Virus record (IMG/VR): IMGVR_UViG_3300017732_000002
DNA from: an uncultured virus (IMG/VR IMGVR_UViG_3300017732_000002)
Taxonomy: Duplodnaviria; Heunggongvirae; Uroviricota; Caudoviricetes
Length of the DNA stretch: 64,000 nt
Strand: one strand, 5' to 3'
Shown piece after piece: positions 1 through 64,000 of this stretch (its first letter is position 1; every line of letters begins with the position of its first letter). The position numbers and the translations under genes were made by a program. The notes beneath the pieces were generated by a model. It did no database searches. It was not told the DNA's origin and saw nothing but the letters and a program-made list of their open reading frames with translations.

Positions 1-237
1 ATCATCAAACTTCTTAGGGTCAAATGATATAGTCTTCCTACATGGATTTGTTATCTTAGCTGTTGATACTACCCACCATTGAGGTGCTGTCAAATTAACA
101 GGACGTGGTAAATCAGGTTGCATAATATCAATCTGAATTGGTTTGGAAGATATTTCTATCTGTTTCGTTGGTATTAGTGAACAACCACTAATCGCTATTG
201 TCAGGAACAGTAAGCTTATAAAGTTCTTCTGTATCAT
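1..237 (-). CDS. outer-membrane spanin (o-spanin, Rz1/PseT.2-like lipoprotein), 3' end truncated by window edge
   Basis: Not in ORF track; hand translation MIQKNFISLLFLTIAISGCSLIPTKQIEISSKPIQIDIMQPDLPRPV... has lipobox ISGC and Pro-rich mature part; overlaps end of i-spanin gene. Confidence 0.7.
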   Translation of the reverse strand, partial: MIQKNFISLLFLTIAISGCSLIPTKQIEISSKPIQIDIMQPDLPRPVNLTAPQWWVVSTAKITNPCRKTISFDPKKFDD

Positions 238-571
238 CTTCCATACTCTCCATTACTTTTTCACTTCCATTGTTAAACCTGTTGGTTATCAACCCTGGCT
301 TTTTCAATGCAAGCATATCTAGATTATGTCTAGCAAAGATTGCTAAGTATTCAGCTTTCTCTGCCTCTATTTCCGCATTTCTACGACTCATGTTCATAAG
401 AGATTTACCTTGTCTCTCATATGACTCTCTCAAGGCGTCCATAGCCTGTTTCTGTTCTTCTACTGCACTTTCTAACTTGATATTGTTAGCAGTCAAGGTC
501 TGATTCTGATTGTACATATAATAACTGAACAATCCTAGTGCAACCAACAGACCAATTAATAAATTCTGCAT
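188..571 (-). CDS. inner-membrane spanin (i-spanin, Rz/PseT.3-like)
   Basis: N-terminal TM helix followed by long coiled coil; overlapped by downstream lipoprotein gene. Confidence 0.7.
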   Translation of the reverse strand: MQNLLIGLLVALGLFSYYMYNQNQTLTANNIKLESAVEEQKQAMDALRESYERQGKSLMNMSRRNAEIEAEKAEYLAIFARHNLDMLALKKPGLITNRFNNGSEKVMESMEDDTEELYKLTVPDNSD

Positions 572-816
572 TAGTCCTCTACCTCTATTTTATAATTGAG
601 TCCAGCAGCTCCACGAATCTCTACTGGTCTCTTATCCGAATCAATGAAAGATAGAAATTTCTCTTTCTTCGTGATTATCTTTCTTACACCAGTGTAAACT
701 CTATCGTCTTTATCACCCCATTCGGCGTTATACGATACAGACACAATGTAACGTGTCATGAATAATGATTTTATCCATGACCATAGGTTCCAAAATTGTC
801 GTTTTAAAAAATCCAT
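571..816 (-). CDS. hypothetical protein
   Basis: ORF track 571..861; likely start MDFLKRQ at 816. Confidence 0.6.
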   Translation of the reverse strand: MDFLKRQFWNLWSWIKSLFMTRYIVSVSYNAEWGDKDDRVYTGVRKIITKKEKFLSFIDSDKRPVEIRGAAGLNYKIEVED

Positions 817-950
817 ACTAATAATAATGCCAATAAGAATCCTTTTGCAAATGATATCCACATTGCGTGGTATTCACTAATGTTAAAGAAGTCCATATAT
901 TTGTATACTTGTTGTTCATGCCAATCTAGAAATTTATGTAAATGTTCCAT
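804..950 (-). CDS. small hypothetical membrane protein (48 aa)
   Basis: Hand-found ORF MEHLHKFLDWHEQQ...KGFLLALLLVWIF with GGAGA SD. Confidence 0.6.
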   Translation of the reverse strand: MEHLHKFLDWHEQQVYKYMDFFNISEYHAMWISFAKGFLLALLLVWIF

Positions 951-959
951 ATGTTTCTC

Positions 960-1589
960 CTATGACCACTCAATCCAACCAGTGGTTATATATTTATGCC
1001 CTGAGATAGGTGGATTACCTCTGTGGACGTGTGTAAAGTAGCCTGGCCATACCAAGAAGTCACCCTTCTTTGGTTTGTATCTACAATGTTGATATAAGAA
1101 TTCTGTTTCACCACCCTCGTCAACGTCATTAAGATATAACATATATGCTAATACTCTATCACGTGTTTCTCTACCCATTGTCTCACAATGCCATAAATGA
1201 TATCCTTCGCCTGGTTCTGTTCGTTGTACCTTCGGAGGCTCAATCACTTTTATAAGGTCTCTTAGTTCTTGAAAGTAATGTTCTGTATATATTGGTAATA
1301 TGTCGTCTTGAATCTTTCTTACTAATTCAGAATTGCGGTCTGAGAATCTAGCTTCTTCGGTGGGTGGTAGTTTAGCATAAGACGGAGTTGAAGTATCTGA
1401 TTTTTCTAACTGGTTGTTTGTGTCATATTGTCCACGTACATTAATCTGACCATTATCTTTTACACAATGCCAATATTCAATTAATGAATCGCATTCTCTG
1501 TCGTCAAAGAATCCTCTGCAGTGCATTATAAAATTATTGTTAAGTTCTACGGATTCCCCGTTAGGAAAGTCCTTCGTCACTGTTTGCAT
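960..1589 (-). CDS. 2OG-Fe(II) oxygenase (prolyl-4-hydroxylase-like)
   Basis: YHLWHCE (HxD/E), YLNDVDEGGETEF, HRGNPP, KYITTGW motifs; track start 1610. Confidence 0.85.
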   Translation of the reverse strand: MQTVTKDFPNGESVELNNNFIMHCRGFFDDRECDSLIEYWHCVKDNGQINVRGQYDTNNQLEKSDTSTPSYAKLPPTEEARFSDRNSELVRKIQDDILPIYTEHYFQELRDLIKVIEPPKVQRTEPGEGYHLWHCETMGRETRDRVLAYMLYLNDVDEGGETEFLYQHCRYKPKKGDFLVWPGYFTHVHRGNPPISGHKYITTGWIEWS

Positions 1590-1998
1590 AATTATGTTTC
1601 CTATGGGCAAGTTTTTCTTCCCAGTTTTCTATTGCTTTATGGATTCCTTCCTCAGCAAGGACAGAACAATGGAGTTTGATGGCAGGCAACTCAAGAGCCT
1701 CTGCAATATCTTTATCTTTAATTTGTTTTGCCTGTTCAATTGTTCTACCTTTGAGCATTTCAACAAACATGGTTGATGATGCGATAGCAGAACCGCATCC
1801 ATAAGTTTTGAATTTGACATCTTCTATAATATCCCCATTCATTTTTAGGTCAAGTTTCATAACGTCACCACATGCTGGTGCACCTACTAGTCCTGTTGCA
1901 ACATTAGGGTCTTTAGGGTCGAACCTACCGACTGCATGTTTCTCAGGATTAGCTAATACGTCTTCAAATCTGTCTACTACCTTTTTACTATATGCCAT
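1561..1998 (-). CDS. iscU: Fe-S cluster assembly scaffold IscU
   Basis: GAPACGDVM, FKTYGCGSAIAS, LPAIKLHCSVLAE motifs with three conserved Cys. Confidence 0.95.
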   Translation of the reverse strand: MAYSKKVVDRFEDVLANPEKHAVGRFDPKDPNVATGLVGAPACGDVMKLDLKMNGDIIEDVKFKTYGCGSAIASSTMFVEMLKGRTIEQAKQIKDKDIAEALELPAIKLHCSVLAEEGIHKAIENWEEKLAHRKHNYANSDEGLS

Positions 1999-2002
1999 GT
2001 TT

Positions 2003-2010
2003 TATTTATA
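2003..2010 (-). promoter_or_regulatory. T4-type late promoter TATAAATA for iscU
   Basis: Exact gp55 consensus 4 nt upstream of ATG. Confidence 0.7.
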
Positions 2011-2011
2011 T

Positions 2012-2048
2012 AAAAAAATAGGGGAGTTTCTTTAAAGACTAAACTCCC
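2012..2048 (-). terminator. intrinsic terminator
   Basis: GGGAGTTT-N11-AAACTCCC hairpin followed by CTATTTTTTT on minus strand. Confidence 0.75.
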
Positions 2049-2275
2049 ACACCGAAAAATCGTCTCGCAATTTCAGTTATTGTATTTTTTCCTACGGACG
2101 TATAACTGGGCGCACATGCTCAAGACCCGTCCAAGAGAGTGTGGATTCAACCACTATTCAATACCCCTAAGCATATTGACCCCTCAAAATTGGTGAGTAC
2201 AACGGGCGGTTTTCTGTTGCTTCTTGTGCTTATAGTCATCTTCGCAATGAAGGTTCCACACACCACTCACACCAA
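2049..2275 (-). ncRNA. candidate structured non-coding RNA
   Basis: GC-richer ~230-nt intergenic stretch with multiple complementary segments, followed by terminator. Confidence 0.5.
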
Positions 2276-2830
2276 TCAAACGTGGTTAGTAACCGCAACT
2301 TCCTTTTGAAAGTCAAGGATATTACCACCATTTCTCAATGCTTTAAGTTGTTCGATAGTGTTAGCGGCACTAGTGTGAACTATACCGATACCACCCGCTT
2401 CAACCCAAGCGTCAATGTTCTTTTGTCTGTCGTCAATCAAGACTGCACCTTCAATAGCAAAGGCAGCTTTCTGACTACCACTGTAAGTACAAGTAGTGAC
2501 AACAAATGGGTCAACCCACTGTTTAATCCACTCTTGCTTATCATACACAACTGTTCTTCTGTTTATCGCACCAGCGGCTGTCAAGATTTCCCAAGGAACA
2601 CCAGTATGTTTTACATATCCGATTAGTTCATGGTAATCAACCATTGGTGGTAAGTTTCTGAACAGTCTTTTGTCAGTTAATTCTTGTTTTCTTTCGTCAT
2701 ATTCAGTGTGACCTTTAGCGTCAGCAGTAAGGGGTTTTCCTATCATTTCAGATACACCCTTAATGAAGTCAACTAGGACTCCGTCCATGTCAATAAAGAT
2801 TGTTTCTAATTTCACTTCTTTTTTCATCAT
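2276..2830 (-). CDS. HAD-family 5'(3')-deoxyribonucleotidase-like protein
   Basis: IFIDMDGVLVDF (DxD motif I), ILTA, K, LIDDR motif IV. Confidence 0.85.
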   Translation of the reverse strand: MMKKEVKLETIFIDMDGVLVDFIKGVSEMIGKPLTADAKGHTEYDERKQELTDKRLFRNLPPMVDYHELIGYVKHTGVPWEILTAAGAINRRTVVYDKQEWIKQWVDPFVVTTCTYSGSQKAAFAIEGAVLIDDRQKNIDAWVEAGGIGIVHTSAANTIEQLKALRNGGNILDFQKEVAVTNHV

Positions 2831-2836
2831 GTGTAT

Positions 2837-2866
2837 AGGCTAACATTAAAATAGGGTCATTGTCAA
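2837..2866 (-). promoter_or_regulatory. early sigma70-type promoter (class E)
   Basis: TTGACA-N18-TAGCCT-N6-ATG; same motif recurs at 48713, 51557, 51744. Confidence 0.75.
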
Positions 2867-3175
2867 GCGCTTTTCCGCTATTTTTTGACCTATTTTCTCT
2901 GCTTCAACCTCGTCTATCCCTTGCCTGGCAAGGACTTGACGGACATGCACCATTTCATGTGCAAGGGTTATCTCCCTTTCATCGTCTAATTTGACATATA
3001 TTGATATATCTCTTAGTTTTCCGTGTATTGGGTACTCAATATAACCTTGTTTTGGGTGTGGGTGTGGTAGGCGATAGATATGTACACGAATCTTCCGAGA
3101 ATCCTGAATACCTAACTCTCTTGCGTAGTAACAAGCACTCTCTTTCAGTGCTTTATATCTACTGTAGACCCTCAT
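2846..3175 (-). CDS. small zincin-like metallopeptidase
   Basis: TLAHEMVHVRQ HExxH motif with downstream E. Confidence 0.65.
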   Translation of the reverse strand: MRVYSRYKALKESACYYARELGIQDSRKIRVHIYRLPHPHPKQGYIEYPIHGKLRDISIYVKLDDEREITLAHEMVHVRQVLARQGIDEVEAEKIGQKIAEKRLTMTLF

Positions 3176-3338
3176 TTAACTCAATCACTCTTTCTTTCTT
3201 ATACCATATTTTACTGTAAACTTTTGTACTTCTCCACTTTCCGTCTACCATTTCTTCTATGACCCACCTAGGAGTTCCGAATGGACTCCTGTCACGCATA
3301 AGACGTGCTTTCTCTTTCTGTAATATCAATAATCTCAT
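3159..3338 (-). CDS. hypothetical protein (59 aa)
   Basis: Hand-found ORF MRLLILQKEKARLMRDRSPFGTPRW..., fills gap with TAATG coupling. Confidence 0.55.
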   Translation of the reverse strand: MRLLILQKEKARLMRDRSPFGTPRWVIEEMVDGKWRSTKVYSKIWYKKERVIELNEGLQ

Positions 3339-4042
3339 TAGAAATATCTACCTAACCATTTGCTTAATCTTTTGAATGATTCGTCTTCGGGATTGTATAC
3401 TTTAACAGGTGGTATTTGTGCTACCTCTTTTTTGACATAGTCATATGGTTTGTCTAAGTAATCAAACCAATTTATCATGTACATATCATCACATAATTTT
3501 GCACGTTGTTGTGCTTCTCTGATATATCTTCTGACTTTACGGAATCTTTTGAAACTGAGGGACATGACTTTTAGTTGAAATAACCATGAGATAATTTTAA
3601 ATCCTCTTTGGTATGCTTGATTTATCTCAAATTCTATTCTACAAAGTTCACCTATTCCGTCCTGTCCATAATCTGTCATTATGTGTGATACGTCATGTAA
3701 ATCCATATTCCAATAAGCATATGCCATGTTTGGATTAGGTGGTACATGTAAACTTGTTATGTCACTTGTTTTATCCCAGTTACCAAGAAACTCTTGTCTT
3801 ACTGCACCAACTGTACCTTTCTTAAATTTCTTATTTAATGGTAGTCTCTCACCTTTTAGATATCTTTTACCTTGAGGAGTTTCTTGCCATTCCTCAATTA
3901 TCTTTTTATATCCCTTACCGTTAAATGCGACATTTATCTCAACATAGGCCTGTGTGTCACCTTTGTTTTTTATAAGACGTTTGATTGCAGATATCCCTGC
4001 AGGTATATTAATTTCGTAGGCTTTGTAGACTTTTTCAGGCAT
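3338..4042 (-). CDS. Coq4-family (ubiquinone biosynthesis COQ4-like) protein
   Basis: GTVG ... DLHDVSHIMTDYGQDGIGE matches the HDxxH-x11-E metal motif of Coq4 proteins. Confidence 0.65.
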   Translation of the reverse strand: MPEKVYKAYEINIPAGISAIKRLIKNKGDTQAYVEINVAFNGKGYKKIIEEWQETPQGKRYLKGERLPLNKKFKKGTVGAVRQEFLGNWDKTSDITSLHVPPNPNMAYAYWNMDLHDVSHIMTDYGQDGIGELCRIEFEINQAYQRGFKIISWLFQLKVMSLSFKRFRKVRRYIREAQQRAKLCDDMYMINWFDYLDKPYDYVKKEVAQIPPVKVYNPEDESFKRLSKWLGRYF

Positions 4043-4199
4043 TTCTTAACTTTTCTCCACACTTTGGACACTTCAATGGGATATCAAGCAGTTTTGTGGC
4101 CGCATAATGTTTATCCCATTCCTCATCTATATTTATGACTGGTATGTCATGGAACATTTCTGACGGTAACGGGAATCCTATATGCTCAGTCTTCTTCAT
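4035..4199 (-). CDS. small hypothetical protein with CPKC motif (54 aa)
   Basis: Hand-found ORF MKKTEHIGFPLP...LKCPKCGEKLRNA. Confidence 0.55.
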   Translation of the reverse strand: MKKTEHIGFPLPSEMFHDIPVINIDEEWDKHYAATKLLDIPLKCPKCGEKLRNA

Positions 4200-4338
4200 C
4201 TATTTCTTCGAGTTGACCTTCGTCAATCTCAGCACCACAATAAGGACAATGCTGGATTGGATAATGGTGTTCGTCCATTTCAGAATATATCTCACATTCT
4301 GATTGACAATCTGTACAAAAAAGTTTAATTAAACTCAC
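4186..4338 (-). CDS. small zinc-ribbon protein (50 aa)
   Basis: GTG start; CTDC...CPYCG pairs and acidic tail. Confidence 0.65.
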   Translation of the reverse strand: MSLIKLFCTDCQSECEIYSEMDEHHYPIQHCPYCGAEIDEGQLEEIDEED

Positions 4339-4666
4339 TGTTGTATGTTCCCTCTTCTTTTACTAGGTAATTAGGTTTGTTGATTAAATGTGGCAATTCT
4401 AAATGTTTGCATATATTCTCGTAAGACTTAACCTTCCCATTCAATGTCACGAATGGTAAAGGCGTTTCCCCAATATCTTTGTATGTAAAATCTAAACCGC
4501 ATATGTAAATCCTTACTTCGTTTTCTACCCTATCTACGGTATCAAGCATATGTCTGTATCTGTCACAGTATACGTCTTGTTCCCTTTCAGTAGGAAGATA
4601 TAATTTATAACTGTCCACCTTTATGTAGTCCTTCAAGTTCAGTGTATCCACCGATATTTTCTTCAT
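4325..4666 (-). CDS. hypothetical protein, possibly degenerate glutaredoxin fold
   Basis: ORF track; GLDF...PLPFVTLNGK resembles the Grx cis-Pro region but has no CxxC. Confidence 0.45.
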   Translation of the reverse strand: MKKISVDTLNLKDYIKVDSYKLYLPTEREQDVYCDRYRHMLDTVDRVENEVRIYICGLDFTYKDIGETPLPFVTLNGKVKSYENICKHLELPHLINKPNYLVKEEGTYNSEFN

Positions 4667-4835
4667 TAACTATAATTTGTGGAAAGGTTCTGGCGCCAGG
4701 AAATTGTTCCAATACGTCTTCTCTCTGAAAGTCTTCTCCTAACTGTTTATATATAAAATCATATCCATTAGTTTCACATAGTCTCTTTGCCATGTCACAG
4801 TATGGACACTGTGTTTTTCCCCATATCTCTATCAT
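4605..4835 (-). CDS. glutaredoxin (NrdC-like)
   Basis: CPYC active site, ARTFPQI, IGGY motifs. Confidence 0.92.
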   Translation of the reverse strand: MIEIWGKTQCPYCDMAKRLCETNGYDFIYKQLGEDFQREDVLEQFPGARTFPQIIVNEENIGGYTELEGLHKGGQL

Positions 4836-5398
4836 TTGTTACTGTACTCCATGTTTATTTTAGAATGGTGTTCTTCGTCTGCTCTAACTTTCTTAATTAA
4901 GTCAGATAGTTTAGCACTCTTCTTCATTTTATAATAATCGATAGCGAGTTGTGGTGCAGGTATATTCTCTACTTCTCCACTCTCTACCAGTCTTAAATAC
5001 TCAGTGTATGATTTGACTGCTTCTTGTTCAAAGTATGCAATCATTCTATGTGCAGTTCTAAAGTCCACTATGTAAACTAAGAAGTAAAACAACATAAAAA
5101 TCATTTGTGCAAACAAAACTAGGTATCTTTCAAACCAGTTTGGATTTGCAATTTCTATGAAAAACATTAGGTGCATTCTTTCATTCTCTGCTTCTGCTAA
5201 CATTTCTCGTATCTGAGGCCCCCAACCAGTCTTCATTTTCCTGAGACTTTTGAGGTGTAACCACATACCAGCAACCATGCCTGGCACTCCTGCAACTGTT
5301 TCTAATACAACTGCTCTGTGTCCGTATCTATTTGCAAAAAATGTATCCGCAATGAAACGGAAAAACTTGGTCATGGATTTTGCAAATATATCTCTCAT
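4832..5398 (-). CDS. aox: alternative oxidase (ubiquinol oxidase, AOX)
   Basis: LETVAGVPGMVAGM, EAENERMHL, YFEQEAVKSY, RADEEHH diiron motifs. Confidence 0.93.
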   Translation of the reverse strand: MRDIFAKSMTKFFRFIADTFFANRYGHRAVVLETVAGVPGMVAGMWLHLKSLRKMKTGWGPQIREMLAEAENERMHLMFFIEIANPNWFERYLVLFAQMIFMLFYFLVYIVDFRTAHRMIAYFEQEAVKSYTEYLRLVESGEVENIPAPQLAIDYYKMKKSAKLSDLIKKVRADEEHHSKINMEYSNK

Positions 5399-5838
5399 TT
5401 CAATTCTGTTTCTATAAATTTACCGAGAGTTTGTATGTCTTGTTCTGATAACATTCCTGCCTGTCCCCACATAGTGGCTGACATAGCACCAACTTGTTCC
5501 CCATTCTTATACTGAGTCAATCTATTTATTATGTAATCTGAACTCTGTCCTGCGAGTCTAGGGAATGATGCGATACCTTGTCCTTCTTGACCATGACAGG
5601 CGGCACAACCTGCCCATAAACTTCTAATTGAACTGAACTCGTCTGCGTTTGCGAGTTCTTGTTTTGCTCTGAGTTGTTCTACTACTGTTCCATTGACTCT
5701 TACATACTCTTCATAACATTCACCTGAACAATTACTGTTTCTTGAATAACCTTTATATTCTAAGTCGGGATAGATAACCGTAGCGAAAAAGAGTGCAAGC
5801 AAAGTGCACCCAAATAATACCATTCCTAATTCTCTCAT
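5395..5838 (-). CDS. membrane-anchored class I cytochrome c (c553/c4-like)
   Basis: N-terminal TM, CAACHG heme motif, FPRLAGQ, distal Met in MWGQA. Confidence 0.9.
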   Translation of the reverse strand: MRELGMVLFGCTLLALFFATVIYPDLEYKGYSRNSNCSGECYEEYVRVNGTVVEQLRAKQELANADEFSSIRSLWAGCAACHGQEGQGIASFPRLAGQSSDYIINRLTQYKNGEQVGAMSATMWGQAGMLSEQDIQTLGKFIETELK

Positions 5839-5987
5839 ATGATTTGTAATATTATGTATATCAGTCCGATAACAAGTCCTAAAAATGCCACCAATAATAT
5901 GATAGCGGTTGTAAATAAGTTTAAAGGTGTTGGGTTAAAGTCTTCTTTACTCCCTGCACCCAGTAATAATTTAAATATCAATCTCAT
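5835..5987 (-). CDS. small membrane protein (50 aa)
   Basis: Hand-found ORF MRLIFKLLLGAGSKEDFNPTPLNLFTTAIILLVAFLGLVIG...; ATGA overlaps on both sides. Confidence 0.6.
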   Translation of the reverse strand: MRLIFKLLLGAGSKEDFNPTPLNLFTTAIILLVAFLGLVIGLIYIILQII

Positions 5988-6238
5988 GCGACATTTCTAT
6001 ATTTAGAATCGACACAATGACCATGCCAAGTTTTCATATCGTCATTACAGACATCGTCTTCAATCTTATCAATCCATTCTTTCATTTCTTCTTCGGGTTG
6101 TTTTCTTTTTCTCTCTGGCTTATCGCACATATATGTACCGTCTTTTTCATTGAAACACAATCCGTCAAGAGTTTCGATTGTGCTTACACAACCTGCAAGA
6201 TATACTGTAATCAGTGTTGTAAAAATTATTCTAGTCAT
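5984..6238 (-). CDS. small lipoprotein
   Basis: Signal peptide with lipobox LAGC. Confidence 0.65.
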   Translation of the reverse strand: MTRIIFTTLITVYLAGCVSTIETLDGLCFNEKDGTYMCDKPERKRKQPEEEMKEWIDKIEDDVCNDDMKTWHGHCVDSKYRNVA

Positions 6239-6791
6239 AAAATATTCCCATTGTAAATCTGTACATTGGAGCTTCTGTACTTGGTGGTCTTATTGCGTGA
6301 GTTACTCCTTCTCCTAACCATAGTACAGCTCCTGGCACGTATGGTACAGCGGCGTGGAATGTCTCTCCGTCATTTTCATAAATTATAGTTTCACCACCCC
6401 ATTTATTATGCCACTCAAGGTTTGCATAGTAAACTATAGAAGTTTGTTTTCTATGTGTATGAGGCCAAAACTGTTGTCCTTGATAAACCAAATTGACTGA
6501 ACAATATGTTGGTTTCTTATCCCCCATGATATCATGATATTCTTGACAGAACTCATCAGGTATACCTAAATCTCCGAAGTAATCAAATTTTGTTTTACCA
6601 TGTCTATCTCTTTCACCTTTTCTTGCTACGTGAGCAAGATAGTATGATTTTGAGAATGGTGCTTCAACTCCGTCATAATCATTCCAACCAAGGCGATAGT
6701 CCTTCTTAAGTAATTCCTGCCACACTGCAACCCTTAAGTTCATAGGTAAAGCATTTGGTATCAGTTTATATAAATCACTTTCTAATTTCAT
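6231..6791 (-). CDS. 2OG-Fe(II) oxygenase
   Basis: PHTH, YYANLEW, WGGET, HAIRPP, YRFT motifs (HxH variant of HxD). Confidence 0.75.
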   Translation of the reverse strand: MKLESDLYKLIPNALPMNLRVAVWQELLKKDYRLGWNDYDGVEAPFSKSYYLAHVARKGERDRHGKTKFDYFGDLGIPDEFCQEYHDIMGDKKPTYCSVNLVYQGQQFWPHTHRKQTSIVYYANLEWHNKWGGETIIYENDGETFHAAVPYVPGAVLWLGEGVTHAIRPPSTEAPMYRFTMGIFYD

Positions 6792-6806
6792 AATATAAAA
6801 TATATC

Positions 6807-7904
6807 TTACAGTTTAAATCCTTCAAATGTATCTTCTTGGATATCTTGTTTGATACCACCTATGACATAAGATTCAATCTCTGTCTCCTGTGGTGCGTTC
6901 TGTAGTCCTCTACTGTTGAACCAGTGTTTAGTCCAAGGCAATGGATTATTTGCACTAGAGATATCATACATTGCATTCAGGCCTATTGCTCTAAGTCTTT
7001 TGTTTGCTATGTACTCTACATATTGTCCAAGAAGTGGTACAGATAATCCTATCATAGAACCTTCTTTAAACAAGAACTCTGCCCATTCTTTCTCTTGATT
7101 CACTGCGTCCTCATACATTGAGTAAACTTCTTTCTCACAATCTTTCATAACCTTATGCATGATTTTATCTTTCTCATGGTTTGCATAACATTTTAGTATG
7201 TGTTGTGATACAGCAAGGTGTTGTGCTTCGTCTCTTGCAATAAGAGATAGTATCTTTGCACTGCCTTCCATGACTTTCAGTTCACCGAAAGCGAAGGAAC
7301 ACGCAAAGGATACAAAGAAGCGTATTCCCTCTAATATATTCACACTGATAAGTGCGAGATATAATGCTTTGTATAGTTCATAGTCGTCAACTTTTTGACC
7401 TAATAACTTCCTACGTCCTAGTTCAATGAAATGGTCGTATTTTTCCGTGACCATATCTGCCCTCTTAATGATTGCTTCTTCGTCTAATATGGTGTCAAAT
7501 ACGTCACTTGGGTCTGAGTATACATTCTTTATGATATGTGTATAACTTCTACTATGGATAGTCTCAAAGAAGTCCCATGTAATAATGCAAGACTCAAGTT
7601 CAGGAAGGGTCACGAATGGTAAGAACGATAATGCTGGTGCCCTACCCTGAACTGAGTCTAGCAAAGTCTGATACCTCAGATTAGAGGTGAATATATGTTT
7701 CTGTGATTTATTCAAAGAGGCATAGTCGTTCCTATCTTTCTGTAAAGATACCTCTTCGGGTCTCCAAAAGAATCCTAATTGTTTCTGTGTCAGTTTATCA
7801 AATATAGGATACTTGAAGTCGTCAAATCGTTGTGTGTTTAAGGCTTCACCAAAGAATATCTTCTCCTTGGTGTAGTCTACTTTGTTCCTGTTAAATACTG
7901 TCAT
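6807..7904 (-). CDS. nrdB: ribonucleotide reductase class Ia beta subunit
   Basis: FFWRPEEV, ETIHSRSY, EGIRFFVSF, RDEAQH, APQETEIESY. Confidence 0.97.
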   Translation of the reverse strand: MTVFNRNKVDYTKEKIFFGEALNTQRFDDFKYPIFDKLTQKQLGFFWRPEEVSLQKDRNDYASLNKSQKHIFTSNLRYQTLLDSVQGRAPALSFLPFVTLPELESCIITWDFFETIHSRSYTHIIKNVYSDPSDVFDTILDEEAIIKRADMVTEKYDHFIELGRRKLLGQKVDDYELYKALYLALISVNILEGIRFFVSFACSFAFGELKVMEGSAKILSLIARDEAQHLAVSQHILKCYANHEKDKIMHKVMKDCEKEVYSMYEDAVNQEKEWAEFLFKEGSMIGLSVPLLGQYVEYIANKRLRAIGLNAMYDISSANNPLPWTKHWFNSRGLQNAPQETEIESYVIGGIKQDIQEDTFEGFKL

Positions 7905-8872
7905 TCTTCTATCTTCGTAAATTCTAAGTGTTCGTAATTGTTTACAAAAAATGATTTATTGTGTGTCACTTCCCAACCTTTGACCCAATTCGTCATTTTT
8001 TCATGTTCCATGCTATCAATGTCTTGTTGCATGTACGGATTCTCTCTTCCGTCATATCTCAAGACACCTATCTTTTCCCTTGACCATTCACTTGCTTCAT
8101 AGTGAAACTCAGCACCTGACTGACCACAATGACTCAATTTACTTGCGTCTTTTGTATAGTAGTGCAAAAACATATGATATGAATAGTCACCCATAAAAGT
8201 ATCTCGCCAGTGTACCACATTTGGGCCATGATACAAGAGGATATCTCCAACTTCTAAGTCTACATCAATAGCATTCTTTCTTTTTCTAATAGGAATGCCT
8301 TGAGTTTGTTCAAAGACTTTGTTTTCATTCATTGCAGGGTCACTAGATGTATCCACCCAGTTCCTAGTGTTATCTAACCATATTTTCCATGGTTTGTCAT
8401 TATCTGATTGATATCCTAAACAGATAGTGGCACTTATTTCACATGAGGGTCTATCAGAATGTGCTCTTAGATATGCACCTCTATCATATTTTCTAGTGAA
8501 AGAATAAGTTTGTTCCAACTCTATATCAAGTCTTTTATCTAATTCTTTATGTAACCACCTATGCATTGCAACTCCCATAGGTGTGGTATGTCCACCTCTA
8601 GAAGTATTGTGTGAAGAAACAGGACTATTTGGTATTGGTTCTAATTCTTCGTCAAAGACAGCTGCGTATGCGTCAGGCCATGGTTCAATTGTTTTCCATG
8701 TATCTAATGCAAAATCTGTTATTTCTTTTGGTATAACATTACGTAAGACTAAGTAACGGTCTTTTATGAGTTTGACTGTATCGTCATTCATAAATCCGTG
8801 TGCGTCTTTCCCGTAATTCGGGCCGTCTTTATATGTTACTCTATATGGCACAAGCGTCACAATCCTCTTCAT
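7901..8872 (-). CDS. 2OG-Fe(II) oxygenase-like protein inserted between nrdA and nrdB
   Basis: TYSFTRKY, HSDRPSCEISAT, GDILLYHG..VVHWR, FLHY; track start 8890. Confidence 0.8.
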   Translation of the reverse strand: MKRIVTLVPYRVTYKDGPNYGKDAHGFMNDDTVKLIKDRYLVLRNVIPKEITDFALDTWKTIEPWPDAYAAVFDEELEPIPNSPVSSHNTSRGGHTTPMGVAMHRWLHKELDKRLDIELEQTYSFTRKYDRGAYLRAHSDRPSCEISATICLGYQSDNDKPWKIWLDNTRNWVDTSSDPAMNENKVFEQTQGIPIRKRKNAIDVDLEVGDILLYHGPNVVHWRDTFMGDYSYHMFLHYYTKDASKLSHCGQSGAEFHYEASEWSREKIGVLRYDGRENPYMQQDIDSMEHEKMTNWVKGWEVTHNKSFFVNNYEHLEFTKIEE

Positions 8873-11183
8873 CGAATGGGTCATGCCCACTCATTACATT
8901 AGCTGCGTCATCTACTGCGGAAGGCAATTCTTCTTTCACAACGTCTTCTTCTTTACCGTCCATAGTATTATGGTAGTAAGAAGTTTTCCACCCATATTTA
9001 TATGTATTGAGCAAGTCATTTGCCATAACAGACACAGGAACTTCACCATTTTCATAGTTCTCAGGGTTGTATGACCAGTTACCACTAATACCTTGGTCAA
9101 AGAACTTTTGCATAACTGCAACTACTTTGATATATCCAAGATTATCTTTCATATCCCATAGCAATGTATAGAAGTTCTTGAGTTGTGTATACTGAGGTAC
9201 AACCTGTTTAAGTGTTCCCTTCTTACTCTTCTTAACTGACAAGTGGTCTCTAGGTGGTTCAATACCATTTGTCGCATTTGATACAACACTAGACGATTCA
9301 CTAGGCATTTGTGCACTAAGTGTAGAATGTCTCATACCATGTTCTAGGACTTCGCCACGTAGCGCCTCCCAGTCTTTCTTATACTTTATAGTTACTAGGT
9401 CGTCCACGTCCTTTTTGTACGTATCTATGGGTAATATGCCCTTCGCATACTTAGTTTTATGGTGCCAATCATTCTTACCCTTCTCTTTTGCAACGTTAAT
9501 AGACGCTTTGATAAGTGAATATTGAAACTCTTCTGTTAGTTCATGGATTAACTGTAAAGATTCTTCACTTCCATATTGTGCTTTGTTCTTTGCAAGATAA
9601 TGTGCGAGACCAATATATCCTATACCAAGACTTCTTCTCTTGATTGTTGATATCTCAGCGGCTTTCACAGGGTATTCTTGATAGTCAATCAATTCGTCAA
9701 GTGCTCTGACTGATAGGTCACATAAGTGTTCTATCTCGTCCAACTTAACAATACCTACGTTGACTGCACTTAAAATACACAATGCAATCTCACCTTTATA
9801 ATCGTCAATAGATTGTATAGGTTTTGTAGGTAGAGTGATTTCCTGACAAAGATTACTCATGTTCACTTTGTCAAGGAAAGCACTATGTGTGTTGCAGTGG
9901 TCTATATTCATGATATAGATTCTGCCAGTCTCTGCTCTTTCTTTTAGTAAATCTGTTATCAATTCTCTAGCATTTACCTTAGTCTTTGGAATACTAGTTG
10001 CACGTTCATACTTCTCGTACAATTCGTCAAACTCAGGCGTTCCAAATGCGTCATATAGACCTTCTACAACGTGTGGTGAGAACAATGTAATGTCCTCGTT
10101 TTTGAGGAATCTCTGATAAAAGAGTTCACTCATTTGAATAGAGTAGTCTAGTTTCCTAACTCTATTGTCTTCTGTTCCCTTGTTATTCTTGAGAACAATA
10201 ATATCGTTAATCTCTTGGTGCCAGATAGGAAAGTGTACTGTTGCACTCCCACCTCTTACACCGTTTTGTGTACAACAACGAACTGTAGATTCAAACTTCT
10301 TGAGGAATGGTATAACTCCTGTGTGTTGTACTTCACCACCACGAATCTTTGCACCTAATCCTCTGATACGTCCTGCGTTGATACCAATACCAGCACGTTG
10401 TGCTACATATTTTCCAATCGCCATATCACTTGAGAAAATAGAATCAAGAGAATCGTCACTGTCAACCAATACACAACTTGCAAATTGTTTGAGTGGTGTC
10501 CTTACACCTGCCATAATAGGTGTAGGAATATTAATCTTAAATGTAGAAATTGCGTCATAGTAATTCTTTACATACCATAACCTGTTCTTCTCACCATGAC
10601 CATTGTATTTTTGAAACAATGTCATAGCAATCATCATATACATAAACTGTGGTGTCTCATACAGTTCACCTGTACTTCTATCTTGTACAAGATACTTGTC
10701 TACTATCTGTTGTAAACCTGCATAAGTAAAATCAAAATCTCTTTGGTGTCTTATATAACTATTGCACGTATCGATTTCTTCTTCTGTATAATGTTTTAGA
10801 ATCTCTTTGGTGTAAACACCTTGCTCTATGTTCTTTCCAATCATATCATACAGTCTAGGATATATGTCTTTACCGTCTTTCCATTTAGTTCCAAAAACTT
10901 GTTTCTGTAGTGCAAACAATAAAAGTCTAGACGCTACAAACTGATAGTTAGGACTTTGTAATGAAATCAAATCTGAGGCTGACCTAATAAGGATACTCTG
11001 AATGTCCTTGGTTGTGATTCCGTCATAGAATTGAAGACCACTATTCATTTCAACTAATGATTCAGAAACACCTGTAACGTTTTTACAAGCGGCTGTAACC
11101 ATAACATGAATTTTTTCTAGATTAATTTCTACACGTGAACCATCGCTCTTTACTACCTTAATATCTCCATTGTCATGTGTCAT
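8841..11183 (-). CDS. nrdA: ribonucleotide reductase class Ia alpha subunit
   Basis: ATP cone, PTPIMAGVRTP, QFASCVL, SNLCQEI, KTSYY, C-terminal CDAC. Confidence 0.97.
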   Translation of the reverse strand: MTHDNGDIKVVKSDGSRVEINLEKIHVMVTAACKNVTGVSESLVEMNSGLQFYDGITTKDIQSILIRSASDLISLQSPNYQFVASRLLLFALQKQVFGTKWKDGKDIYPRLYDMIGKNIEQGVYTKEILKHYTEEEIDTCNSYIRHQRDFDFTYAGLQQIVDKYLVQDRSTGELYETPQFMYMMIAMTLFQKYNGHGEKNRLWYVKNYYDAISTFKINIPTPIMAGVRTPLKQFASCVLVDSDDSLDSIFSSDMAIGKYVAQRAGIGINAGRIRGLGAKIRGGEVQHTGVIPFLKKFESTVRCCTQNGVRGGSATVHFPIWHQEINDIIVLKNNKGTEDNRVRKLDYSIQMSELFYQRFLKNEDITLFSPHVVEGLYDAFGTPEFDELYEKYERATSIPKTKVNARELITDLLKERAETGRIYIMNIDHCNTHSAFLDKVNMSNLCQEITLPTKPIQSIDDYKGEIALCILSAVNVGIVKLDEIEHLCDLSVRALDELIDYQEYPVKAAEISTIKRRSLGIGYIGLAHYLAKNKAQYGSEESLQLIHELTEEFQYSLIKASINVAKEKGKNDWHHKTKYAKGILPIDTYKKDVDDLVTIKYKKDWEALRGEVLEHGMRHSTLSAQMPSESSSVVSNATNGIEPPRDHLSVKKSKKGTLKQVVPQYTQLKNFYTLLWDMKDNLGYIKVVAVMQKFFDQGISGNWSYNPENYENGEVPVSVMANDLLNTYKYGWKTSYYHNTMDGKEEDVVKEELPSAVDDAANVMSGHDPFDEEDCDACAI

Positions 11184-12205
11184 GTTTTTTTATACTCCTG
11201 TAACTTAAGTTTAGCAGAAAGGCCTGAATAAGTGCAAGAGTTTATAACTTCCACGATTTCATTTTGTGTCATGCCGTTCATTATCATATCATTAATATCT
11301 TTGAGTCCTTCGACTCTTTTATCACCCCAAATACATACGGTAAATCCGAGGTCAATAACCTCGTCAATCTTTTTAACTATCTCAGTGTTTCGTGGTTCGT
11401 TATCATAAATTATTATTGCATTCTCTTTTAGATTTTGTATCTTTTTAAAATCACTACCGCCAACTGCTATAGAGTTAGGTAGGAATAGACTATCTATCGG
11501 CCCTTCTGTGACATAGATTGTCTTTGACTTGTCCACATTGTTGATGTTGTAGATGAGTGGTACGTCATCTACGAATCTCATGGTTAAGTATCTCAAGGGC
11601 GTGTCGTTGATTGCCCTGCCACTTACACCAATCAATTCACCATTCTCTGAATAAAATGGGAAAACTATTCTAGGGTCTTTGCCTAATTCTCTATTTCTGT
11701 ACTTACTACTTAAGAAAGACAGACTTTGTGCTTGAGTAACATACCATAGTTCTCTGATAATAGAGTCGTCTAACTGTCGGTCTTGAAGGTATTCTCTTGA
11801 TTCCGTCTTTTCCCATGCACGAACAGCGACTGCTGACAAATCGTCCCTAGTCGTATTTAGAATGTTCTTACTTTTAAACTTAAAGTCGTTTGCACTTGGC
11901 ATTTTCTGTTTCTTGACTTTAACTTTACCGCCTTTTTCCTGTAGATATTCTTTCAGATATTCTCTGTGGATATCAGGAAAGTGGTCTTTTAAGAAGTGGA
12001 CGGACGAAGTAGACTTGCCACAATTGTGACATTTGTATATAAAGTTTTGGTCTACCTGAAAGTGATATCCCCTTGCCTTGTGTTTATTCTTTTGTGAATC
12101 ACCACAATAGGGACACCTGTGATTTAGTGTCTTATCGTTCTTCCACTTGCAGACATCGAGTCTCGATGCCACCATAGACAAATATTTGCGTTCTAACCAT
12201 ATCAT
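11180..12205 (-). CDS. gp61: DNA primase (T4 gp61-like)
   Basis: RCPYCGDS/YKCHNCG zinc finger, TEGPIDSLFL TOPRIM, DNEPRN, KDINDM. Confidence 0.95.
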   Translation of the reverse strand: MIWLERKYLSMVASRLDVCKWKNDKTLNHRCPYCGDSQKNKHKARGYHFQVDQNFIYKCHNCGKSTSSVHFLKDHFPDIHREYLKEYLQEKGGKVKVKKQKMPSANDFKFKSKNILNTTRDDLSAVAVRAWEKTESREYLQDRQLDDSIIRELWYVTQAQSLSFLSSKYRNRELGKDPRIVFPFYSENGELIGVSGRAINDTPLRYLTMRFVDDVPLIYNINNVDKSKTIYVTEGPIDSLFLPNSIAVGGSDFKKIQNLKENAIIIYDNEPRNTEIVKKIDEVIDLGFTVCIWGDKRVEGLKDINDMIMNGMTQNEIVEVINSCTYSGLSAKLKLQEYKKT

Positions 12206-12213
12206 GTCTAGCC

Positions 12214-12250
12214 ATTATACTAGATAGATATGGTTTGAACAAGGTGTTTT
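12214..12250 (-). promoter_or_regulatory. class M promoter for primase/nrd operon
   Basis: AAAACAC-CTTGTT-N18-TATAAT-N8-ATG. Confidence 0.55.
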
Positions 12251-12491
12251 ATTCAGAATCTTCTAGAGGTTCTTCTTTAGTTCCGCCTTCACCGTCAGGC
12301 ACGACATGGTAGTCAATCCCTGCGACTTCTTCTCCTGCTAACCATTTCTCTAGTTTTTCATTGTACTCTACCATAGCACCTTCATATGATTTCATCATAA
12401 GTTTGTACCCTTCACTGTTTTTATCAGTTTTAGGTGATGGCCCTAGGTCAGGTTTTACTAGTGGAAAGTCTTCTGCTTTTCTATCACTCAT
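12249..12491 (-). CDS. hypothetical protein
   Basis: ORF track, SD GGAG, operon-coupled. Confidence 0.65.
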   Translation of the reverse strand: MSDRKAEDFPLVKPDLGPSPKTDKNSEGYKLMMKSYEGAMVEYNEKLEKWLAGEEVAGIDYHVVPDGEGGTKEEPLEDSE

Positions 12492-13296
12492 TTCTATCTC
12501 CTAAGAATGTAGTTTTATTTAGGTTTTTTTTCGGCACTCTAACAACAATTCTAGGTTGTTCTGGCGCTTTATAATTTGCTATCAAACTCGTAGCAGTTAT
12601 TAACAACAATAGTGCGAGAGGGTCAAATACAAATATCAATGCAATGATTACCCACCTTACCGCATTGTCCAAATAGTTTTGTGCCTCGTCTTGTCCGTAT
12701 AACATTTCTGCAACGTACTTAATTGGCCCAATCTCCCCTTCTTGTTCTAACTGCAATCTTTGAAAAGGTAATTTCTCTTCATTCAATTGTACTATATCAT
12801 CTACGACTGTGTCAATATCATTTCCGATTTCTTGTCGTTCTTCTTTCTGTCGTCTATCAATATAGTTTCTATCTTGAGGTCTAGCAGTTGCAATAATGTT
12901 ATCTAGGTTTGCAATCCTATCTTCCAGTCTCTGTAATTCGTTGTTTTTTGCGTCAAGTCTTTTCTCTATGATAGACATTTCTAGTGAGTATGAATCACCC
13001 TGTAGTGTTTGTTCTATGTTTGCTTTAGATAGGAAACCAAATATACCCAGTGAGGTAATCAACATGAGAACAAATACTGAAAATGCAAGATAATATTTCA
13101 TATAGTTCAATTGATTCCAAAACAAATGAACATAAGCCGCTGTGACTATCTTACCAAATTCTAGTGCACTCATCATGACTATCGTGGACATATACGCACC
13201 AGCAAATATAATCCCCATACCTATTACTGAAAAATAGGCGGCGATACCTGCTATCATTAGACTGGTGGCTAATGCCAAATAGTTTAGAAATTTCAT
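12484..13296 (-). CDS. conserved T4-like membrane protein (3 TM, coiled coil, 1 TM)
   Basis: IAAYFSVIG, LEFGK, LMLITSLGIFGFLSKA, IGPIKYVA, IFVFDPLA. Confidence 0.75.
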   Translation of the reverse strand: MKFLNYLALATSLMIAGIAAYFSVIGMGIIFAGAYMSTIVMMSALEFGKIVTAAYVHLFWNQLNYMKYYLAFSVFVLMLITSLGIFGFLSKANIEQTLQGDSYSLEMSIIEKRLDAKNNELQRLEDRIANLDNIIATARPQDRNYIDRRQKEERQEIGNDIDTVVDDIVQLNEEKLPFQRLQLEQEGEIGPIKYVAEMLYGQDEAQNYLDNAVRWVIIALIFVFDPLALLLLITATSLIANYKAPEQPRIVVRVPKKNLNKTTFLGDRNE

Positions 13297-13299
13297 AAT

Positions 13300-14061
13300 T
13301 TATTTTGGTTTTCTAGTCCAAAGCTCAAAAAATCTTTTGTCTTGTTTCCTTTTCTTTCTCATTGTGGGTGGCATTGCAATGCCTGGCCCTGTTGCGTTCA
13401 CTGGTGCATCTTCATTTAATTTATCTTCTCTCATGTATCCCATTAAATCATCTGCAAGTTGAATACCTGCGGAATAATCGGAAGGATAATGTAGACCTGC
13501 TTCTACTCGTCCCCAACCACATATATATGCACCTTTGAATAATCCTTCTCTATGGTCAGGATATTTACTTGCATAGTAATTAGCAACAACTCTAGACTGC
13601 ACTGCGTGTCCACTTGGATATGCAGGACTTTTTGCAGTTGTTGTTACATATGGTTTAAATTCCATATTTAATGCTTCTGCTAATTGGTATGGTCTTGGTC
13701 GGTTAAAGAAGTTTTTGTAATGTTTGATAACGGGACTGCACTGGTCTTCCATGTATTCAATCGTATCAACATTAAACTCTAAATCATTTTGTTCCATATA
13801 TGCTTTGATATAGTAAGAACCGTCTTCGTCACAATCTACGTATTGTCTTTTAGTTATTGCGGTAGTATTTTTTAGAAGTTCTTGTATCTTCTTAATGTCA
13901 TCTACCGTAGCAGTTGAATTGTTTGCTGGTGGCGGTGCAGTCATTATTTTCTGCCAACCAGTATCCCATAAATCTATTTTATTGTATTTTGGTTTCTTCA
14001 ACTCCGCTTGGTGTTTGAAGACCATGTCATTTACTTTTGTAACTTCCTCAATAAACATCAT
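13300..14061 (-). CDS. PAP2/acid phosphatase-haloperoxidase superfamily protein
   Basis: K-x5-RPRP, SPAYPSGH, GRVEAGLHYPSD catalytic motifs. Confidence 0.85.
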   Translation of the reverse strand: MMFIEEVTKVNDMVFKHQAELKKPKYNKIDLWDTGWQKIMTAPPPANNSTATVDDIKKIQELLKNTTAITKRQYVDCDEDGSYYIKAYMEQNDLEFNVDTIEYMEDQCSPVIKHYKNFFNRPRPYQLAEALNMEFKPYVTTTAKSPAYPSGHAVQSRVVANYYASKYPDHREGLFKGAYICGWGRVEAGLHYPSDYSAGIQLADDLMGYMREDKLNEDAPVNATGPGIAMPPTMRKKRKQDKRFFELWTRKPK

Positions 14062-14647
14062 CTGCTGTTACCAATACTCTGTGTTCTTCTAGAAATCCTA
14101 TGTAAACAGGAACACCATACACTATACTATGTTCTGCTACAATCTTTATAGGTGATTTTGGTCTATATCTATTATCATTTTGATAGATGGCAAGTCTAAG
14201 ATTGTATGTGACTCCCACACGTAAGTCTGCAAGATTTATAGTTTCTTGTAGTGTCTCAGACGTGACTAAATTTTTCTCCTTTAAGTGTCTGTAAAACTTT
14301 TCACATAACTCGTCTGCTTGGTCTTCTGTTAATCTTGTTTCTTCTTTGAGTAATGCGAGTGCTACTGCGTATGAGGCAAATGCTGATTTACCAAATGGTA
14401 TTTTTTCTATAAGTTTTTTTAGATTGAATACCAATCTATGTAATGGTGTAAGTGACGCTTTCTCATCAGACGTAGTAGGTTTGTTTTCTAGTTTTACTGC
14501 AGGATTCTTTGGGTCGGGTTTATGCGTGATTCTTTTACCGTTCTTATCAATGAAACCGAACTTGTATGCTTGCGTTTTCACGAAAGGTGTTGTTAACATC
14601 TTAAGTATACGGAATACAATTAGCGTGTCTATTATTCGGGTGGCCAT
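14048..14647 (-). CDS. conserved T4-like late protein
   Basis: FRILKMLTTPF..AYKFGFIDKNG, LHRLVFNLKKL, FASYAVALALLKE; late promoter upstream. Confidence 0.75.
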   Translation of the reverse strand: MATRIIDTLIVFRILKMLTTPFVKTQAYKFGFIDKNGKRITHKPDPKNPAVKLENKPTTSDEKASLTPLHRLVFNLKKLIEKIPFGKSAFASYAVALALLKEETRLTEDQADELCEKFYRHLKEKNLVTSETLQETINLADLRVGVTYNLRLAIYQNDNRYRPKSPIKIVAEHSIVYGVPVYIGFLEEHRVLVTADDVY

Positions 14648-14652
14648 ATATC

Positions 14653-14660
14653 TATTTATA
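14653..14660 (-). promoter_or_regulatory. late promoter TATAAATA
   Basis: TATAAATA-N5-ATG. Confidence 0.75.
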
Positions 14661-15027
14661 CCTCTCGAAGGGTCATTGCAAGAGTTTCGTCTATTGGAAC
14701 CTCTACTTCAAATCCCTCTTCAACGTATCCAAGATATATAAGCATTGTTTTGATTGACGACCAATAACCTTGGTCTTTGATTTTAAACTTTAACATTCTC
14801 ATTGACGCTTCATATCCAAAGACATTGAAAATACAAATGAGGTGATTAAGCATGAGACGTTCTCTAAGTTCTCCGTGTTGATAGTATCTAAAGAGAAGTC
14901 TTTTAAGGTATCGGAACCTACGTAAGTCTTCATAAAAATCTTCCATGTCCTCACACTGAGGGTCATCATAGTGTTTTATTGCGTAGGCGGCGAAGTTCTT
15001 AGCTGTAAGTTTGTCAAATAGACTCAT
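14656..15027 (-). CDS. conserved T4-like hypothetical protein
   Basis: NFAAYAIKHYDDPQC..EDFYEDLRRFRYLKRL..ERLMLNH. Confidence 0.8.
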   Translation of the reverse strand: MSLFDKLTAKNFAAYAIKHYDDPQCEDMEDFYEDLRRFRYLKRLLFRYYQHGELRERLMLNHLICIFNVFGYEASMRMLKFKIKDQGYWSSIKTMLIYLGYVEEGFEVEVPIDETLAMTLREV

Positions 15028-15073
15028 AATAATATATTTTTGTTTACACTAGTATATAGTGTAAGGAAGAAGA

Positions 15074-15472
15074 TTAGACTAATGAACCGTATACTTTAAA
15101 TGAACCTGATTCTAATTTCTCAGTTCTGATTTTCATAGTATAGTTCATAGATTCTTCTTCAATTTCGTCATGAGGAGTATCTACTGATTTACCCATGATA
15201 TCTCCGTAACGTTTGAAAGAGATTTCAAACTCTCCACTTTCGTTCATGTCCATGTCGTTTATATTTCCGTCATGTGACAATCCAAGTAAAGCAAGTTTTG
15301 CTTCCATTTGTGCAACAGCAGCTTTTGGATTTATGTATTCCATAGAAGCAGTGTGACCTAAAATTGCATTGAGTCTTGTTTTAATTTCTGCGTCATCTAT
15401 GTTGTGTTCCCCACCCATTCCTTCGTATGAATGGTCAAGGTCTTCTACTAGATATGTTTTAAAAGTTTTCAT
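15074..15472 (-). CDS. probable head/internal protein
   Basis: Likely start MKTFKTYLVE (capsid-targeting-like); GATAAATA-N5-ATG; track start 15505. Confidence 0.65.
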   Translation of the reverse strand: MKTFKTYLVEDLDHSYEGMGGEHNIDDAEIKTRLNAILGHTASMEYINPKAAVAQMEAKLALLGLSHDGNINDMDMNESGEFEISFKRYGDIMGKSVDTPHDEIEEESMNYTMKIRTEKLESGSFKVYGSLV

Positions 15473-15486
15473 ATGTGTATTTATCC

Positions 15487-16386
15487 TTATTTTGTGCCTG
15501 GCCAACCATAATCCTGAATTATTTCAAGCCCATTGACAATAGCGTCTTCACAATTTAAATAGCCTGACAGAACGAATATATTTTCATTACCAGTTACGTC
15601 TGACATGCCATATTGCCATGGCCAAGGGAAATCACTTGGTGCTTCCCTTCTGTCTTTTCCATTGATTGTTTTTATACCCTTTTTATTTTCTGTACCTACT
15701 TCTAACATTTCAGTAACTTCTTTAGGTTTCTGACCTACAATGAAATGTCCATGGTGAGATACACCAATTGATTTAAAGAATTGGATTAAAGGAACCATAG
15801 ATATCTTAGTAGGGTCTGAGGCAAATCCTTTTTCATGCGGTAATAATTTCCAACGGTTTAATATATCTGCACTTGTTTCACCAGTAGCTGGATTATCATT
15901 CCACATTGCATGATTTGTAAGACCTAGTTTGTCTCTAAAGTCTCCGCTTCCACCGTTAATTTTCCAGTCGTTTTCTAACTGTTCCGTTATTGATTCTGAA
16001 CAACCCCACCAGTATTTTGGAGATACCAATGCACCGTCTCCTTCGTTTATTGTTGAATTGCAGGGGTGACAGAAACTAGTAAAGATTATAGGGCAAGTAT
16101 TTTCTGTAGGGTGTGCTTCAAGGCCTAATGGGTCATCGGGATTTATTTTTGCGTTACCTACAGAGGCGTCACCTGTTGATTGGTCTTGCCAACGAATGTT
16201 TCTAAATCTACCACTAGGAAAATTATCTTGAACTTTTTTTAATGAAGCTTTCCATTCGGTTACAAATTCTTCGTTTGATTCTTCTGTGAAACGAGTATTG
16301 TATTTTCTACGACTTAATTCAGACTGAACCAGTCTGTCTATTTCACTTTCGGACAGGGTTCTGTCCATCGTAACTTGATACGCCAT
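15487..16386 (-). CDS. hypothetical protein
   Basis: 299-aa ORF with SD in late cluster. Confidence 0.7.
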   Translation of the reverse strand: MAYQVTMDRTLSESEIDRLVQSELSRRKYNTRFTEESNEEFVTEWKASLKKVQDNFPSGRFRNIRWQDQSTGDASVGNAKINPDDPLGLEAHPTENTCPIIFTSFCHPCNSTINEGDGALVSPKYWWGCSESITEQLENDWKINGGSGDFRDKLGLTNHAMWNDNPATGETSADILNRWKLLPHEKGFASDPTKISMVPLIQFFKSIGVSHHGHFIVGQKPKEVTEMLEVGTENKKGIKTINGKDRREAPSDFPWPWQYGMSDVTGNENIFVLSGYLNCEDAIVNGLEIIQDYGWPGTK

Positions 16387-16400
16387 AATATATGTTTACC

Positions 16401-16664
16401 TTATGTAGTTATTGCAACACCAACACCTAAAACTGAAGCGTGGGCGGCAAAGATTTCATCTGACGGGTCTTTCTGTACAAACTCAACTCCATTTGCTTTT
16501 AGAGTGAATGTACCGATAAGTGCATTTGCAGATGTTTCTATTGATACGAGTCTGTCTGTAGCACCACTATTGCATAGTCTAACTACAGTTGAACTGCCAA
16601 AGTTAGAACCATTAGTAGTAGATGTACCGCAAGCAGCTTCTGAACCTAATACTTTAATTTTCAT
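16401..16664 (-). CDS. small beta-rich putative structural protein
   Basis: 87 aa, GAGG SD, Ser/Thr/Gly-rich. Confidence 0.65.
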   Translation of the reverse strand: MKIKVLGSEAACGTSTTNGSNFGSSTVVRLCNSGATDRLVSIETSANALIGTFTLKANGVEFVQKDPSDEIFAAHASVLGVGVAITT

Positions 16665-16674
16665 TGATTACCTC

Positions 16675-17565
16675 TTAATCATAAGGTGGATACTTTCCAC
16701 CAAGTTTTATTGAACTTATTGGCCAACCACATGGTTTAATGTCATCGGGTAAAGCCGCATAATGAGGGTCATTTTGTCGGATTCCTGTTGTAAATGCAGG
16801 TGTTGTGTTATCGTCAACATATCCAAATACTGGAGCTGCTTCTACAGTTTGACCTGCCATTGAACCTCTTGGTATAGTACCCTCGTCACCATACTGTTTC
16901 ATCATGTCAAAGACTGATTTTATCCAGTTCTTTTGAATGGTTCCACTAAATTGATTCAATATTTTTTTGTACCCGTCTAAACCAATTGTTCTGTGTATTT
17001 TTTCAAAGGTAGTGTTTTGTACATACCAAGAATAATACCATGAGCTTGACGTTGTACCGTCTGATAAAGGTAAATTCAAAGATAAATCAGTAATGATACA
17101 ATCGTTTCTGTAGTCTCCTGATTGACCATTAGCTTCCCAAAGTTTCTTTAAGTCAGCGTCTTCTCTAATCAAGTATGCGTCCGAATCTTCATAAGTTTTC
17201 GGATTCGTATCTTCTTTAAATTTACATGCAATCAACAACAGTAAAGCACGAATATCAGAACCTTCATATACTCTAAGGAAGTAACAATCTACTAAATCCT
17301 TAAGATATCCAGTTCTGAAATCCGTTAAATACTGTTTCAGTTTTACTTTAGCGTCTGCTTCGTCTGTGCAAACATACGGATTCTTTTCCGCATCTCCAAA
17401 AAGATTAGGCCACGCTTGGTGTTTATAAAACCTATTCTTATTTGCTTCCCACAGAGCGTCATATTCCGCATCACTAATCATAGTGGTTTTATCCATTTCA
17501 CTAGTTAGTGTGGATACGTCACAGTTTCCTAGTTCTGCGTCTCCCGACTTATCAAAATTTGCCAT
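16675..17565 (-). CDS. hypothetical protein
   Basis: 296-aa ORF with SD. Confidence 0.7.
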   Translation of the reverse strand: MANFDKSGDAELGNCDVSTLTSEMDKTTMISDAEYDALWEANKNRFYKHQAWPNLFGDAEKNPYVCTDEADAKVKLKQYLTDFRTGYLKDLVDCYFLRVYEGSDIRALLLLIACKFKEDTNPKTYEDSDAYLIREDADLKKLWEANGQSGDYRNDCIITDLSLNLPLSDGTTSSSWYYSWYVQNTTFEKIHRTIGLDGYKKILNQFSGTIQKNWIKSVFDMMKQYGDEGTIPRGSMAGQTVEAAPVFGYVDDNTTPAFTTGIRQNDPHYAALPDDIKPCGWPISSIKLGGKYPPYD

Positions 17566-17583
17566 AATATATTCCCTTTATTG

Positions 17584-18135
17584 TTAAGCTGTAACAGTTA
17601 TTGTTCCAGCAGCTGTTCCTATTCCTGCAACATTAGTGATAGTTGCGTTACCACCACCTGCTGTGTCAACAATAGTTCCACTATTTAACGACATTGCGTT
17701 TGCACCAATACTTAGTACGTCACCTGCGTCTGTAGCTGCGTTTGCGGCTCCAATTGCAAGACTGAATACAAGTTCGTTAGTGGTTGAACCACTAGCATAC
17801 GATAATGTATGGTTTGCATTGTTGTCATTAACAACAGTTAGTTGTGGTGTTCCACTTACAGTCACATTCTCGTTGAAGAATACTTTAACTGATAATGTTC
17901 CACCATCTGATTTATCAAATGCTGTTGTAACAAAATCAATTTCTGTAATGTCTGCCTGCCCAATACCAACGGCAAGGTCTGCACCAGTAGCAACCAAAAT
18001 CTCTTCTAGATTTCTAGAACCTACAGTTTTTTTAAGAACCCAACCTTCTGGCTTAGCAATAGTGTTTTTCTTATCGGCGTCTGAAAGATACTTTGGTTTA
18101 CTTTCATCGCTATCTGATACTCCCCATAGTGCCAT
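17584..18135 (-). CDS. putative virion structural protein (MALWG N-terminus, Ig-like C-terminal domain)
   Basis: MALWG..DE.KPKYL..GWV motif plus VFFNENVTVSGTPQL..YASGSTTNELVFS Ig-like strand pattern. Confidence 0.7.
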   Translation of the reverse strand: MALWGVSDSDESKPKYLSDADKKNTIAKPEGWVLKKTVGSRNLEEILVATGADLAVGIGQADITEIDFVTTAFDKSDGGTLSVKVFFNENVTVSGTPQLTVVNDNNANHTLSYASGSTTNELVFSLAIGAANAATDAGDVLSIGANAMSLNSGTIVDTAGGGNATITNVAGIGTAAGTITVTA

Positions 18136-18151
18136 TTTTATTTCCTCTCGT

Positions 18152-18709
18152 TTATTTATTCGCTACCTTTAAGACAGCGTCAAATGCTTTCTTGAACCCT
18201 TTCGAGTCCTTCTGCATCATGTTTAAGTATTTAGACCTGAGTGGCGCTTTGATACTCATTAAAGCATTATATACTTTACTTGCATCACCTGCCTTGACTT
18301 TCGTCTTTTTCATGTCATCTGTTCTCACGTCTGTATCTTTACCTGTATCGTCTATAGACGCAAGTTGTACCATAACATTCGCATCTGCGTGTTTCTGTGT
18401 ACCCTTTGCACCATAGTCTAAGGCGTTGACCGCTCTCATGATAACTTCATCTTCACTTGCTTCGACATATTTTCCACCAGCCATTTTGCTGAGTTTCTCT
18501 AGTCTTGCTCGTAAATCCTTTTCGTTTTTACTCTGTGCAACTGCACGAGCAACTTTCTTGTTCCCTGCGTCAGACATCATACCAAAGTCACCGACCTTTT
18601 CGATTACTTTGTTTACCTTTTTAGCATTGTCTTTTATGTAACCAAGTTTTTTGATTCTCTCTTTAAAAGACTTATACCTTGCGTCTAAGCTTACGTTCTT
18701 ATCTGACAT
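18152..18709 (-). CDS. basic putative head/internal protein
   Basis: LDARYKSFKERIKKLGY, VIE, FGMMSDAGNKKV. Confidence 0.65.
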   Translation of the reverse strand: MSDKNVSLDARYKSFKERIKKLGYIKDNAKKVNKVIEKVGDFGMMSDAGNKKVARAVAQSKNEKDLRARLEKLSKMAGGKYVEASEDEVIMRAVNALDYGAKGTQKHADANVMVQLASIDDTGKDTDVRTDDMKKTKVKAGDASKVYNALMSIKAPLRSKYLNMMQKDSKGFKKAFDAVLKVANK

Positions 18710-20031
18710 TAGAATGCACCATTAATTTCTTTGTGATTCTTGTACATTTTTTTAGACTTTTTCATAAGTTCATCATAGATTCCCTTACGCATTGCCATCA
18801 TGTCAGAACTCATTGAACCATTTGCTTTATGCATTTGTGATAACAACTCTAACATTTTTCCTGCTTTCTTTTCTTTCATTGCAGCTGCGAGTGCAATCAA
18901 TGAACCATTATGGTCATTCCTATCAGTCATTTGTTCAATACGTTTGATAAGTTCAGGTGGTGCCATTTTAGAAGCTTCTTCTATAGTTTCTTCTTTCTTG
19001 TTCTTAAGAGACTTACCTTCTTTATCATATCCAGGCTTTCCTGCTTTCTCTTTCTTGGATATTGCGATAGCAGCTCTTTGAGCGGCTGATACTGCACCTT
19101 CCTCTACTTGTTCCATAGCAGGTAGTTCACCCATTTTAGCAGCCATTCTTTTGAAACCTTTTGGATTCTGTTTCATCATAGATTGAAGGACTTTGGTACT
19201 TGTCATGTTCATAAGATTTGCAATACCGTCAATCTCTTTCTTATCTTTAGTCTTAAAGATTTTACTGATTGATTCACCAGTTCCTACAATCTTTTCTGAG
19301 ATAACTTCTTCTTTGATACCAAGTTTCTTCATCTCTTTTTCAATCTCTTTGTTGATTGCTTTAAGAGCATTTAGTGAAGGATTCGCAACCTTTGACTTGT
19401 TTTGTGCTTTATCGATTGCTTGCATTTCTCTTGCTTTCTTTAAGAGTAAGTCTGAGTATTTTGCATACTTACCTTCGTCTAGGTCTTCTTTCATACCCAT
19501 AACTTTATGTGCAAGTTTAACTAAAATGTTTATGTTTGCTTTTTCCATTTTAGCTTTGTTAGAGTCGTTGACTGAATCATAGGCTTTTACAATAACACTT
19601 GCAGTGAACATGTCTAACATAACTCCACCGACTTTCTGTGCTTGTTTGTCTGATACAATCTTTTGTATTGCAGGCATTAAATTCTTTTCAATTAGATATG
19701 CTTCGTGGATTTGATTTAGTTCTTGGTTTAGTACGAATGATTCGTTTGCAAATTTGAGTGCTTTCATAACGTCTTTGTTTTTAAGCATTGCGTTACCATA
19801 GAACTTTGCAATTTCTTTAGTTGCAACTGAATGTGCACCACTAAGGTCTAAAGCAACTTCTACTGCTTTCTTGACTTTAGCGTCTTTGACTTTGTTCTTT
19901 TTGAAATAATTATTTACTTCCATACCAGTAAGTTTTGACTTACCGTATGGGCCGAGTGCGTCAACTTTTCCGTCTTTATCTAAGACTTTCTTTTCTTTTA
20001 ATTCTTGGAATATATTACCTTGAAAATGCAT
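18709..20031 (-). CDS. Lys-rich multi-module putative internal head protein
   Basis: Modules punctuated by LKE, ANE, LIE, LDE, ISE, VEE, IEE sites; likely start MHFQG at 20031 (track 20100). Confidence 0.65.
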   Translation of the reverse strand: MHFQGNIFQELKEKKVLDKDGKVDALGPYGKSKLTGMEVNNYFKKNKVKDAKVKKAVEVALDLSGAHSVATKEIAKFYGNAMLKNKDVMKALKFANESFVLNQELNQIHEAYLIEKNLMPAIQKIVSDKQAQKVGGVMLDMFTASVIVKAYDSVNDSNKAKMEKANINILVKLAHKVMGMKEDLDEGKYAKYSDLLLKKAREMQAIDKAQNKSKVANPSLNALKAINKEIEKEMKKLGIKEEVISEKIVGTGESISKIFKTKDKKEIDGIANLMNMTSTKVLQSMMKQNPKGFKRMAAKMGELPAMEQVEEGAVSAAQRAAIAISKKEKAGKPGYDKEGKSLKNKKEETIEEASKMAPPELIKRIEQMTDRNDHNGSLIALAAAMKEKKAGKMLELLSQMHKANGSMSSDMMAMRKGIYDELMKKSKKMYKNHKEINGAF

Positions 20032-20032
20032 G

Positions 20033-20356
20033 TTACTCTCCAGCAGACTCTTCCCACATACCTCTGACCACGTCTTCGACTTTAGTTTTTCTAGAGTCAC
20101 CTTCTTTTACTCTACGTCTGTCACCACCAGCGGCAATCCACTCTTGCATTTTACTGATATCTTCGGATTTACCTTTATAATTCTTGTCGATATAATCAAA
20201 GAACTTCTTCTTCTCTTCGTCTGATTTGAAATCAGCAGGTGAATTTACCTTAAATTTCTTAAGTGCCTTTGCGAAGAATTCTTTGTATTCTTCTTCTGCG
20301 GTCATGACTTTCTTAGTTGCTTCAACTAAGTCATTTGATAATTTGTTTATGCTCAT
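20033..20356 (-). CDS. putative head/internal protein
   Basis: YKEFFAKALKKFKVNSPADF..KKKFFDYIDKNYK motif. Confidence 0.65.
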   Translation of the reverse strand: MSINKLSNDLVEATKKVMTAEEEYKEFFAKALKKFKVNSPADFKSDEEKKKFFDYIDKNYKGKSEDISKMQEWIAAGGDRRRVKEGDSRKTKVEDVVRGMWEESAGE

Positions 20357-20646
20357 TGGATTAACTCTCCCTTTTCAAAATAATTAAAAAGCATTGATTT
20401 TTTCTCTTCGTTTAAGTCCAATGATTTAGCTAAACGTCCTAACATGTTCTTTTCAAGAAGTTTATTGTTTACATCGGATTCTTGAGTGTCTTCAATGATT
20501 GGTTCCTCGAAACCTTCTAACAATGCGTCAATTTCTTCCGCAATTATATCGTCCTGTGTCTTTTCTTCAACGACAGGTTCAGCTGCTTCCTTAACGAAAG
20601 AACGAACTTTGGCTAATTCCGATTTCCAATCTTGTATATTACTCAT
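20353..20646 (-). CDS. acidic hypothetical late protein
   Basis: TATAAATA at 20655-20662 upstream. Confidence 0.65.
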   Translation of the reverse strand: MSNIQDWKSELAKVRSFVKEAAEPVVEEKTQDDIIAEEIDALLEGFEEPIIEDTQESDVNNKLLEKNMLGRLAKSLDLNEEKKSMLFNYFEKGELIQ

Positions 20647-20657
20647 ACTACCTTTAT

Positions 20658-20945
20658 TTATATAAACTCAATCTTGAGAACCAACTTTGAATCTATATTC
20701 TCCTTATTTAAAATTTTATATTTCACATTATCAGGTAACATAAACTTAGTGCCTGGCACTAACTTATTACCTGTCCCATATTCTTCGTCACGTTTATACA
20801 GGATTTGCCACCCATTGCCCGCAAGGGCATAAACCATTTCTTTTTTGGTAGTATCTATCCAGTCTGTTGTTGAATCATACGTTCTAATGACGTATTGTTC
20901 ATGAGTTCCGTGTTTACTTAACCAGTCCTCATTGACCATGACCAC
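20658..20945 (-). CDS. hypothetical protein
   Basis: ORF track, GGAG SD. Confidence 0.6.
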   Translation of the reverse strand: MVMVNEDWLSKHGTHEQYVIRTYDSTTDWIDTTKKEMVYALAGNGWQILYKRDEEYGTGNKLVPGTKFMLPDNVKYKILNKENIDSKLVLKIEFI

Positions 20946-20958
20946 TTACTCCATTATG

Positions 20959-21435
20959 TTACTTCTTTGAACCTCTGACTTTGTCCGCTAAATCTGAGTC
21001 TGCTTTACCCCAAGTACCTTTACCCTTGGTAATAAAACTATTGACTCTTGCCATTGCCCATTGTGGAGCAGTAGCGCCTGGTCTGTGACCAGTTTTATAA
21101 GCGGCAAGTCCCCTGTTGTATACTTGTTTTAGAATACCTAGAGATATTCCTGACTTTTCTGCTTTGTTTTTAAGTCCTTCTTCGTTCTCAAATACTTCTT
21201 GATTTTCTTTGATTTCTTTGACTTCAAATGCTTCGTTGTGAGGATAACCCTGTAAAGGATTACCAAATACCTGTGAGAAATGTTTCTTAGTTCTATCTTT
21301 CTCTTCGTGGAATGCTTTCTCTTGTTCCTTTATGTAATTCTCTACGTCTTGGCCAGGCGTATCATGTTGGTAAGTCAGACGTATATCGTCTGTCCCAATT
21401 TCATGAACTCCGTTATCTGTTTTATTACCTATCAT
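20959..21435 (-). CDS. putative internal head protein (DUF5824-like)
   Basis: LKNKAEKSGISLGILKQVYNRGLAAYKTGHRPGATAPQWAMARVNSF. Confidence 0.7.
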   Translation of the reverse strand: MIGNKTDNGVHEIGTDDIRLTYQHDTPGQDVENYIKEQEKAFHEEKDRTKKHFSQVFGNPLQGYPHNEAFEVKEIKENQEVFENEEGLKNKAEKSGISLGILKQVYNRGLAAYKTGHRPGATAPQWAMARVNSFITKGKGTWGKADSDLADKVRGSKK

Positions 21436-21444
21436 ATCTTTCCC

Positions 21445-21486
21445 CTAACAACATGTACAATTACAACATTTACAACATGTGCACAT
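21445..21486 (-). CDS. cysteine-rich micropeptide MCTCCKCCNCTCC
   Basis: AAGGA SD 7 nt upstream; 8 of 13 residues Cys; fills gap between two genes. Confidence 0.55.
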   Translation of the reverse strand: MCTCCKCCNCTCC

Positions 21487-21496
21487 ATATTTATCC

Positions 21497-22294
21497 TTAG
21501 TTCTTTCCGAACATTTTATCAAACTTTTTAGTATGAACTGATTTTTTAGTCTTTGTAGGTTCGCCATCTTCGTCTTCATCGCCAGGCGCAGGCCCAGTTA
21601 GTCCTTTCTTGAAGTGTGCGTCCCTTTTTTCTTTGGTTTTTTTATCTAAACCTTTGTAATACTTTTTAGGTTGAGTACCTTCTTTATCTTTTACGTCTTT
21701 ATCCTGTTCTTCTTTGTCTTCCTGTGCTCTTTGAATTTGGTCTTGGGTTGGAGCTCCTTTTTCACCCTTCTTTCTCATCTTTTCACCACGAGCTCTTTTC
21801 TTTCTGATATTGTCCCAAAGTCCTTCTTCTAATTCATCACCTTGTTTTAAGAACAATCTGTTTTTCCCTTGTTTCTTATCAGATACTACAATTCCTACCA
21901 TTTTTGCTATAGAACTAATAAATGTTATTCCGTCTTTTGCATCTTTCTTATATCTTTTACCCATTTCAGATTTAAGTTTTTTAACAATAATATCAAGTAC
22001 ATTGTCTACACTACTAACTAACTTACCTTCGTCAACAGCGTCTTGTAAATATTTTGAATCTTCGATATCAGGTAAAGTATCTTCTTGTTGTGATTCTCTT
22101 TCAGCTTCTGCTTCGTCTTTTTTTGATTGTCTTTCCGACTCTCTTTCGTGTTTCAGTTTTAAATTTTCAACTTCGTCTTCGTGTCTTCGTTTTAAATCTT
22201 CAACTTCACGTGCTTGGTCTGCTTTAAGAGAGGCTGCTTCTTCGGGGCCTTCTACTAACCATTCAGATTGTTTGTAAGTTTTTGTTACTCTCAT
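21497..22294 (-). CDS. charged multi-module putative internal head protein
   Basis: TCTAAATA-N5-ATG; LVE/VDE/LEE sites; GLWDNIRKKR, QPKKYYKGL, KTKKSVHTKKF modules. Confidence 0.7.
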   Translation of the reverse strand: MRVTKTYKQSEWLVEGPEEAASLKADQAREVEDLKRRHEDEVENLKLKHERESERQSKKDEAEAERESQQEDTLPDIEDSKYLQDAVDEGKLVSSVDNVLDIIVKKLKSEMGKRYKKDAKDGITFISSIAKMVGIVVSDKKQGKNRLFLKQGDELEEGLWDNIRKKRARGEKMRKKGEKGAPTQDQIQRAQEDKEEQDKDVKDKEGTQPKKYYKGLDKKTKEKRDAHFKKGLTGPAPGDEDEDGEPTKTKKSVHTKKFDKMFGKN

Positions 22295-22298
22295 ATGT

Positions 22299-23585
22299 TT
22301 ATTTAGACTTCTTTTTAAGAAGTTCTTGTTCTCTCCATGCCATTGCCATTTTGTTACTAGGGAACTTACTTGTCCATGTCAGTAGTTTACTATACAACTG
22401 GTCTGCTTTCTTTTCTAATGATTTAACATCATCATTATTTGTTATCTCTACAAAATCTTTCTTGAACATTGCTCTAAATTTACTTGCATTTTTTTGTGAG
22501 GCGTCCCAATCACCCTTTACTATTTCAGGTGGTAGTTTTCTTGCTCTCATATCGTTTCTTGCTTGTGCGTTATCTAAAGAAGTATTTACGAATACCATTT
22601 TATAATCGTATCCTAGTTTGTCTAACATCTTTTTATAGTTTGCAATCTTGCTTGACTTAGCAGCTGTGGTATCAAATATAAGTCCTAGTCTTCCTTCAAT
22701 ATAATTATCTAGATTCATACCTGTAATCTTCTTTGCTTTCGCACGTACAGGGTCAACTTTAGAGAAGTCTGCACCTCTTAAGTCAAGTCCCAAACCTGCT
22801 TTCTTTAGTCCCACTTCAAATGCTTTGTCCGTGTTTACAAGTTTTAAACCTAGTGGTTTTAGTGCAAGTCTATCTACAACTGTGGATTTACCACTGCCTG
22901 GCCCACCCATAAGAAATACTGCTTTGAATATTCCTTGGTCATAAACACCTTCCATAATCAAATCTTCTCTGATATACCAAGGTATAGTTTCTTCTTTGAT
23001 ACCCATACCAGTTCTAACGTCTTTATATAATGACTGTGCCAATCTTTTGTTTTTACTTGGAACACCTTCTTGGAATGCGTCAAAGTCTCCTTCACCAGCA
23101 AGTGCTCTCATTTTACTTGCACTCATTCCTGATACGTCATCTGCGTCAGGGTCACGTTCACCAGCAGATATAATGTCGATTGAATTGAATTTGTAGAAAC
23201 CGTGTCTTCCTTTTTTTCCGTTATACTTCTTAACAAGCATATCAAACTCTTTGACTCTATCTGAACCTACAACCATACGTACATTCGTATATCCTTTGTT
23301 GTGTAGGTCTACTACAATTTCAAAGATAGTTCGTGCAGGTGTATTGATAACACCAATCTTAGGAAAGAACTTCTTGAGGTATGTAATTTTTTGTTTGTAA
23401 CTAAGAGGATTCTTTTTAGGGTCACTTGAATGTGAAGTGTAAATTAAAGGCACATAACCACCTTTGGAAGATTGTTCCAACTTCTTGACTAGTTTTGCGT
23501 GACCAGTGGTGGGTGGATTGAATCTACCAAATGTAAATGTAGCACCCTTTTCTTTTGCCTCGTTAAATGACCTAAAAGATTTCAC
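22299..23585 (-). CDS. HIGH-superfamily nucleotidyltransferase fused to P-loop kinase (zeta/PNK-like)
   Basis: FGRFNPPTTGH, VGSDRV, SAGERDPD, MSASKMR; then GGPGSGKS, VNTD, IFDTT, ARNDMRAR. Confidence 0.85.
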   Translation of the reverse strand: MKSFRSFNEAKEKGATFTFGRFNPPTTGHAKLVKKLEQSSKGGYVPLIYTSHSSDPKKNPLSYKQKITYLKKFFPKIGVINTPARTIFEIVVDLHNKGYTNVRMVVGSDRVKEFDMLVKKYNGKKGRHGFYKFNSIDIISAGERDPDADDVSGMSASKMRALAGEGDFDAFQEGVPSKNKRLAQSLYKDVRTGMGIKEETIPWYIREDLIMEGVYDQGIFKAVFLMGGPGSGKSTVVDRLALKPLGLKLVNTDKAFEVGLKKAGLGLDLRGADFSKVDPVRAKAKKITGMNLDNYIEGRLGLIFDTTAAKSSKIANYKKMLDKLGYDYKMVFVNTSLDNAQARNDMRARKLPPEIVKGDWDASQKNASKFRAMFKKDFVEITNNDDVKSLEKKADQLYSKLLTWTSKFPSNKMAMAWREQELLKKKSK

Positions 23586-24418
23586 TTCATTGTCTCCCTT
23601 TCTTTATCCACCAAGTCATTCATGATTTCCATGTTTTGGTCACCAGTCTTAGAGGTGTCATACTCATATCCCTTTTCAGGGTCACCAATTACCCAATCAT
23701 CCTCTTTAAATTTGATATCAGTTTGTGCTGGATATTTTGGTAATGCAAACTCTTCATTCACACCCCCAAGTTTCTTTTTGATTTTTGCTTTCTCTTTTGC
23801 GATTACGTCTTTACGTATCTTCATAGCAATCTTCTTGATTGCTTTTTGTTTCTTCGCCATTTGTTTTTCAAGGGCTGCTTTTGCACCAACACCTAAATCT
23901 TTCTTGGATTTACCTTTAAGAATTTTCTTTTCTATTGCTTTACGTGCCTGTAATTCTGCTTTCTTTTCTATCTGACCTTTCTGTAGTTGTGGTTTCTTAG
24001 CAGCTTTCTTTCTTGCTCTTAGTATCTTTGCTTTGTTCTTCTTGAATGCCTGTTTCATTTTCAGTCTAGTTTTCATTGATACTACTTCACCTAAGAAATA
24101 TTCAAAGTCATATTTGACATCGTCATCTACTGGTGCGTTTGCTCTCCATTGCCAACAAGACCAATAGTTTGCTTTCCATTTTGGGCCTGGGTCTGTATCA
24201 CAGTTCATTCTAGCACGATATGCTTTTAATCTCTTGGGGTCGTCACGTTTGATTTCCATATTAGGGTCACCAAACTCAACCTTAACGACATTATCTTTAT
24301 CGTTCTTAACGTAGACCTTGAACTTCTTTTTACTACCACTAGGGTTTCTGATAGGGTCATTCAGTTTGACCTTCTTACCTTGGTATTCTGCGTCTTCTAT
24401 TATTAAATCGTCATACAT
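23582..24418 (-). CDS. putative internal head protein (DUF6321-like)
   Basis: AEYQGKKVKLNDP, FGDPNMEIKRDDP..RARMNCD..KWKANYWSC; likely start MYDDL at 24418 (GATAAATA-N5-ATG). Confidence 0.7.
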   Translation of the reverse strand: MYDDLIIEDAEYQGKKVKLNDPIRNPSGSKKKFKVYVKNDKDNVVKVEFGDPNMEIKRDDPKRLKAYRARMNCDTDPGPKWKANYWSCWQWRANAPVDDDVKYDFEYFLGEVVSMKTRLKMKQAFKKNKAKILRARKKAAKKPQLQKGQIEKKAELQARKAIEKKILKGKSKKDLGVGAKAALEKQMAKKQKAIKKIAMKIRKDVIAKEKAKIKKKLGGVNEEFALPKYPAQTDIKFKEDDWVIGDPEKGYEYDTSKTGDQNMEIMNDLVDKERETMK

Positions 24419-24422
24419 ACTT

Positions 24423-25628
24423 CTATTTATCCCAATTCTTTTGTGCAGTGAAGTTATTATAGGCAAATTCCATACGGTCTACCAGTTTAACAGCACCACC
24501 TTCTTTATCGATTGCTACGTAACCTTCGGGATTTACTACTTCAAATCCCTTGTTTGTTTTCTTGAATGTTCCTATACCCTTAACTCTGTTAAGACAATTG
24601 ATAATTAACATTTTACCTTCTACCAAATATGATTGGAAAGCAGTAAGATTATCAATCATTTTTCTTAATCCATTTAATTCTTTAATTAAATCTTGTCCAA
24701 TCTCTCTTTTGATATTCTTAGTCTTTTCTTGTTTTACTTTTGCAACTATTTTTTCTTCCCAATATTTACCAACATAGTTTATGTAGTCTTGAGAGTTTGG
24801 TTTGAATTTACCACCTGTACGTATAAGTGAGTTAGCATATGTTTTATATGTTGCCCCCGAAGCACCTTTTGATTCCATAGTTGCCATAACTTTTTGGAAC
24901 TTAGTTAAATCATTTTTCTTGATTCCATGGAATGCTTTACCTGTTGCGGTTAGTATCTTAGATAAATGCATTGCTTCTTTAGCAGTCATTGAACCTGTAC
25001 CACTAACGTCTTTATATGTTGCGTCATCTATCCAAACGTCACCTTGTTTTAGTCCACTTATATTTGCACCAAATTTAGCACCTAATCCTTCTATGGTAGA
25101 ACCACTGTATGTGGTATGAAATACGATACCCATTTTTGATTTCTTAATCCTTTTACCTAAGTCTGAATCTTCTTTGACTGCGTATAGAATTGTATTAGGT
25201 TGGAATGTAATGTACTTACCGTCATCAAATTTAGTAGAACCTTTATCATTAGTATACATTAAATCACCTTGTAGGATTTCTTTCATGCCTACTTTTGAAA
25301 GATATCTAAATGAAGTAAGGAATTTTTCTTCTAGGTCACCTGTAAGTTCAGGTGCGTCTTTGATTTCTTGTTCTGATTTATAGTGTAATTGTTTTTGGGT
25401 GAATAAAGATTTCTTTGCAACAAAGAACTCACCTGATTCGGGGTGAGGCCCTGCCCATATAGCAGGTGCACCGTCCCATTTGACAGTCATGTTAACACGT
25501 GAACTACTATTACCCTTGAGCATTTTGCGTAGTTCCATAAGGAAATAGATAGCAGAACGTCCACCATCAATACCATTATTGATAATCTCGTCTTCTAAAT
25601 GTTCTAAATGTAAATTTTTAACTGCCAT
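24423..25628 (-). CDS. DUF6267-like protein with covalent nucleotidyltransferase (ligase-like) motifs
   Basis: HLEHLED, TVKWDGAPA (KxDG), LQGDLM, PEGYVA, VKLVDRMEF. Confidence 0.75.
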   Translation of the reverse strand: MAVKNLHLEHLEDEIINNGIDGGRSAIYFLMELRKMLKGNSSSRVNMTVKWDGAPAIWAGPHPESGEFFVAKKSLFTQKQLHYKSEQEIKDAPELTGDLEEKFLTSFRYLSKVGMKEILQGDLMYTNDKGSTKFDDGKYITFQPNTILYAVKEDSDLGKRIKKSKMGIVFHTTYSGSTIEGLGAKFGANISGLKQGDVWIDDATYKDVSGTGSMTAKEAMHLSKILTATGKAFHGIKKNDLTKFQKVMATMESKGASGATYKTYANSLIRTGGKFKPNSQDYINYVGKYWEEKIVAKVKQEKTKNIKREIGQDLIKELNGLRKMIDNLTAFQSYLVEGKMLIINCLNRVKGIGTFKKTNKGFEVVNPEGYVAIDKEGGAVKLVDRMEFAYNNFTAQKNWDK

Positions 25629-25667
25629 AATAGTAGGCTACCACCTTTTGAAGTGTTTGTCTACTAT

Positions 25668-25844
25668 TTATGATTTCTGTAATGGTGTCGAACTAAGGTG
25701 TTTGTCAATAGAAGATATGGCACCATTGAGGCGTTGCACCTCATTAGAGTCTTTTTGTTTTCTTGCAAGTCTTAATTCCTTTTTCAAACTAACTTTCTGT
25801 TGTAGTAAGTCTAGAACTTCTTGCGATTTCAAATTCTTTGCCAT
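25668..25844 (-). CDS. small helical hypothetical protein (58 aa)
   Basis: Hand-found ORF MAKNLKSQEVLDLLQQK...; CCTAAATA at 25866-25873. Confidence 0.6.
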   Translation of the reverse strand: MAKNLKSQEVLDLLQQKVSLKKELRLARKQKDSNEVQRLNGAISSIDKHLSSTPLQKS

Positions 25845-25878
25845 AATAATACCATACTGTCTTACTATTTAGGTATTT

Positions 25879-27267
25879 TTATATTTTAAAGTCCTTGAAT
25901 TTCTCATTTCTGTCCATTACAGGCGTGTCGTCTTCCTGTGCAATTGCACTATCAACGAGTTCTTCCTGTGCTTCTTGTTCACAGTCATAGAATTTCATAC
26001 GACTTCTATCAACACCCAAAACAAATCTTTTGAATACTGTAGGGTCGTTGTATCTGTTTTTCAATTGTTTGACCACCATTTGGTCTAACTCTTCTAGTTC
26101 CTCAGACGTAATCAAAGCAAACATAAAGTCTGCTGTTGCAGGTAATCCAAATGATTCTGAGGTATCTTCTAAACCAATATCGGTAGAACCAAAACCACTT
26201 CTTGTAGTTTGTGTTGCACTCATAATGGGCACGTCATATTCAACCGCAAGACCACGCATTTCTTCAGCAATACTCTTGACCAATGTGTAAGAGTTTGCAC
26301 CAGCGCCAGGTCTGATACGTAATGACCCACATATGTTTAGATAATCGATATAGATTATATCGGGTTTAAAATCTTTCTTGAGTTCTAGTTCTTGTAGTAA
26401 GTGTCTAAAGTGTCCAACATGAGCAGCTGCTGTAGGATATTCTTTAATGAATACTCTACCTTTTGTTTTGTCTTTTAGTTTTTCAATCTTCTTACCATAC
26501 ATTGACTTAGACATATCAGGCAGTTCTTTGATTGGTACATTCATAATGTTTGAATCGATTCTTTCTGCGATTCTTTCTTCTGCCATTTCCATGGTAATGT
26601 ACAATACATTCTTACCCATAAGTAAGTGAGCAGAAGCACAGTGACACATGAATAGTGATTTACCAACACCTGTTCCTGCGAGACAAATGTTCAAAGTTTT
26701 GTTTGGTAATCCACCCTTAGTCACTTTGTTGAAGTATTCCAAATCAAATGGTATCTTCTCTTCTTCTGTAGTATAAAACTCAAATCTTTTCTCCGAGTCT
26801 TCTAATACATTATGACCTACGTTTGCGTCAAATGTAACTGATAAGGCGTCTTTCAATAATTCAGGAATCTCACCTGTAGACCTTTGAGACTTTTTGTCTA
26901 CGACTTCAATACTGTCCATAAGTGCAAGATAGATTGCTCTGTCTTGGCACCACTTCTCAGTTTCTTCCGTCAACCATTCTACAGGAGTATCTTCCTCAAA
27001 AGAACCGAACCCCGCTACAACTGATTTTGCTGAACCTAGAATGTTATCAGATAACTCTTCATTACTATCTAGATTTATGAGAAGTGCCTCAGTTGTAGGG
27101 GGCTGGTTGAACTTTAAAAAGTAATCAGATATCTCTGAGAAGACAGTCCTTTCGTCCATCTCAGTGAAATACGAACCCTTAATGTAGGGTAATACTTTTC
27201 TACTAAATGTTTCGTTAAGAACTAGATTCTTGAGAATCGTCTGTTCCAGTCTCGCTTGATTTTCCAT
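25879..27267 (-). CDS. gp41: replicative DNA helicase (T4 gp41-like)
   Basis: [49 protein letters not shown]; track start 27282. Confidence 0.96.
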
Positions 27268-28270
27268 ACTTAAAATACTCATTAACTACTTCTTCTAATT
27301 TATCCATAACGTCTTCTGTAAAATACTTTTCAGGATTGTTATTGATTGTCTTACCGTATTCTGTTTTACCTGTTGGTAAAAGAACTCTCGTTCCTTGTTT
27401 TTTGAATACGTCAAAGGCAAGTGCAAGGTCAAGTAACCCATAGTATCTATCAAGACCTTTATCATATGTAAGTCTGACATCTACCATTCTGTTTTCCACA
27501 GTCAATCTTGATTTAGCATTCTTACAATGAATGATATTACCAATGATTTCTGTACCGTCCTTCTCTTTCCTTTTTGACAAGAATATAATTGAAGAGGCCG
27601 CATACTTAAGACCTGAACCACCACCCATTTCTTTTTGTGGGAACATGGAACCTATAACGTCATAAGTGTGATTGGTTACAATCATTGGCACTTTTGCACG
27701 TCCAAGTTTAAGAGTTAGAACTCTGAATGCACCCTTAGTAATTTGTGCTCGAGTCATATCTCTTGTCTCTTTTCCTTCTGCAGTATCTTCAATCTCTTTA
27801 GTAGTTGATAGCATACCAAGAGAATCAAGTACAAACATCATAGGTGGACGTTCTGACTCTTCTGTCTCAAGATACTTATCAAGTATATTCAGCGATTGGT
27901 TTCTGAATTCTTGAACCGTCACTACAGGCACGATAACTATACGATTGGAATCGATTCCTCTTTCCTCAATCATATCTTTCGTTAGTGCAGATTCTGATTC
28001 AAAGTAAATCACAGCAGCTTCAGGGTGGTCTTCCAAGAATTGTTTGACCATACCCAATGCAAAGAAAGTCTTACCAGTGGCAGACTCACCTGCAAGTGCA
28101 GTGATTTTGTTTTTAGGTAATCCACCTTTTAGTGAACCACTCAATAAGGCGTTGAAGATATAAGAACCCGTATCAATAAACGAGTCAACGTCTCCAGCAG
28201 CCACGCCATCGGAAACAACACTAGCGTATTCGTTCCCAGTGGACTTTACTAAGTCTTTAATAAATGACAT
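27215..28270 (-). CDS. uvsX: RecA-like recombinase UvsX
   Basis: [40 protein letters not shown]. Confidence 0.96.
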
Positions 28271-28294
28271 AACACTTCTCCATAATGTATACCT

Positions 28295-28331
28295 ATTATA
28301 CTATGTATAATAAATTTCTGTAAGGGGTTTT
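28295..28331 (-). promoter_or_regulatory. class M promoter for uvsX-gp41
   Basis: AAAACCC-CTTACA-N18-TATAAT. Confidence 0.7.
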
Positions 28332-28502
28332 CTAATCTTTTTTATGCCCGTTACCGTTTTTAATTCTTTTAGACTCATCAAACTTTATGACTTCTTCAAT
28401 CATAGTCTTAATCGTATGGAGTTCTGTTTCAATGTGAATTATGAATGCAAATATTATACCTATCATGGTTATATAAAATACGTCCATCCACTCAATTAAC
28501 AT
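28332..28502 (-). CDS. small membrane protein (56 aa)
   Basis: Hand-found ORF MLIEWMDVFYITMIGIIFAFIIHIE..., TAATG coupling. Confidence 0.55.
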   Translation of the reverse strand: MLIEWMDVFYITMIGIIFAFIIHIETELHTIKTMIEEVIKFDESKRIKNGNGHKKD

Positions 28503-28963
28503 TATTGAACTCCTGCTTTATCATAAGACATTATTACAACTTCTTCGTCAATTAATCTTTTTCTATTAATCATATGTTGTTCTCGAATCTCTTCTTTTGA
28601 ACCACCAAAATAAGGAACTGCATGTCCCTCTTCTACTAATACTTGGGTAGCAAGTTTAGTTTCACCGTCAATTTCAATTTGGAAGTCACCTAATATTCTA
28701 CCGAACTTCCCCTTCATATCTTCGCCATTTCTATTAATTTGCGTTTGTAATATAGTTTCTTTGCCTAAAATTTCAATCAGACGTGCCTTTGAAGCTTTAC
28801 CAAAAGTTTTTTCAACTTTATCTCTAGTACGGCTTTCGGGTGTATCGATGCCCATCATTCTGACTCTTTCGTCTGTTAAGACTACGCCAAAACCTAGGTC
28901 GATATCCACATCAACAGTGTCACCATCTATGACTTTTAAAATTTTTGCTCTATATTCATACAT
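28502..28963 (-). CDS. thermonuclease (SNase-like)
   Basis: KVIDGDTVD, RVRMMGIDTPESRT, GKFGRILG. Confidence 0.9.
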   Translation of the reverse strand: MYEYRAKILKVIDGDTVDVDIDLGFGVVLTDERVRMMGIDTPESRTRDKVEKTFGKASKARLIEILGKETILQTQINRNGEDMKGKFGRILGDFQIEIDGETKLATQVLVEEGHAVPYFGGSKEEIREQHMINRKRLIDEEVVIMSYDKAGVQ

Positions 28964-28985
28964 ACCCTTTATTTATGAAAAGGGT
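28964..28985 (-). promoter_or_regulatory. RBS-occluding hairpin with late promoter in its loop
   Basis: ACCCTTT-TCATAAAT-AAAGGGT directly before ATG. Confidence 0.65.
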
Positions 28986-28992
28986 CTATTTA

Positions 28993-31491
28993 TTATGTAA
29001 AGAAACTATCTAAACTTGCAACTGGTTCAGGATTCCAACCTACTAGTCCAATGACTGCTTTTAGTGGTTCAACAAATGCTTTATCAAACTGTTTGTCATG
29101 GTCAATAAATCTATGCAGGTCAAATTCTTTTGGTAACGCTCCAATGAAAGATATCACATTCTCATTGATAGGATTCGGTGTAGTCAAATATGAGAAATGT
29201 AATTGTTCTGCTTCTTTGATTACTTCGTATCTCATGTCAAGATTCTTCTGTGTAAGTAAATGATTGTATAACAATGCACCTCTCACATGTATTGGTGTTC
29301 CTTTACTGTAGATAGTTGTTCTATCTGAGTATTGTCTGAGACCACGGCAACCTCTAGGGAATGCAACGTCCTCAGGCGGTAGCGTTCTAAAGTCTCTTCG
29401 TGCTTTTTCTACAAACTCCCATAGGTCTTGTTCTGTTCCATTCATGACAACATTAAATGCGTCTGTAAGTTTACCTCTAACCCATTGTGGTGTAGAAGAC
29501 TTTGCAGTTTCTATGCCCATCATTTTCAGTTTAGGTTCTCTGAGTCTGACTCCTTCGTTATCATGTACGTTAAGAATGTATCTCTTCTTAGCAGTCCAAA
29601 TACCTCTGTCTGCAATTACCTCACGACCCATTTGCATTTTCTGTTGGAATGCATTTGTATCTTTTGCAAGTTTATCATATCCTTTTGCAAGTACAGGTTC
29701 AATAGTATCTTCTGAGATAGTATTAATGAAGTCAATAATTTTTGCCTTCGGTGTATCTTCGGGAAAGACTTGTTTCACTAAATCGTCAAGAGTGATATAC
29801 AATGAATCAGTATCGATTGCAATCACATAGTCTTTGTCTTCTGTCTTGAGAACTTGATTCAACCAATCATTGATTGTTTTCTCACCCCACTGAATAATCA
29901 ACTGACCCGAAGTCGTAATTGCTTCCGCAAGGTCTACAGAAAAGAATGCAAACCACTGATTAGCAAGAGCACCATAAGCACTGTTCAATGCAATCTTACG
30001 AACTTGTTGGTTGTTATACGCACGTTTGATTTTTGTTTCTAAAACTGTACGTTGTTTCTTATCCGAAACACTTTCCAGTTCAATTTGATATCCAATCATT
30101 TTCTTCTTCCATAACTTTCTTTCGTCATAGAATTGTTCCATGAGTTCAGGAAGAAAACCTTGTTTGTCTTTTTTGAATTGTGCACCGTTTGGTGTTACAG
30201 CATAATCACCTTTGATTGTCTGTTTACCAGTAAGTAATTTTTCTACAGAAGTATCTACCTTACCCCTAATCATTTTTTCAGGCGAGATATTATACTGCAT
30301 AATAATATGTGGATACAATGAGTTCAAGTCGAAACTTACAACCCAGTCATGACCGCCAACCAATGGTTCTTTTACGTAAGCACCCTCAATCTTATTGGTC
30401 TTTTCTTGTCCACGTAATTTCTGTGGTGGTGTTTGGATTCCTTGTTCCTTGAGGAAGTTGTAAATAATGGTTTCCCAATATTTCACCATTCCAAATGTGT
30501 CTGCATAATTACACTTAGCAGTATACGCCATTGATTGAATCAACTCAATGAAACCAAGTTTGTCTTCCAGTTCTTCAATCAGTTCTACGTCACGGACATT
30601 GTATTCTAAGAACAACGGATAATTAGTTCTGTATAATGTGTGTAAAGAACCGTACTCTGAATAATCTAGTTTTCCTTTACCCAGTTCAACTTGTGCTATG
30701 TGGTCAAGTTTGTAACTCTCTTGTTTGATAAATGTATTTTTTCTATACAGTTCAAGATAGTCAAGAACATTCACACCATAGAGATTGTATACTTGATTCT
30801 TTTGATATCCATACTGAGTGAATTCTCTTACGTCTGACATTCTCCAAGGCGAAAGTTTTTTGTGATACCCGTCACCAAATAATCTATCAATACGATTACA
30901 AAGATATGTAATATCAAATGAGTTTACATTCCAACCAGTTATGATATCAAATGATTGTTTGTCCCAATACTTTATAAATGCTTCTAGTAAGAATGCTTCA
31001 TCTTGACAATCGACATAGTCAACATTGTCAGGTGCGTCCCATGGGCCGATTCCAAATGTAACTGAGTTCTTACCGAATGGTTTGATTGTGATTGCGTTGA
31101 CTTTCTCTTTCGCTTCCATAGGGTCAGGAAACCCTTCTTCACACTCACACTCAATATCAAGTGAGGCGACACGAATGAGTTTGGTATTAGGTTCTATTGT
31201 ACCTTGAAACTTATCTGCAATATAAGTGTAGACATAACGGTCATAACCGTGGATATCAAATCCTTCCACTTGTTCATATTGTTCTCTGAACTTACGTGCA
31301 CCACCCATAGAATTTAGATTCACAACCTCAAGTGGTTGTCCGTCTAAAGACCTATAAGCGGTTTGTCCTTTCTTAGATTTGACGTAGTGATTAGGTCGAT
31401 AGGCAACTTGAAGTTTTACCTTCTTATTGCCTTGATAACCTGTTACTAATATCTTGTCTCGTGTGCGTGCTACATTAGTGTAAAAATCCAT
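28993..31491 (-). CDS. gp43: family B DNA polymerase (T4 gp43-like), unsplit
   Basis: DIECE exo I, GWNVNSFD, SFDLNSLYP, KIALNSAYG, IDTDS, KKRY. Confidence 0.97.
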   Translation of the reverse strand: MDFYTNVARTRDKILVTGYQGNKKVKLQVAYRPNHYVKSKKGQTAYRSLDGQPLEVVNLNSMGGARKFREQYEQVEGFDIHGYDRYVYTYIADKFQGTIEPNTKLIRVASLDIECECEEGFPDPMEAKEKVNAITIKPFGKNSVTFGIGPWDAPDNVDYVDCQDEAFLLEAFIKYWDKQSFDIITGWNVNSFDITYLCNRIDRLFGDGYHKKLSPWRMSDVREFTQYGYQKNQVYNLYGVNVLDYLELYRKNTFIKQESYKLDHIAQVELGKGKLDYSEYGSLHTLYRTNYPLFLEYNVRDVELIEELEDKLGFIELIQSMAYTAKCNYADTFGMVKYWETIIYNFLKEQGIQTPPQKLRGQEKTNKIEGAYVKEPLVGGHDWVVSFDLNSLYPHIIMQYNISPEKMIRGKVDTSVEKLLTGKQTIKGDYAVTPNGAQFKKDKQGFLPELMEQFYDERKLWKKKMIGYQIELESVSDKKQRTVLETKIKRAYNNQQVRKIALNSAYGALANQWFAFFSVDLAEAITTSGQLIIQWGEKTINDWLNQVLKTEDKDYVIAIDTDSLYITLDDLVKQVFPEDTPKAKIIDFINTISEDTIEPVLAKGYDKLAKDTNAFQQKMQMGREVIADRGIWTAKKRYILNVHDNEGVRLREPKLKMMGIETAKSSTPQWVRGKLTDAFNVVMNGTEQDLWEFVEKARRDFRTLPPEDVAFPRGCRGLRQYSDRTTIYSKGTPIHVRGALLYNHLLTQKNLDMRYEVIKEAEQLHFSYLTTPNPINENVISFIGALPKEFDLHRFIDHDKQFDKAFVEPLKAVIGLVGWNPEPVASLDSFFT

Positions 31492-31497
31492 ACTGTA

Positions 31498-31527
31498 ATT
31501 ATACTACAGTTTGTTCTATTCTACAAG
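31498..31527 (-). promoter_or_regulatory. class M promoter for gp43 (leaderless)
   Basis: CTTGTA-N18-TATAAT-N6-ATG, no SD. Confidence 0.65.
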
Positions 31528-31752
31528 ATTCTTTTTAGAATGAAAATCAAAGTTATTGATTGCAACGTCCTTAATATCCTTCCAGTGTGCTATTTGAGAT
31601 AACTCATCTTCCACTGTCTTCATTAAGTCAGGGTGTTCTGCAACACCACTTGCATTCTTTGTTAATACCTCAACATTAATTTTGTGTTTTGAAATCATTG
31701 CGTCTGCTTGTTGCACAATCGCATTTAATACTTTGTCGTGAAAATCAATCAT
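31516..31752 (-). CDS. conserved small hypothetical protein
   Basis: KHKINVEVL..ASGVAEHPDL motif. Confidence 0.7.
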   Translation of the reverse strand: MIDFHDKVLNAIVQQADAMISKHKINVEVLTKNASGVAEHPDLMKTVEDELSQIAHWKDIKDVAINNFDFHSKKNLVE

Positions 31753-32195
31753 ACATTCCTAACTGTTTCTTGTAGTTCTACACTCCTGCGTCCTACTTGT
31801 TTAAACCAACGACTATCTTCCATTTCAACAGCCATTCTTTCCCAATCATGGTCTTCAACTGCATTCAACATATTCTTGAATTTACCCAGTCTAGTTCCAC
31901 CTAAGTTGAAACACATGTTAACCAAGACTTCTCTAATGTCGCCTGGCAAATCGTACCAAACGTCTTCTCCGATAACATGAACTGTTTCGTCCATATGTTT
32001 ATCAAAGTCTGAGTCATAGTATGCGTCTACAACTTCTTGCGAAACTGCAGTACCAACTTCCCAATCGTACTCAGGGTCTTCGGGTTGACATAAATGTCCA
32101 ACACCGAGAGTTTTAAATCCCAATGAGTCAATATAAATTTCTAGCACTTCACCTTCGTGCCTCTTAATCGCTTCTTTACATCTTTCTACGTTCAT
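31749..32195 (-). CDS. lysozyme (GH24, T4 e-like endolysin)
   Basis: HEG...YIDSLGFKTLGVGH (E-x8-D-x5-T), NMCFNLG, DSRWFKQVGRR. Confidence 0.9.
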   Translation of the reverse strand: MNVERCKEAIKRHEGEVLEIYIDSLGFKTLGVGHLCQPEDPEYDWEVGTAVSQEVVDAYYDSDFDKHMDETVHVIGEDVWYDLPGDIREVLVNMCFNLGGTRLGKFKNMLNAVEDHDWERMAVEMEDSRWFKQVGRRSVELQETVRNV

Positions 32196-32497
32196 TTTTT
32201 CTCCTCGCTTCTTGCGACTTGTTCTTCTAGGAGTTCTACTAGAATATCTCCCATGAGGTTATTTAGGTCATTGTCTTTTTCTAAATCTGACAAGTCCATA
32301 CCTTCGGGAACTCTTCTAATAGTTCTCTGAAAATTTAGTTCAGGTTTTCCTTCTACGAATTCCACCTTTCCATATTGATAAACGGTGTCTTTGAATTCAC
32401 CCTTTATAATTTCTATAGCATAGTGTTCTTCGTCCCTTTGATTAGGATTCTCTACTACTCTATACATTTCACCAATTAAATGTGGTCTGTTACTCAA
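32192..32497 (-). CDS. conserved T4-like hypothetical protein
   Basis: IEIIKGEFKDTVYQYGKV..LNF..MGDILVELLE. Confidence 0.7.
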   Translation of the reverse strand: MSNRPHLIGEMYRVVENPNQRDEEHYAIEIIKGEFKDTVYQYGKVEFVEGKPELNFQRTIRRVPEGMDLSDLEKDNDLNNLMGDILVELLEEQVARSEEKK

Positions 32498-33060
32498 TGC
32501 AATTCTCCTTTTTGAAATGACTTCATTTCCTGTACACCTTTATAATTATGGTGTGCTTGAATTGTCATGTCTGCTATTTCTATTTCAGGATAACTTGTAA
32601 TCAACCTATAAACCAGTCCAGCAACTTCTTGACGTGAGATACTAGGCATAGGTGAATTAAGAAGACCTAGATTTAAAGTTGTCATTTTGTATTTTTTATC
32701 TGAGTTGTATTGTAGGTTATTTGCTAAATGATTGAGAGACGCTTTAGCAGCTGAATAGAGATAACCTTTTGATATGTTTGGTTGAGCAGCTCTTGAAGAA
32801 AAATTAATAATATATTTGTTTCCTTTATCTACCCAAGAATCATGTGCGTATTGAAGTATCTTTGTTTGTTCAAATTCGTCATGTGCAAAATTAATCAAAA
32901 CGTCAACATTAGCCCAACCCCACCAGTTCATACCATTCATTGTGATATCTTCCATACGTGGTGTATGTACTTCTATAGTATCACCTTTAAATGGTGTTGC
33001 TTCTAGTGTGTCTTTAATTGTCTTTGCTAGACCACTACTTCCTGTTATTGCTACTTTCAT
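32494..33060 (-). CDS. short-chain dehydrogenase/reductase (compact SDR)
   Basis: VAITGSSGLA Rossmann loop, INFSS, YSAAK (YxxxK). Confidence 0.85.
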   Translation of the reverse strand: MKVAITGSSGLAKTIKDTLEATPFKGDTIEVHTPRMEDITMNGMNWWGWANVDVLINFAHDEFEQTKILQYAHDSWVDKGNKYIINFSSRAAQPNISKGYLYSAAKASLNHLANNLQYNSDKKYKMTTLNLGLLNSPMPSISRQEVAGLVYRLITSYPEIEIADMTIQAHHNYKGVQEMKSFQKGELH

Positions 33061-33958
33061 AATATTCTTTTACCAAATCAAAAGACGGTTTGCCGAACAG
33101 TGAACCGTCTACACTGCATTTATTACAAGGTGATTGACTTCTATCACCTTTCATTAATCTTTTACGAATCTTTGTCATAGGTTTACTGAACCAAACGTCA
33201 TGTAATGTTGACTGTAGCAAGTTACCTACAACATGTTCTCTCCCCCAATCGTTTGAACAAAATAGAACATCACCGTTCCAATCAACAAACATTTTGTAGA
33301 AGGGGTAATGACAAGGTTTGCCTTTCAAAGAAGTAATGTCTGTTTCTTCTATCCCAACCCAGTCAATTACCCCACTACGGTTATTGAGAATCAATCCATG
33401 TTTCTCAAAGTCTCCCCAATGCATTCTAAATTTATACATATCTTCTCTGACATTCTTTAGCATTTTTTCAAAGTGTGTCATTTGTTCTATACCGTCATAC
33501 AAATTTATGTACAGTAAATCTAGTCCTGCTTTATACAATCTTTCAACATACTTTTCTGTAAGTTTGTCTCCATTTGTATTACATTCAATTGTTGCCATTG
33601 GTAAATTAAATCTAAACTCTTTAACTATCTCTACAAAGTTTGGATTCAATAAATTTTCTCCGAACCCACTGAATGATATTTTACCTGAATACTGATTTTC
33701 TCCTAATTCTTCTGCAATGGTTCTAGCACCTTTAATCGTAAGATGGAGATTCCTGTTGGGAAATACTGTTGGGTCATGTCTTGGACAAAAGACACATGTC
33801 CTGTTGCACAACTCAGTAGTATTAATTTCAACTGTAAGAATCGAGTCAAGAGGTTTGAGTTCATTACTTTTTTTATTCCAATGTTTTTCTTCTTGTTTCC
33901 TTCTGTGTTCTAGGAAATCATATTGGTCAACTGCCTGTGTTGGTATGTTTCTACTCAT
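33035..33958 (-). CDS. radical SAM enzyme with SPASM/Twitch domain
   Basis: CNRTCVFC (CxxxCxxC), SGFGENLL, TNG; C-terminal CHYPF..GDVLFC..GNL..PCNKC. Confidence 0.9.
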   Translation of the reverse strand: MSRNIPTQAVDQYDFLEHRRKQEEKHWNKKSNELKPLDSILTVEINTTELCNRTCVFCPRHDPTVFPNRNLHLTIKGARTIAEELGENQYSGKISFSGFGENLLNPNFVEIVKEFRFNLPMATIECNTNGDKLTEKYVERLYKAGLDLLYINLYDGIEQMTHFEKMLKNVREDMYKFRMHWGDFEKHGLILNNRSGVIDWVGIEETDITSLKGKPCHYPFYKMFVDWNGDVLFCSNDWGREHVVGNLLQSTLHDVWFSKPMTKIRKRLMKGDRSQSPCNKCSVDGSLFGKPSFDLVKEYYESSNNRK

Positions 33959-33966
33959 ATTGAAAC

Positions 33967-34040
33967 TGGAGCGGAGAGATAGGATTGCACTATCGTCTCT
34001 GTGGTGGAACCACAGCGTGTTGCTATTACACTATCTCCGC
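33967..34040 (-). tRNA. tRNA-Gly (anticodon TCC), non-canonical D/T loops, CCA encoded
   Basis: GCGGAGA TA GTGT AATAGCA ACAC G CTGTG GTTCCAC CACAG AGAC GATAG TGCAATC CTATC TCTCCGC TCCA; all four stems pair perfectly; 74 nt. Confidence 0.9.
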
Positions 34041-34045
34041 TTAAC

Positions 34046-35182
34046 TTATCGGATAATGTCAATGTTTTCTGCATTAACATTCCATGTTTCTAGTTCAGTT
34101 CTGAGTCTGTTTTCGGATTTAAGTTTGTCATATCTTTTACCAGCAAGTTTTTTCCACCAGTCAACTACACCTTCTAACTCGTATCTATCATAGTTGGGTG
34201 CTTTCTTTAATTCGTCTGTTTCTAGATTTAAATAATCCACTACATTCTCATAACCATAATTTGAAAAGTATTGTCTCTTCTGTTCCGTTAGACCTTTTGC
34301 ATTTTCAAATGCTTGATTGAATTCTTTTAACTTTTCTTTGTCGTGTATATTTAGTGAGTTCTTTATCATAGAAATTTGTTTCTGAATAGTCTTCATTTTT
34401 CTTGACGAAGCGTCATCATGAACTAATGGTTTACCGTCATTTTTAGTTTCAAACCAATACTTCAAGTCTCTATAGTTTTGGTCATTAATAGAAGGCACAA
34501 AATCTGATACGGTCAATCCTTTAAATCTTAAGAAAGGTTTCATACCGTCATACTGTGAAGAAGTCTTTGACGAACCGTATAAAGAAGTTGTTTCAAAACC
34601 ACAAAATTTTGTATTGTATTTTTTGTTTAATGTTCTTCTAGCATGGTGTGAACAACATATAGCTGCAAGTAACTTACCACCAAGATAATTATATCCAAAT
34701 GGTTGAGTAGGGACAATGGTGAATCCCATAATAACCGAATCATTGAACCTCTTCATTGTATCTTTACACATAGTATCTAAAGGTTTACCTAACATAACAT
34801 TTCTAGGTTTAGAATTAATTGTTGGTGAACCGAATCTAATAAAACCCATAATCTTGTTTGTGTTTTTTTCATACACAACCCACTTCAATGTCTTGCCAGG
34901 AATTGACTTCTCTAAAGCATGAGACGTGGTGATTTCTAGGTAGTTATCATATAGGTCATTTGATAAGACTCTACATTCAAATTCCATGTCATGAGGGTGC
35001 ATTGTGAAGTCACTAAACATATCATCTTCTGGCCCCATGCCAGGCAATGACGTTGGTAGATTAGCAACACGTTCTAATTTGATTTTACGTAGATAATCGT
35101 CAATACGGTCAAACCCATTATAGAAATCTATATAGATTTGCGAGGCGTAAAGAGAATCTTCTTTAGATAGAATTACAGACAT
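34046..35182 (-). CDS. DUF4338/DruA-family protein (Mom-like GNAT fold, inferred)
   Basis: GKTLKWVVYE..KIMGFIRFGSP..KPRN..LG, IVPTQPFGYNYLGGKLLA, FETTSLYG, SQYDG..FLRFKGLT. Confidence 0.75.
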   Translation of the reverse strand: MSVILSKEDSLYASQIYIDFYNGFDRIDDYLRKIKLERVANLPTSLPGMGPEDDMFSDFTMHPHDMEFECRVLSNDLYDNYLEITTSHALEKSIPGKTLKWVVYEKNTNKIMGFIRFGSPTINSKPRNVMLGKPLDTMCKDTMKRFNDSVIMGFTIVPTQPFGYNYLGGKLLAAICCSHHARRTLNKKYNTKFCGFETTSLYGSSKTSSQYDGMKPFLRFKGLTVSDFVPSINDQNYRDLKYWFETKNDGKPLVHDDASSRKMKTIQKQISMIKNSLNIHDKEKLKEFNQAFENAKGLTEQKRQYFSNYGYENVVDYLNLETDELKKAPNYDRYELEGVVDWWKKLAGKRYDKLKSENRLRTELETWNVNAENIDIIR

Positions 35183-35188
35183 ACACCT

Positions 35189-35226
35189 ATTATACTAAAC
35201 AAGCGTATGTCTGTATAGTGGGTTTT
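35189..35226 (-). promoter_or_regulatory. class M promoter for the DUF4338-tRNA-rSAM-SDR unit (leaderless)
   Basis: AAAAACCCA-CTATAC-N18-TATAAT-N6-ATG. Confidence 0.7.
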
Positions 35227-35645
35227 TAAGAAATTTTGATTTCTTGAGGTTTATCTTCTTCGGGTATTTCCCTAATCAACTGAACACTCAAAATACCGTT
35301 ATCACACCAAGCAGAATCAATTACAATATCGTCTGCTAAAGTGAAACTTCTTTTGAATGAACGAGTAGCAAGTCCTTTATGGACATACTCTATTTCCTCG
35401 TCTGCTTCCTTTTTACCCTCAATGATAAGTTGGTTCTTCTCTTTAGTAACAGAGATTTCCGTCTTGTCAAAACCAGCAACTGCAAGTTGAACTGAAAAGT
35501 CCTCATCGTCATTTTTTATAATGTTGTATGGCGGGTAGTTTGTTGAATCATGCATGTTTTCTGCACGATTTAATAGTTGAAGAGTTCTGTCGAACCCGAT
35601 TGCGAATGGGAATGATTTCCCGAAGACATCGTCATAGATAGTCAT
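35226..35645 (-). CDS. small heat-shock protein (Hsp20/IbpA-like)
   Basis: NYPPYNI, LAVAGF, YVHKGLATRSFKRSFTLAD, NGIL, IPEEDKP. Confidence 0.95.
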   Translation of the reverse strand: MTIYDDVFGKSFPFAIGFDRTLQLLNRAENMHDSTNYPPYNIIKNDDEDFSVQLAVAGFDKTEISVTKEKNQLIIEGKKEADEEIEYVHKGLATRSFKRSFTLADDIVIDSAWCDNGILSVQLIREIPEEDKPQEIKIS

Positions 35646-35700
35646 AGTTTTCTCCTTTATTAAGCAAGTTTATATTATGCAACCCCTAATGGGCATTGCA
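35646..35700 (-). promoter_or_regulatory. ROSE-like RNA thermometer in hsp20 5' UTR
   Basis: CUUGCUU-AAUA-AAGGAG hairpin pairing SD with bulged G; upstream hairpin UGCAAUGCCC-AUUA-GGGGUUGCA. Confidence 0.6.
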
Positions 35701-35704
35701 AAAG

Positions 35705-35751
35705 TATTTATACATTATATAATGCTGAATTATAATTTTTCAAGGGGTTTT
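35705..35751 (-). promoter_or_regulatory. tandem class M (AAAACCCC-TTGAAA-N18-TATAAT) and late (TATAAATA) promoters for hsp20
   Basis: Both motifs read directly upstream of the thermometer. Confidence 0.6.
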
Positions 35752-35948
35752 ATTGAAATAATTGTATTTATTTCAATATCATGATATGTAGGTTCGTGTA
35801 TGCCCATAACTACAATCTTATCTCCCATAGTCTGAAACTTTTTTTCTACAGTGCAGGCAAGGGTGTGTATTTTGTTTGAAGTTAATGATTGATATTCTAC
35901 TGTCATTTCTTTTTGATATAATTTGTCTTGGACTTCTTTGAATGTCAT
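35730..35948 (-). CDS. hypothetical protein
   Basis: ORF track, ATGA overlap with cyclase. Confidence 0.6.
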   Translation of the reverse strand: MTFKEVQDKLYQKEMTVEYQSLTSNKIHTLACTVEKKFQTMGDKIVVMGIHEPTYHDIEINTIISIKPLEKL

Positions 35949-37795
35949 TTCTTTAGTTTTCTAATTGTGCGTTTAAAGTATGGTGCGTAAATGGTAACAG
36001 GTTCTTCTTTACCTTTTACAGTTATTTTATCAAGTTCTTTTACTTTGATATCGTCAGGCAATTGGTCAAGTGTGTATTGTGAAAGGATAATAGGTGTATC
36101 AAATGTTCTTGTTTGAACTTCAAGACGTGCACCTAGATTAACTGCATCACCGACAACTGAATAATCGAATCTTGCCTCACTTCCCATGTTTCCTACGATG
36201 CATGGGCCAGTATTTATTCCTGTGCCAATTACAACGGGTGGTAAATCATATCCCTGTTCTTTGAGTTCCTTGTTCATTTGTTCAGTAAGCAGTTCAATTT
36301 CCATAGCACTTCTAACCGCCATTTCAGCGTGGTTTGGACAATCCAAAGGGGCATTCCAAAATGCCATCAAACAATCGCCCATATATTTGTCGATGGTTCC
36401 GCCATGTGCAAGAACGACTTTTGACATTGCGTCTAGGAATTTGTTGATAAGTTCAACCAATCCTTCGGGGTCATCTTCTTTCATATACTTTTCGCTTATG
36501 GGAGTGAAGCCAACAATGTCGGCAAAAAGGAAGGAAAGTTCCTTTCTATCTCCACCTAATTTCAATAGTTCAGGATTTTTCTGTAGTTCTTCAACCATGT
36601 CAGGCGATAAATATTTTTGGAACTGTTTCTTTATTTGTTCTTTCAATTGATACGTAGTGAAGTATTTGTTGAAAGATGCGTGACCAAAAACTAACAATGA
36701 GGCAACTGATGAGTAAAAGACATCGAGCAAAATCAAGTTCTCAATCCAAACGTAATACCCCGTATACGCCTGCAATCCAACGACACTTAGACTCCCTATC
36801 CCCGAAAGAACTGTGGGAAGTCTGTAGACCATTGCCAGTATTACTAGAGACGAAAACAGAACAAGAAAAATTTCAAGAAATTCAAGATAGTAGAATCGTT
36901 GTATTTGGAATCCTGTCAAGACGGTCTGAATTAAATTCGCTTGTACTTCATGGGGATACATTGCACCCATTGGGGTTGAAACTGGATTACTCAGACCTGA
37001 AGCAGTCAAACCCCATATAAGGATTTTATCTGCAGGGATTTTGTCCACTGCACTGACACGTTCAAACTGATTCCAAAATGCAATATTAAAGTCTGCATTA
37101 GGTTGTACTGTTAATGGTGGTAGTCTACCTATCCTAACCCATTCTACACCAACCTCAGGCGTAATCTTTATATTGTAGGACTGTTGACCATTCATAACTC
37201 TCAATGTTTCTAGTGCGAGAGAAGGATATATCTGTCCATTCGCCATGACAGCGAGTGGAACTGCACGTACAGTTCCGTCTATAGAAGGTGAAGCACTTAC
37301 AGTACCTACACCGTAAACCGCCTCCTGTAGGGGTTGTATGGGACTAGAGATACCCTCATAACTGTATAACCAGTTTGCAGGGTCACCTTTACCTAACTTT
37401 GCAATACCAATATATGGTGCACTTCCAGTATCTTTTTGATTAGTTGGTGAGGCAGAAAGAAGGGAAAGTCTGTTTCCTAATGCTTGTCTAAGTTCTTCGT
37501 CTTCCCCGAATCTATCAGGTTGTGCAAATGTAGCAGTAAGGACGGAAGGATTTGTTTCGGACGTTTGATTTATCATGTCTGCCCATACGCCTCTAGGGAA
37601 TGGGAACTGTCCGTATTTTTCTAATGTCTTTTCGTCTATGTCAACTAATACAATATCGTCAACCTGTATAGGTTCCTTTTGAGTTTGTAAAAAGTCAAAA
37701 TAGTTGAGTCGGATTGACTCCATGAGAAACGGGTCTGATATACGAAGACCTGCTAGAAGAGCGATGGTTATTAAAACCGTCCACCATTTATACAT
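35945..37795 (-). CDS. CHASE2-domain class III adenylate/guanylate cyclase
   Basis: IVLVDIDEKTL..GQFPFPR, DGTVRAVPL, YPSLALE, TP.G.M.PHEVQAN, 3 TM, FADIVGFT, IDKYMGD, GDAVNLGARLE, VKGK. Confidence 0.93.
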   Translation of the reverse strand: MYKWWTVLITIALLAGLRISDPFLMESIRLNYFDFLQTQKEPIQVDDIVLVDIDEKTLEKYGQFPFPRGVWADMINQTSETNPSVLTATFAQPDRFGEDEELRQALGNRLSLLSASPTNQKDTGSAPYIGIAKLGKGDPANWLYSYEGISSPIQPLQEAVYGVGTVSASPSIDGTVRAVPLAVMANGQIYPSLALETLRVMNGQQSYNIKITPEVGVEWVRIGRLPPLTVQPNADFNIAFWNQFERVSAVDKIPADKILIWGLTASGLSNPVSTPMGAMYPHEVQANLIQTVLTGFQIQRFYYLEFLEIFLVLFSSLVILAMVYRLPTVLSGIGSLSVVGLQAYTGYYVWIENLILLDVFYSSVASLLVFGHASFNKYFTTYQLKEQIKKQFQKYLSPDMVEELQKNPELLKLGGDRKELSFLFADIVGFTPISEKYMKEDDPEGLVELINKFLDAMSKVVLAHGGTIDKYMGDCLMAFWNAPLDCPNHAEMAVRSAMEIELLTEQMNKELKEQGYDLPPVVIGTGINTGPCIVGNMGSEARFDYSVVGDAVNLGARLEVQTRTFDTPIILSQYTLDQLPDDIKVKELDKITVKGKEEPVTIYAPYFKRTIRKLKK

Positions 37796-37800
37796 AGATT

Positions 37801-38289
37801 TTACCTATAGAATATATGTGCGGATATTTGTACTGTCTCGTTTAAATGCTGACTCCAATATGGTTGTATATAATACGCATGATACCACATTGCACCTTCT
37901 GTCAAATCAAAATACTGACCGTCCAGTATTTCGTCTGCAAGTTTTAAACTCTCCGCCCAAGTTTTACTGTCTTTTGGTTTGTCTGATTTGCCATCACAAA
38001 ACCAAGAGAACTGACACATTCCTAATTTAGGAATGGTCTTACCTGTCCAAGAGGTTCGCCATTCTTTTGTTTGATAAACTACTCCACAAATTGAATCGGG
38101 AAATTTATCATGTTCTACACGATTTAAAACTACGTTAGCAACTGCAATCTGTCCTGCAAGAGGTTGATTACCTGCTTCAAAATATATGTTTTGAGCAAGA
38201 CAATGAGTGTCCATCTCTAGTTCTAAACCTTCCACTTTTGTAGCTCCTAAAAGAAGCGCACAAAATACTAAGATATTTATTAGTTTCAT
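37801..38289 (-). CDS. cell wall hydrolase (SleB/Hydrolase_2)
   Basis: CLAQNIYFEA, AVANVVLNRV, FPDSICGVVYQ, CQFSWFCDG, HIFY; signal peptide. Confidence 0.92.
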   Translation of the reverse strand: MKLINILVFCALLLGATKVEGLELEMDTHCLAQNIYFEAGNQPLAGQIAVANVVLNRVEHDKFPDSICGVVYQTKEWRTSWTGKTIPKLGMCQFSWFCDGKSDKPKDSKTWAESLKLADEILDGQYFDLTEGAMWYHAYYIQPYWSQHLNETVQISAHIFYR

Positions 38290-38296
38290 ATACACT

Positions 38297-38336
38297 ATTA
38301 TACCTCAATGTTTGAGTAATTATAAGAGGGTTTTTT
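38297..38336 (-). promoter_or_regulatory. class M promoter for hydrolase-cyclase
   Basis: AAAAAACCCT-CTTATA-N18-TATAAT-N7-ATG. Confidence 0.65.
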
Positions 38337-38338
38337 AT

Positions 38339-39007
38339 TTAGTTGCCCTGAGAAACGTTTATACTGCAACCACCTACTGTATGGCAGGTATTTGTTATAT
38401 TGTATGACTGATTAGTCGAACCTTGTTGTAATAGATTTAAATTAGTATGTTCTGAACCTTGTAGTGTTATTCTTGCTTGATGACTACCACTTCCTTTTTG
38501 TTCAATATCTGTGATTGAATCATGTGAATTTTGATAATAGTATATGTGTGCGTAATGACTTCCTGAACCTTCTTGCCAGTTTTCGTGTTCTACACCATTA
38601 ACGTGAATGTCTAAATTGAATTCGTGAGTTCCATTTTGGTAAACGTCAACTTCGTTATTGTTACCCCATATGTGTCTACCGTATGTAGCACCGTCAATCT
38701 GTGTTACTGTTTCTGTGTTACCAGTACCGTCAACATCACCACCCCAAGTTCTTCCTGAACCCCAGTATGATACCCAAGAGATTGAGTTACCATTCCCTGA
38801 TTGGGATAGAGTAAAAGTGTTGTTAGCATGTGCAAAAGTAAAATCGATATGGTTATCATATCCTATCTGCGTAATGTTAACATTTGCATTATCACCGTCA
38901 GCAACTTGGTCTATGTGCACATGATTATGTTCGTCACCAGCAAAGCACTGTCCTACAAAGAACAATAAAATTACTGCAATCCCTAAATGAGTTCCAGTTA
39001 TTTTCAT
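38339..39007 (-). CDS. curlin-repeat protein (CsgA/CsgB-like)
   Basis: Signal peptide; repeats N-x-V-x-I-x-Q-x-G-xx-N (NVNITQIGYDN, TFTLSQSGNGN, NLLQQGSTN); track start 39046. Confidence 0.75.
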   Translation of the reverse strand: MKITGTHLGIAVILLFFVGQCFAGDEHNHVHIDQVADGDNANVNITQIGYDNHIDFTFAHANNTFTLSQSGNGNSISWVSYWGSGRTWGGDVDGTGNTETVTQIDGATYGRHIWGNNNEVDVYQNGTHEFNLDIHVNGVEHENWQEGSGSHYAHIYYYQNSHDSITDIEQKGSGSHQARITLQGSEHTNLNLLQQGSTNQSYNITNTCHTVGGCSINVSQGN

Positions 39008-39144
39008 TCTTGATTGTGACGTGGGTCTTGTTGTTGTTTTATCCACTCTTCTATTCTTTTTTGTTGTTCTGCAATTGTTTCTGCTTGGTCTTTAATTTTC
39101 TTTTCTTGAAATCTAAGTCTTTGCTGTTGTTGTTTTTGGCTCAT
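39004..39144 (-). CDS. small Gln/Lys-rich coiled-coil protein (46 aa)
   Basis: Hand-found ORF MSQKQQQQRLRFQEKKIKDQAETIAEQQKRIEEWIKQQQDPRHNQE; TAATG and ATGA coupled. Confidence 0.55.
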   Translation of the reverse strand: MSQKQQQQRLRFQEKKIKDQAETIAEQQKRIEEWIKQQQDPRHNQE

Positions 39145-40277
39145 TAATTTTGTTGTGTAATAATAATATTGATTGCTTGGTCGCCACCCATATTAATTAC
39201 ACTCTCCTTTTCGTTAGTTACGGTCACTATTTGTGCCATTGCGTCTACTGGTAATTTAATACTTATGGTTCCGTTTACTTCACGATAGAACGTAACCAAT
39301 CCACTTCCTGTATCAACTATTGTATTGTACTGCGTGTCTTTATCAAAACCTATAGCAGTACCTTCTATTCCAAATGTATTTCCACCACTGTCTGCAGTTC
39401 TGTTTATCCCTACTTTCCTATCTAACTCTTCTACAATATCAAGTAAGTCCTGTAAAAAGTCAACATCTAATAGGTCTATATCTAATTCAGTAAATTCTAA
39501 TTCACCTTCTGAGTCTTTCAATGCGTCTGCATCAAGACCGTCAAACTCTAAAAAGTCTACGTCCAAGATACCACCGTCATTTGATTCTGTAGCAGACTCC
39601 TCTATCACCCTAGAAATATCTTTGGGTTGACTCACAATAAACATATTATTAATCAAACTTGATGTAATATTGTTTATTACTACAGGTGCAGTTGGGTATG
39701 AATTTAAAGTAGATACCATTGTGGCTTGATATGCTTCTTCTAATACTACGTCTGTACCCGATTCATTACTAACTGTAATCGAACCTGATGCGTCACCATT
39801 TGCGTCAGGCAAAAGTATAATAAGACTTCGCCCGAGTTCATCGATGGTTGTCGTAAAATCTGTGCCATTAATCGCTATGTTAGCAGTTGGCGTAGAAATC
39901 GCAATGTTCGATTTATTCATTTTACCTAGTTTACCTGAGGCAAAACGAGCTGTACCCATTACCATTCTCATCGACATTTTCGATAAGTCGGGATTAGGGT
40001 CATAATATACTTCGTCTATGTAGACCAGTGTATGTTCTGTTAATGCAAGTTCTTCTTCGTCTAAGAACTCAATTAGCATTCTCCCATTCCCAGTTTCCGC
40101 CTCGTCATAGAGGTTTATACTAGGAAAATCAGTAGAGGGTATTTTATTACCTTCTCTGATAATGTTTCCAATACCAGTTTGTTCGACTATGTCTCCTATC
40201 GTATCCGCATAAGAGGGATACGACAGAAGTATAGCACTAATCGTTAGTATCTTTTTGGTTAATTGTAACTGTAGCAT
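39144..40277 (-). CDS. exported FecR-domain protein with acidic C-terminal region
   Basis: Signal peptide; YDEAETGNGRMLIEFLD..LTEHT..ID..YDP..GTARFASG..TPTANIAINGTDF. Confidence 0.85.
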   Translation of the reverse strand: MLQLQLTKKILTISAILLSYPSYADTIGDIVEQTGIGNIIREGNKIPSTDFPSINLYDEAETGNGRMLIEFLDEEELALTEHTLVYIDEVYYDPNPDLSKMSMRMVMGTARFASGKLGKMNKSNIAISTPTANIAINGTDFTTTIDELGRSLIILLPDANGDASGSITVSNESGTDVVLEEAYQATMVSTLNSYPTAPVVINNITSSLINNMFIVSQPKDISRVIEESATESNDGGILDVDFLEFDGLDADALKDSEGELEFTELDIDLLDVDFLQDLLDIVEELDRKVGINRTADSGGNTFGIEGTAIGFDKDTQYNTIVDTGSGLVTFYREVNGTISIKLPVDAMAQIVTVTNEKESVINMGGDQAINIIITQQN

Positions 40278-40962
40278 TATCAGAACTCAACTGTAAGTCA
40301 ATCTTGCCTGGGCATGTTTTATTTCCACATGTACCTGACTGTTGAATAATATCCATATTGATACTATCACCCGTATGAACCACTTTTAATTCATGGTCAG
40401 ATGCGTCAAGTTGTTTTGTGTCAACGTTATTACTGTCACCAGTAATTTCCATTTCCCATTTAGCTTGGTCTGAATCTATGTCTATAAAGAAATCGTTTGA
40501 ATCTCCTATTAGCGTTAAATCAAAATCCAAATAGTTAGCACTAGCGGCATAACCTTGGTCATAATCCCAAGTGTTACTGCTACCTGTAACTGCGACATTG
40601 ATGTTTGAGTTATCAGAATCACCAGTATCGCCTATATTCCAATCAAAGATATTACTGTCACCAGTGAATACCATATTAATGGTAGAACTATCTAACACAA
40701 CAGGCCCGAATAGTTGGTTGCTGTTACCGATTTGGTCAAGGTTGAACGTATTCGTTGTACCTGTCAAAATCATATCAGTAGCAACCTGACCGTTTACTAT
40801 AGTTCCACCGAATTTATTTCCGTAACCAACTTGGTCAATCGTTAATGTTAACGTATCACCTGATTGTTGCAAAAATATTTCGTTGTCGTCATCAGCTAAA
40901 AGAGGCATTACAGACATTGCAAACAATAAACCTAAACATAATTTTAGTTTATTCATTTTCAT
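40237..40962 (-). CDS. curlin-repeat protein (CsgA/CsgB-like)
   Basis: Signal peptide; DNEIFLQQSG, IDQVGYGN, LDQIGNSN, then repeated xTGDSN; track start 41007. Confidence 0.75.
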   Translation of the reverse strand: MKMNKLKLCLGLLFAMSVMPLLADDDNEIFLQQSGDTLTLTIDQVGYGNKFGGTIVNGQVATDMILTGTTNTFNLDQIGNSNQLFGPVVLDSSTINMVFTGDSNIFDWNIGDTGDSDNSNINVAVTGSSNTWDYDQGYAASANYLDFDLTLIGDSNDFFIDIDSDQAKWEMEITGDSNNVDTKQLDASDHELKVVHTGDSINMDIIQQSGTCGNKTCPGKIDLQLSSDNATVTINQKDTND

Positions 40963-41857
40963 ATTCGTCTTTATTCTCCTCGATGGCATGTCTTTCATTA
41001 CCGCCATCTATTTTATGAGGGTGTCTATGTCGGCCGTCAATTGTCCAGTATTTTCTATCGTGTCCTTGATAAATCATTTCTAGAACAGCAGCTTCTATAG
41101 CAGCCCTCGTTGCAAAAGTCACCGACTCATTCTCTGTCACACCGTCCTCAATTTCAATGAGTTGGGTATCCATATCTACAAATTTAAATACATCGAATCC
41201 TTGCGATACACTTAGTACAGTCTTCTTGGTCTGAACGTTCATAAGAACTTCACCAGTAAGTGTACTAACTGCTCTTAAAGAAACGACAATCGTATCTCTA
41301 CGATAAGCAGTCGAGTGTCCAATCCCTAATGTTCTTGCACCTCGGCCACCAGTTTCCATATTGGTATCATACCCTATAATTCCACCTTCGAGTATGATGC
41401 CAGCAAATAAAAGAGGTTGAATAGTTTCTTTACTTTCACCCTCTTCTTGAAATTGTTCTCTTGTACTTCTGACTATTTGTCTTTCACGTACAAGATTATC
41501 TAATCCTTCTCTTTCAACTACACGGAACCAACTTCCACCCCCTGCAGTTTTGAGTGCGTCTATCAACATTGCAGTCACTCCTTGACTGACTGCTGTACTA
41601 AATGTTGCGACACCGTCTTGTCTTTTTCTTTGTCCTGTTAGGTCTTTAAACCCATAAACAGCAACCACTGGCATAACCTCAGCGGCTGGTAAATCTAATA
41701 ATAATGCATATGCTGGAAGTTTGATTGCTTCAGGCTCTTCAATACATTCTCCGTACTCATTCATTATCAGAGATGTACAGGAATCTTTCATGTGCGGTAT
41801 CCCTGCACAACTAGATAGCAAGAGTCCGAGCACTCCAACTAATAAAAGATTCTTCAC
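40949..41857 (-). CDS. csgG: curli secretion pore CsgG
   Basis: Lipobox LSSC; VAVYGFKDLTGQRK, FSTAVSQG, WFRVVEREGLDNLVRERQIVRSTR, EGGIIGYD, GG.GAR.LGIG. Confidence 0.95.
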   Translation of the reverse strand: MKNLLLVGVLGLLLSSCAGIPHMKDSCTSLIMNEYGECIEEPEAIKLPAYALLLDLPAAEVMPVVAVYGFKDLTGQRKRQDGVATFSTAVSQGVTAMLIDALKTAGGGSWFRVVEREGLDNLVRERQIVRSTREQFQEEGESKETIQPLLFAGIILEGGIIGYDTNMETGGRGARTLGIGHSTAYRRDTIVVSLRAVSTLTGEVLMNVQTKKTVLSVSQGFDVFKFVDMDTQLIEIEDGVTENESVTFATRAAIEAAVLEMIYQGHDRKYWTIDGRHRHPHKIDGGNERHAIEENKDEYENE

Positions 41858-42348
41858 TAAAAACCCCCAGTACCAATTGGAATTTCAATAGTTGTTGTAG
41901 TTCCGTCACTACCGACAATTGTCATTACAATCCAATCGTCACATAGTCCGTCATCAGTACATATGTTCTTCCTTTCGTAAGTAATTGTATTTCCTTCCAG
42001 TGTAAACGTTCCGTAGTTTGCACCTTCTTCGTTTGAGAACATGTTTTCAACTAACTGTTTTGATAGCTGAGCATAGATTCTCGATTCCAAATTCCTTATG
42101 AATTTGGCTAAAACTGTATTTTCTGCTTCTCTTTGCTGTTTCAAAAGAGCTGCCCTAATGTCCTCAGCAATCTTGTCTGTCCTAGACTTCTCCTGATTCT
42201 CAATTGTCAAGTAATGGGCAGAAGTTCCCACGCCACTAAAGCTGGGGTTTTTAAATTTATGTACCAGTTCGTCTGATTGTACTGTCGGAGAAATGACACA
42301 TAGTGTTATCATTGCAAATGTTATACCAAAAATTTTACTTCTTTTCAT
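41857..42348 (-). CDS. csgF: curli assembly factor CsgF
   Basis: Signal peptide then ELVHKFKNPSFSG; FIRNLESRIYAQLS; adjacent to csgG. Confidence 0.88.
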   Translation of the reverse strand: MKRSKIFGITFAMITLCVISPTVQSDELVHKFKNPSFSGVGTSAHYLTIENQEKSRTDKIAEDIRAALLKQQREAENTVLAKFIRNLESRIYAQLSKQLVENMFSNEEGANYGTFTLEGNTITYERKNICTDDGLCDDWIVMTIVGSDGTTTTIEIPIGTGGF

Positions 42349-42631
42349 TTGTTACCTCTTCGAGTGCCTGCTTTTCTTTTGCGTCCTGCAAAAGTTCTTG
42401 GCGCTCACGATATTCCAAAACAGTGTTCACCTTTTCTTGAAGACGAAGCATGTCTTGGTCTAGCATTCTTAGCTGGTCAGTCAATTTTATACTTGCTGTA
42501 AACATGCGTCCGAGTGCTGGTTTAACTTCAATGGTAATGAATTTCCAAACATACCATATGAAGTATCCCATACCCATAGACATTACAACTGGAAACCCAA
42601 ACTCTGCGATTAATTGAGCAAGATTTTCCAT
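42335..42631 (-). CDS. small single-TM membrane protein (paralog of next gene)
   Basis: IAEFGFPVV..GYFIWYV TM then coiled coil. Confidence 0.7.
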   Translation of the reverse strand: MENLAQLIAEFGFPVVMSMGMGYFIWYVWKFITIEVKPALGRMFTASIKLTDQLRMLDQDMLRLQEKVNTVLEYRERQELLQDAKEKQALEEVTNEKK

Positions 42632-42635
42632 GGTC

Positions 42636-42929
42636 TTAGTCTCGTCTGGCGTCTATACTTCCATCCTCAACAAAGTTTTCTGCTCTAGCAACACGGTCAA
42701 TTGGTGGTGCTAGTTCTAATGCACTACTTACTAATAAATCTATTTTAATAATATCATTATTCATAACACGTGCTCGTGTTTCGAGCATGCTTATAATGTT
42801 TTCGGTGGACGAAATCTGACCCAGTACAGACTCAAAAATATATTTTAAGGTCAGATAGATAAAGAAAGCCATCACTACCGCAGTCCCGATAGGGATTCCG
42901 ACTTCACTTAAAAATTGAAATATGTCCAT
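42636..42929 (-). CDS. small single-TM membrane protein, first gene of curli operon
   Basis: LSEVGIPIG..AFFIYLT TM then coiled coil. Confidence 0.7.
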   Translation of the reverse strand: MDIFQFLSEVGIPIGTAVVMAFFIYLTLKYIFESVLGQISSTENIISMLETRARVMNNDIIKIDLLVSSALELAPPIDRVARAENFVEDGSIDARRD

Positions 42930-42951
42930 ACGACTATTTATAGATATGGAC
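42924..42951 (-). promoter_or_regulatory. late promoter TATAAATA (42935-42942) inside a start-codon-occluding hairpin
   Basis: GTCCATA-N14-TATGGAC; TATAAATA-N5-ATG. Confidence 0.7.
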
Positions 42952-42996
42952 GGTTGGAAGTTGTATTTAGGGCAGAATAATTTCCACCCTTAATAC

Positions 42997-43269
42997 TTAT
43001 TTTTTTCTGATTTGTTTGATAATCTCAGACTTGGTTTTGGAAGGTGTAACAACAATGTTGTTGTTTTCCGCAAACTCAATAAGTTCTTTTTTAGTAAACT
43101 TCATAAGTTTGTTAGCAGAAGGCGCTTTAAAAGTTGGTTCTTCTGCAGGTGCTGGTGGTTTACCCACTGCACTATCAATCCAACCATACTTATCGTTTAA
43201 AACGAATAGTACAGGTACTGCGATAATCAAAAGTATCACCCACGTAGATAGTTCCATGATATTCTCCAT
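42997..43269 (-). CDS. membrane-anchored protein with C-terminal Rho-N/HeH-like domain
   Basis: TM then LMKFTKKELIEFA..NI..SKTKSEII. Confidence 0.6.
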   Translation of the reverse strand: MENIMELSTWVILLIIAVPVLFVLNDKYGWIDSAVGKPPAPAEEPTFKAPSANKLMKFTKKELIEFAENNNIVVTPSKTKSEIIKQIRKK

Positions 43270-43285
43270 TATTTAATTATATTTA

Positions 43286-43480
43286 TTACACTAAATTCTC
43301 TTCTTTGCAAAGAGTATAAATTCCATAAGCTAAAGCGGGCCAAGCCAATAGTTTAACAATCGGTGCAGCTACGAGCACTAACACTGATATTGCTATAATC
43401 GTAGCACCGTCCCATGAGGTACGTTCTCCGATTCTTGATTTTACCCAACTCATTACTAAATCTAGTTTTGCTTTTAACAT
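43286..43480 (-). CDS. small membrane protein
   Basis: ERTSWDGA followed by two hydrophobic segments. Confidence 0.65.
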   Translation of the reverse strand: MLKAKLDLVMSWVKSRIGERTSWDGATIIAISVLVLVAAPIVKLLAWPALAYGIYTLCKEENLV

Positions 43481-43489
43481 AGATTCTCC

Positions 43490-43720
43490 TTATTTTTGAG
43501 ATTGAAGGTCTTCTACTTTAGACTCTAAAACCTCAATTCTTTTTTTGAGCAGTGGATACTTCTCAAACCACCTCTGCTCTTGTTTAATAATATCTAATCC
43601 AATTTTCTCTTCACACCACTTGTCTACTTTTAGTAGAGTCGGCATCATAAAGTTGAATGCTCCAGTTGTTGCTAACTTAAGCACGATATTCTTTAAAATC
43701 GTTAAAATAAATCCAAACAT
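43490..43720 (-). CDS. hypothetical late protein
   Basis: GATAAATA at 43741-43748 upstream. Confidence 0.6.
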   Translation of the reverse strand: MFGFILTILKNIVLKLATTGAFNFMMPTLLKVDKWCEEKIGLDIIKQEQRWFEKYPLLKKRIEVLESKVEDLQSQK

Positions 43721-43747
43721 GTAATGTATCCTTGTAGGGATATTTAT

Positions 43748-44176
43748 CTATTCGGGTGCTTTATTGTTACCGATATTGTATTTAGGTGTGAGAATCCATT
43801 CCTTTTTCTCTTTAAAAGGAATGATTTTAATCTGTGATAGAGGTGCGGTAGGTTCTTTGATACTGTCAGGATTCAATACTTTAAGTAGGCTCCATTGTTG
43901 TAGAAGGTTGATAATGGTATTCCTTCTACCAATATCATTCTCGTCTAGGTTACTAGGTTTACCGTCCAGTATGAATAGTTCTTTGAAGTGGGTTATGTAA
44001 TACTTCCCACGTTTGTGTAGGATATGGCAAGACTGATATAACTCTTGTTCTTTACGTGACGCTACACCAATCCTAGTGAGAGTCTCACGTATCTTTAAAA
44101 AATCGTCTTTTTCGGGGAATGTAACTTCAATTAAGTCTTTGACTTCATTCTCATAACTTTCCATTATCCTTGCCAC
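43748..44176 (-). CDS. regA: translational repressor RegA
   Basis: DDFLKIRETLTRIGVASRK, LYQSCHILHKRGKYYITHFKELF. Confidence 0.97.
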   Translation of the reverse strand: MARIMESYENEVKDLIEVTFPEKDDFLKIRETLTRIGVASRKEQELYQSCHILHKRGKYYITHFKELFILDGKPSNLDENDIGRRNTIINLLQQWSLLKVLNPDSIKEPTAPLSQIKIIPFKEKKEWILTPKYNIGNNKAPE

Positions 44177-44549
44177 CTTTTGTCATTCTTTTTTTCAATT
44201 CACGAACCTGCTTATCAGTAAGAACTTCCAAATATTCCTTTGCTTTTAAGTTACTTACTTGATAGTAGTCCTTGATTGTATCTAACTTTTTACTAATATA
44301 GGGTTTAGACCAAGTTGAAAATCTTTGTCTTTTCCTTAGTATATTTAGATAAAAAAGGTATTGAAGGCGGTTATCTACACCATGACGTATGTTCATTTCA
44401 TTTGCAAAATAAACTGCGTCTTGGTGATAGGATAATGCTTTATTAGTTATGAATGGTGCATACTGCTTCTCAGCAATATCGTCCACCATAATATCTTTTT
44501 TGGTATGGGATACAGATTTAACAAAATCAAACGGATTAGTTTTCTTCAT
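44151..44549 (-). CDS. gp62: clamp loader small subunit (gp62)
   Basis: YAPFITNKALS, ANEMN, QYLFYLN.LRKRQRFS; synteny 44-62-regA. Confidence 0.93.
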   Translation of the reverse strand: MKKTNPFDFVKSVSHTKKDIMVDDIAEKQYAPFITNKALSYHQDAVYFANEMNIRHGVDNRLQYLFYLNILRKRQRFSTWSKPYISKKLDTIKDYYQVSNLKAKEYLEVLTDKQVRELKKRMTKGGKDNGKL

Positions 44550-44821
44550 GCAGTGTGACTTCTAAAAGAATCTACAAGGTCTTCACCTTTCAATTCTTCT
44601 CCAAATTTGTATACCTCTTTTCCATTTTGTTCTCTTATGGTTACGCCACTGTTATATGTAATATCAGTAACATAACCGTTATCGAGAAATTTTTCGGATT
44701 CTTCTGTTTCATAGAACATGGAATACAACCTATGTATTTGTAAGGTATGTACTCCTTTCGCCCACTCTTCTGCTTCGAGAAGTTCTCGTTGACGTTGTAC
44801 TATTTCATCAAACTCACTCAT
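44546..44821 (-). CDS. hypothetical protein
   Basis: Likely start MSEFDE; track start 44848. Confidence 0.6.
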   Translation of the reverse strand: MSEFDEIVQRQRELLEAEEWAKGVHTLQIHRLYSMFYETEESEKFLDNGYVTDITYNSGVTIREQNGKEVYKFGEELKGEDLVDSFRSHTA

Positions 44822-45348
44822 GCAACGAAATCGTCTCCTTCGTTCCATTCACAACCAGTCAATCCACCAGCTTGAATTGCTTTCAAAGTTCTAAGAACTT
44901 CTTGAGCATTTCTACCAGTAGATAATCCATTGACTGATACGTGTTGAATGACTCTATCTTTATCAAAGATAAATGTTGCACGATTACAGACACCTTGTTC
45001 TTCATTGACAATGCCAAGTTCAGAAGATAATTTGAGTCCACAATCAGCCGCAAGTGTGTGTTTGATTTCTCTAATAACACCATTCGCTTGTTTCCAAGCA
45101 GACTTACAGAATTCATTATCACCTGAAATACCAATCACGTTTGCATGGTCAACTAATATGTCCATACCAGCAATCTCAGTTGGACAGATAAAAGTAAAGT
45201 CTTTTGGATAAAAGTAAACTACTGTCCACTCATGTTTGAGTGGCGTATAACCCTCAGCGATTTGAACTTCAACGAAGTCATTGTTAGCGTCAATTCCATT
45301 TAATTTTACAGGCGGGAATTGGTCACCTACAGTTAGCATTCCTAACAT
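44818..45348 (-). CDS. ahpC: peroxiredoxin (AhpC family)
   Basis: YFYPKDFTFICPTEI, RATFI, GRNAQEVLR. Confidence 0.92.
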   Translation of the reverse strand: MLGMLTVGDQFPPVKLNGIDANNDFVEVQIAEGYTPLKHEWTVVYFYPKDFTFICPTEIAGMDILVDHANVIGISGDNEFCKSAWKQANGVIREIKHTLAADCGLKLSSELGIVNEEQGVCNRATFIFDKDRVIQHVSVNGLSTGRNAQEVLRTLKAIQAGGLTGCEWNEGDDFVA

Positions 45349-46295
45349 TACTTACTCCTAAATTTACACTCCGACATAATCTCGGTCAAACATGCAACTA
45401 AATTAATTTCAGAATCAGCTGCAAATGCAGTCTTGTACTGATAGTCTGCTATGATTAAAACACATGCAGGTATTGAGGCAGGTTCGAGTTTATGTTCGAG
45501 TGCGTTAAAAATCTTTCTATACATTACAGATAAATCATTGTCAGAATTTTCACCGACCCACTTACGCATTTCAGTCCACTTCTTTTCTTTGAGTGTATTT
45601 ATCAATGGCGTAATCTTCTCTTCTGCAAGAGTAGAAAGTAATCCAGTATCGATTTCACCACCGATACCATATCTTTGAACCTCATTTAGACAACGTCTAA
45701 AGTCGGGAAAGAATTTCATGATAAGTTCAGCAAGTACGTCCTTGTTGAACTTGATTTCTTCTAGCGTACATATCTCCATGAGTCTTGCTAAGAACACACT
45801 TGCAAGTCTAGGTTTTTCACTACTAGGAATCTTGAAGTCAATCACAGTACATCTTGAATGCAAAGGATTGATAATTCTGTTCTTGAAATTACAAGTCATA
45901 ATGAACCTGCAATTAGAACTGAACTCTTCAATGAATCCACGCAGAGCAGGTTGCACAGATTCGGCACTAATGTAGTCTGCTTCGTCTAGAATAACTACTT
46001 TAGGGCCGCCAGACAAACTGGTGGTGGACGCAAAGTTTTTGATTTTGGTTCTCAAGGTATCAATCAATCTACCTTCATCAGAACCGTTGACAACTATAAA
46101 GTCTGCACCTAGTTCATTACAAAGTGCCTTCGCTACAGTTGTTTTACCACAACCTGCAGTACCATTCAACATAAGATTAGGTATCTCACCCGTTTCTACT
46201 ATGTCTTTGAATGTGGCATACAGGTCACTTGGAAGTATACAGTCGTCAATCTTTTGAGGACGATACTTCTCTACAAATAAAAATTCATTGTTCAT
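45348..46295 (-). CDS. gp44: clamp loader large subunit (gp44)
   Basis: VEKYRP, GTAGCGKTT, ILDEADY, LHSRC, FPDFRR. Confidence 0.96.
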   Translation of the reverse strand: MNNEFLFVEKYRPQKIDDCILPSDLYATFKDIVETGEIPNLMLNGTAGCGKTTVAKALCNELGADFIVVNGSDEGRLIDTLRTKIKNFASTTSLSGGPKVVILDEADYISAESVQPALRGFIEEFSSNCRFIMTCNFKNRIINPLHSRCTVIDFKIPSSEKPRLASVFLARLMEICTLEEIKFNKDVLAELIMKFFPDFRRCLNEVQRYGIGGEIDTGLLSTLAEEKITPLINTLKEKKWTEMRKWVGENSDNDLSVMYRKIFNALEHKLEPASIPACVLIIADYQYKTAFAADSEINLVACLTEIMSECKFRSK

Positions 46296-46432
46296 AATTT
46301 AGTCTCGTTAAAAGGTTGTAAAATCCCCACCGATTTTACGGCGTGACCCACCCTAGTTGTGTGATGAGAAGGGGTCACTCCCGAAAGTATTACAGAGACT
46401 GGCATAACACTAACACATTATTATATATGCCT
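46296..46432 (-). ncRNA. candidate structured RNA in gp45-gp44 intergenic leader
   Basis: Nested stems AGTCTC/GAGACT, TGTAA/TTACA, GTGACCC/GGGTCAC, GCCG/CGGT, plus GGCATA/TATGCC. Confidence 0.5.
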
Positions 46433-47101
46433 TTAGGCACTATATTTTGAATCAGGTTCCAGTGCAATAAAATACTCTAGGTCAATATCCTTATTCTTGA
46501 AATGGGATATACCTTTACTTGATACAGATACTGTATAGTTACCTGCAAGAACTTTTAGGTTCTCAATCTTAAAGTTCATAGAGAACGAAGCACCATTTCC
46601 AGTGCCCACGATTCTACTGAACGTGTTTGTAGTCGTGTTCTTTTTATCCTTGACGGTCAATGATATATTTGTACCGTCTGATTCAAGAACCAAATCACTA
46701 ACACCCAAAACACTTGACGCTTTGTTCAAGTCACTCAATAGTGTGCTACTGATATCGAATACAATTTCTGCCTCTGGCATTGTAATCATTTTCTCAGGTG
46801 AAGTTACCATTCCTTCGGAAGCATAGAAATATGACATTGACGAATTGTTATCCGTAATAGTCATAGCTGCATCGTTGAATTGAAAGTCGGGGTCTTCAAA
46901 TAAAGACGTTGCACCCAAAAATTCAGGCAGGTTATACACAGAAAATCCTTGAGGGAACGATTCATTTACCGTTGCCACTGCAAGAATATTTTTCATATTA
47001 GAGATAGTCTCCAATTTGTTTCCAGCACCTACTTTGATGCCAGAGTTTATAGTTGAGAAGTTCTTTAGAACTTCCTTAGTTTCATTACTTATCTTCATCA
47101 C
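46433..47101 (-). CDS. gp45: sliding clamp (gp45)
   Basis: MKISNET..LKNFSTIN, NILA.A, IENLKVL.G.Y.V, YFIALE. Confidence 0.95.
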   Translation of the reverse strand: MMKISNETKEVLKNFSTINSGIKVGAGNKLETISNMKNILAVATVNESFPQGFSVYNLPEFLGATSLFEDPDFQFNDAAMTITDNNSSMSYFYASEGMVTSPEKMITMPEAEIVFDISSTLLSDLNKASSVLGVSDLVLESDGTNISLTVKDKKNTTTNTFSRIVGTGNGASFSMNFKIENLKVLAGNYTVSVSSKGISHFKNKDIDLEYFIALEPDSKYSA

Positions 47102-47372
47102 TTTCTAGTCTCCTATCATGATTGTTTAGAGCAAGGAATCCATAGTGGATTACTTTCAAAAGGTCTGCTCTGTTATACCCATCTTTTTTTCCGTATCGTT
47201 GTGCATATTTCATAATGTTCCCGATACAAAATCCCTCACCATGACCACTGTCCATAATAAATTCAGTCGCCTGAAATTGATTATGACTATAGTGTTGGTC
47301 ATAAGTCTTGTCTATATACGAAGAGAACTCCTTTAAGAGTTCTCTCTCGTTGTATTTGTAATTAATACTCAT
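47085..47372 (-). CDS. DUF3310-like conserved phage protein
   Basis: YIDKTYDQHY, GEGFCIGNIMKYAQRYGKK, DLLKVIHY. Confidence 0.8.
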   Translation of the reverse strand: MSINYKYNERELLKEFSSYIDKTYDQHYSHNQFQATEFIMDSGHGEGFCIGNIMKYAQRYGKKDGYNRADLLKVIHYGFLALNNHDRRLESDEDK

Positions 47373-47378
47373 ACCATT

Positions 47379-47416
47379 ATTATATGTCTAGAAGTCAACT
47401 TCGTCTAGAGGGTTTT
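47379..47416 (-). promoter_or_regulatory. class M promoter for clamp/clamp-loader operon (leaderless)
   Basis: AAAACCCT-CTAGAC-N18-TATAAT-N6-ATG. Confidence 0.7.
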
Positions 47417-48671
47417 CAGAATTTTCTTCTGAACCCTCTTCAACAACCTCTTCAAAAGGATTAACACCAGCGTCAATCTTAGTGTAGAGGTCAAGGATAG
47501 ACATTCTAGTCTCTTCATCGAACCTAGATATGCACATCTCAATAGACTTGAGTTTGTCACCAAACATTCTGAAAGCATTCACAATGTGAACCAACCTTCT
47601 AGTAGTCACAACATCATCAATCGCACCTTCATAGAAAGTTTTTCTGATAACGTCCGCCCAGTCAACCAACTTCTCACAGAAGTCCATATCAACATCACCA
47701 CTTAGAGCCATTTCCTTAGAAAGGATTTTTCTCTCAGTCACTACAGGTGGATATTCCTGTTGCATTGTGACCGCAAATCTTTCAAGCATTGCTTCGTTCA
47801 TGATTTGAGTCCCTACAAACTTACCGTCATCAGAACCTTGTCCTTTGGTATTTGCAGTAGCAAGAATAGTGAAACCTTTAGCAGGAGTAACCCACTCACC
47901 AGTTTTCTTGATTAGGTATCCTTTACCCTCAAGAACTGATTGAAGACACATCAACTTGTTTGAACCCAAGTCAACTTCGTCAAGAAGAAGGACAGCGCCT
48001 TTTCTCATTGCCTTGATAACAGGGCCTTCTCTGTAGACAATGTTACCATTGACAAGAGTGTGACCACCCATTAAATCATCTTCGTCAGTCTCAATCGTAA
48101 TGTTGACCCTGTAAAGTTCCTTCTTCAATTGAGCACAAACTTGTTCAACCATTAAGGTTTTACCGTTACCACTCAATCCAGTAACAAATACTGGAAAGAA
48201 AATATCAGACTTGATTATGTTCTTAACGTCAGAAAAGTGACCAAAAGGAACATAGTTAGACATTTTCTCAGGAATGATTTTTACATTATCATTCAAGAGG
48301 TTGATATCTGCCATTTCAGTCTTCATTGCGACTGGTGACTGCTGGGGTTTTGCAACCGCAGGAATCGGGGCAGATTTAACTGGTGCGATAGGAACCACTG
48401 TCTCAGGTTCATAACCACCATTGTAACCACTCACAACTGCTTCAAGATTGAAGATAGTCCCGTTGTCGGTGGACGTTTTGAACGGATACCTTTTGGTATT
48501 GTTCAACCAGTAAGGTACGTGTCCTAGTGTCTCAATCTCTTCCTTCGTAAAGGAAGTCTGATTAGGATACTTACCTATTAGACCTTCTAGGAACTCTTTC
48601 CTGTCAGGCGTGTAATGAAACGATTTACCGTCAACGGAAATCGACTCATTTTTATCATAAGATGCGCTCAT
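47388..48671 (-). CDS. MoxR/CobS-like AAA+ ATPase
   Basis: GLSGNGKT, ETDEDDL.GG, LLLDEVD, ATANTKG.G, NEAMLERF, TRRLVH. Confidence 0.92.
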   Translation of the reverse strand: MSASYDKNESISVDGKSFHYTPDRKEFLEGLIGKYPNQTSFTKEEIETLGHVPYWLNNTKRYPFKTSTDNGTIFNLEAVVSGYNGGYEPETVVPIAPVKSAPIPAVAKPQQSPVAMKTEMADINLLNDNVKIIPEKMSNYVPFGHFSDVKNIIKSDIFFPVFVTGLSGNGKTLMVEQVCAQLKKELYRVNITIETDEDDLMGGHTLVNGNIVYREGPVIKAMRKGAVLLLDEVDLGSNKLMCLQSVLEGKGYLIKKTGEWVTPAKGFTILATANTKGQGSDDGKFVGTQIMNEAMLERFAVTMQQEYPPVVTERKILSKEMALSGDVDMDFCEKLVDWADVIRKTFYEGAIDDVVTTRRLVHIVNAFRMFGDKLKSIEMCISRFDEETRMSILDLYTKIDAGVNPFEEVVEEGSEENSENPLDEVDF

Positions 48672-48712
48672 ATAGTCTCCTTAGTTATTAATTTATTTCT
48701 CATCATGTGTAT

Positions 48713-48746
48713 AGGCTAACAAAAAATGCATGTCACTGTCAACAGC
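48713..48746 (-). promoter_or_regulatory. early promoter (class E)
   Basis: GCTG-TTGACA-N18-TAGCCT-N6-ATG. Confidence 0.75.
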
Positions 48747-49003
48747 TATTTGCATGGTTGAAGTAATTTTCCCATTTTTTTGACCTGTTTTTCGTTCAAA
48801 TCACCACCATTATTGACCCATATCCTGAATGCGAAGCACTCTACACCCTCTTCAGCACATTTGGATACCCTATCGCAGTCATTCGCTACGCAGGGCGGGT
48901 CTCCTACGTCCATAACAGCGTCTGCGAAAGCAGAATGATTCATACCGTCAATGTTGATATAGTAAATTGGGTCTACCCTCAATGGGTCTCTAGTCTTAAG
49001 CAT
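48746..49003 (-). CDS. small Cys-containing hypothetical protein
   Basis: PPCVANDC..C..ECFAF; likely start MLKTRD (track 49012). Confidence 0.6.
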   Translation of the reverse strand: MLKTRDPLRVDPIYYINIDGMNHSAFADAVMDVGDPPCVANDCDRVSKCAEEGVECFAFRIWVNNGGDLNEKQVKKMGKLLQPCK

Positions 49004-49151
49004 ATTTCTCACTCCATAGTTTTACGAGGAAACTTGAGTTAGTTCCCCACGAATAATATTCACTCACGTCAGCAAAAGGTTTCTCACCCCATGCTTTCCT
49101 TTCCATACAGTTCTCAACGAACATGTGTTTTACAAATTCTTCAAAAGTCAT
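48996..49151 (-). CDS. hypothetical protein (51 aa)
   Basis: Hand-found ORF MTFEEFVKHMFVENCMERKAWGEKPF..., AGGAG SD, TAATG coupling. Confidence 0.6.
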   Translation of the reverse strand: MTFEEFVKHMFVENCMERKAWGEKPFADVSEYYSWGTNSSFLVKLWSEKYA

Positions 49152-51550
49152 TATGCAATCTCCTTTATAAATTCATTAGTTAAAAATCTTGAACCAACTT
49201 TGCCACTTCTGTTTTTCTTGAAGTTAGATAGCAGTGTTGATTTCTTAGCACCTATCAAGTCATCTGACAATTCGTCATTGATAGTTTTCAAGTTCGAGGA
49301 ACAGCAAACAAAAAGTTTTCCGTAACCATGAGTCTTGAATACCAAACCTTCTTTTCTGATTTGACCCCAAGTTTTTCTGTAACCGTCATCGTATCCGAAC
49401 TTGTTTTCGATTTCTTTTTTCAAGTCATTACATGCATTGTGAAGACCGTAGAAATCTTGTTTTCTGTCAAGAGCAAAGTATCCAGTAACCGTGACACCAG
49501 TTTCTTCATGCAACCAGTGAAGCAGGTTAGCAGTTTTGTCCCAGTCATTTCTTTCGTATCTACTATAGTTAGAATTTTTTCTAGGAACATTGTATTCATA
49601 AGTTTTTCTTGAATAAGGGTCAACAATGTAAGTGTGTTTTTCTATATCCCAAGTGTCTTCGCCTTCTTTCAATTGGTCTTTCAAACCTTCCATACCGTAA
49701 CCACTTCTTAGGTGGTCACTCTCATGAGAAAACCCGTCAGTAATTACTGTAAGAATTAGTTTCTCTAATTGATTGTCATTTCTAAACTCAGGAAGAATTT
49801 TTCTCATTGCAAGAAGTGAATTGTTAAGTGGTGTTCCACCAAGTCTGACTTTGTATGGGGCGTCCAAACCATTTACATAACCCCAAAATGATTTACCTTC
49901 AAACAACTTACCAAACCATTCTTGAAGAATCTCTTCTGACTTGTTCCAGTTTCTAGTCTCAGCAGTAATGTACTGGTTGTAGATAATTCCAAACACTGTT
50001 TGCATTTCTTTTTGAGTCATTTTACTTTTACCATTAGAAAACAGTTCAAGTAAAGCACTATCTCTTCTTCCGTATTCTTTTTCAGCAGTTTTCCATTGGT
50101 CAGAGAAAGCATACACTTTGTAAGGAATGTTTACCTTTTTACAGAACTCAGCAAGAATGAAAGATTGTTCCAGTAAGTTTTTGACGGAAGAATGAATAGA
50201 ACCACTCCAATCAAGAAGAACTACGACACCATGGTTTTTACCGTCAGGAAGGTAAGTAACCCTCTTGAAGATATCGTCCATAACTTGATACTTAGCAACA
50301 GCATTCATATCAAGTTTTCCAGTCTTACCTTGAAACGCTTTAACGCTTCTCATTGCATTCTGTTTCATCTCAAATTCTTTCGCCATGTGAGAGATTAGAG
50401 ATTTGTTTTTGTCTACGATTTTCTTGTAAGAGAAGTTAGCAGCTTCAATAGTGAAACCTATGTCTGCATGTTCTTCTTCATACCAAGATTTGAATTCTTT
50501 GACAATTTCCTCAGAAGACACAACCATGTGTTCTGCTTCGCCATCTTTCCCGAACATTTTAGAGTCTCCGAGATTGATAGTTTGTCTAACAATCGGAGCG
50601 TCTTCTAGAAACTCACCTTCATTGTTGTGTGCATTGTATTCAGTGATTGATTCCCTTGCACCGTCTTCATCATCAGAATGAGAACCTTCGGGAATGTTTG
50701 CAGATGTACCACCTTGTTTAGCAGAGATATCACCTTGTCCACCTTCTTCTTCTTCTGACTCTTCATCACTCTCTTCACCTTCACCTTCTTCTGTTTCAGG
50801 AGCGTCAGGAAGAGAGTCACCCTCTTCACTTGAAGAACCCTGTGACTCATCGTCACCCTCTTCATCTTCTTCATTGTCTCCAAATCCACCTGATTCACCC
50901 TCTTCACCTTCTTCTTCATCTTCATCATCGAAGTCAAAGTCATCTTGTGGAAGAGTAGAGACCGCTTGGTCTTCTTGAGTTCTTTGTTCGTTTTCTTTAG
51001 ACCAATCATAGATTGCCTGAGCACAGACAACAACGTCTTCCCAAGTTACACATGCTTCTGCCATTTCAACAAACTTGAATTCTTCTGGCGTAAACTCACA
51101 ACCTGCAGTAGAACCCACTTTAGTAAGTAGGTTGATTCTATCAATTAGTGAAAGTTTGTTTACGTCTTTACCCTTGATTCCAAAGAAGTCTCTTTGAATC
51201 AACTCTTTGTATGCTTTGAAGAACTGAGGTCTCAAGCCAGGGTATTTGTTCTTGATTGCTTTCTCAATCCTAACGTCCTCAATAACGTTAAGATATCCTT
51301 TTAATGTTCTGTTTTTTTCTAGTGCACTGTGAAGACCTTCATAAGGTGTGTTCAATGCATGTCCAACTTCATGACCCATAAACAAGTCATATAAAGCAGG
51401 ACTGATATCATTCTTAAATATAGGACATGCAAGAACCCTATTCTTTACATCAAAATATGCAGTAGGTATCCTTTTATGGACTACGGTCAGATTTTCACCC
51501 GCCATTAGTCTCGCAAGGTTGTCTTTTTGTGTGGTTAGTTTCTCATTCAT
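49151..51550 (-). CDS. CobT-like metallopeptidase-acidic linker-VWA protein
   Basis: TAYFD, GHEVGHAL, NVIEDVRIEK; D/E-rich linker; LLDWSGS MIDAS, GGTPL, ITDG. Confidence 0.88.
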   Translation of the reverse strand: MNEKLTTQKDNLARLMAGENLTVVHKRIPTAYFDVKNRVLACPIFKNDISPALYDLFMGHEVGHALNTPYEGLHSALEKNRTLKGYLNVIEDVRIEKAIKNKYPGLRPQFFKAYKELIQRDFFGIKGKDVNKLSLIDRINLLTKVGSTAGCEFTPEEFKFVEMAEACVTWEDVVVCAQAIYDWSKENEQRTQEDQAVSTLPQDDFDFDDEDEEEGEEGESGGFGDNEEDEEGDDESQGSSSEEGDSLPDAPETEEGEGEESDEESEEEEGGQGDISAKQGGTSANIPEGSHSDDEDGARESITEYNAHNNEGEFLEDAPIVRQTINLGDSKMFGKDGEAEHMVVSSEEIVKEFKSWYEEEHADIGFTIEAANFSYKKIVDKNKSLISHMAKEFEMKQNAMRSVKAFQGKTGKLDMNAVAKYQVMDDIFKRVTYLPDGKNHGVVVLLDWSGSIHSSVKNLLEQSFILAEFCKKVNIPYKVYAFSDQWKTAEKEYGRRDSALLELFSNGKSKMTQKEMQTVFGIIYNQYITAETRNWNKSEEILQEWFGKLFEGKSFWGYVNGLDAPYKVRLGGTPLNNSLLAMRKILPEFRNDNQLEKLILTVITDGFSHESDHLRSGYGMEGLKDQLKEGEDTWDIEKHTYIVDPYSRKTYEYNVPRKNSNYSRYERNDWDKTANLLHWLHEETGVTVTGYFALDRKQDFYGLHNACNDLKKEIENKFGYDDGYRKTWGQIRKEGLVFKTHGYGKLFVCCSSNLKTINDELSDDLIGAKKSTLLSNFKKNRSGKVGSRFLTNEFIKEIA

Positions 51551-51556
51551 ACGGCT

Positions 51557-51590
51557 AGCTTACTAAAAAAGTGCTGTCACTGTCAACAGC
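51557..51590 (-). promoter_or_regulatory. early promoter (class E), leaderless
   Basis: GCTG-TTGACA-N18-TAAGCT-N6-ATG. Confidence 0.75.
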
Positions 51591-51594
51591 TCAT

Positions 51595-51714
51595 TTACTC
51601 CATTTCTTCCGCACATTTCAAAGCGTATGCGGCCGCCTCTTCTTCTGACATTCCTTTCTCTATACCTTCTTCAAAGTATTTTTCAAGGAACATCTCCCTG
51701 TATCCACAGCTCAT
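51595..51714 (-). CDS. small acidic early protein (39 aa)
   Basis: Hand-found ORF MSCGYREMFLEKYFEEGIEKGMSEEEAAAYALKCAEEME, AGGAG SD. Confidence 0.6.
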   Translation of the reverse strand: MSCGYREMFLEKYFEEGIEKGMSEEEAAAYALKCAEEME

Positions 51715-51743
51715 TTTGAACTCCTTTTTCTCATTACAGGTAT

Positions 51744-51777
51744 AGGCTACCAAAAAAGGCATGTCATTGTCAACAGC
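51744..51777 (-). promoter_or_regulatory. early promoter (class E)
   Basis: GCTG-TTGACA-N18-TAGCCT. Confidence 0.75.
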
Positions 51778-51794
51778 TCATTTTCCCTTTAGAA

Positions 51795-52382
51795 TCAAGG
51801 GTTTGGGAATTCGGGTCTTATATCTCTAAAATCTGTGGTGAACCACATAGGTAGGGTGTACCTGTCTCCACGGTACACTTTGGTGACGGAATGTTCAAAT
51901 TTCATTCCTTGGAATACGACCATTTCTCTTGCGTGGGGCTCGTATTCTAACCCCATAGGTATCGATTCACATGGTGTGAATCTTAGTTTACCCCCTTTAT
52001 AATCGTCTTCTGAATCATTAAGGTACAATACAGCCGCCCATTCTGATTTGGGAATAACCTGTTCTCCTGTTTCTTGAGAATCGTATACGTCTGTATGAGG
52101 TGTAATCTCAGAACCGATTGGTTGACACATAATCTCTGCTTGTTCAGGAAAGACTTTAGACCCATATTGTCCTACTTCACTTATTACCATGTACTCAAGT
52201 CTTCTTACGATTTCACGAATCCATTGAGTTTTGATATTTTCTATTTGTATTTTTCTGCCGTCATACTGAGAATTGTTATCTTCTGAACATAAGTGTTTAT
52301 GTGTTTTATGAAAATGGATTAATTCTTTTGCTTCTTCTGATGTTATTACTTCGGGAATTGTTATGAAATTAAAATCAATCAT
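51795..52382 (-). CDS. 2OG-Fe(II) oxygenase
   Basis: PHTD, VLYLND, YKGG, HSVTKV..GDRYT. Confidence 0.85.
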   Translation of the reverse strand: MIDFNFITIPEVITSEEAKELIHFHKTHKHLCSEDNNSQYDGRKIQIENIKTQWIREIVRRLEYMVISEVGQYGSKVFPEQAEIMCQPIGSEITPHTDVYDSQETGEQVIPKSEWAAVLYLNDSEDDYKGGKLRFTPCESIPMGLEYEPHAREMVVFQGMKFEHSVTKVYRGDRYTLPMWFTTDFRDIRPEFPNP

Positions 52383-52960
52383 AATCTCAATGTTTCTTCA
52401 TTCTGTGTTAAATCAGTAATTGCGTGAAAAGGCATACACCTATCTTGATTATCGGAAAACCAAAATGAAAGAGTATGTCGTTGGTTTCTTCGTATCTTGT
52501 TTACACCATGTTCTATGTAAATGCCTTGAAACAATAATCCTGCACCTGTTTCAGGAACAAAAGTTTCTCCGTTAGGTACATAAGTTTCACCACCTGAGAA
52601 ATTATCATTTAAATATAAAATACAAGTCCACTCTCTTTGTTTTTCGTTGGGGTCAAAGTTTGGTAAGTGTTCTGACTGCGTAGAGTAAGTATCTAAATGT
52701 GGGTCTTGATATCCACCAATAACCCATTCATTGATTCCAATCATTTCGGGATAAACAATTTTACCTTGGGTTTTATAAACTTGAGCAACTAATCGTATCC
52801 AAACTCTATCTATTAGAGTTCGTACCCATTGTGTTTGGACATGACAAAATCTTATACCCTTGTAACCAGCACCGTTTCCTACGGTTCTTAAGTTATGATG
52901 CGTTTTGTGAAAGTGTATTATCTGTTGGCACTCGTTCGGAGTCAACAGATTTTTCAGCAT
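52379..52960 (-). CDS. 2OG-Fe(II) oxygenase (tandem paralog)
   Basis: PHLD, ILYLND.FSGGE, HGVNKI..QRHT; shares HFHKTH with neighbour; track start 53002. Confidence 0.85.
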   Translation of the reverse strand: MLKNLLTPNECQQIIHFHKTHHNLRTVGNGAGYKGIRFCHVQTQWVRTLIDRVWIRLVAQVYKTQGKIVYPEMIGINEWVIGGYQDPHLDTYSTQSEHLPNFDPNEKQREWTCILYLNDNFSGGETYVPNGETFVPETGAGLLFQGIYIEHGVNKIRRNQRHTLSFWFSDNQDRCMPFHAITDLTQNEETLRL

Positions 52961-53504
52961 TTGCGGTTCGTAGGGCTTCTGCGATTGCTCTGCGTTGTTC
53001 ATATTCTAATCTCTTTGCTCTTTCTTTTGGTCTTGATTTTAGAGCACGTTCTATTTTTAATTGTGATGCACGTTGTAAAAATATAATACCATTTAAGTGG
53101 TCTATTTCATGTTGCACACACCTTGCACCCAATCCTTCTAACTTTATTGAACGTTTTTCACCGTCAACTGTTTGGTAGTCCATTACAACTACTTTTGGTC
53201 GCTTGAGCATAATATATATGTCGGGAAAAGAAAGACAACCTTCCTTCATCATTTCTGTTTCTTGAGATATCTGAACTAACTCAGGATTGAAAAATGCAAC
53301 GATTCCTTCGTCCTGTGTTTGCATAACAAAAACACTCAGGTCTACACCGACTTGATTAGCACTTAAACCAAGTCCACCATATTTTCCCATGGTTTCTACG
53401 AGACCTGCTTGTAATTCTTTTGGGTCTGTTTGCGGATTATCGAAATCAAACTTTTCAGTAGGATTACGTAAGACCTTTGCGGCCTCTTCAACTAGTTCAT
53501 ACAT
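52893..53504 (-). CDS. def: peptide deformylase
   Basis: GLGLSANQVG, EGCLS, QHEIDHLNG. Confidence 0.95.
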   Translation of the reverse strand: MYELVEEAAKVLRNPTEKFDFDNPQTDPKELQAGLVETMGKYGGLGLSANQVGVDLSVFVMQTQDEGIVAFFNPELVQISQETEMMKEGCLSFPDIYIMLKRPKVVVMDYQTVDGEKRSIKLEGLGARCVQHEIDHLNGIIFLQRASQLKIERALKSRPKERAKRLEYEQRRAIAEALRTANAEKSVDSERVPTDNTLSQNAS

Positions 53505-53505
53505 A

Positions 53506-54888
53506 TTATTTTATTCCACTACTGGTTACATATAAAGATTTACCTGACCAACCCCCTGCTTGTCTAGTTCTTAAAACAACTGGCATGGTTGCGTCAATCT
53601 TTAAAGGTTTATAATGCCAAGACAACTTAAACGTTTGTTGTTTACCGTCATACGAAGATTTTATTTTACTAAAATCACTAGCATTATCTGACATTAACAT
53701 TTGTCTAAAACTGTCGTCTCCACTAACGTCTTTAATTGTTGAACCCTTCTCACTACCTATCAATAGTTTATATGGACATGGTGTTGAATTAGGGTCGTCA
53801 TATGTATAGTAACCTATAGTATTCAAAAAGTATAGTAGGTTTCTTGGTGAAGAAACATATTTTGAAAAGTCGTCTAGTAAAGCATTCCTAAAAGGCCAAT
53901 AGAAATCTTTTGAATAGAAATCTAATTTATCTTTTTGGAATTCTTTTGCTATTGTAGCGAATGCTCTTTGTGAAGAGGACTCACTATACTTTTCTTTCTT
54001 GATATTAAATGAGTTGATTGCTTTGTGAGCATTCTTATATTTGGGGTCTATCATGGAAGTCGCTTTGACCCATGCGTTATCAATCATAGATTTAATTCTA
54101 CCAAGTTGTCCCTTATCTCCTACTTTAGAATAGAATGCAACTAAGTTTGTATTGATTTTAGGTGTAGCGTCTGCACCACCTGATATCTTGTTAGAGTATC
54201 CTTGATATCCGTCTGCAGTTTGAACGATAACGTCCGAAGGATTCTTACCACCTATCCCTGCAGGTTTACCTCTTGGAACCCAATATACATTTTTGATTGA
54301 CCTTCCTTTTAAATCTTTTGCAACTGCTTTTGCATTGTTCATTCCGATTAGAATATCTCTCAATGAAGTTTCGTCTTTATCTAATAACATAACTATGTCT
54401 TCATAGGTGACTTCTTTTCCTGAACCTGCAAGAACTCCTGTTCCGCCACTTTGTCCTGCAACCCATTTCTCAAAGTCAAATTGATTTTGAATTTGGTCGG
54501 GGTGTATTAAGAAGTGTACGGTTAGTAATTCATTCACGTTGGAAGAAGCAGTTGAATCCTTTCTACTCTTACTTCCAAAGTGTGCTTTGACTTTTGCTTT
54601 AGTTGATTGAATGTAATACGGAGTATCAGAACCGTCTAGTTCTACTTGAAAATAGTATTTACCATTACCTAATTTTTTGAGAAGTTCACCTGTAGGATTC
54701 TCTACTGATTTATAAAGTATCTTTCCTGCACCTACTGTTGCTTTGACATCTTTATCGTCTATGTCTAGAACATAATAAGGATTGAATCCGTTTCTGTTTT
54801 TGTAGTGTGGTGACACAGTTAACTCACGAATCACATGCTTAGGATTCGTTACGGTAATTTTGTCTGTGAATTGTGAGAAAGACTTCAT
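53506..54888 (-). CDS. late protein with PD-(D/E)xK-like nuclease motifs
   Basis: Start MKSFSQF after TATAAATA-N5; NVNE..., PSDVIV..GYSNK; track start 54978. Confidence 0.6.
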   Translation of the reverse strand: MKSFSQFTDKITVTNPKHVIRELTVSPHYKNRNGFNPYYVLDIDDKDVKATVGAGKILYKSVENPTGELLKKLGNGKYYFQVELDGSDTPYYIQSTKAKVKAHFGSKSRKDSTASSNVNELLTVHFLIHPDQIQNQFDFEKWVAGQSGGTGVLAGSGKEVTYEDIVMLLDKDETSLRDILIGMNNAKAVAKDLKGRSIKNVYWVPRGKPAGIGGKNPSDVIVQTADGYQGYSNKISGGADATPKINTNLVAFYSKVGDKGQLGRIKSMIDNAWVKATSMIDPKYKNAHKAINSFNIKKEKYSESSSQRAFATIAKEFQKDKLDFYSKDFYWPFRNALLDDFSKYVSSPRNLLYFLNTIGYYTYDDPNSTPCPYKLLIGSEKGSTIKDVSGDDSFRQMLMSDNASDFSKIKSSYDGKQQTFKLSWHYKPLKIDATMPVVLRTRQAGGWSGKSLYVTSSGIK

Positions 54889-54893
54889 AATAC

Positions 54894-54901
54894 TATTTAT
54901 A
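54894..54901 (-). promoter_or_regulatory. late promoter TATAAATA
   Basis: TATAAATA-N5-ATG. Confidence 0.75.
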
Positions 54902-54904
54902 TTT

Positions 54905-55969
54905 TCACTTAAGTGGTTTCGATAATTCTTCCCAACTTGTTTCATAATCACTGTCACCTTCTGCGTATCCCATAACACCTAACTTTTCGTATTCAGGTAT
55001 AAGTTCTTCACGCAGTAGTCCAATCTTTTTAAGGTTTGGCATGATTCTAGTAAATAGTATGTCTTGGAATTGTGAGGTAAAGATATTATGTTTTTCGTAG
55101 TCTAATGTATAATCAACGTCAAATCCATACTTTTCCCATACAGCAGTTGGTTTAAGTCTATTTCTACTTACAGTACATGCTTCCAAGGCAAAGTTTGCCC
55201 TGTCTATTTGTTCTTCTTCTGAAAGTGTTTGGACAAAATCAGTTAGATAGTTGATACCAAAAGTTACATGTCTTGCTTCGTCCCTAATGATAAGTCCTAT
55301 CATTTCTTTGTATACAGGGTCGGTACTTGTTTCTCGACTTGCTTGAAAAGCGGCTAATGCTAAACCTTCAATGACAACTTGCATACCTATAAATTTTAAA
55401 TCCCAACGTGGGTCAGTTAAAATTTTATCAAGTAATCCTTTTAGACTTCTACCAATTGGCCATGAACGTTTGAGTCTTGTCTGTAGATATTTGTTAAAAG
55501 CTTCGACATGTCGTGCTTCGTCAAATGTCTGAGAAGCTGCATAGAGTTTTGCATTGAATGTGGGTGCACAACTGGCTAATTGTGACGCAACTAATAATGC
55601 ACCTTGTTCTCCATGAAGGAATTGACTTACTGACCATGAATTTAAATCTTGGTGAAATTCTTCCTTTTCTTCTTGGGTTAATGTTTTGTATTGTTCGTGA
55701 TTCTTCCATTGATTGTCTTGGAATTCAAAGAACTCAGATGTCATTGGTTTGAATGGCGGTGACCAATCAACGTCAACTTCTACATTCCAATTTAACTTCT
55801 TACCTAGTTCGTATAGTTTTTTGATACGATTATCTTGGACTGTGTAGTCCCAATTGTAAGAACCTGTTAAAGGTGTTTGGAATATCTCTACAACGTCTGT
55901 AGGGTTTAGTTCTTCTTTCGCTGGAAAGTCTCGTACTTCTTTGGGTGTTTCTGTTTTTAATATTTGCAT
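54905..55969 (-). CDS. ferritin-like diiron carboxylate enzyme (AurF/R2-like superfamily)
   Basis: LHGEQGAL, DEARHVEAF, IEGLAL, RDEARHV: two ExxH motifs. Confidence 0.85.
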   Translation of the reverse strand: MQILKTETPKEVRDFPAKEELNPTDVVEIFQTPLTGSYNWDYTVQDNRIKKLYELGKKLNWNVEVDVDWSPPFKPMTSEFFEFQDNQWKNHEQYKTLTQEEKEEFHQDLNSWSVSQFLHGEQGALLVASQLASCAPTFNAKLYAASQTFDEARHVEAFNKYLQTRLKRSWPIGRSLKGLLDKILTDPRWDLKFIGMQVVIEGLALAAFQASRETSTDPVYKEMIGLIIRDEARHVTFGINYLTDFVQTLSEEEQIDRANFALEACTVSRNRLKPTAVWEKYGFDVDYTLDYEKHNIFTSQFQDILFTRIMPNLKKIGLLREELIPEYEKLGVMGYAEGDSDYETSWEELSKPLK

Positions 55970-55979
55970 CGTTTATTTA

Positions 55980-57695
55980 TCACTCCATAACCCTTGAAAA
56001 GTTCTTATATTTCTCAAAACGTAGTACGTCATTGAACTTATCATACAATGCGTCCCCTTTATGAGATATGATAAATGCGTTTGTTCTTTCAGGCATACCA
56101 TTCAATAGTTTTAAGAAGTCGTCTGTACCAGCACTATCTAAACTACTATCAAATACTTCGTCAAGAATAAGTAAATTAGTGTTAACACTATTTTTCATTC
56201 TTGCAATACTTCTCCAAGTGAATAGTAATGATAAGTCAATTCTCATCTTTTCACCCTGAGAGAAATTATCGTATTTGAATACGTCTCTGAATCTAGATTT
56301 GATTGTTTCTTCAAAAGATTCGTCAATCTCAAAACCAACATAGAACTCTAGTTGTGCTAGATATTTGTTGATTAGTTTGTTCATAATAGGAACATACTGT
56401 TTGATAATCTTTTGTTTTACACCTTGGTCTCTAAGAAGTGTTGAAGCGATATCATAGTAGTGAGAAGTTTCTGTTTGTGTTTCTTTCTTCTGTAAAAGAA
56501 CTTCGAGTTTATCTTCTGAATCTACAATTTTATCTTCTGCATCTGAACCTGCAGTTGCTTCACCTTTTAGGTCTTCGATTTCTTTTTGCAGTTTAGTAAT
56601 ATACTTTTGATTGGATACTACTTCTGTTTGTAAGAGACTTATTTTTTTCTGTATCTCTTCTATCTTAGATTGAATTTCTCTTATTTCTTCAAGTCTTCTT
56701 GAACACTCTCCGATTTGTTTTTCAATTTCTTCGATAGCAGTTGACAACTCCGTCTTCTTAGTCTCCTTCTGTTCAATGTGTTCTTTCTTGTGCGTTTCAT
56801 CTAAGGACTGCTCGCAGGTGGGACATTCGTCATTGTCTTCGTAGAATTTGATTTCTCTAATTGTTTTCTTACGAGCCGTTTCGAGTTGTCGTTCCAAGTC
56901 CATAAGTTCTGTGAGTTTATTTTCTTTAGTATCTTTATCCTCGATAAGTCGTGCTTGCGCCACCACATCTTGCGTCTTTTCATCTATGTTCTCCATGAGT
57001 TGATTAATGTTATCTTGGGTTTCCCCTACTGTGGATTCATACTTTAAGATTTTACTCTCTCGGTTTTCACGTAGTACATTAAGTTGCTCATTCAATCCAT
57101 GAATCCTCTCTTCCATAATATTGATTTCATGACTAGTCTCAGTGATTTCATTTTGATGTGTTGATATCCTTTTCCTTAGTATGTCTTGCATAGTAGAGAA
57201 TATAGAGATATCCAATAGGTCTTCCACTAAGTTTCTTCTGTCCTTTGCTTTCAACTGCATGAACGGAGTAAAGTTAGCAGAACCTAATATTGCGACCTGT
57301 GTAAATGAGCGGAAACTCATTTTCAGAATTTGTTTTTCTAAGTGTTCTTGGTAGTCTCTTACGTTTGCGTCTTGATTAAGCATTACGTCATCAAGATATA
57401 ATTCAAACTTGTTTGGTTTTGCACCACGGATTACCTTGTATTGTTTTGTACCAATAGAGAATTCAATCTCTACTTCTAGACCTTTCTCGTTGATACTATT
57501 GATAAGTAAATCTTTCTTTAGATTACGAAACCCACGTCCATACAATCCAAAACATAAAGCGTCAAGAAGTGTAGACTTACCACTGCCGTTCTCACCTAAT
57601 ATAAGAGTCGTTTGGTGTTTGTCTAATCGTATTTCGGTAAACTTGTTACCACTTGATAATAGATTTTTGTATCTTACTTTTTTAAAATTTATCAT
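55980..57695 (-). CDS. gp46: recombination nuclease ATPase subunit (gp46, Rad50-like)
   Basis: GENGSGKST, CPTC hook, FSQGEKMRIDL, LILDEVFDSSLD, ISHK. Confidence 0.96.
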   Translation of the reverse strand: MINFKKVRYKNLLSSGNKFTEIRLDKHQTTLILGENGSGKSTLLDALCFGLYGRGFRNLKKDLLINSINEKGLEVEIEFSIGTKQYKVIRGAKPNKFELYLDDVMLNQDANVRDYQEHLEKQILKMSFRSFTQVAILGSANFTPFMQLKAKDRRNLVEDLLDISIFSTMQDILRKRISTHQNEITETSHEINIMEERIHGLNEQLNVLRENRESKILKYESTVGETQDNINQLMENIDEKTQDVVAQARLIEDKDTKENKLTELMDLERQLETARKKTIREIKFYEDNDECPTCEQSLDETHKKEHIEQKETKKTELSTAIEEIEKQIGECSRRLEEIREIQSKIEEIQKKISLLQTEVVSNQKYITKLQKEIEDLKGEATAGSDAEDKIVDSEDKLEVLLQKKETQTETSHYYDIASTLLRDQGVKQKIIKQYVPIMNKLINKYLAQLEFYVGFEIDESFEETIKSRFRDVFKYDNFSQGEKMRIDLSLLFTWRSIARMKNSVNTNLLILDEVFDSSLDSAGTDDFLKLLNGMPERTNAFIISHKGDALYDKFNDVLRFEKYKNFSRVME

Positions 57696-58759
57696 AAAAA
57701 GTTATGTTCTTCCAATGCTTCATGGTACAGTGACTTCATTATTTTGTCTAGTTCTTTTTTCTTACCTTGTATCTCTAGACCTTCAACGTACTTTGATAAG
57801 ATAGTCAATGTGTCTTCAACATTTTCTATTTCTTCATCATCAAAGAAGTCCATGTGTTTGTTATCGTCTACAACTGATACGTGTAACGGATTGACACCAT
57901 GAAGTTTGTCTAGGAATGTATCAAACCAATATGGGTTCTCCTTTTCTATTACGATTACCTTTACAAACTTTCCTCTGTACTTTTCATAATCGTCATTAGC
58001 AATCGATTCAAAAGATTCTTCGGTATCATTATAGAATGCCTTTTCAAACATTGTTAGTGGATTATGCACAGGTAACATTTCTCTTGTATCAGTATCAAAG
58101 ATATGGAAATATTTTTCGTCTCCAAAATCTGACCAAGTGAATTGCATTTGTGAACCTACGTAGCGTATATTCTCTACGTCTGTTTTGTGGTGGAAGTGAC
58201 CACTGTAAACTTTTTCAAATCTCTTCAAGTAACTTGGGTTTAATCCGTGTGAACATACCATTGCAGGATTCATCATGGCACCTTCTATTTCAAAGTGTCC
58301 CATACAGATTGGTGCTGGTGCGGATTGAAAGAACTCTATATTGTCTGCATAGTTTTCATTATTAATCCATGGAACAAGTGCAACATCTAAACCGTCATAT
58401 TCTTTAACTACAGGTTCTTCATGTACAGTGATATTAGGTTGACCGTATAGTAATAAGGCAGGTGAGTTTACTTCGTTAGTGTTCTTATAATAGGTATCAT
58501 GGTTACCTATTATCAAGTCCATTGTAATACCTCTTTCTATCATAGGTTTTACAAAGTGCTCAATGTTTCTTTGCATGGACGCAAAGTTTATGAATTTTCG
58601 TCTATCAAAATAATCACCCATATGAATGATATGTTTGATATCGTGTTGGTCTAGATATGGAAAGAATATCTCTTTATAGAAACGTCCCTGATAATCAGAC
58701 ATTTCAACCATATCGTTCCTGACACCGCAATGTGTGTCATTCAAAATAGCTATTTTCAT
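57692..58759 (-). CDS. gp47: recombination nuclease subunit (gp47, Mre11-like)
   Basis: DTHCG, GDYFDRR, GNHD, GHFE, SGHFH. Confidence 0.96.
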   Translation of the reverse strand: MKIAILNDTHCGVRNDMVEMSDYQGRFYKEIFFPYLDQHDIKHIIHMGDYFDRRKFINFASMQRNIEHFVKPMIERGITMDLIIGNHDTYYKNTNEVNSPALLLYGQPNITVHEEPVVKEYDGLDVALVPWINNENYADNIEFFQSAPAPICMGHFEIEGAMMNPAMVCSHGLNPSYLKRFEKVYSGHFHHKTDVENIRYVGSQMQFTWSDFGDEKYFHIFDTDTREMLPVHNPLTMFEKAFYNDTEESFESIANDDYEKYRGKFVKVIVIEKENPYWFDTFLDKLHGVNPLHVSVVDDNKHMDFFDDEEIENVEDTLTILSKYVEGLEIQGKKKELDKIMKSLYHEALEEHNFL

Positions 58760-59331
58760 TAAGTGTTGTTTTTGCTCAAGTCTTGGTCAAGATTTGCTTT
58801 TGCTTTACCTGACTTCTTTTTACTTTTACGTGGTTCATATTCCACGTGGTTCATGTGTTCCTGCATCCATTCTACGTTTGTATTTACAAATGTAGGGTCA
58901 TGAGAACCGTCAATAGTAGTATAAGCGTCCATTGTAATACCCGCTTCTTCTATCTGTTTTTGCTTGATAAAGACTTGTTTCTTTTCTTTTTGAATACGTC
59001 TTAGGAATGCATAGTAACAAATTTGTGTAACGTATGCGAATGCATTGTTAGATTTTTCAACGTTGAAGTTGTTTATATACTGTAGACAGTTTTCTATAGC
59101 GTCACAAATCATTTCATCTCTATAGGTATAGTTAATGAAATTTGGACGTGTGGACAAACGGGTTGCAATCTTGTAAATACACTCACCAATATATTCTGTC
59201 ATACGTGGTGGTTGTTTACCTTTTTCTTCTGCAAGTTTAACGGACGCATTGTACTCCGCAACGGCAGCTGTAAACTCTTTGTTATTTACGTAATGTTCCG
59301 CTTGTTTCTTATCAGTGGTTTTTTTAGTCAT
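58759..59331 (-). CDS. gp55: late-transcription sigma factor (gp55)
   Basis: HYVNNKEF, YIGEC..IA..LS.RPNF.NYTYRDEMI.DAIEN, FAYVTQICYYAFLRRIQKEKKQ. Confidence 0.96.
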   Translation of the reverse strand: MTKKTTDKKQAEHYVNNKEFTAAVAEYNASVKLAEEKGKQPPRMTEYIGECIYKIATRLSTRPNFINYTYRDEMICDAIENCLQYINNFNVEKSNNAFAYVTQICYYAFLRRIQKEKKQVFIKQKQIEEAGITMDAYTTIDGSHDPTFVNTNVEWMQEHMNHVEYEPRKSKKKSGKAKANLDQDLSKNNT

Positions 59332-59337
59332 GTATCT

Positions 59338-59376
59338 ATTATATGTTAATACTTACTAATATGTAAGAGGGTTTTT
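59338..59376 (-). promoter_or_regulatory. class M promoter for gp55-47-46 (leaderless)
   Basis: AAAAACCCT-CTTACA-N18-TATAAT-N6-ATG. Confidence 0.72.
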
Positions 59377-59381
59377 AGTAT

Positions 59382-59645
59382 TTATCCAACTGAAAGTTGT
59401 ATCAGATAAAAGGATAACAACATCATACCCATTGCAGAAAACTGTATCACTGACGCAATTGCAACAAACAATAAAGCTCTATCCGCCCACCATTTACCTT
59501 CCGTCTCTTGCCATTTAGCAATCTGTTCAGGTGTAGCGTCTCTAGGTTGGAATTGGAACTTTAACTGTTCAGGAATTATATCGGAATCGGAGTCCTCTAC
59601 TTCTATTGGTCTTTTCCAAGAATCTAAGATTTTTCGTTTACTCAT
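59382..59645 (-). CDS. hypothetical membrane protein
   Basis: C-terminal TM; RDATPEQI..W motif. Confidence 0.65.
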   Translation of the reverse strand: MSKRKILDSWKRPIEVEDSDSDIIPEQLKFQFQPRDATPEQIAKWQETEGKWWADRALLFVAIASVIQFSAMGMMLLSFYLIQLSVG

Positions 59646-59668
59646 AATAATTTAATGTAAAAAGTATC

Positions 59669-59697
59669 TAGACAGAATCATTTCTATCTGATATCCT
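59669..59697 (+). promoter_or_regulatory. possible plus-strand sigma70-type promoter
   Basis: TAGACA-N17-TATCCT followed by TGTCG-CCC-CGACA hairpin. Confidence 0.35.
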
Positions 59698-59733
59698 AAC
59701 TATGTCGCCCCGACAAGCTAGCTTATATAATGA

Positions 59734-59907
59734 TTACAATCTATACTGTAGTATCGTAAGATACATTATTATAAAAGGTATCGCTATTGGAAGAGTCATT
59801 AGTGTGACCATTTGCACTGCATCGCAGAATCGGCAATAAATGCCATTTTCTCTTAGTCCGTCAACCTTTCGCACCATGCTCTTCATTGCGTATGCAATTG
59901 TGGTCAT
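59734..59907 (-). CDS. small membrane peptide (57 aa)
   Basis: Hand-found ORF MTTIAYAMKSMVRKVDGLRENGIYCRFCDAVQMVTLMTLPIAIPFIIMYLTILQYRL; GGAGA SD; TATAAATA at 59969-59976. Confidence 0.6.
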   Translation of the reverse strand: MTTIAYAMKSMVRKVDGLRENGIYCRFCDAVQMVTLMTLPIAIPFIIMYLTILQYRL

Positions 59908-59971
59908 GGTTTCTCCATATAAACAGGGTTAATGAAACAATATAACTGAATGTTATATCAATCCGTTTTAT

Positions 59972-60220
59972 TTATAACTGTAAAATTCCTAAGACATAAT
60001 TCTCAGCAGCTGACTCTGCATATGATTCAGAATGATTCTTATACACGATATCCTTCTTCCACATATGGTCTTCGTAATACCTGCAACCATACCCTTGGTC
60101 AGTTACATATACCTCTGCCTTTTTCAACTTATCGTCACTCCAATACTGGTGTAACAAATGGTCGAACTGTTTCATACCTTGTTCGTCTTCTTGTAACATA
60201 TTTAAATACCAAATTGCCAT
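59972..60220 (-). CDS. hypothetical protein
   Basis: HSESYAESAAENYVLG motif. Confidence 0.65.
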   Translation of the reverse strand: MAIWYLNMLQEDEQGMKQFDHLLHQYWSDDKLKKAEVYVTDQGYGCRYYEDHMWKKDIVYKNHSESYAESAAENYVLGILQL

Positions 60221-60756
60221 TAGTGAAGAATCTTTTTGCCTTTAGTAATCAGATGTTGTTCATACTCTGTTTCTAAATCAAAATCTTCATCTTCCAATAT
60301 TTCCAATCTCCTGAGTTCTTCGGGTGTGATTGGGCCTCCAGTTGCGTCCATGATACTCTGCATTGCTCTATCCACATATGCTTTTATATCGTCTTGATAT
60401 TCTTTTCCTGACTTAACTGGTATGGTTCCGTTCTCAACCATTTCTAACCACCTAGCAGATGCATTGTCATAGTATTTAACGAATTGCTCGTTAAGTTTAT
60501 TCCTATGTACAATGTGATTGTCGGGAATGAATAAAGTCGGTTCTGCACTGAGAGGTGCATAAGGAATAAACGTTGATAGGGTATCATTAGTTTGAGTCAA
60601 TTGTAATTGACATATCATAGGAAGTGTAATGTGTATACCTTCCTGTGAATCTCTTACCATTCCGACTATATCTAAACCAGTCTTGAGTTTGATTACCTCA
60701 TACTTGTTTGGTGCTAAAGATGTTACGTTATCCATATCTATATTTAGTTGGTTCAT
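60220..60756 (-). CDS. conserved T4-like hypothetical protein (possible Sm-like fold)
   Basis: VIKLKTGLDIVG..ITLPM; downstream of uvsW as in T4-like synteny. Confidence 0.7.
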   Translation of the reverse strand: MNQLNIDMDNVTSLAPNKYEVIKLKTGLDIVGMVRDSQEGIHITLPMICQLQLTQTNDTLSTFIPYAPLSAEPTLFIPDNHIVHRNKLNEQFVKYYDNASARWLEMVENGTIPVKSGKEYQDDIKAYVDRAMQSIMDATGGPITPEELRRLEILEDEDFDLETEYEQHLITKGKKILH

Positions 60757-62156
60757 AATTTAAATTGTTTAATGTTATAAGGAAATTGTTCCTCGTTGTA
60801 AATATTTATACGGTCTTTTAAGTGACGTAATGTGTAGTTGTCTCCCCACAAATCGTCTGCGATATCAAATAGTCTTAGATTTTCTTTACCATTACCCTTT
60901 CTCAATCCACGTCCAATGGATTGTAAGTTACGTATTCTAGATTTAGAAGGCGAAGCAAAAATTATGTTATCTATCTTCTTTATATTAACACCAGTGCTGA
61001 AGGTGCCATATGACGCAAGAATACAGGCGTCATCTTGTTTCTCTACCAATCCTCTAATCTCTTCTCTATCTTTTGTATCAGTTCCACCATAAACATAATG
61101 AAGATTATCTATTCTTTCTTTCATTAATGTGTATAAAACAAATCCATGTTTTTCTACATACTGAAACAAACAAAGTGTGTTCCCTTTTAGTGAGTAAACA
61201 AGATTACATATGAAATCATTTCTCTTTTGATTCCCTACTAAGTAATCCATTTCGTCCTGATACTTTAACTTAGCAGTTTTCTCATGTTCCAATATGATAA
61301 CGTCAATGTCTATACTTGCAATTGTACCTTCCTCAATAAGGTCGAAAGTTGATATAACCTTAGTCGCTGGCCCAAAGAGTCCTTCTAACTGTAGCCTGTG
61401 GACTTCTGTACCGTCTAACGTACCTGTAGTACCAAAACGTACTGCGGTACTTCTCATTTTTTCGAGGATTCCTTTGAGGACGTTTGCTTTGAAGAGGTGG
61501 GCTTCGTCTCCGACAACAACTTCAAACTTCGCAAGAACGTCAGTAGGTGCTTTAGATAAAGACTGCCAAGTTGTAATCGTAATGTCTGAATCGAATACAG
61601 GTTGCCCGCTGTATATTTTGCAAATTTCTTTATCATATCCATACTCCTGAAAATCTTTTGTCATTTGTTCTACCAAAGAAGTAGTAGGTACAATGACAAT
61701 TGTTTTTTTATTATAATAACGTGCAAGTAAATAAATGATTAATGACTTACCACTCGCAGTCGGTGATACTAGTAACTTTCTTCCGTATTCGATACTCTTT
61801 AGAAATGCTTCCTTTTGATAATCTCTAGGTTCAAACGGTAGGTTTAATTGGTCTATAAACTTATTGTATTCGTCTTCGGTAATTTCATTCTTAGTAATAA
61901 CGTCTTCTTCTACCGAATACTTGTATTGTCTTTCTTCACAGAACTCAGCAATGTATGGAAGTAATCCAATATAGATTTTGTGTGTCTTGATACTGAACAG
62001 ATATACTTTACCGTCCCAACGTCTATTTTTATAGGAAGGCATAAATTTTGCGTTAGGTACTTTAAATGAAAAGTAATCGTGCAAGTCTTTAGCGATTGAG
62101 TCGTCACACGAAATCTTCATAAAGACTTCATTGACTTTAGAAATTTTTAAGTCCAT
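60753..62156 (-). CDS. uvsW: SF2 helicase UvsW
   Basis: PRDYQ, SPTASGKS, PTTSLVEQM, DEAH, TTGT, ASYGTFSTG, QSIGRGLR; track start 62174. Confidence 0.96.
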   Translation of the reverse strand: MDLKISKVNEVFMKISCDDSIAKDLHDYFSFKVPNAKFMPSYKNRRWDGKVYLFSIKTHKIYIGLLPYIAEFCEERQYKYSVEEDVITKNEITEDEYNKFIDQLNLPFEPRDYQKEAFLKSIEYGRKLLVSPTASGKSLIIYLLARYYNKKTIVIVPTTSLVEQMTKDFQEYGYDKEICKIYSGQPVFDSDITITTWQSLSKAPTDVLAKFEVVVGDEAHLFKANVLKGILEKMRSTAVRFGTTGTLDGTEVHRLQLEGLFGPATKVISTFDLIEEGTIASIDIDVIILEHEKTAKLKYQDEMDYLVGNQKRNDFICNLVYSLKGNTLCLFQYVEKHGFVLYTLMKERIDNLHYVYGGTDTKDREEIRGLVEKQDDACILASYGTFSTGVNIKKIDNIIFASPSKSRIRNLQSIGRGLRKGNGKENLRLFDIADDLWGDNYTLRHLKDRINIYNEEQFPYNIKQFKL

Positions 62157-62851
62157 GCTGGGCCGTTGTACCAACCTACTATTGATACTCTAGTTCCTCT
62201 CGTTACTGGTGTGACTTGGTGATATAACCAACTTGGAAATAAACATATTGAACCGATTGCTTGTGCACTGAATGGTAAAGTTCTTACTGCTTTATCGATA
62301 TCAAGTTTTTTATCACCAAACTTAATTTTATCAAACTGTGGATTTGGTTCTAACCATTGAAACTTACCACCTTCATAATCTAAAGGGTCAGATAATTGTA
62401 TAGTCATACTAATCTTTCTGTGTTCTGGCATTCCTTCCATACTCATGATTGACTCACCACCATGGTCTGTATGCCATGTATAGAAATCACCTGTAGGTAA
62501 ATCAGGTTCGTAGTCGTAGATTGTGTATTGAAAGTTTTCTATCCAAGATAAATTGAAGTTCCAACCACACTCGTCCATTCCTTGGGCAACAATCTCATTA
62601 ATCTTTTCCATGATATTGTCAGGCATTCTATACCTTGGGTCTTGACCAAGAAACCATTTTACCTTTGATTGTCTTATTTCAGCTGCCACGGACATGTCTA
62701 CTGAGTCAGGTGCCCTATCAGGGTCATTCATTTGTCCGTTTCCTGTACGTCCTAAATCTAATGGAATTCCTTTGGCATGTTGATGTATTTGTGCAACTTC
62801 TTCTCTAGTAAAGAATTCAGGTGCTGTAAACATATAATTATTGAGTATCAT
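62147..62851 (-). CDS. 2OG-Fe(II) oxygenase (PKHD-like)
   Basis: QYTIY, WHTD, RKISMTIQLSDP.DYEGG, FPSW.YHQVTPVTRGTR. Confidence 0.88.
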   Translation of the reverse strand: MILNNYMFTAPEFFTREEVAQIHQHAKGIPLDLGRTGNGQMNDPDRAPDSVDMSVAAEIRQSKVKWFLGQDPRYRMPDNIMEKINEIVAQGMDECGWNFNLSWIENFQYTIYDYEPDLPTGDFYTWHTDHGGESIMSMEGMPEHRKISMTIQLSDPLDYEGGKFQWLEPNPQFDKIKFGDKKLDIDKAVRTLPFSAQAIGSICLFPSWLYHQVTPVTRGTRVSIVGWYNGPAWT

Positions 62852-63291
62852 TGTCCCGCCATAAACTTTCGCCAGTCGATTGTATTCTTAATCGTTTGGT
62901 GTCTCCAAGTGATATTTTGCATACACTCTTTCAAGAAGTTGATAACGATTTTTTGATACTCCACTTTACCATTCATTCTTTGTAAGTCTTGGTCAGCGTT
63001 ATACCATATCTGCATATCATTCTTCATGACTTTGAGACCGTCAAAGGGGTCGTCTTCCCAACCAAGTTCTTTTATTTGTTCCTCAGACATCTTTCCGTTA
63101 TACCATAACCACTTATTTTTAAGCAGGATATTGTATTGGAATTCTAAGTTCTTGAGAACCAATATATTATCGGTCAAGAATTCTTGATATTTTGCGTGTA
63201 GTTTGGGGACTTCTAGAGACGATTTATCTAGTTCGATATCGTCAACTTCACAATCCTTAGCCCACTCTTTGCGTAGCTCTTCTAAGTTCAT
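62848..63291 (-). CDS. uvsY: recombination mediator UvsY
   Basis: W.KDC..D..LD.SSL.VPKLHAKY, KW.WYNGK, IKNTIDWRKF. Confidence 0.92.
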   Translation of the reverse strand: MNLEELRKEWAKDCEVDDIELDKSSLEVPKLHAKYQEFLTDNILVLKNLEFQYNILLKNKWLWYNGKMSEEQIKELGWEDDPFDGLKVMKNDMQIWYNADQDLQRMNGKVEYQKIVINFLKECMQNITWRHQTIKNTIDWRKFMAGQ

Positions 63292-63297
63292 ACTATA

Positions 63298-63327
63298 ATT
63301 ATATCACGAAAATGTGTTTTTAACTAG
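63298..63327 (-). promoter_or_regulatory. class M promoter for uvsY (leaderless)
   Basis: CTAGTT-N18-TATAAT-N6-ATG. Confidence 0.6.
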
Positions 63328-63856
63328 TGGTTCCTATCTCATAATAAGTAAATCTAAAGTCTACTGTACATATTACAGCTTCACCACTCTCTCCTGATGC
63401 AAGTTCCAATCCACTTAGTGACGTTGGAAATGCGTCATAAAATTTAAAGAATCTGTTTGGTATATTCTTATTTGTATTTAGTACGAGTGTAATCATGCTA
63501 TATTGACTTAGGTCATTACCTGCACTTGAAAACTGGTTTGTTGCTGTTGCAGTTGTACCAACAAGTGTTTTGTACTTAGACGGGTCTTGTATAGGAACAA
63601 TAGAATCCATCCAATCATATACTTCTTTGAAGTTCTGTAAATCTTCGTCTACCAAAAACGATACAGATAACTTTTCAAATTCAACTTTATCGCCTGGAAA
63701 ATATGCGTCCAGTCCTATACCTGCTGGTACAGCAGTCTCACTGAATGATATGCCAGGAATATTTGCAGTACGCACGAAGTATTCCACCGTTGGAACTTTA
63801 TCGATGAGAAGTCTAAAGTTGTTCTTTTGAAGTATAGATTTGTTAATCGTAGTCAT
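63320..63856 (-). CDS. gp3: tail tube terminator/tail completion protein (T4 gp3-like)
   Basis: FRLLIDKVP.VEYF..ANIPGI, PGDK..F..L.VSFLVDEDL.N..EVYDW, DAFPTSLSG; synteny 3-uvsY-uvsW. Confidence 0.88.
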   Translation of the reverse strand: MTTINKSILQKNNFRLLIDKVPTVEYFVRTANIPGISFSETAVPAGIGLDAYFPGDKVEFEKLSVSFLVDEDLQNFKEVYDWMDSIVPIQDPSKYKTLVGTTATATNQFSSAGNDLSQYSMITLVLNTNKNIPNRFFKFYDAFPTSLSGLELASGESGEAVICTVDFRFTYYEIGTTS

Positions 63857-63875
63857 ATACCTATTTAGGTAATTT

Positions 63876-63995
63876 CTAAGACTGTTCTGATTCTAACTTT
63901 AACTCACTGAGTCCTGCTAGTTTGATAACCTTGGGTAGTCTACCGCACTTCATAAATTTATGAAATCTTTTGTTTATTTGTTTTATATACGCCAT
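63876..63995 (-). CDS. small basic hypothetical protein (39 aa)
   Basis: Hand-found ORF MAYIKQINKRFHKFMKCGRLPKVIKLAGLSELKLESEQS; upstream context cut off. Confidence 0.45.
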   Translation of the reverse strand: MAYIKQINKRFHKFMKCGRLPKVIKLAGLSELKLESEQS

Positions 63996-64000
63996 ATAGT

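Follow-up and report, generated by a model that had tools for sequence, protein, structure and literature searches.

A DUF4338 GNAT-fold protein and a linked, divergent tRNA-Gly in an ocean T4-like phage: a candidate tRNA-fed glycyl transferase

Two described systems come closest to the locus analyzed here. The Mom protein of phage Mu (PF25680; PDB 8BV8) modifies adenine at N6 in double-stranded DNA and depends on Gly-tRNAGly to do so (PMC13219725). The first-pass annotation of our sequence had given this donor as reported, and that paper (2026) now shows it. As described there, Mom draws on host tRNAs of any of the three isoacceptors, with none supplied by the phage; its essential residues are R111, S124, D149 and R151, it has an HTH-like insertion at about 175-209, and it is so far the only case of tRNA-dependent DNA modification. 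In staphylococci, the extra tRNA-Gly(UCC) genes NP1-3 encode tRNAs that are charged by GlyRS and feed the GNAT-fold glycyl transferases FmhB, FemA and FemB (PMC7826273). The non-proteogenic tRNA-Gly of S. aureus are described in that source as having a TGC or TGT T loop, a 6-bp anticodon stem and a 5-nt anticodon loop, and as binding EF-Tu and the ribosome weakly. So far, according to that paper, S. aureus and S. epidermidis are the sole species in which such tRNAs have been detected, and dedicated non-ribosomal tRNAs in general are described from staphylococci alone. The protein family at our locus, DUF4338, has been described as a GNAT domain (PMC10853773). A limited literature search found no statement about the activity of its member DruA itself.

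The window, the whole 64-kb stretch of DNA that we analyzed, comes from a T4-like phage of the ocean. Its minus strand carries, from high to low coordinates, a DUF4338/DruA-family GNAT-fold protein (34046..35182; ORF call, 378 aa) that we propose as a glycyl transferase, a tRNA-Gly(UCC) with encoded CCA (33967..34040; ARAGORN and Rfam) that we propose as its dedicated glycine donor, a BtrN-like radical SAM/SPASM enzyme (33035..33958; ORF call, 307 aa), and a short SDR-like protein (32494..33060; ORF call, 188 aa). The ORF list and ARAGORN confirmed the positions first assigned to these genes and their tight packing, with gaps of 5 nt between the DUF4338 gene and the tRNA and 8 nt between the tRNA and the radical SAM gene, and an overlap of 26 nt between the radical SAM and SDR genes. 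ARAGORN also confirmed that the window contains no tRNA besides the tRNA-Gly; the contig carries one more, Arg(TCT), beyond the window. Of the original family calls, Pfam upheld DruA/DUF4338, Radical_SAM and SPASM, and the SDR call was weaker, with an adh_short match (22.2 bits, E 1.1e-4) below the cut-off of 26.6. The unit had been taken to end at 32494, but same-strand genes continue past that point with overlaps: a 101-aa ORF, lysozyme, a 78-aa ORF and gp43.

Our best explanation is that the functional unit probably consists of two parts, the DUF4338 GNAT and the tRNA-Gly, rather than the four first proposed, and that the tRNA is a dedicated glycine carrier, probably poor in translation. 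Whether the protein is a glycyl transferase fed by Gly-tRNA, with DNA favored as its putative target, we regard as evenly balanced. A more specific reading is tentative: in abundant ocean T4-like phages (the pelagimyophage type), a private tRNA-Gly disabled for translation may have the sole task of supplying a DruA-family GNAT with glycine to attach to the DNA of the phage itself, so that Mom-like chemistry would have arisen in a separate, unrelated branch of GNATs that has a donor RNA of its own.

The tRNA-Gly of the window scores 53.6 bits against the Rfam tRNA model (RF00005; cut-off 29), and the cloverleaf is its minimum-energy fold (fold z -3.9). Its loops are aberrant, as initially noted: the D loop, AAUAGCA, lacks GG, and the T loop, UGCAAUC, has G at position 55. 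The non-ribosomal hallmarks attributed to it are likewise borne out, in that it shares with the staphylococcal non-proteogenic tRNA-Gly a TGC T loop and a 6-bp anticodon stem closing a 5-nt anticodon loop. Unlike those tRNAs, it is encoded by a phage, has relatives with A34, and is partnered by a single-core DUF4338 GNAT and not by a tandem Fem protein. In a family alignment of 32 distinct sequences, 96.4% of cells were paired and 15 of 21 pairs had changes on both sides, and none of 500 shuffles scored as high; the tRNA-Gly is under structural selection. Positions 32 and 38 form a Watson-Crick pair in 32/32 sequences (CG 13, UA 12, AU 5, GC 2), giving the 6-bp stem and 5-nt loop of the staphylococcal tRNAs throughout the family. 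The T loop varies (TGC in 13, TTC in 13, ATC in 3, GGC in 1, and a shortened arm in 2), position 33 is G in one clade, and position 34 alternates between U and A, having switched four times or more among close relatives as read from the tree. Pair 51-63 is mostly A-U, U-A or G-U, and such pairs are weak for EF-Tu. By analogy with the staphylococcal tRNAs, the altered elbow and the 5-nt anticodon loop would keep the tRNA off EF-Tu and the ribosome.

The bacterial GlyRS identity set comprises G1-C72, C2-G71, G3-C70, U73, C35 and C36. At the level of sequence the family retains it whole, since all of these elements are invariant in 32/32 tRNAs, and CCA is also kept. Because of this constancy, the tRNA would be expected to be cut from a polycistronic transcript and charged by the host glycyl-tRNA synthetase.

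A survey of homologous loci supported the proposed association between the tRNA and DUF4338. A tRNA-Gly-like gene was present in 54 of 80 IMG/VR DUF4338 loci (40 found by ARAGORN and 14 by pattern) and was missing where DUF4338 was missing; the tRNAs at the 80 loci were Gly-like, plus one tRNA-Arg. Relative to DUF4338, the tRNA occurs in at least five arrangements: downstream by 9-11 nt, by 564 nt or by about 1.1 kb; upstream by about 600 nt, separated by a peroxiredoxin gene; or upstream by 11-17 nt, following gp43. The genome contexts of the linked loci number three or more: hsp20-gp43, gp43-uvsX, and head genes or UvsY. As a control we used 80 loci selected by gp43, of which 37 span hsp20 to gp43. 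Among these intervals, tRNA-Gly occurred in 14/17 DUF4338-positive versus 0/20 DUF4338-negative cases, counts that are not phylogenetically independent, as the loci without DUF4338 may belong to a single clade. In ten whole contigs of relatives negative for DUF4338 (one contig 83% complete), the gene was absent throughout, and tRNA-Gly was missing from 10/10, the tRNAs present being those for Asp, Glu, Ala, Ser and Thr. In the reverse search, 12 of 20 solitary tRNA-Gly loci had DUF4338 within 3.5 kb, and 2 more had it elsewhere on the contig. The pair is also carried by the cultured phages HTVC008M and Mosig; a published table gives 0 tRNAs for HTVC008M.

The alternative that survives best, which we consider rather unlikely, is that the tRNA-Gly is a divergent but working decoder of GGA and GGU in an AT-rich phage, and that its proximity to DUF4338 reflects co-inheritance within a variable region of that phage's replication module; the DUF4338 donor would then be acyl-CoA or any host aminoacyl-tRNA at hand. 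Codon usage is compatible with such a role. GGT (about 53%) and GGA (about 28%) are the main glycine codons in the TCC and ACC lineages alike, so either anticodon would serve decoding, and AGA, the top arginine codon, is matched by the tRNA-Arg(UCU) on the contig. The U34/A34 switches occurred without a matching codon shift, which argues against decoding, although tRNAs with A34 (Thr-AGT) are known in other phage tRNA clusters. Cyanophages with DUF4338 also favor this alternative: tRNA-Gly was not near DUF4338 in 4/5 checked. In S-SCSM2R, S-PRM1 and DSL-LC02 it is canonical, UCC, and part of an ordinary tRNA cluster distant from DUF4338, and in S-SSM7 it is canonical and lies 3.2 kb downstream of DUF4338. 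Two further counts speak for decoding and against the two-part reading, namely that 7/32 linked tRNAs are fully canonical and that 26/80 loci have no tRNA-Gly. A covariance model built from the linked tRNA-Gly found none further in those 26 loci, and on their contigs (three of them 40-56 kb) its single match was a tRNA-Asp. In contrast, the oddities of the elbow and anticodon loop are confined to tRNA-Gly. As read from the sequences, GG and TTC are both kept in only 7/32 linked tRNA-Gly versus 25/25 other tRNAs of the same or related phages. The universal 32-38 pairing, the G33 clade, the absence of the tRNA from DUF4338-negative intervals and from contigs that carry other tRNAs, and the proximity retained through at least five arrangements also argue against a decoding role and point to the two-part reading.

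The DUF4338 protein matched Pfam PF14236 (DruA/DUF4338) over residues 81-192 (34.7 bits versus a cut-off of 27; E 1.4e-8), phrog_19197 (E 3e-161), and PADLOC DruA (DruA1; E 4.8e-6). It thus belongs to the same Pfam family as DruA of Druantia type I, above the curated cut-off, but the similarity is confined to roughly residues 81-192, the phage branch forms a separate PHROG, DruB-E genes are absent from the vicinity, and the gene sits in a phage replication module instead of a defense island. The family gave 6,573 hits among 8,000 candidates scored.

Structure prediction confirmed the GNAT fold that had been proposed for this protein. The AF2 model (pLDDT 91) contains one GNAT core with helical additions, and all Foldseek matches listed were GNATs, with E about 1e-2. 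Fem-type transferases (FemX, FemA and FmhB) have two tandem GNAT domains, a layout absent from the single-core model. Using VIA-align against 48,161 solved chains, the nominal top match was Mom (8bv8_B; Z 9.7, rmsd 3.8), with 171 of 202 residues aligned between model positions 62-321 and Mom positions 20-232. Other GNATs followed at Z 9.4-8.0, including FemA (Z 8.6; 147 of 400 residues aligned) and the bacterial GNAT toxin chain 7byy_A (Z 8.0); 41 chains had Z ≥ 8, and among the matches listed nearly all were GNAT-type acyltransferases. Because the Z score of Mom is tied within 1 unit with those of ordinary acetyl-CoA GNATs, the fold does not name the donor. The protein resembles Mom in its fold and in being the product of a phage gene, and modeled helices at 234-296, inserted between the last strands (219-223 and 303-307), may be equivalent to the Mom insertion. 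It differs in length (378 versus 231 aa), in its extra N- and C-terminal helical parts, and in the lack of sequence or profile similarity. The motif order had been thought to parallel Mom-like GNATs, a parallel that could not be shown in comparisons of the family profile with the Mom sequence and with a 22-member Mom profile, in which hhalign gave a probability of 0.2% both times. With no PF25680 match at E ≤ 0.01 in Pfam either, membership in the Mom family is not supported.

Residues invariant or nearly so in DUF4338 are G113, S119, R127, Q160, P161, G163, G168, G169, K170, L171, T198, T199, S200, L201, G203, Y211, W343 and R350. The acyl-CoA pyrophosphate loop of GNATs has the motif Q/R-x-x-G-x-G/A after strand 4. 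The corresponding stretch in DUF4338, Q160-P-F-G163-Y-N followed by L-G168-G169-K170, is partly like this motif, with the last G/A replaced.

The GNAT fold and the gene linkage suggest that the protein would take glycine from the 3' end of the tRNA and, like Mom, FemX and FmhB, pass it to an acceptor. The acceptor would most likely be phage DNA because of the position in the replication module, the nominal first rank of Mom among fold matches, and the ParB-like partners of DNA-binding type in sister clades, where a ParB/Srx-fold protein lies between DUF4338 and the tRNA (PadC, Z 9.7; pNOB8 ParB-N, Z 9.2 over 154 residues). Against this reading, MetaGPA data show DUF4338 in 0 selected versus 10 unselected contigs, although that screen selected for cytosine modification.

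It is also conceivable, and in our view improbable, that the tRNA is a target, with the GNAT reshaping translation by acylating Gly-tRNA-Gly in the manner of TacT or by modifying the tRNA body, or that the tRNA-like RNA serves mainly as a processing site at which RNase P splits the transcript. GNAT toxins that acetylate charged tRNAs exist, and TacT acts on Gly-tRNAGly (cited in the excerpts of PMC13219725). The toxin chain among the structural matches and the placement of the tRNA between two ORFs, at distances of 5 nt and 8 nt, fit these possibilities. However, the protein, with its 378 aa and large helical additions, does not resemble the toxin GNATs, which are small, and an antitoxin-like partner was not seen. 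Conservation of the synthetase identity set and CCA is what a charged donor would show, and an RNA that merely marked a processing site would have no need of the invariant C35 and C36.

The radical SAM protein matched Pfam Radical_SAM (E 6.8e-14) and SPASM (E 3.3e-13), both above cut-offs, and its CX3CX2C cluster motif reads CNRTCVFC. Its best PDB sequence match was BtrN of butirosin synthesis (4m7t; E 5.8e-22, residues 33-282), with which it shares this motif and a SPASM/twitch-type C-terminal cluster domain. Unlike BtrN, it travels with a short SDR-like protein in a two-gene cassette found in T4-like phages of the sea. The SDR-like protein matched the FabG-like phrog_3142 (E 1.1e-7) and by reading has TGSSGLA and YSAAK, the SDR motifs being a Gly-rich NAD(P) stretch and YxxxK, and its PDB matches had E ≥ 0.13. 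An SDR gene adjoins the radical SAM homolog in 77/80 radical SAM loci, and in 60/80 of its own loci the pair occurs without DUF4338 and without the tRNA; it sits beside RNase H in locus L322 and upstream of hsp20, apart from DUF4338, in L371. Homologs of both genes are found at 19/80 DUF4338 loci, which form one clade, and are absent from 61/80. The pair is an independent mobile two-gene cassette that landed downstream of DUF4338-tRNA in one clade.

Because the cassette is mostly apart from DUF4338 and the tRNA, the four-part make-up first proposed is unsupported. We think it improbable even in the clade of the window, where DUF4338 would use the private tRNA to glycylate a base and leave the adduct to be elaborated by the radical SAM and SDR enzymes: the close packing, the gene order kept in 19/19 clade loci, and the small-molecule enzymes in the same slot of other lineages (e.g., a cytidylyltransferase-like gene with a 328-aa ORF) favor it, but the distribution of the cassette and the nearest solved relative of the radical SAM protein, the dehydrogenase BtrN, do not.

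If true, the two-part reading would join the staphylococcal and Mom themes through a virus-encoded donor tRNA and a different GNAT family, and would provide the first testable function for DUF4338/DruA. Under the more specific reading of a tRNA used solely for glycylation of phage DNA, the whole family, including Druantia DruA and DndF fusions, would be modifiers of nucleic acids dependent on aminoacyl-tRNA. The two-part reading would also account for the tRNA missed in the HTVC008M table and point to a new modification, of DNA or otherwise, in very abundant marine viruses.

The case for the promoter proposed for the unit is weaker than first described. The sequence TATACA-17-TATAAT is present at 35217-35189, but promoter-like sites are no more common than expected by chance (18 found versus 15.9 ± 4.1 in shuffles). 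A conserved minus-strand hairpin (35174..35215; RNAalifold) lies in the 43 nt that separate hsp20 from the DUF4338 gene, with TATAAT near its tip and the DUF4338 ATG (35182) within its 3' arm. Five of its 17 pairs have changed on both sides among 7 close relatives, an eighth reference being mostly gap. The hairpin may be a terminator for hsp20, an occluder of the DUF4338 start codon, or both. The placement of the start codon in a hairpin is a further likeness to Mom; the Mu record annotates Com as the translational activator of mom.

The analysis gave good support to a linked pair consisting of a GNAT, encoded by the DUF4338 gene, and a dedicated tRNA-Gly that does not look proteogenic. The first-pass annotation had proposed a four-part base-hypermodification system comprising these two together with a radical SAM and an SDR protein. 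That interpretation was half right: the pair stands, and the four-gene pathway and the assignment to the Mom family do not.

The window belongs to an 80.7 kb IMG/VR virus record, about 44% complete, from a marine T4-like myovirus resembling the pelagimyophages. Its phage gene set includes gp45, gp44, gp62, regA, gp43, uvsX, gp41, UvsW, UvsY, ribonucleotide reductase and the curli genes CsgG/CsgF; GC content is 36.6%, and the minus strand carries 84 of the 85 ORFs. On that strand, hsp20 (35645-35226) is followed after a 43-nt gap by the DUF4338 gene (35182-34046). The tRNA-Gly(UCC) (34040-33967) begins 5 nt after that gene, and 8 nt further on comes a radical SAM/SPASM gene (33958-33035), which is overlapped by an SDR-like gene (33060-32494). 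An unbroken same-strand run of a 101-aa ORF, lysozyme, a 78-aa ORF and gp43 follows. ORF and tRNA calls reproduced the gene and tRNA coordinates reported earlier, and this observation is real with the exception of a promoter claimed to drive the unit: its hexamers are present, but such sites are no commoner than chance (18 vs 15.9 ± 4.1).

The gap between hsp20 and the DUF4338 gene contains a hairpin (35174-35215, minus strand) of 17 pairs, 5 of them covarying among seven close relatives; TATAAT falls close to the apex, and the 3' arm includes the DUF4338 start codon. The hairpin may serve as the end of the hsp20 transcript and as a brake on DUF4338 translation. In phage Mu, by comparison, Com is annotated in the genome record as a translational activator of mom. 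Directly 5' of the hsp20 start there is a ROSE_3-like RNA thermometer (35640-35702, minus strand), scoring 37.2 bits (E 3e-5), below the gathering score of 43.

We determined how often tRNA-Gly accompanies DUF4338 in 80 IMG/VR loci carrying DUF4338 homologs of 58-100% identity. ARAGORN found tRNA-Gly in 40 of the 80, the sole other tRNA being one Arg, and a pattern search raised the total to 54. Searching the 26 remaining loci with a covariance model of 32 distinct copies recovered no further tRNA-Gly. The contigs of these 26, three of which measure 40-56 kb, also contained no tRNA-Gly; the single model match was a tRNA-Asp. The tRNA-Gly lies 9-11 nt downstream of DUF4338 in the window's clade. 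Elsewhere it precedes DUF4338 by about 600 nt, separated from it by a peroxiredoxin gene, or by 11-17 nt, directly after gp43; in other loci it follows 564 nt or about 1.1 kb downstream. In a quick tree these arrangements group into three clades, and no tRNA lies near DUF4338 in a cyanophage clade.

As a control, we picked 80 loci by gp43, of which 37 span the full hsp20-to-gp43 interval; the other 43 were dropped because upstream sequence was missing. By pattern search, tRNA-Gly was present in 14 of 17 DUF4338-positive intervals and in none of 20 DUF4338-negative ones. Co-occurrence of DUF4338 with tRNA-Gly, part of a check proposed with the original annotation, was borne out; the loci counted here are not phylogenetically independent. 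The 0/20 result led us to reject the idea that tRNA-Gly has long occupied the hsp20-gp43 interval regardless of the GNAT, an idea also contradicted by three DUF4338-negative cyanophages, none of which has any tRNA within 9 kb of gp43. Whole contigs were searched for 10 of the 20 negative loci, including one of 151 kb at 83% completeness. No DUF4338 was found in these contigs, and the covariance model matched tRNA-Asp, Glu, Ala, Ser and Thr, never Gly.

In the reverse direction, DUF4338 lay within 3.5 kb of 12 of 20 solitary tRNA-Gly loci among the matches listed in a loose pattern scan. Two of the other eight have DUF4338 elsewhere on the contig, and six are on fragments at most 29% complete. 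This acceptor-stem scan of IMG/VR returned at least 119 stretches, of which 80 were fetched; it was too loose, and most were large-phage tRNA clusters or chance sites. A blastn search with the window's tRNA gave no match among 50,697 phage records. Several observations speak against an obligate tie: 26 of the 80 loci have no tRNA, the tRNA-Gly of three cultured cyanophages is canonical and sits in a tRNA cluster distant from DUF4338, and the two cultured pelagiphages carry an odd tRNA-Gly(ACC) 8.3 kb (HTVC008M) or 6.5 kb (Mosig) away.

The cloverleaf is kept across the 32 distinct tRNA-Gly, with 96.4% of cells paired and 15 of 21 pairs changed on both sides; none of 500 shuffles scored as high. 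G1-C72, C2-G71, G3-C70, U73, the encoded CCA, C35, C36 and A37 are invariant, and apart from CCA and A37 we take these to be the identity set of bacterial GlyRS. Position 34 is U or A, with at least four switches among close relatives as read from the quick tree, and one clade has G at position 33. In all 32, positions 32 and 38 are Watson-Crick partners (CG 13, UA 12, AU 5, GC 2), so the anticodon loop has 5 nt. A D-loop GG together with a T-loop TTC is retained by only seven of the 32. The T loop has TGC in 13 (including the window's copy), ATC in three and GGC in one, and two have a shortened T arm. Among other tRNAs of the same or related phages, as read from printed sequences, 25 of 25 have GG and TTC; these include the contig's tRNA-Arg and the three tRNA-Gly from cyanophage clusters. 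That Arg(UCU), the second tRNA of the contig (G000:C1:79214-79287, outside the window), is fully canonical, scores 69.8 bits vs 53.6 for Gly, and matches the phage's dominant AGA codon. From its sequence, the tRNA-Gly looks built for charging rather than for decoding.

Similar features are described for the non-proteogenic tRNA-Gly of staphylococci, which according to PMC7826273 feed FmhB, FemA and FemB, have TGC or TGT replacing TTC and an anticodon stem of 6 bp closing a 5-nt loop, and bind EF-Tu and the ribosome weakly. They share with the window's tRNA-Gly both TGC in the T loop and the 5-nt anticodon loop. The same source speaks of such tRNAs as occurring in S. aureus and S. epidermidis only. 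The aberrant tRNA-Gly(ACC) of the cultured pelagimyophages HTVC008M (91140-91213; L209:1501-1574 in our set of loci) and Mosig (7779-7852) have the T loops AGC and GGC and a D loop without GG. Table 1 of PMC7029224 gives HTVC008M 0 tRNAs, and ARAGORN missed the Mosig copy. ARAGORN also called a permuted tmRNA overlapping a tRNA-Arg in one relative (L080:4595-5014), probably a false call.

The DUF4338 protein belongs to Pfam DruA/DUF4338 (34.7 bits vs a cut-off of 27) and to phrog_19197. DUF4338 is very common, with 6,573 matches among the 8,000 candidates scored. It occurs in 31 of the 50,697 phage records, in which, for scale, roughly 465 marine T4-like records were found with gp43. The structure model reached pLDDT 91 from a 44-sequence alignment. 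Foldseek against the PDB returned only weak GNAT rows (E about 1e-2), Mom not among them. The Mom match surfaced only in an exhaustive VIA-align search of 48,161 chains, where Mu Mom (8bv8_B) came first with Z 9.7 (171 residues aligned, rmsd 3.8), ahead of ordinary acetyltransferases (Z 9.4-8.0, 129-174 aligned) and FemA (Z 8.6). Because the matches from both programs are GNATs, we assign the modeled fold to the GNATs, as had been predicted. Applied to the fold, the label "Mom-like" denotes only a nominal first place inside a tie with other GNATs. It failed for the family. The protein did not match Pfam Mom (PF25680), and neither Mu Mom nor a profile of 22 Mom sequences was matched with hhalign (probability 0.2% both), so Mom homology by sequence was rejected; the protein is therefore not in the Mom family. 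A profile search of PDB sequences with DUF4338 likewise yielded nothing real.

Some of this has precedent. A 55%-identical homolog, S-SCSM2R ORF152, is termed "structurally similar to Mu-mom" in PMC12801897, and PMC10853773, from the Aravind group, treats DUF4338 as a GNAT domain. That Mom takes glycine from Gly-tRNAGly and places it on N6 of adenine in dsDNA is presented as demonstrated in PMC13219725, where a term search did not return the word DUF4338. Our literature search found no published link between DUF4338 and any tRNA.

We give roughly even odds to the reading in which the DUF4338 protein transfers glycyl groups supplied by Gly-tRNA, with the acceptor left general and DNA favoured. 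An ordinary decoding tRNA-Gly, inherited alongside DUF4338, is a less probable explanation, at about one chance in four. It keeps this standing because the phage encodes glycine mainly by GGT (about 53%) and GGA (about 28%), whichever of the two anticodons the lineage carries. Codon use failed as a discriminator, since both anticodons suit common codons. That the tRNA is itself the target of the DUF4338 enzyme seems improbable.

Radical SAM and SDR belong to a cassette of their own. Homologs of the two accompany DUF4338 in 19 of the 80 DUF4338 loci; the DUF4338 proteins of these 19 are at least 85% identical, and the loci form one clade (99% support, quick tree). In other DUF4338 lineages the slot is empty or holds a cytidylyltransferase-like gene and a 328-aa ORF. 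Searches assigned no function to a 374-aa ORF in L080 or to the 328-aa ORF in L052. Among 80 loci fetched by the radical SAM protein (79-100% identical), SDR adjoins radical SAM in 77. Only 20 also have DUF4338 and the tRNA, in one case with the radical SAM-SDR pair upstream of hsp20, and 60 have neither, such as L322, where the pair is beside RNase H. On these counts the four-part system was rejected as a general arrangement, and its operation in the window's clade is unlikely. The nearest solved relative of the radical SAM protein is the dehydrogenase BtrN (E 5.8e-22), and the SDR assignment scores under the Pfam cut-off.

For the proposed glycyl transfer by the DUF4338 protein, our analysis favours DNA as the candidate acceptor, because of a predicted ParB/Srx-fold partner, the replication-gene setting and the Mom match. 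One clade, whose tRNA-Gly lies 1.1 kb downstream of DUF4338, encodes between the two a conserved protein of about 328 aa (L101:3601-4587, minus strand; L084:4447-5436, plus strand), in constant order in two genome settings, near head genes (L101) and near UvsY (L084). Homologs lie beside DUF4338 in a third locus (L220:2713-3675, plus strand), beside the tRNA in a fourth (L127), and, in Mosig, 632 nt ahead of the tRNA. Sequence searches of Pfam, PHROG and the PDB gave no match for this ORF. Its model is middling (pLDDT 72, from just six sequences), and the N-terminal half matches the ParB/Srx fold: PadC (Z 9.7, 93 aligned), pNOB8 ParB-N (Z 9.2, 154 aligned, extending into the helical region that binds DNA), KorB (8.6) and sulfiredoxin (8.6), with unrelated rows at or below 6.3. 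The gene is absent from the window. The DUF4338 gene sits amid replication genes, in cyanophages between gp44 and gp62. In DUF4338-negative S-RSM4 (L224:5560-6393) and P-RSM1 (L225:1-307) that slot holds dam, and four of five DUF4338-bearing phages are without that Dam; the sample was too small, and the idea of DUF4338 as a Dam replacement was dropped. In the MetaGPA table, from a screen aimed at cytosine modification, DUF4338 is in 0 selected and 10 unselected contigs.

Several other features of the window were recorded. A 616-aa protein joins a CHASE2 sensor to an adenylate/guanylate cyclase domain (35945-37795, minus strand) and is conserved in many relatives, with 55-100% identity. A curli-type set (38339-42348, minus strand) comprises a curlin repeat protein, a FecR-like protein, CsgG and CsgF; PMC7029224 counts the curli operon among pelagimyophage genes. 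Among genes of unknown function, the ORF at 22299-23276 (minus strand) has AAA_33 and Zeta_toxin kinase-type domains (E about 1e-10). The phage also encodes an alternative oxidase (PTOX-like), a cytochrome c and a NifU-like scaffold (4832-5838 and 1561-1998, minus strand), and four 2OG-Fe(II) oxygenase genes are scattered across the window.

Follow-up and report, generated by a model that had tools for sequence, protein, structure and literature searches.

A tRNA-Gly(UCC) gene and the gene of a GNAT-fold protein of the DruA/DUF4338 type lie side by side on the minus strand of the window, the 64,000-nucleotide stretch of viral DNA analysed here. Our preferred reading of this pair, to which we assign a probability of roughly 0.55, is that the tRNA would be a private phage donor of glycyl groups, kept from EF-Tu and the ribosome, for a Mom-like modification of DNA. 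The window comes from an 80.7 kb virus contig, 44% complete, from a T4-like marine phage, with gp43, UvsX, gp41, the clamp, the clamp loader, RegA and UvsW encoded on the minus strand. The features on which the argument draws are as follows.

34046 to 35182, minus strand: 378-aa GNAT-fold protein of the DruA/DUF4338 type, Mom-like, the proposed user of Gly-tRNA.
33967 to 34040, minus strand: tRNA-Gly(UCC) with encoded CCA, an odd elbow, a 32-38 pair and a weak T stem.
34021 to 34027, minus strand: D loop AATAGCA, read from the sequence, with A18 replacing G18 and G19 retained.
34004 to 34010, minus strand: anticodon loop G32-U33-UCC-A37-C38 (anticodon at 34006-34008), in which G32-C38 could make a 6-bp stem.
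33978 to 33994, minus strand: T arm, read from the sequence, with G49-C65, A50-U64 and U51-A63 and the loop UGCAAUC (G55).
33035 to 33958, minus strand: radical SAM/SPASM gene, which starts 8 nt after the tRNA and is unlinked to it across phages.

The tRNA was the sole ARAGORN call in the window, made as tRNA-Gly(TCC) on the minus strand, at the place given in a preliminary description of this DNA, and no second convincing tRNA was found anywhere in the 80.7 kb contig. Scored separately against Rfam RF00005 it reached 53.6 bits (gathering score 29); a faster Rfam scan of the whole window did not report it. Read from the sequence, the acceptor stem is GCGGAGA/TCTCCGC, followed by U73 and the encoded CCA, while the D stem is GTGT/ACAC, the anticodon stem CTGTG/CACAG with the loop G-T-TCC-A-C, and the T stem GATAG/CTATC with the loop TGCAATC. 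All 21 of 21 stem pairs are Watson-Crick, in agreement with the perfect stems described earlier, and the minimum free energy structure is the cloverleaf, at -26.9 kcal/mol (z -3.9), which none of 200 shuffles equalled. The T loop and the U51-A63 pair were likewise as first described, and the statement that the D loop lacks G18G19 was half right, with G18 lost (A18) and G19 present. Because G19, U54, C56 and A58 are all retained, the change in the window copy comes down to G18/U55 becoming A18/G55, which, judging by the bases, still permits the 19-56 and 54-58 contacts. G1-C72, C2-G71, G3-C70, U73 and C35C36 are the identity elements of tRNA-Gly, and all of them are present in the window tRNA along with CCA and the cloverleaf. 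RNA runs gave low-depth contigs, of which a single one (151 nt, depth 3.9, from one run) spans the tRNA and is uninformative on expression or processing, and a promoter scan found 18 sites against 16 expected. A blastn search with the tRNA against cultured phages gave no useful match, and a literature search for A18-G55 elbow variants found no relevant paper.

Evaluating this tRNA as one of a family, we aligned 32 distinct aberrant tRNA-Gly sequences, hand-chosen from GNAT-linked loci, which revealed a sharp division between fixed and free positions. G1-C72, C2-G71, G3-C70, U73, CCA, C35, C36, A37 and C56 are invariant, so that the intact glycyl-tRNA synthetase elements and CCA reported for the window copy hold in 32 of 32 members. 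The arms diverge freely but with compensation, such that 97.2% of stem cells are paired and double changes occur in 171 cells at 17 of the 22 pairs. None of 500 shuffles scored as high and slid controls were 41-54% paired, though relatedness among the members inflates this control. That the gene is a decaying pseudogene or attachment-site remnant might be supposed from its lost consensus loop bases, but the compensatory changes across 32 distinct sequences contradict it, and we give the idea, which the preliminary description had already doubted from the perfect stems, almost no credence.

D-loop GG is missing from 28 of 32 members and present in 4, T loops start with TGC in 15, TTC in 11, ATC in 3 and GGC in 3, TTC is thus absent from 21, and both GG and TTC are kept in 4; truncated T arms and shortened D loops also exist. 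By contrast, positions 32 and 38 form a Watson-Crick pair in every member (CG 14, UA 12, AU 4, GC 2), and G51-C63 occurs in 0 of 32 members versus 17 of 30 sequences in a canonical tRNA-Gly set, whose loose filter admitted a few members of the family. The conserved signatures of the family, as read from this alignment, are therefore pairing between 32 and 38 and weakness of the T stem, and not A18/G55, so the pairing of G32 with C38 noticed in the window copy is borne out by homologs where the conservation expected of A18 and G55 is not. The anticodon is TCC in 18 members and ACC in 14, and position 33 is G in 6. A scan of cellular genomes with a tRNA-Gly(ACC) pattern gave at least 120 matches, nearly all of them chance among the matches listed; the one clear tRNA-Gly(ACC) among those listed has a canonical elbow, with no Mom or DruA in the flanks searched.

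Several published observations bear on how such a tRNA would behave. In the available text of PMC7826273, EF-Tu affinity rests on pairs 49-65, 50-64 and 51-63, glycine requires a tight tRNA body for EF-Tu, and G51-C63 marks the proteogenic tRNA-Gly of staphylococci; by that account the window tRNA has low-affinity pairs at these three positions on sequence, with U51-A63 at the third. The accessible part of PMC7293025 states that tRNA-Gly is never found with A34 and that codon binding is weakened by a 32-38 pair, yet also that Watson-Crick 32-38 is normal in bacterial tRNAs with G34. An invariant synthetase-facing end combined with weak EF-Tu and decoding surfaces suggests to us that the family has been selected to be so. 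The preliminary view that the tRNA is charged but kept out of translation thus gains comparative support from the invariant acceptor end, C35C36, the free position 34 (A34 included), the 32-38 pair and the absence of G51-C63; a Fem cell-wall transferase is not the likely user.

The closest precedent is the set of staphylococcal non-proteogenic tRNA-Gly species NP1-3 (used with FmhB/FemA/FemB), which likewise have an intact acceptor, a T stem weak in its first three pairs with no G51-C63, and altered D and T loops and which, in the available text of PMC7826273, are proposed to evade EF-Tu and to supply a GNAT-fold transferase. Their T stem carries A49-U65, U50-A64 and A51-U63, where the window tRNA has G49-C65, A50-U64 and U51-A63, and the same text calls the NP lineage staphylococcus-only. 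Unlike them, the window tRNA is phage-encoded, belongs to a family with a fixed 32-38 pair and TCC/ACC switching, and has a DruA/Mom-like GNAT as its partner. We therefore rejected membership in the NP lineage or Fem system, since the T-stem pairs differ and no Fem partner was found, and likewise a Fem or cell-wall use, since no Fem family appeared among the 62 window proteins scanned from a contig that is 44% complete; the gene linked to the tRNA is of the DruA type.

The stop codon of this gene lies 5 nt before the tRNA start. Its 378-aa product matches Pfam DruA (PF14236) at 1.4e-8 and 34.7 bits, above the cut-off of 27, as well as phrog_19197, and its predicted model (pLDDT 90.9) has a GNAT fold. 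When the model was compared with 48,161 chains by VIA-align, Mu Mom (8bv8) ranked first (Z 9.6, rmsd 3.8, 169 aligned), ahead of the next GNATs (Z 9.3, about 143 aligned) by 0.3 Z, which amounts to a tie, and FemA scored Z 8.6. Foldseek gave generic GNATs, with no Mom among the matches listed, hhalign of the protein against 7 Mom proteins was negative (probability 5.9%), no protein scanned in the contig matched PF25680 (Mom), and no sequence-level link to solved structures was found. A 55% identical homologue occurs in cyanophage S-SCSM2R and is named Mom from HHpred in the available text of PMC12801897. The 378-aa protein is, going by its predicted model, Mom-like by fold and outside the Mom family by sequence. 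In every cultured relative inspected, the gene is surrounded by genes of DNA replication, and DruA/DUF4338 GNATs have thousands of relatives. Unlike in Druantia, whose DruA profile (DUF4338) the protein matches, the window gene stands alone in a lytic T4-like replication module, with no other Druantia genes among the proteins scanned. An 18-pair hairpin at 35174-35215 could control expression of the GNAT gene, with whose start it overlaps, as it does with a promoter-like site.

The comparison with Mu Mom (PF25680, PDB 8BV8) matters for what the protein may do. According to the accessible portion of PMC13219725, Mom moves glycine from Gly-tRNA-Gly to adenine in double-stranded DNA and accepts all three E. 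coli tRNA-Gly isoacceptors, and that portion mentions no phage-encoded donor tRNA. The catalytic residues of Mom are R111, S124 and R151. Both proteins have a GNAT fold and are encoded by phages, Mu Mom ranking first, within a tie, among structural matches to the predicted model, and Mom-family genes in other phages have, like the window GNAT, a tRNA-Gly adjoining; unlike Mu Mom, which in the same available text uses host tRNA, the window protein is 378 aa long with no sequence-level Mom match. The substrate cannot be read from a GNAT fold by itself, and with FemA also scoring well and the contig incomplete, the tRNA might instead be a non-ribosomal glycyl donor for an acceptor other than DNA (protein, lipid, cell wall or small molecule), or its user might be encoded beyond the 44% of the genome that the contig covers. 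We consider this improbable, as the gene sits in the replication module of its cultured relatives, HHpred linked a homologue to Mom in what is available of PMC12801897, and no Fem or Mom family occurs elsewhere among the proteins scanned.

To return to the DNA-modification reading, its comparative evidence is that the tRNA follows the GNAT gene. From relatives of the 378-aa gene (58-100% identical) we took 80 viral loci, and a tRNA-Gly lay near the GNAT gene (flanks of at most 4 kb) in 54, 52 found by pattern and 2 more by the model R1, with a canonical elbow in 5 of the 54; loci in these linkage counts are not phylogenetically independent. At least five arrangements occur: downstream of the GNAT gene the tRNA lies at a distance of 9-11 nt, of 564 nt or of about 1.1 kb, and upstream of it either 10-16 nt away or some 600 nt away, in the latter case with a peroxiredoxin gene separating the two. 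The adjacent radical SAM gene was rejected as the partner, because, in a set of 78 new radical SAM loci, all 18 with the GNAT (17 of them from the window's clade) had the tRNA, against 0 of 60 lacking the GNAT. That gene forms a pair with a short-chain-dehydrogenase-like gene (32494-33958) that is common in marine phages without the tRNA.

Of 150 gp43 loci in total, the 39 whose flanks reached 4 kb or more upstream and 1.5 kb or more downstream were counted, and tRNA-Gly occurred in 16 of 25 GNAT-positive loci (14 aberrant, 2 canonical) and in 1 of 14 GNAT-negative loci (canonical, on a flank cut short), with aberrant forms in 0 of 14. A quick gp43 tree showed GNAT-positive and GNAT-negative loci intermixed, with one whole GNAT-positive subclade, plus the single locus L479, having no nearby tRNA. 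On longer contigs, a GNAT-negative close relative (151 kb) had no tRNA-Gly and another GNAT-negative contig (162 kb) canonical ones only, and no tRNA-Gly was found on GNAT-positive contigs of 56, 88 and 124 kb, all incomplete (the 88 kb contig at 60%, the 124 kb contig at 69%).

Searching in the other direction, an acceptor-stem pattern matched at least 119 viral loci, 86 of which were judged tRNA-like; with 7 already found through the GNAT dropped, 79 contigs were left, which were searched whole for GNAT, and the 58 GNAT-negatives then for Mom. Among the matches listed, DruA or Mom was present on 33 of 59 aberrant-tRNA contigs versus 2 of 20 canonical-tRNA contigs, although the canonical contigs were longer (medians 33 versus 21 kb; Fisher p 0.0005, kinship ignored). 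Reduced tRNA-Gly-like genes of 68-70 nt, with the D arm almost gone and a purine-rich T loop, were also seen (loci L110, L116, L136, L145, L150, L154, L164, L171, L180 and L196), some of them paired in tandem with a tRNA-Gly(GCC) of canonical form; a DruA-type GNAT is encoded on 2 of these 10 contigs.

These counts have to be set against the reading in which the tRNA, its elbow relaxed, simply supplements translation in the ordinary way, an unmodified U34 or A34 reading four Gly codons and proximity to the GNAT reflecting replication-module synteny. Unmodified U34 and A34 allow four-way wobble, the window copy retains G19, C56, U54 and A58, and GGT, which the ACC tRNAs read directly, is the main Gly codon (770 of 1353, with GGA at 390, over 67 ORFs). 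Canonical and aberrant tRNAs also substitute for each other at one site: four loci (L007-L009 and L469) with a 94% identical GNAT carry a wholly different, canonical-elbow tRNA-Gly 9 nt after it, the tRNA gene there having been replaced wholesale. Nevertheless, the weak T stem and Watson-Crick 32-38, which by the available texts lower EF-Tu and codon binding, are fixed in the family, members with G33, truncated T arms or shortened D loops fit poorly with decoding, and the tRNA stays near the GNAT through rearrangements and resembles the Mom-linked tRNAs described below, with their bulged T stems and 5-nt loops. We hold this reading to be unlikely, though worth serious attention.

Cultured phages speak to both sides. 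Pelagiphages HTVC008M and Mosig carry the GNAT with an aberrant tRNA-Gly(ACC) 6-8 kb away, so that both cultured GNAT-bearing pelagiphages (2 of 2) have the aberrant form. GNAT-positive cyanophages have a tRNA-Gly in 13 of 14 cases, every one canonical, as a translational supplement would lead one to expect, and 1 has none, versus 6 of 14 among GNAT-negative cyanophages (p 0.013). From these cyanophage counts, the GNAT accompanies the presence of tRNA-Gly, the aberrant form being limited to some lineages and not required. HTVC008M (KC465899.1) has two DruA-type paralogues, at 86194-87129 and 99538-100656, as do relatives G127-G131 and G137; in those of these phages that have the tRNA-Gly, it lies between the two paralogues.

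A parallel case comes from true Mom genes. Pfam Mom genes touch or overlap a tRNA in 8 of 59 acceptor-pattern loci examined, and the N-terminus of Mom is often translated in frame from the 3' half of the tRNA (GGSIPxxPL in several). Of 80 Mom loci, 56 have a tRNA-Gly between -60 and 250 nt from the end of the Mom gene, sharing its strand in 46 cases and convergent to it in 10. This rate overstates the Mom family as a whole, because the query was one Mom protein whose locus was itself linked to a tRNA and because about 25 of the loci are closely related. The 36 distinct Mom-linked tRNAs (TCC 26, ACC 9, GCC 1) include 20 with one additional base on the 3' side of the T stem, and in many of the 36 a 6-bp anticodon stem closes a 5-nt loop; T-stem-bulge forms stand at Mom genes in L081, L088, L105, L118, L127, L134 (tRNA at 3001 or 1952) and L345-L424. 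Five Mom-tRNA contigs of 19-42 kb gave 1-2 Rfam tRNA matches apiece, so the Mom-linked tRNA-Gly is not part of a tRNA cluster. In L086 (17-553), a T-stem-bulge tRNA-Gly is convergent to a generic GNAT (Acetyltransf_1), with no Mom gene. That the Mom family, a proven user of Gly-tRNA, accompanies odd tRNA-Gly genes is, by analogy, the strongest support for reading the window pair alike.

A role in counter-defence or takeover was weighed as well, in which the gene would supply a tRNA-Gly that serves as a decoy or resists attack, out of reach of host anticodon nucleases or of toxins acetylating Gly-tRNA, or that is immune to a phage GNAT inactivating host Gly-tRNA. Hypervariable arms, swapped wholesale between phages with 85-94% identical GNATs, would suit such a role, and GNAT toxins such as TacT use Gly-tRNA-Gly as substrate in the available text of PMC13219725. 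The acceptor end that such enzymes contact is, however, the invariant part, a rescue tRNA would be expected to retain EF-Tu affinity, and true Mom genes show the same pairing, which together leave this a long shot.

Under the DNA-modification reading, host glycyl-tRNA synthetase would charge the tRNA, as the invariant acceptor end and C35C36 suggest, while EF-Tu and the ribosome would use it poorly, to go by a T stem weak at 49-51/63-65, the changes in the D/T elbow, an anticodon stem that can be extended and a position 34 free to vary. The charged tRNA would then be a store of activated glycine set aside for the neighbouring DruA-type GNAT, which, like phage Mu Mom, might move the glycyl group onto a base of the phage DNA during replication, and the glycylated base may shield that DNA from host nucleases. 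Against this stand the narrow Mom lead and failed profile match, the ordinary tRNA-Gly of 13 of 14 GNAT-positive cyanophages, the five canonical-elbow GNAT loci with 94% identical relatives among them, the tRNA-less GNAT-positive contigs and gp43 subclade, and the fact that Mu Mom accepts all host tRNA-Gly isoacceptors, so that a private tRNA is not needed. For the broader proposition we see about even odds, namely that phages have repeatedly evolved dedicated, ribosome-avoiding tRNA-Gly as private co-substrates for DNA-hypermodifying GNATs, a T-stem-bulge class by Mom and, in abundant marine phages of the T4-like kind, an elbow-less, 32-38-paired class by DruA-type genes.

Most known examples of dedicated tRNAs that do not translate come from cell-wall synthesis in staphylococci, and DruA is a component of Druantia defence. 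If our preferred reading is true, the principle of such tRNAs extends to viruses and is tied to DNA modification, Mom-type enzymes have a means of escaping competition with EF-Tu, and some phage tRNA genes are not codon-usage supplements. The broader proposition would also make DruA/DUF4338 proteins aminoacyl-tRNA-dependent DNA modifiers, a testable function, and predicts a new glycine-derived base in HTVC008M and its relatives, very abundant ocean phages; with both parts present in two cultured phages of known host, a direct test is possible. Literature searches, which covered few subscription papers, found none linking phage tRNA-Gly genes to Mom or DruA, and the present analysis adds the covariation of 32 with 38, the controls and the linkage to Mom proper.

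Elsewhere in the window, a CHASE2 adenylate cyclase (Pfam) is encoded within 35945-42348, in a stretch whose ORFs we take to resemble FecR and curli (CsgA/B, CsgG, CsgF) genes. Auxiliary metabolic genes at 1561-5838 and 52893-55969 comprise NifU-like, alternative oxidase, cytochrome c, peptide deformylase and AurF-like oxygenase genes.
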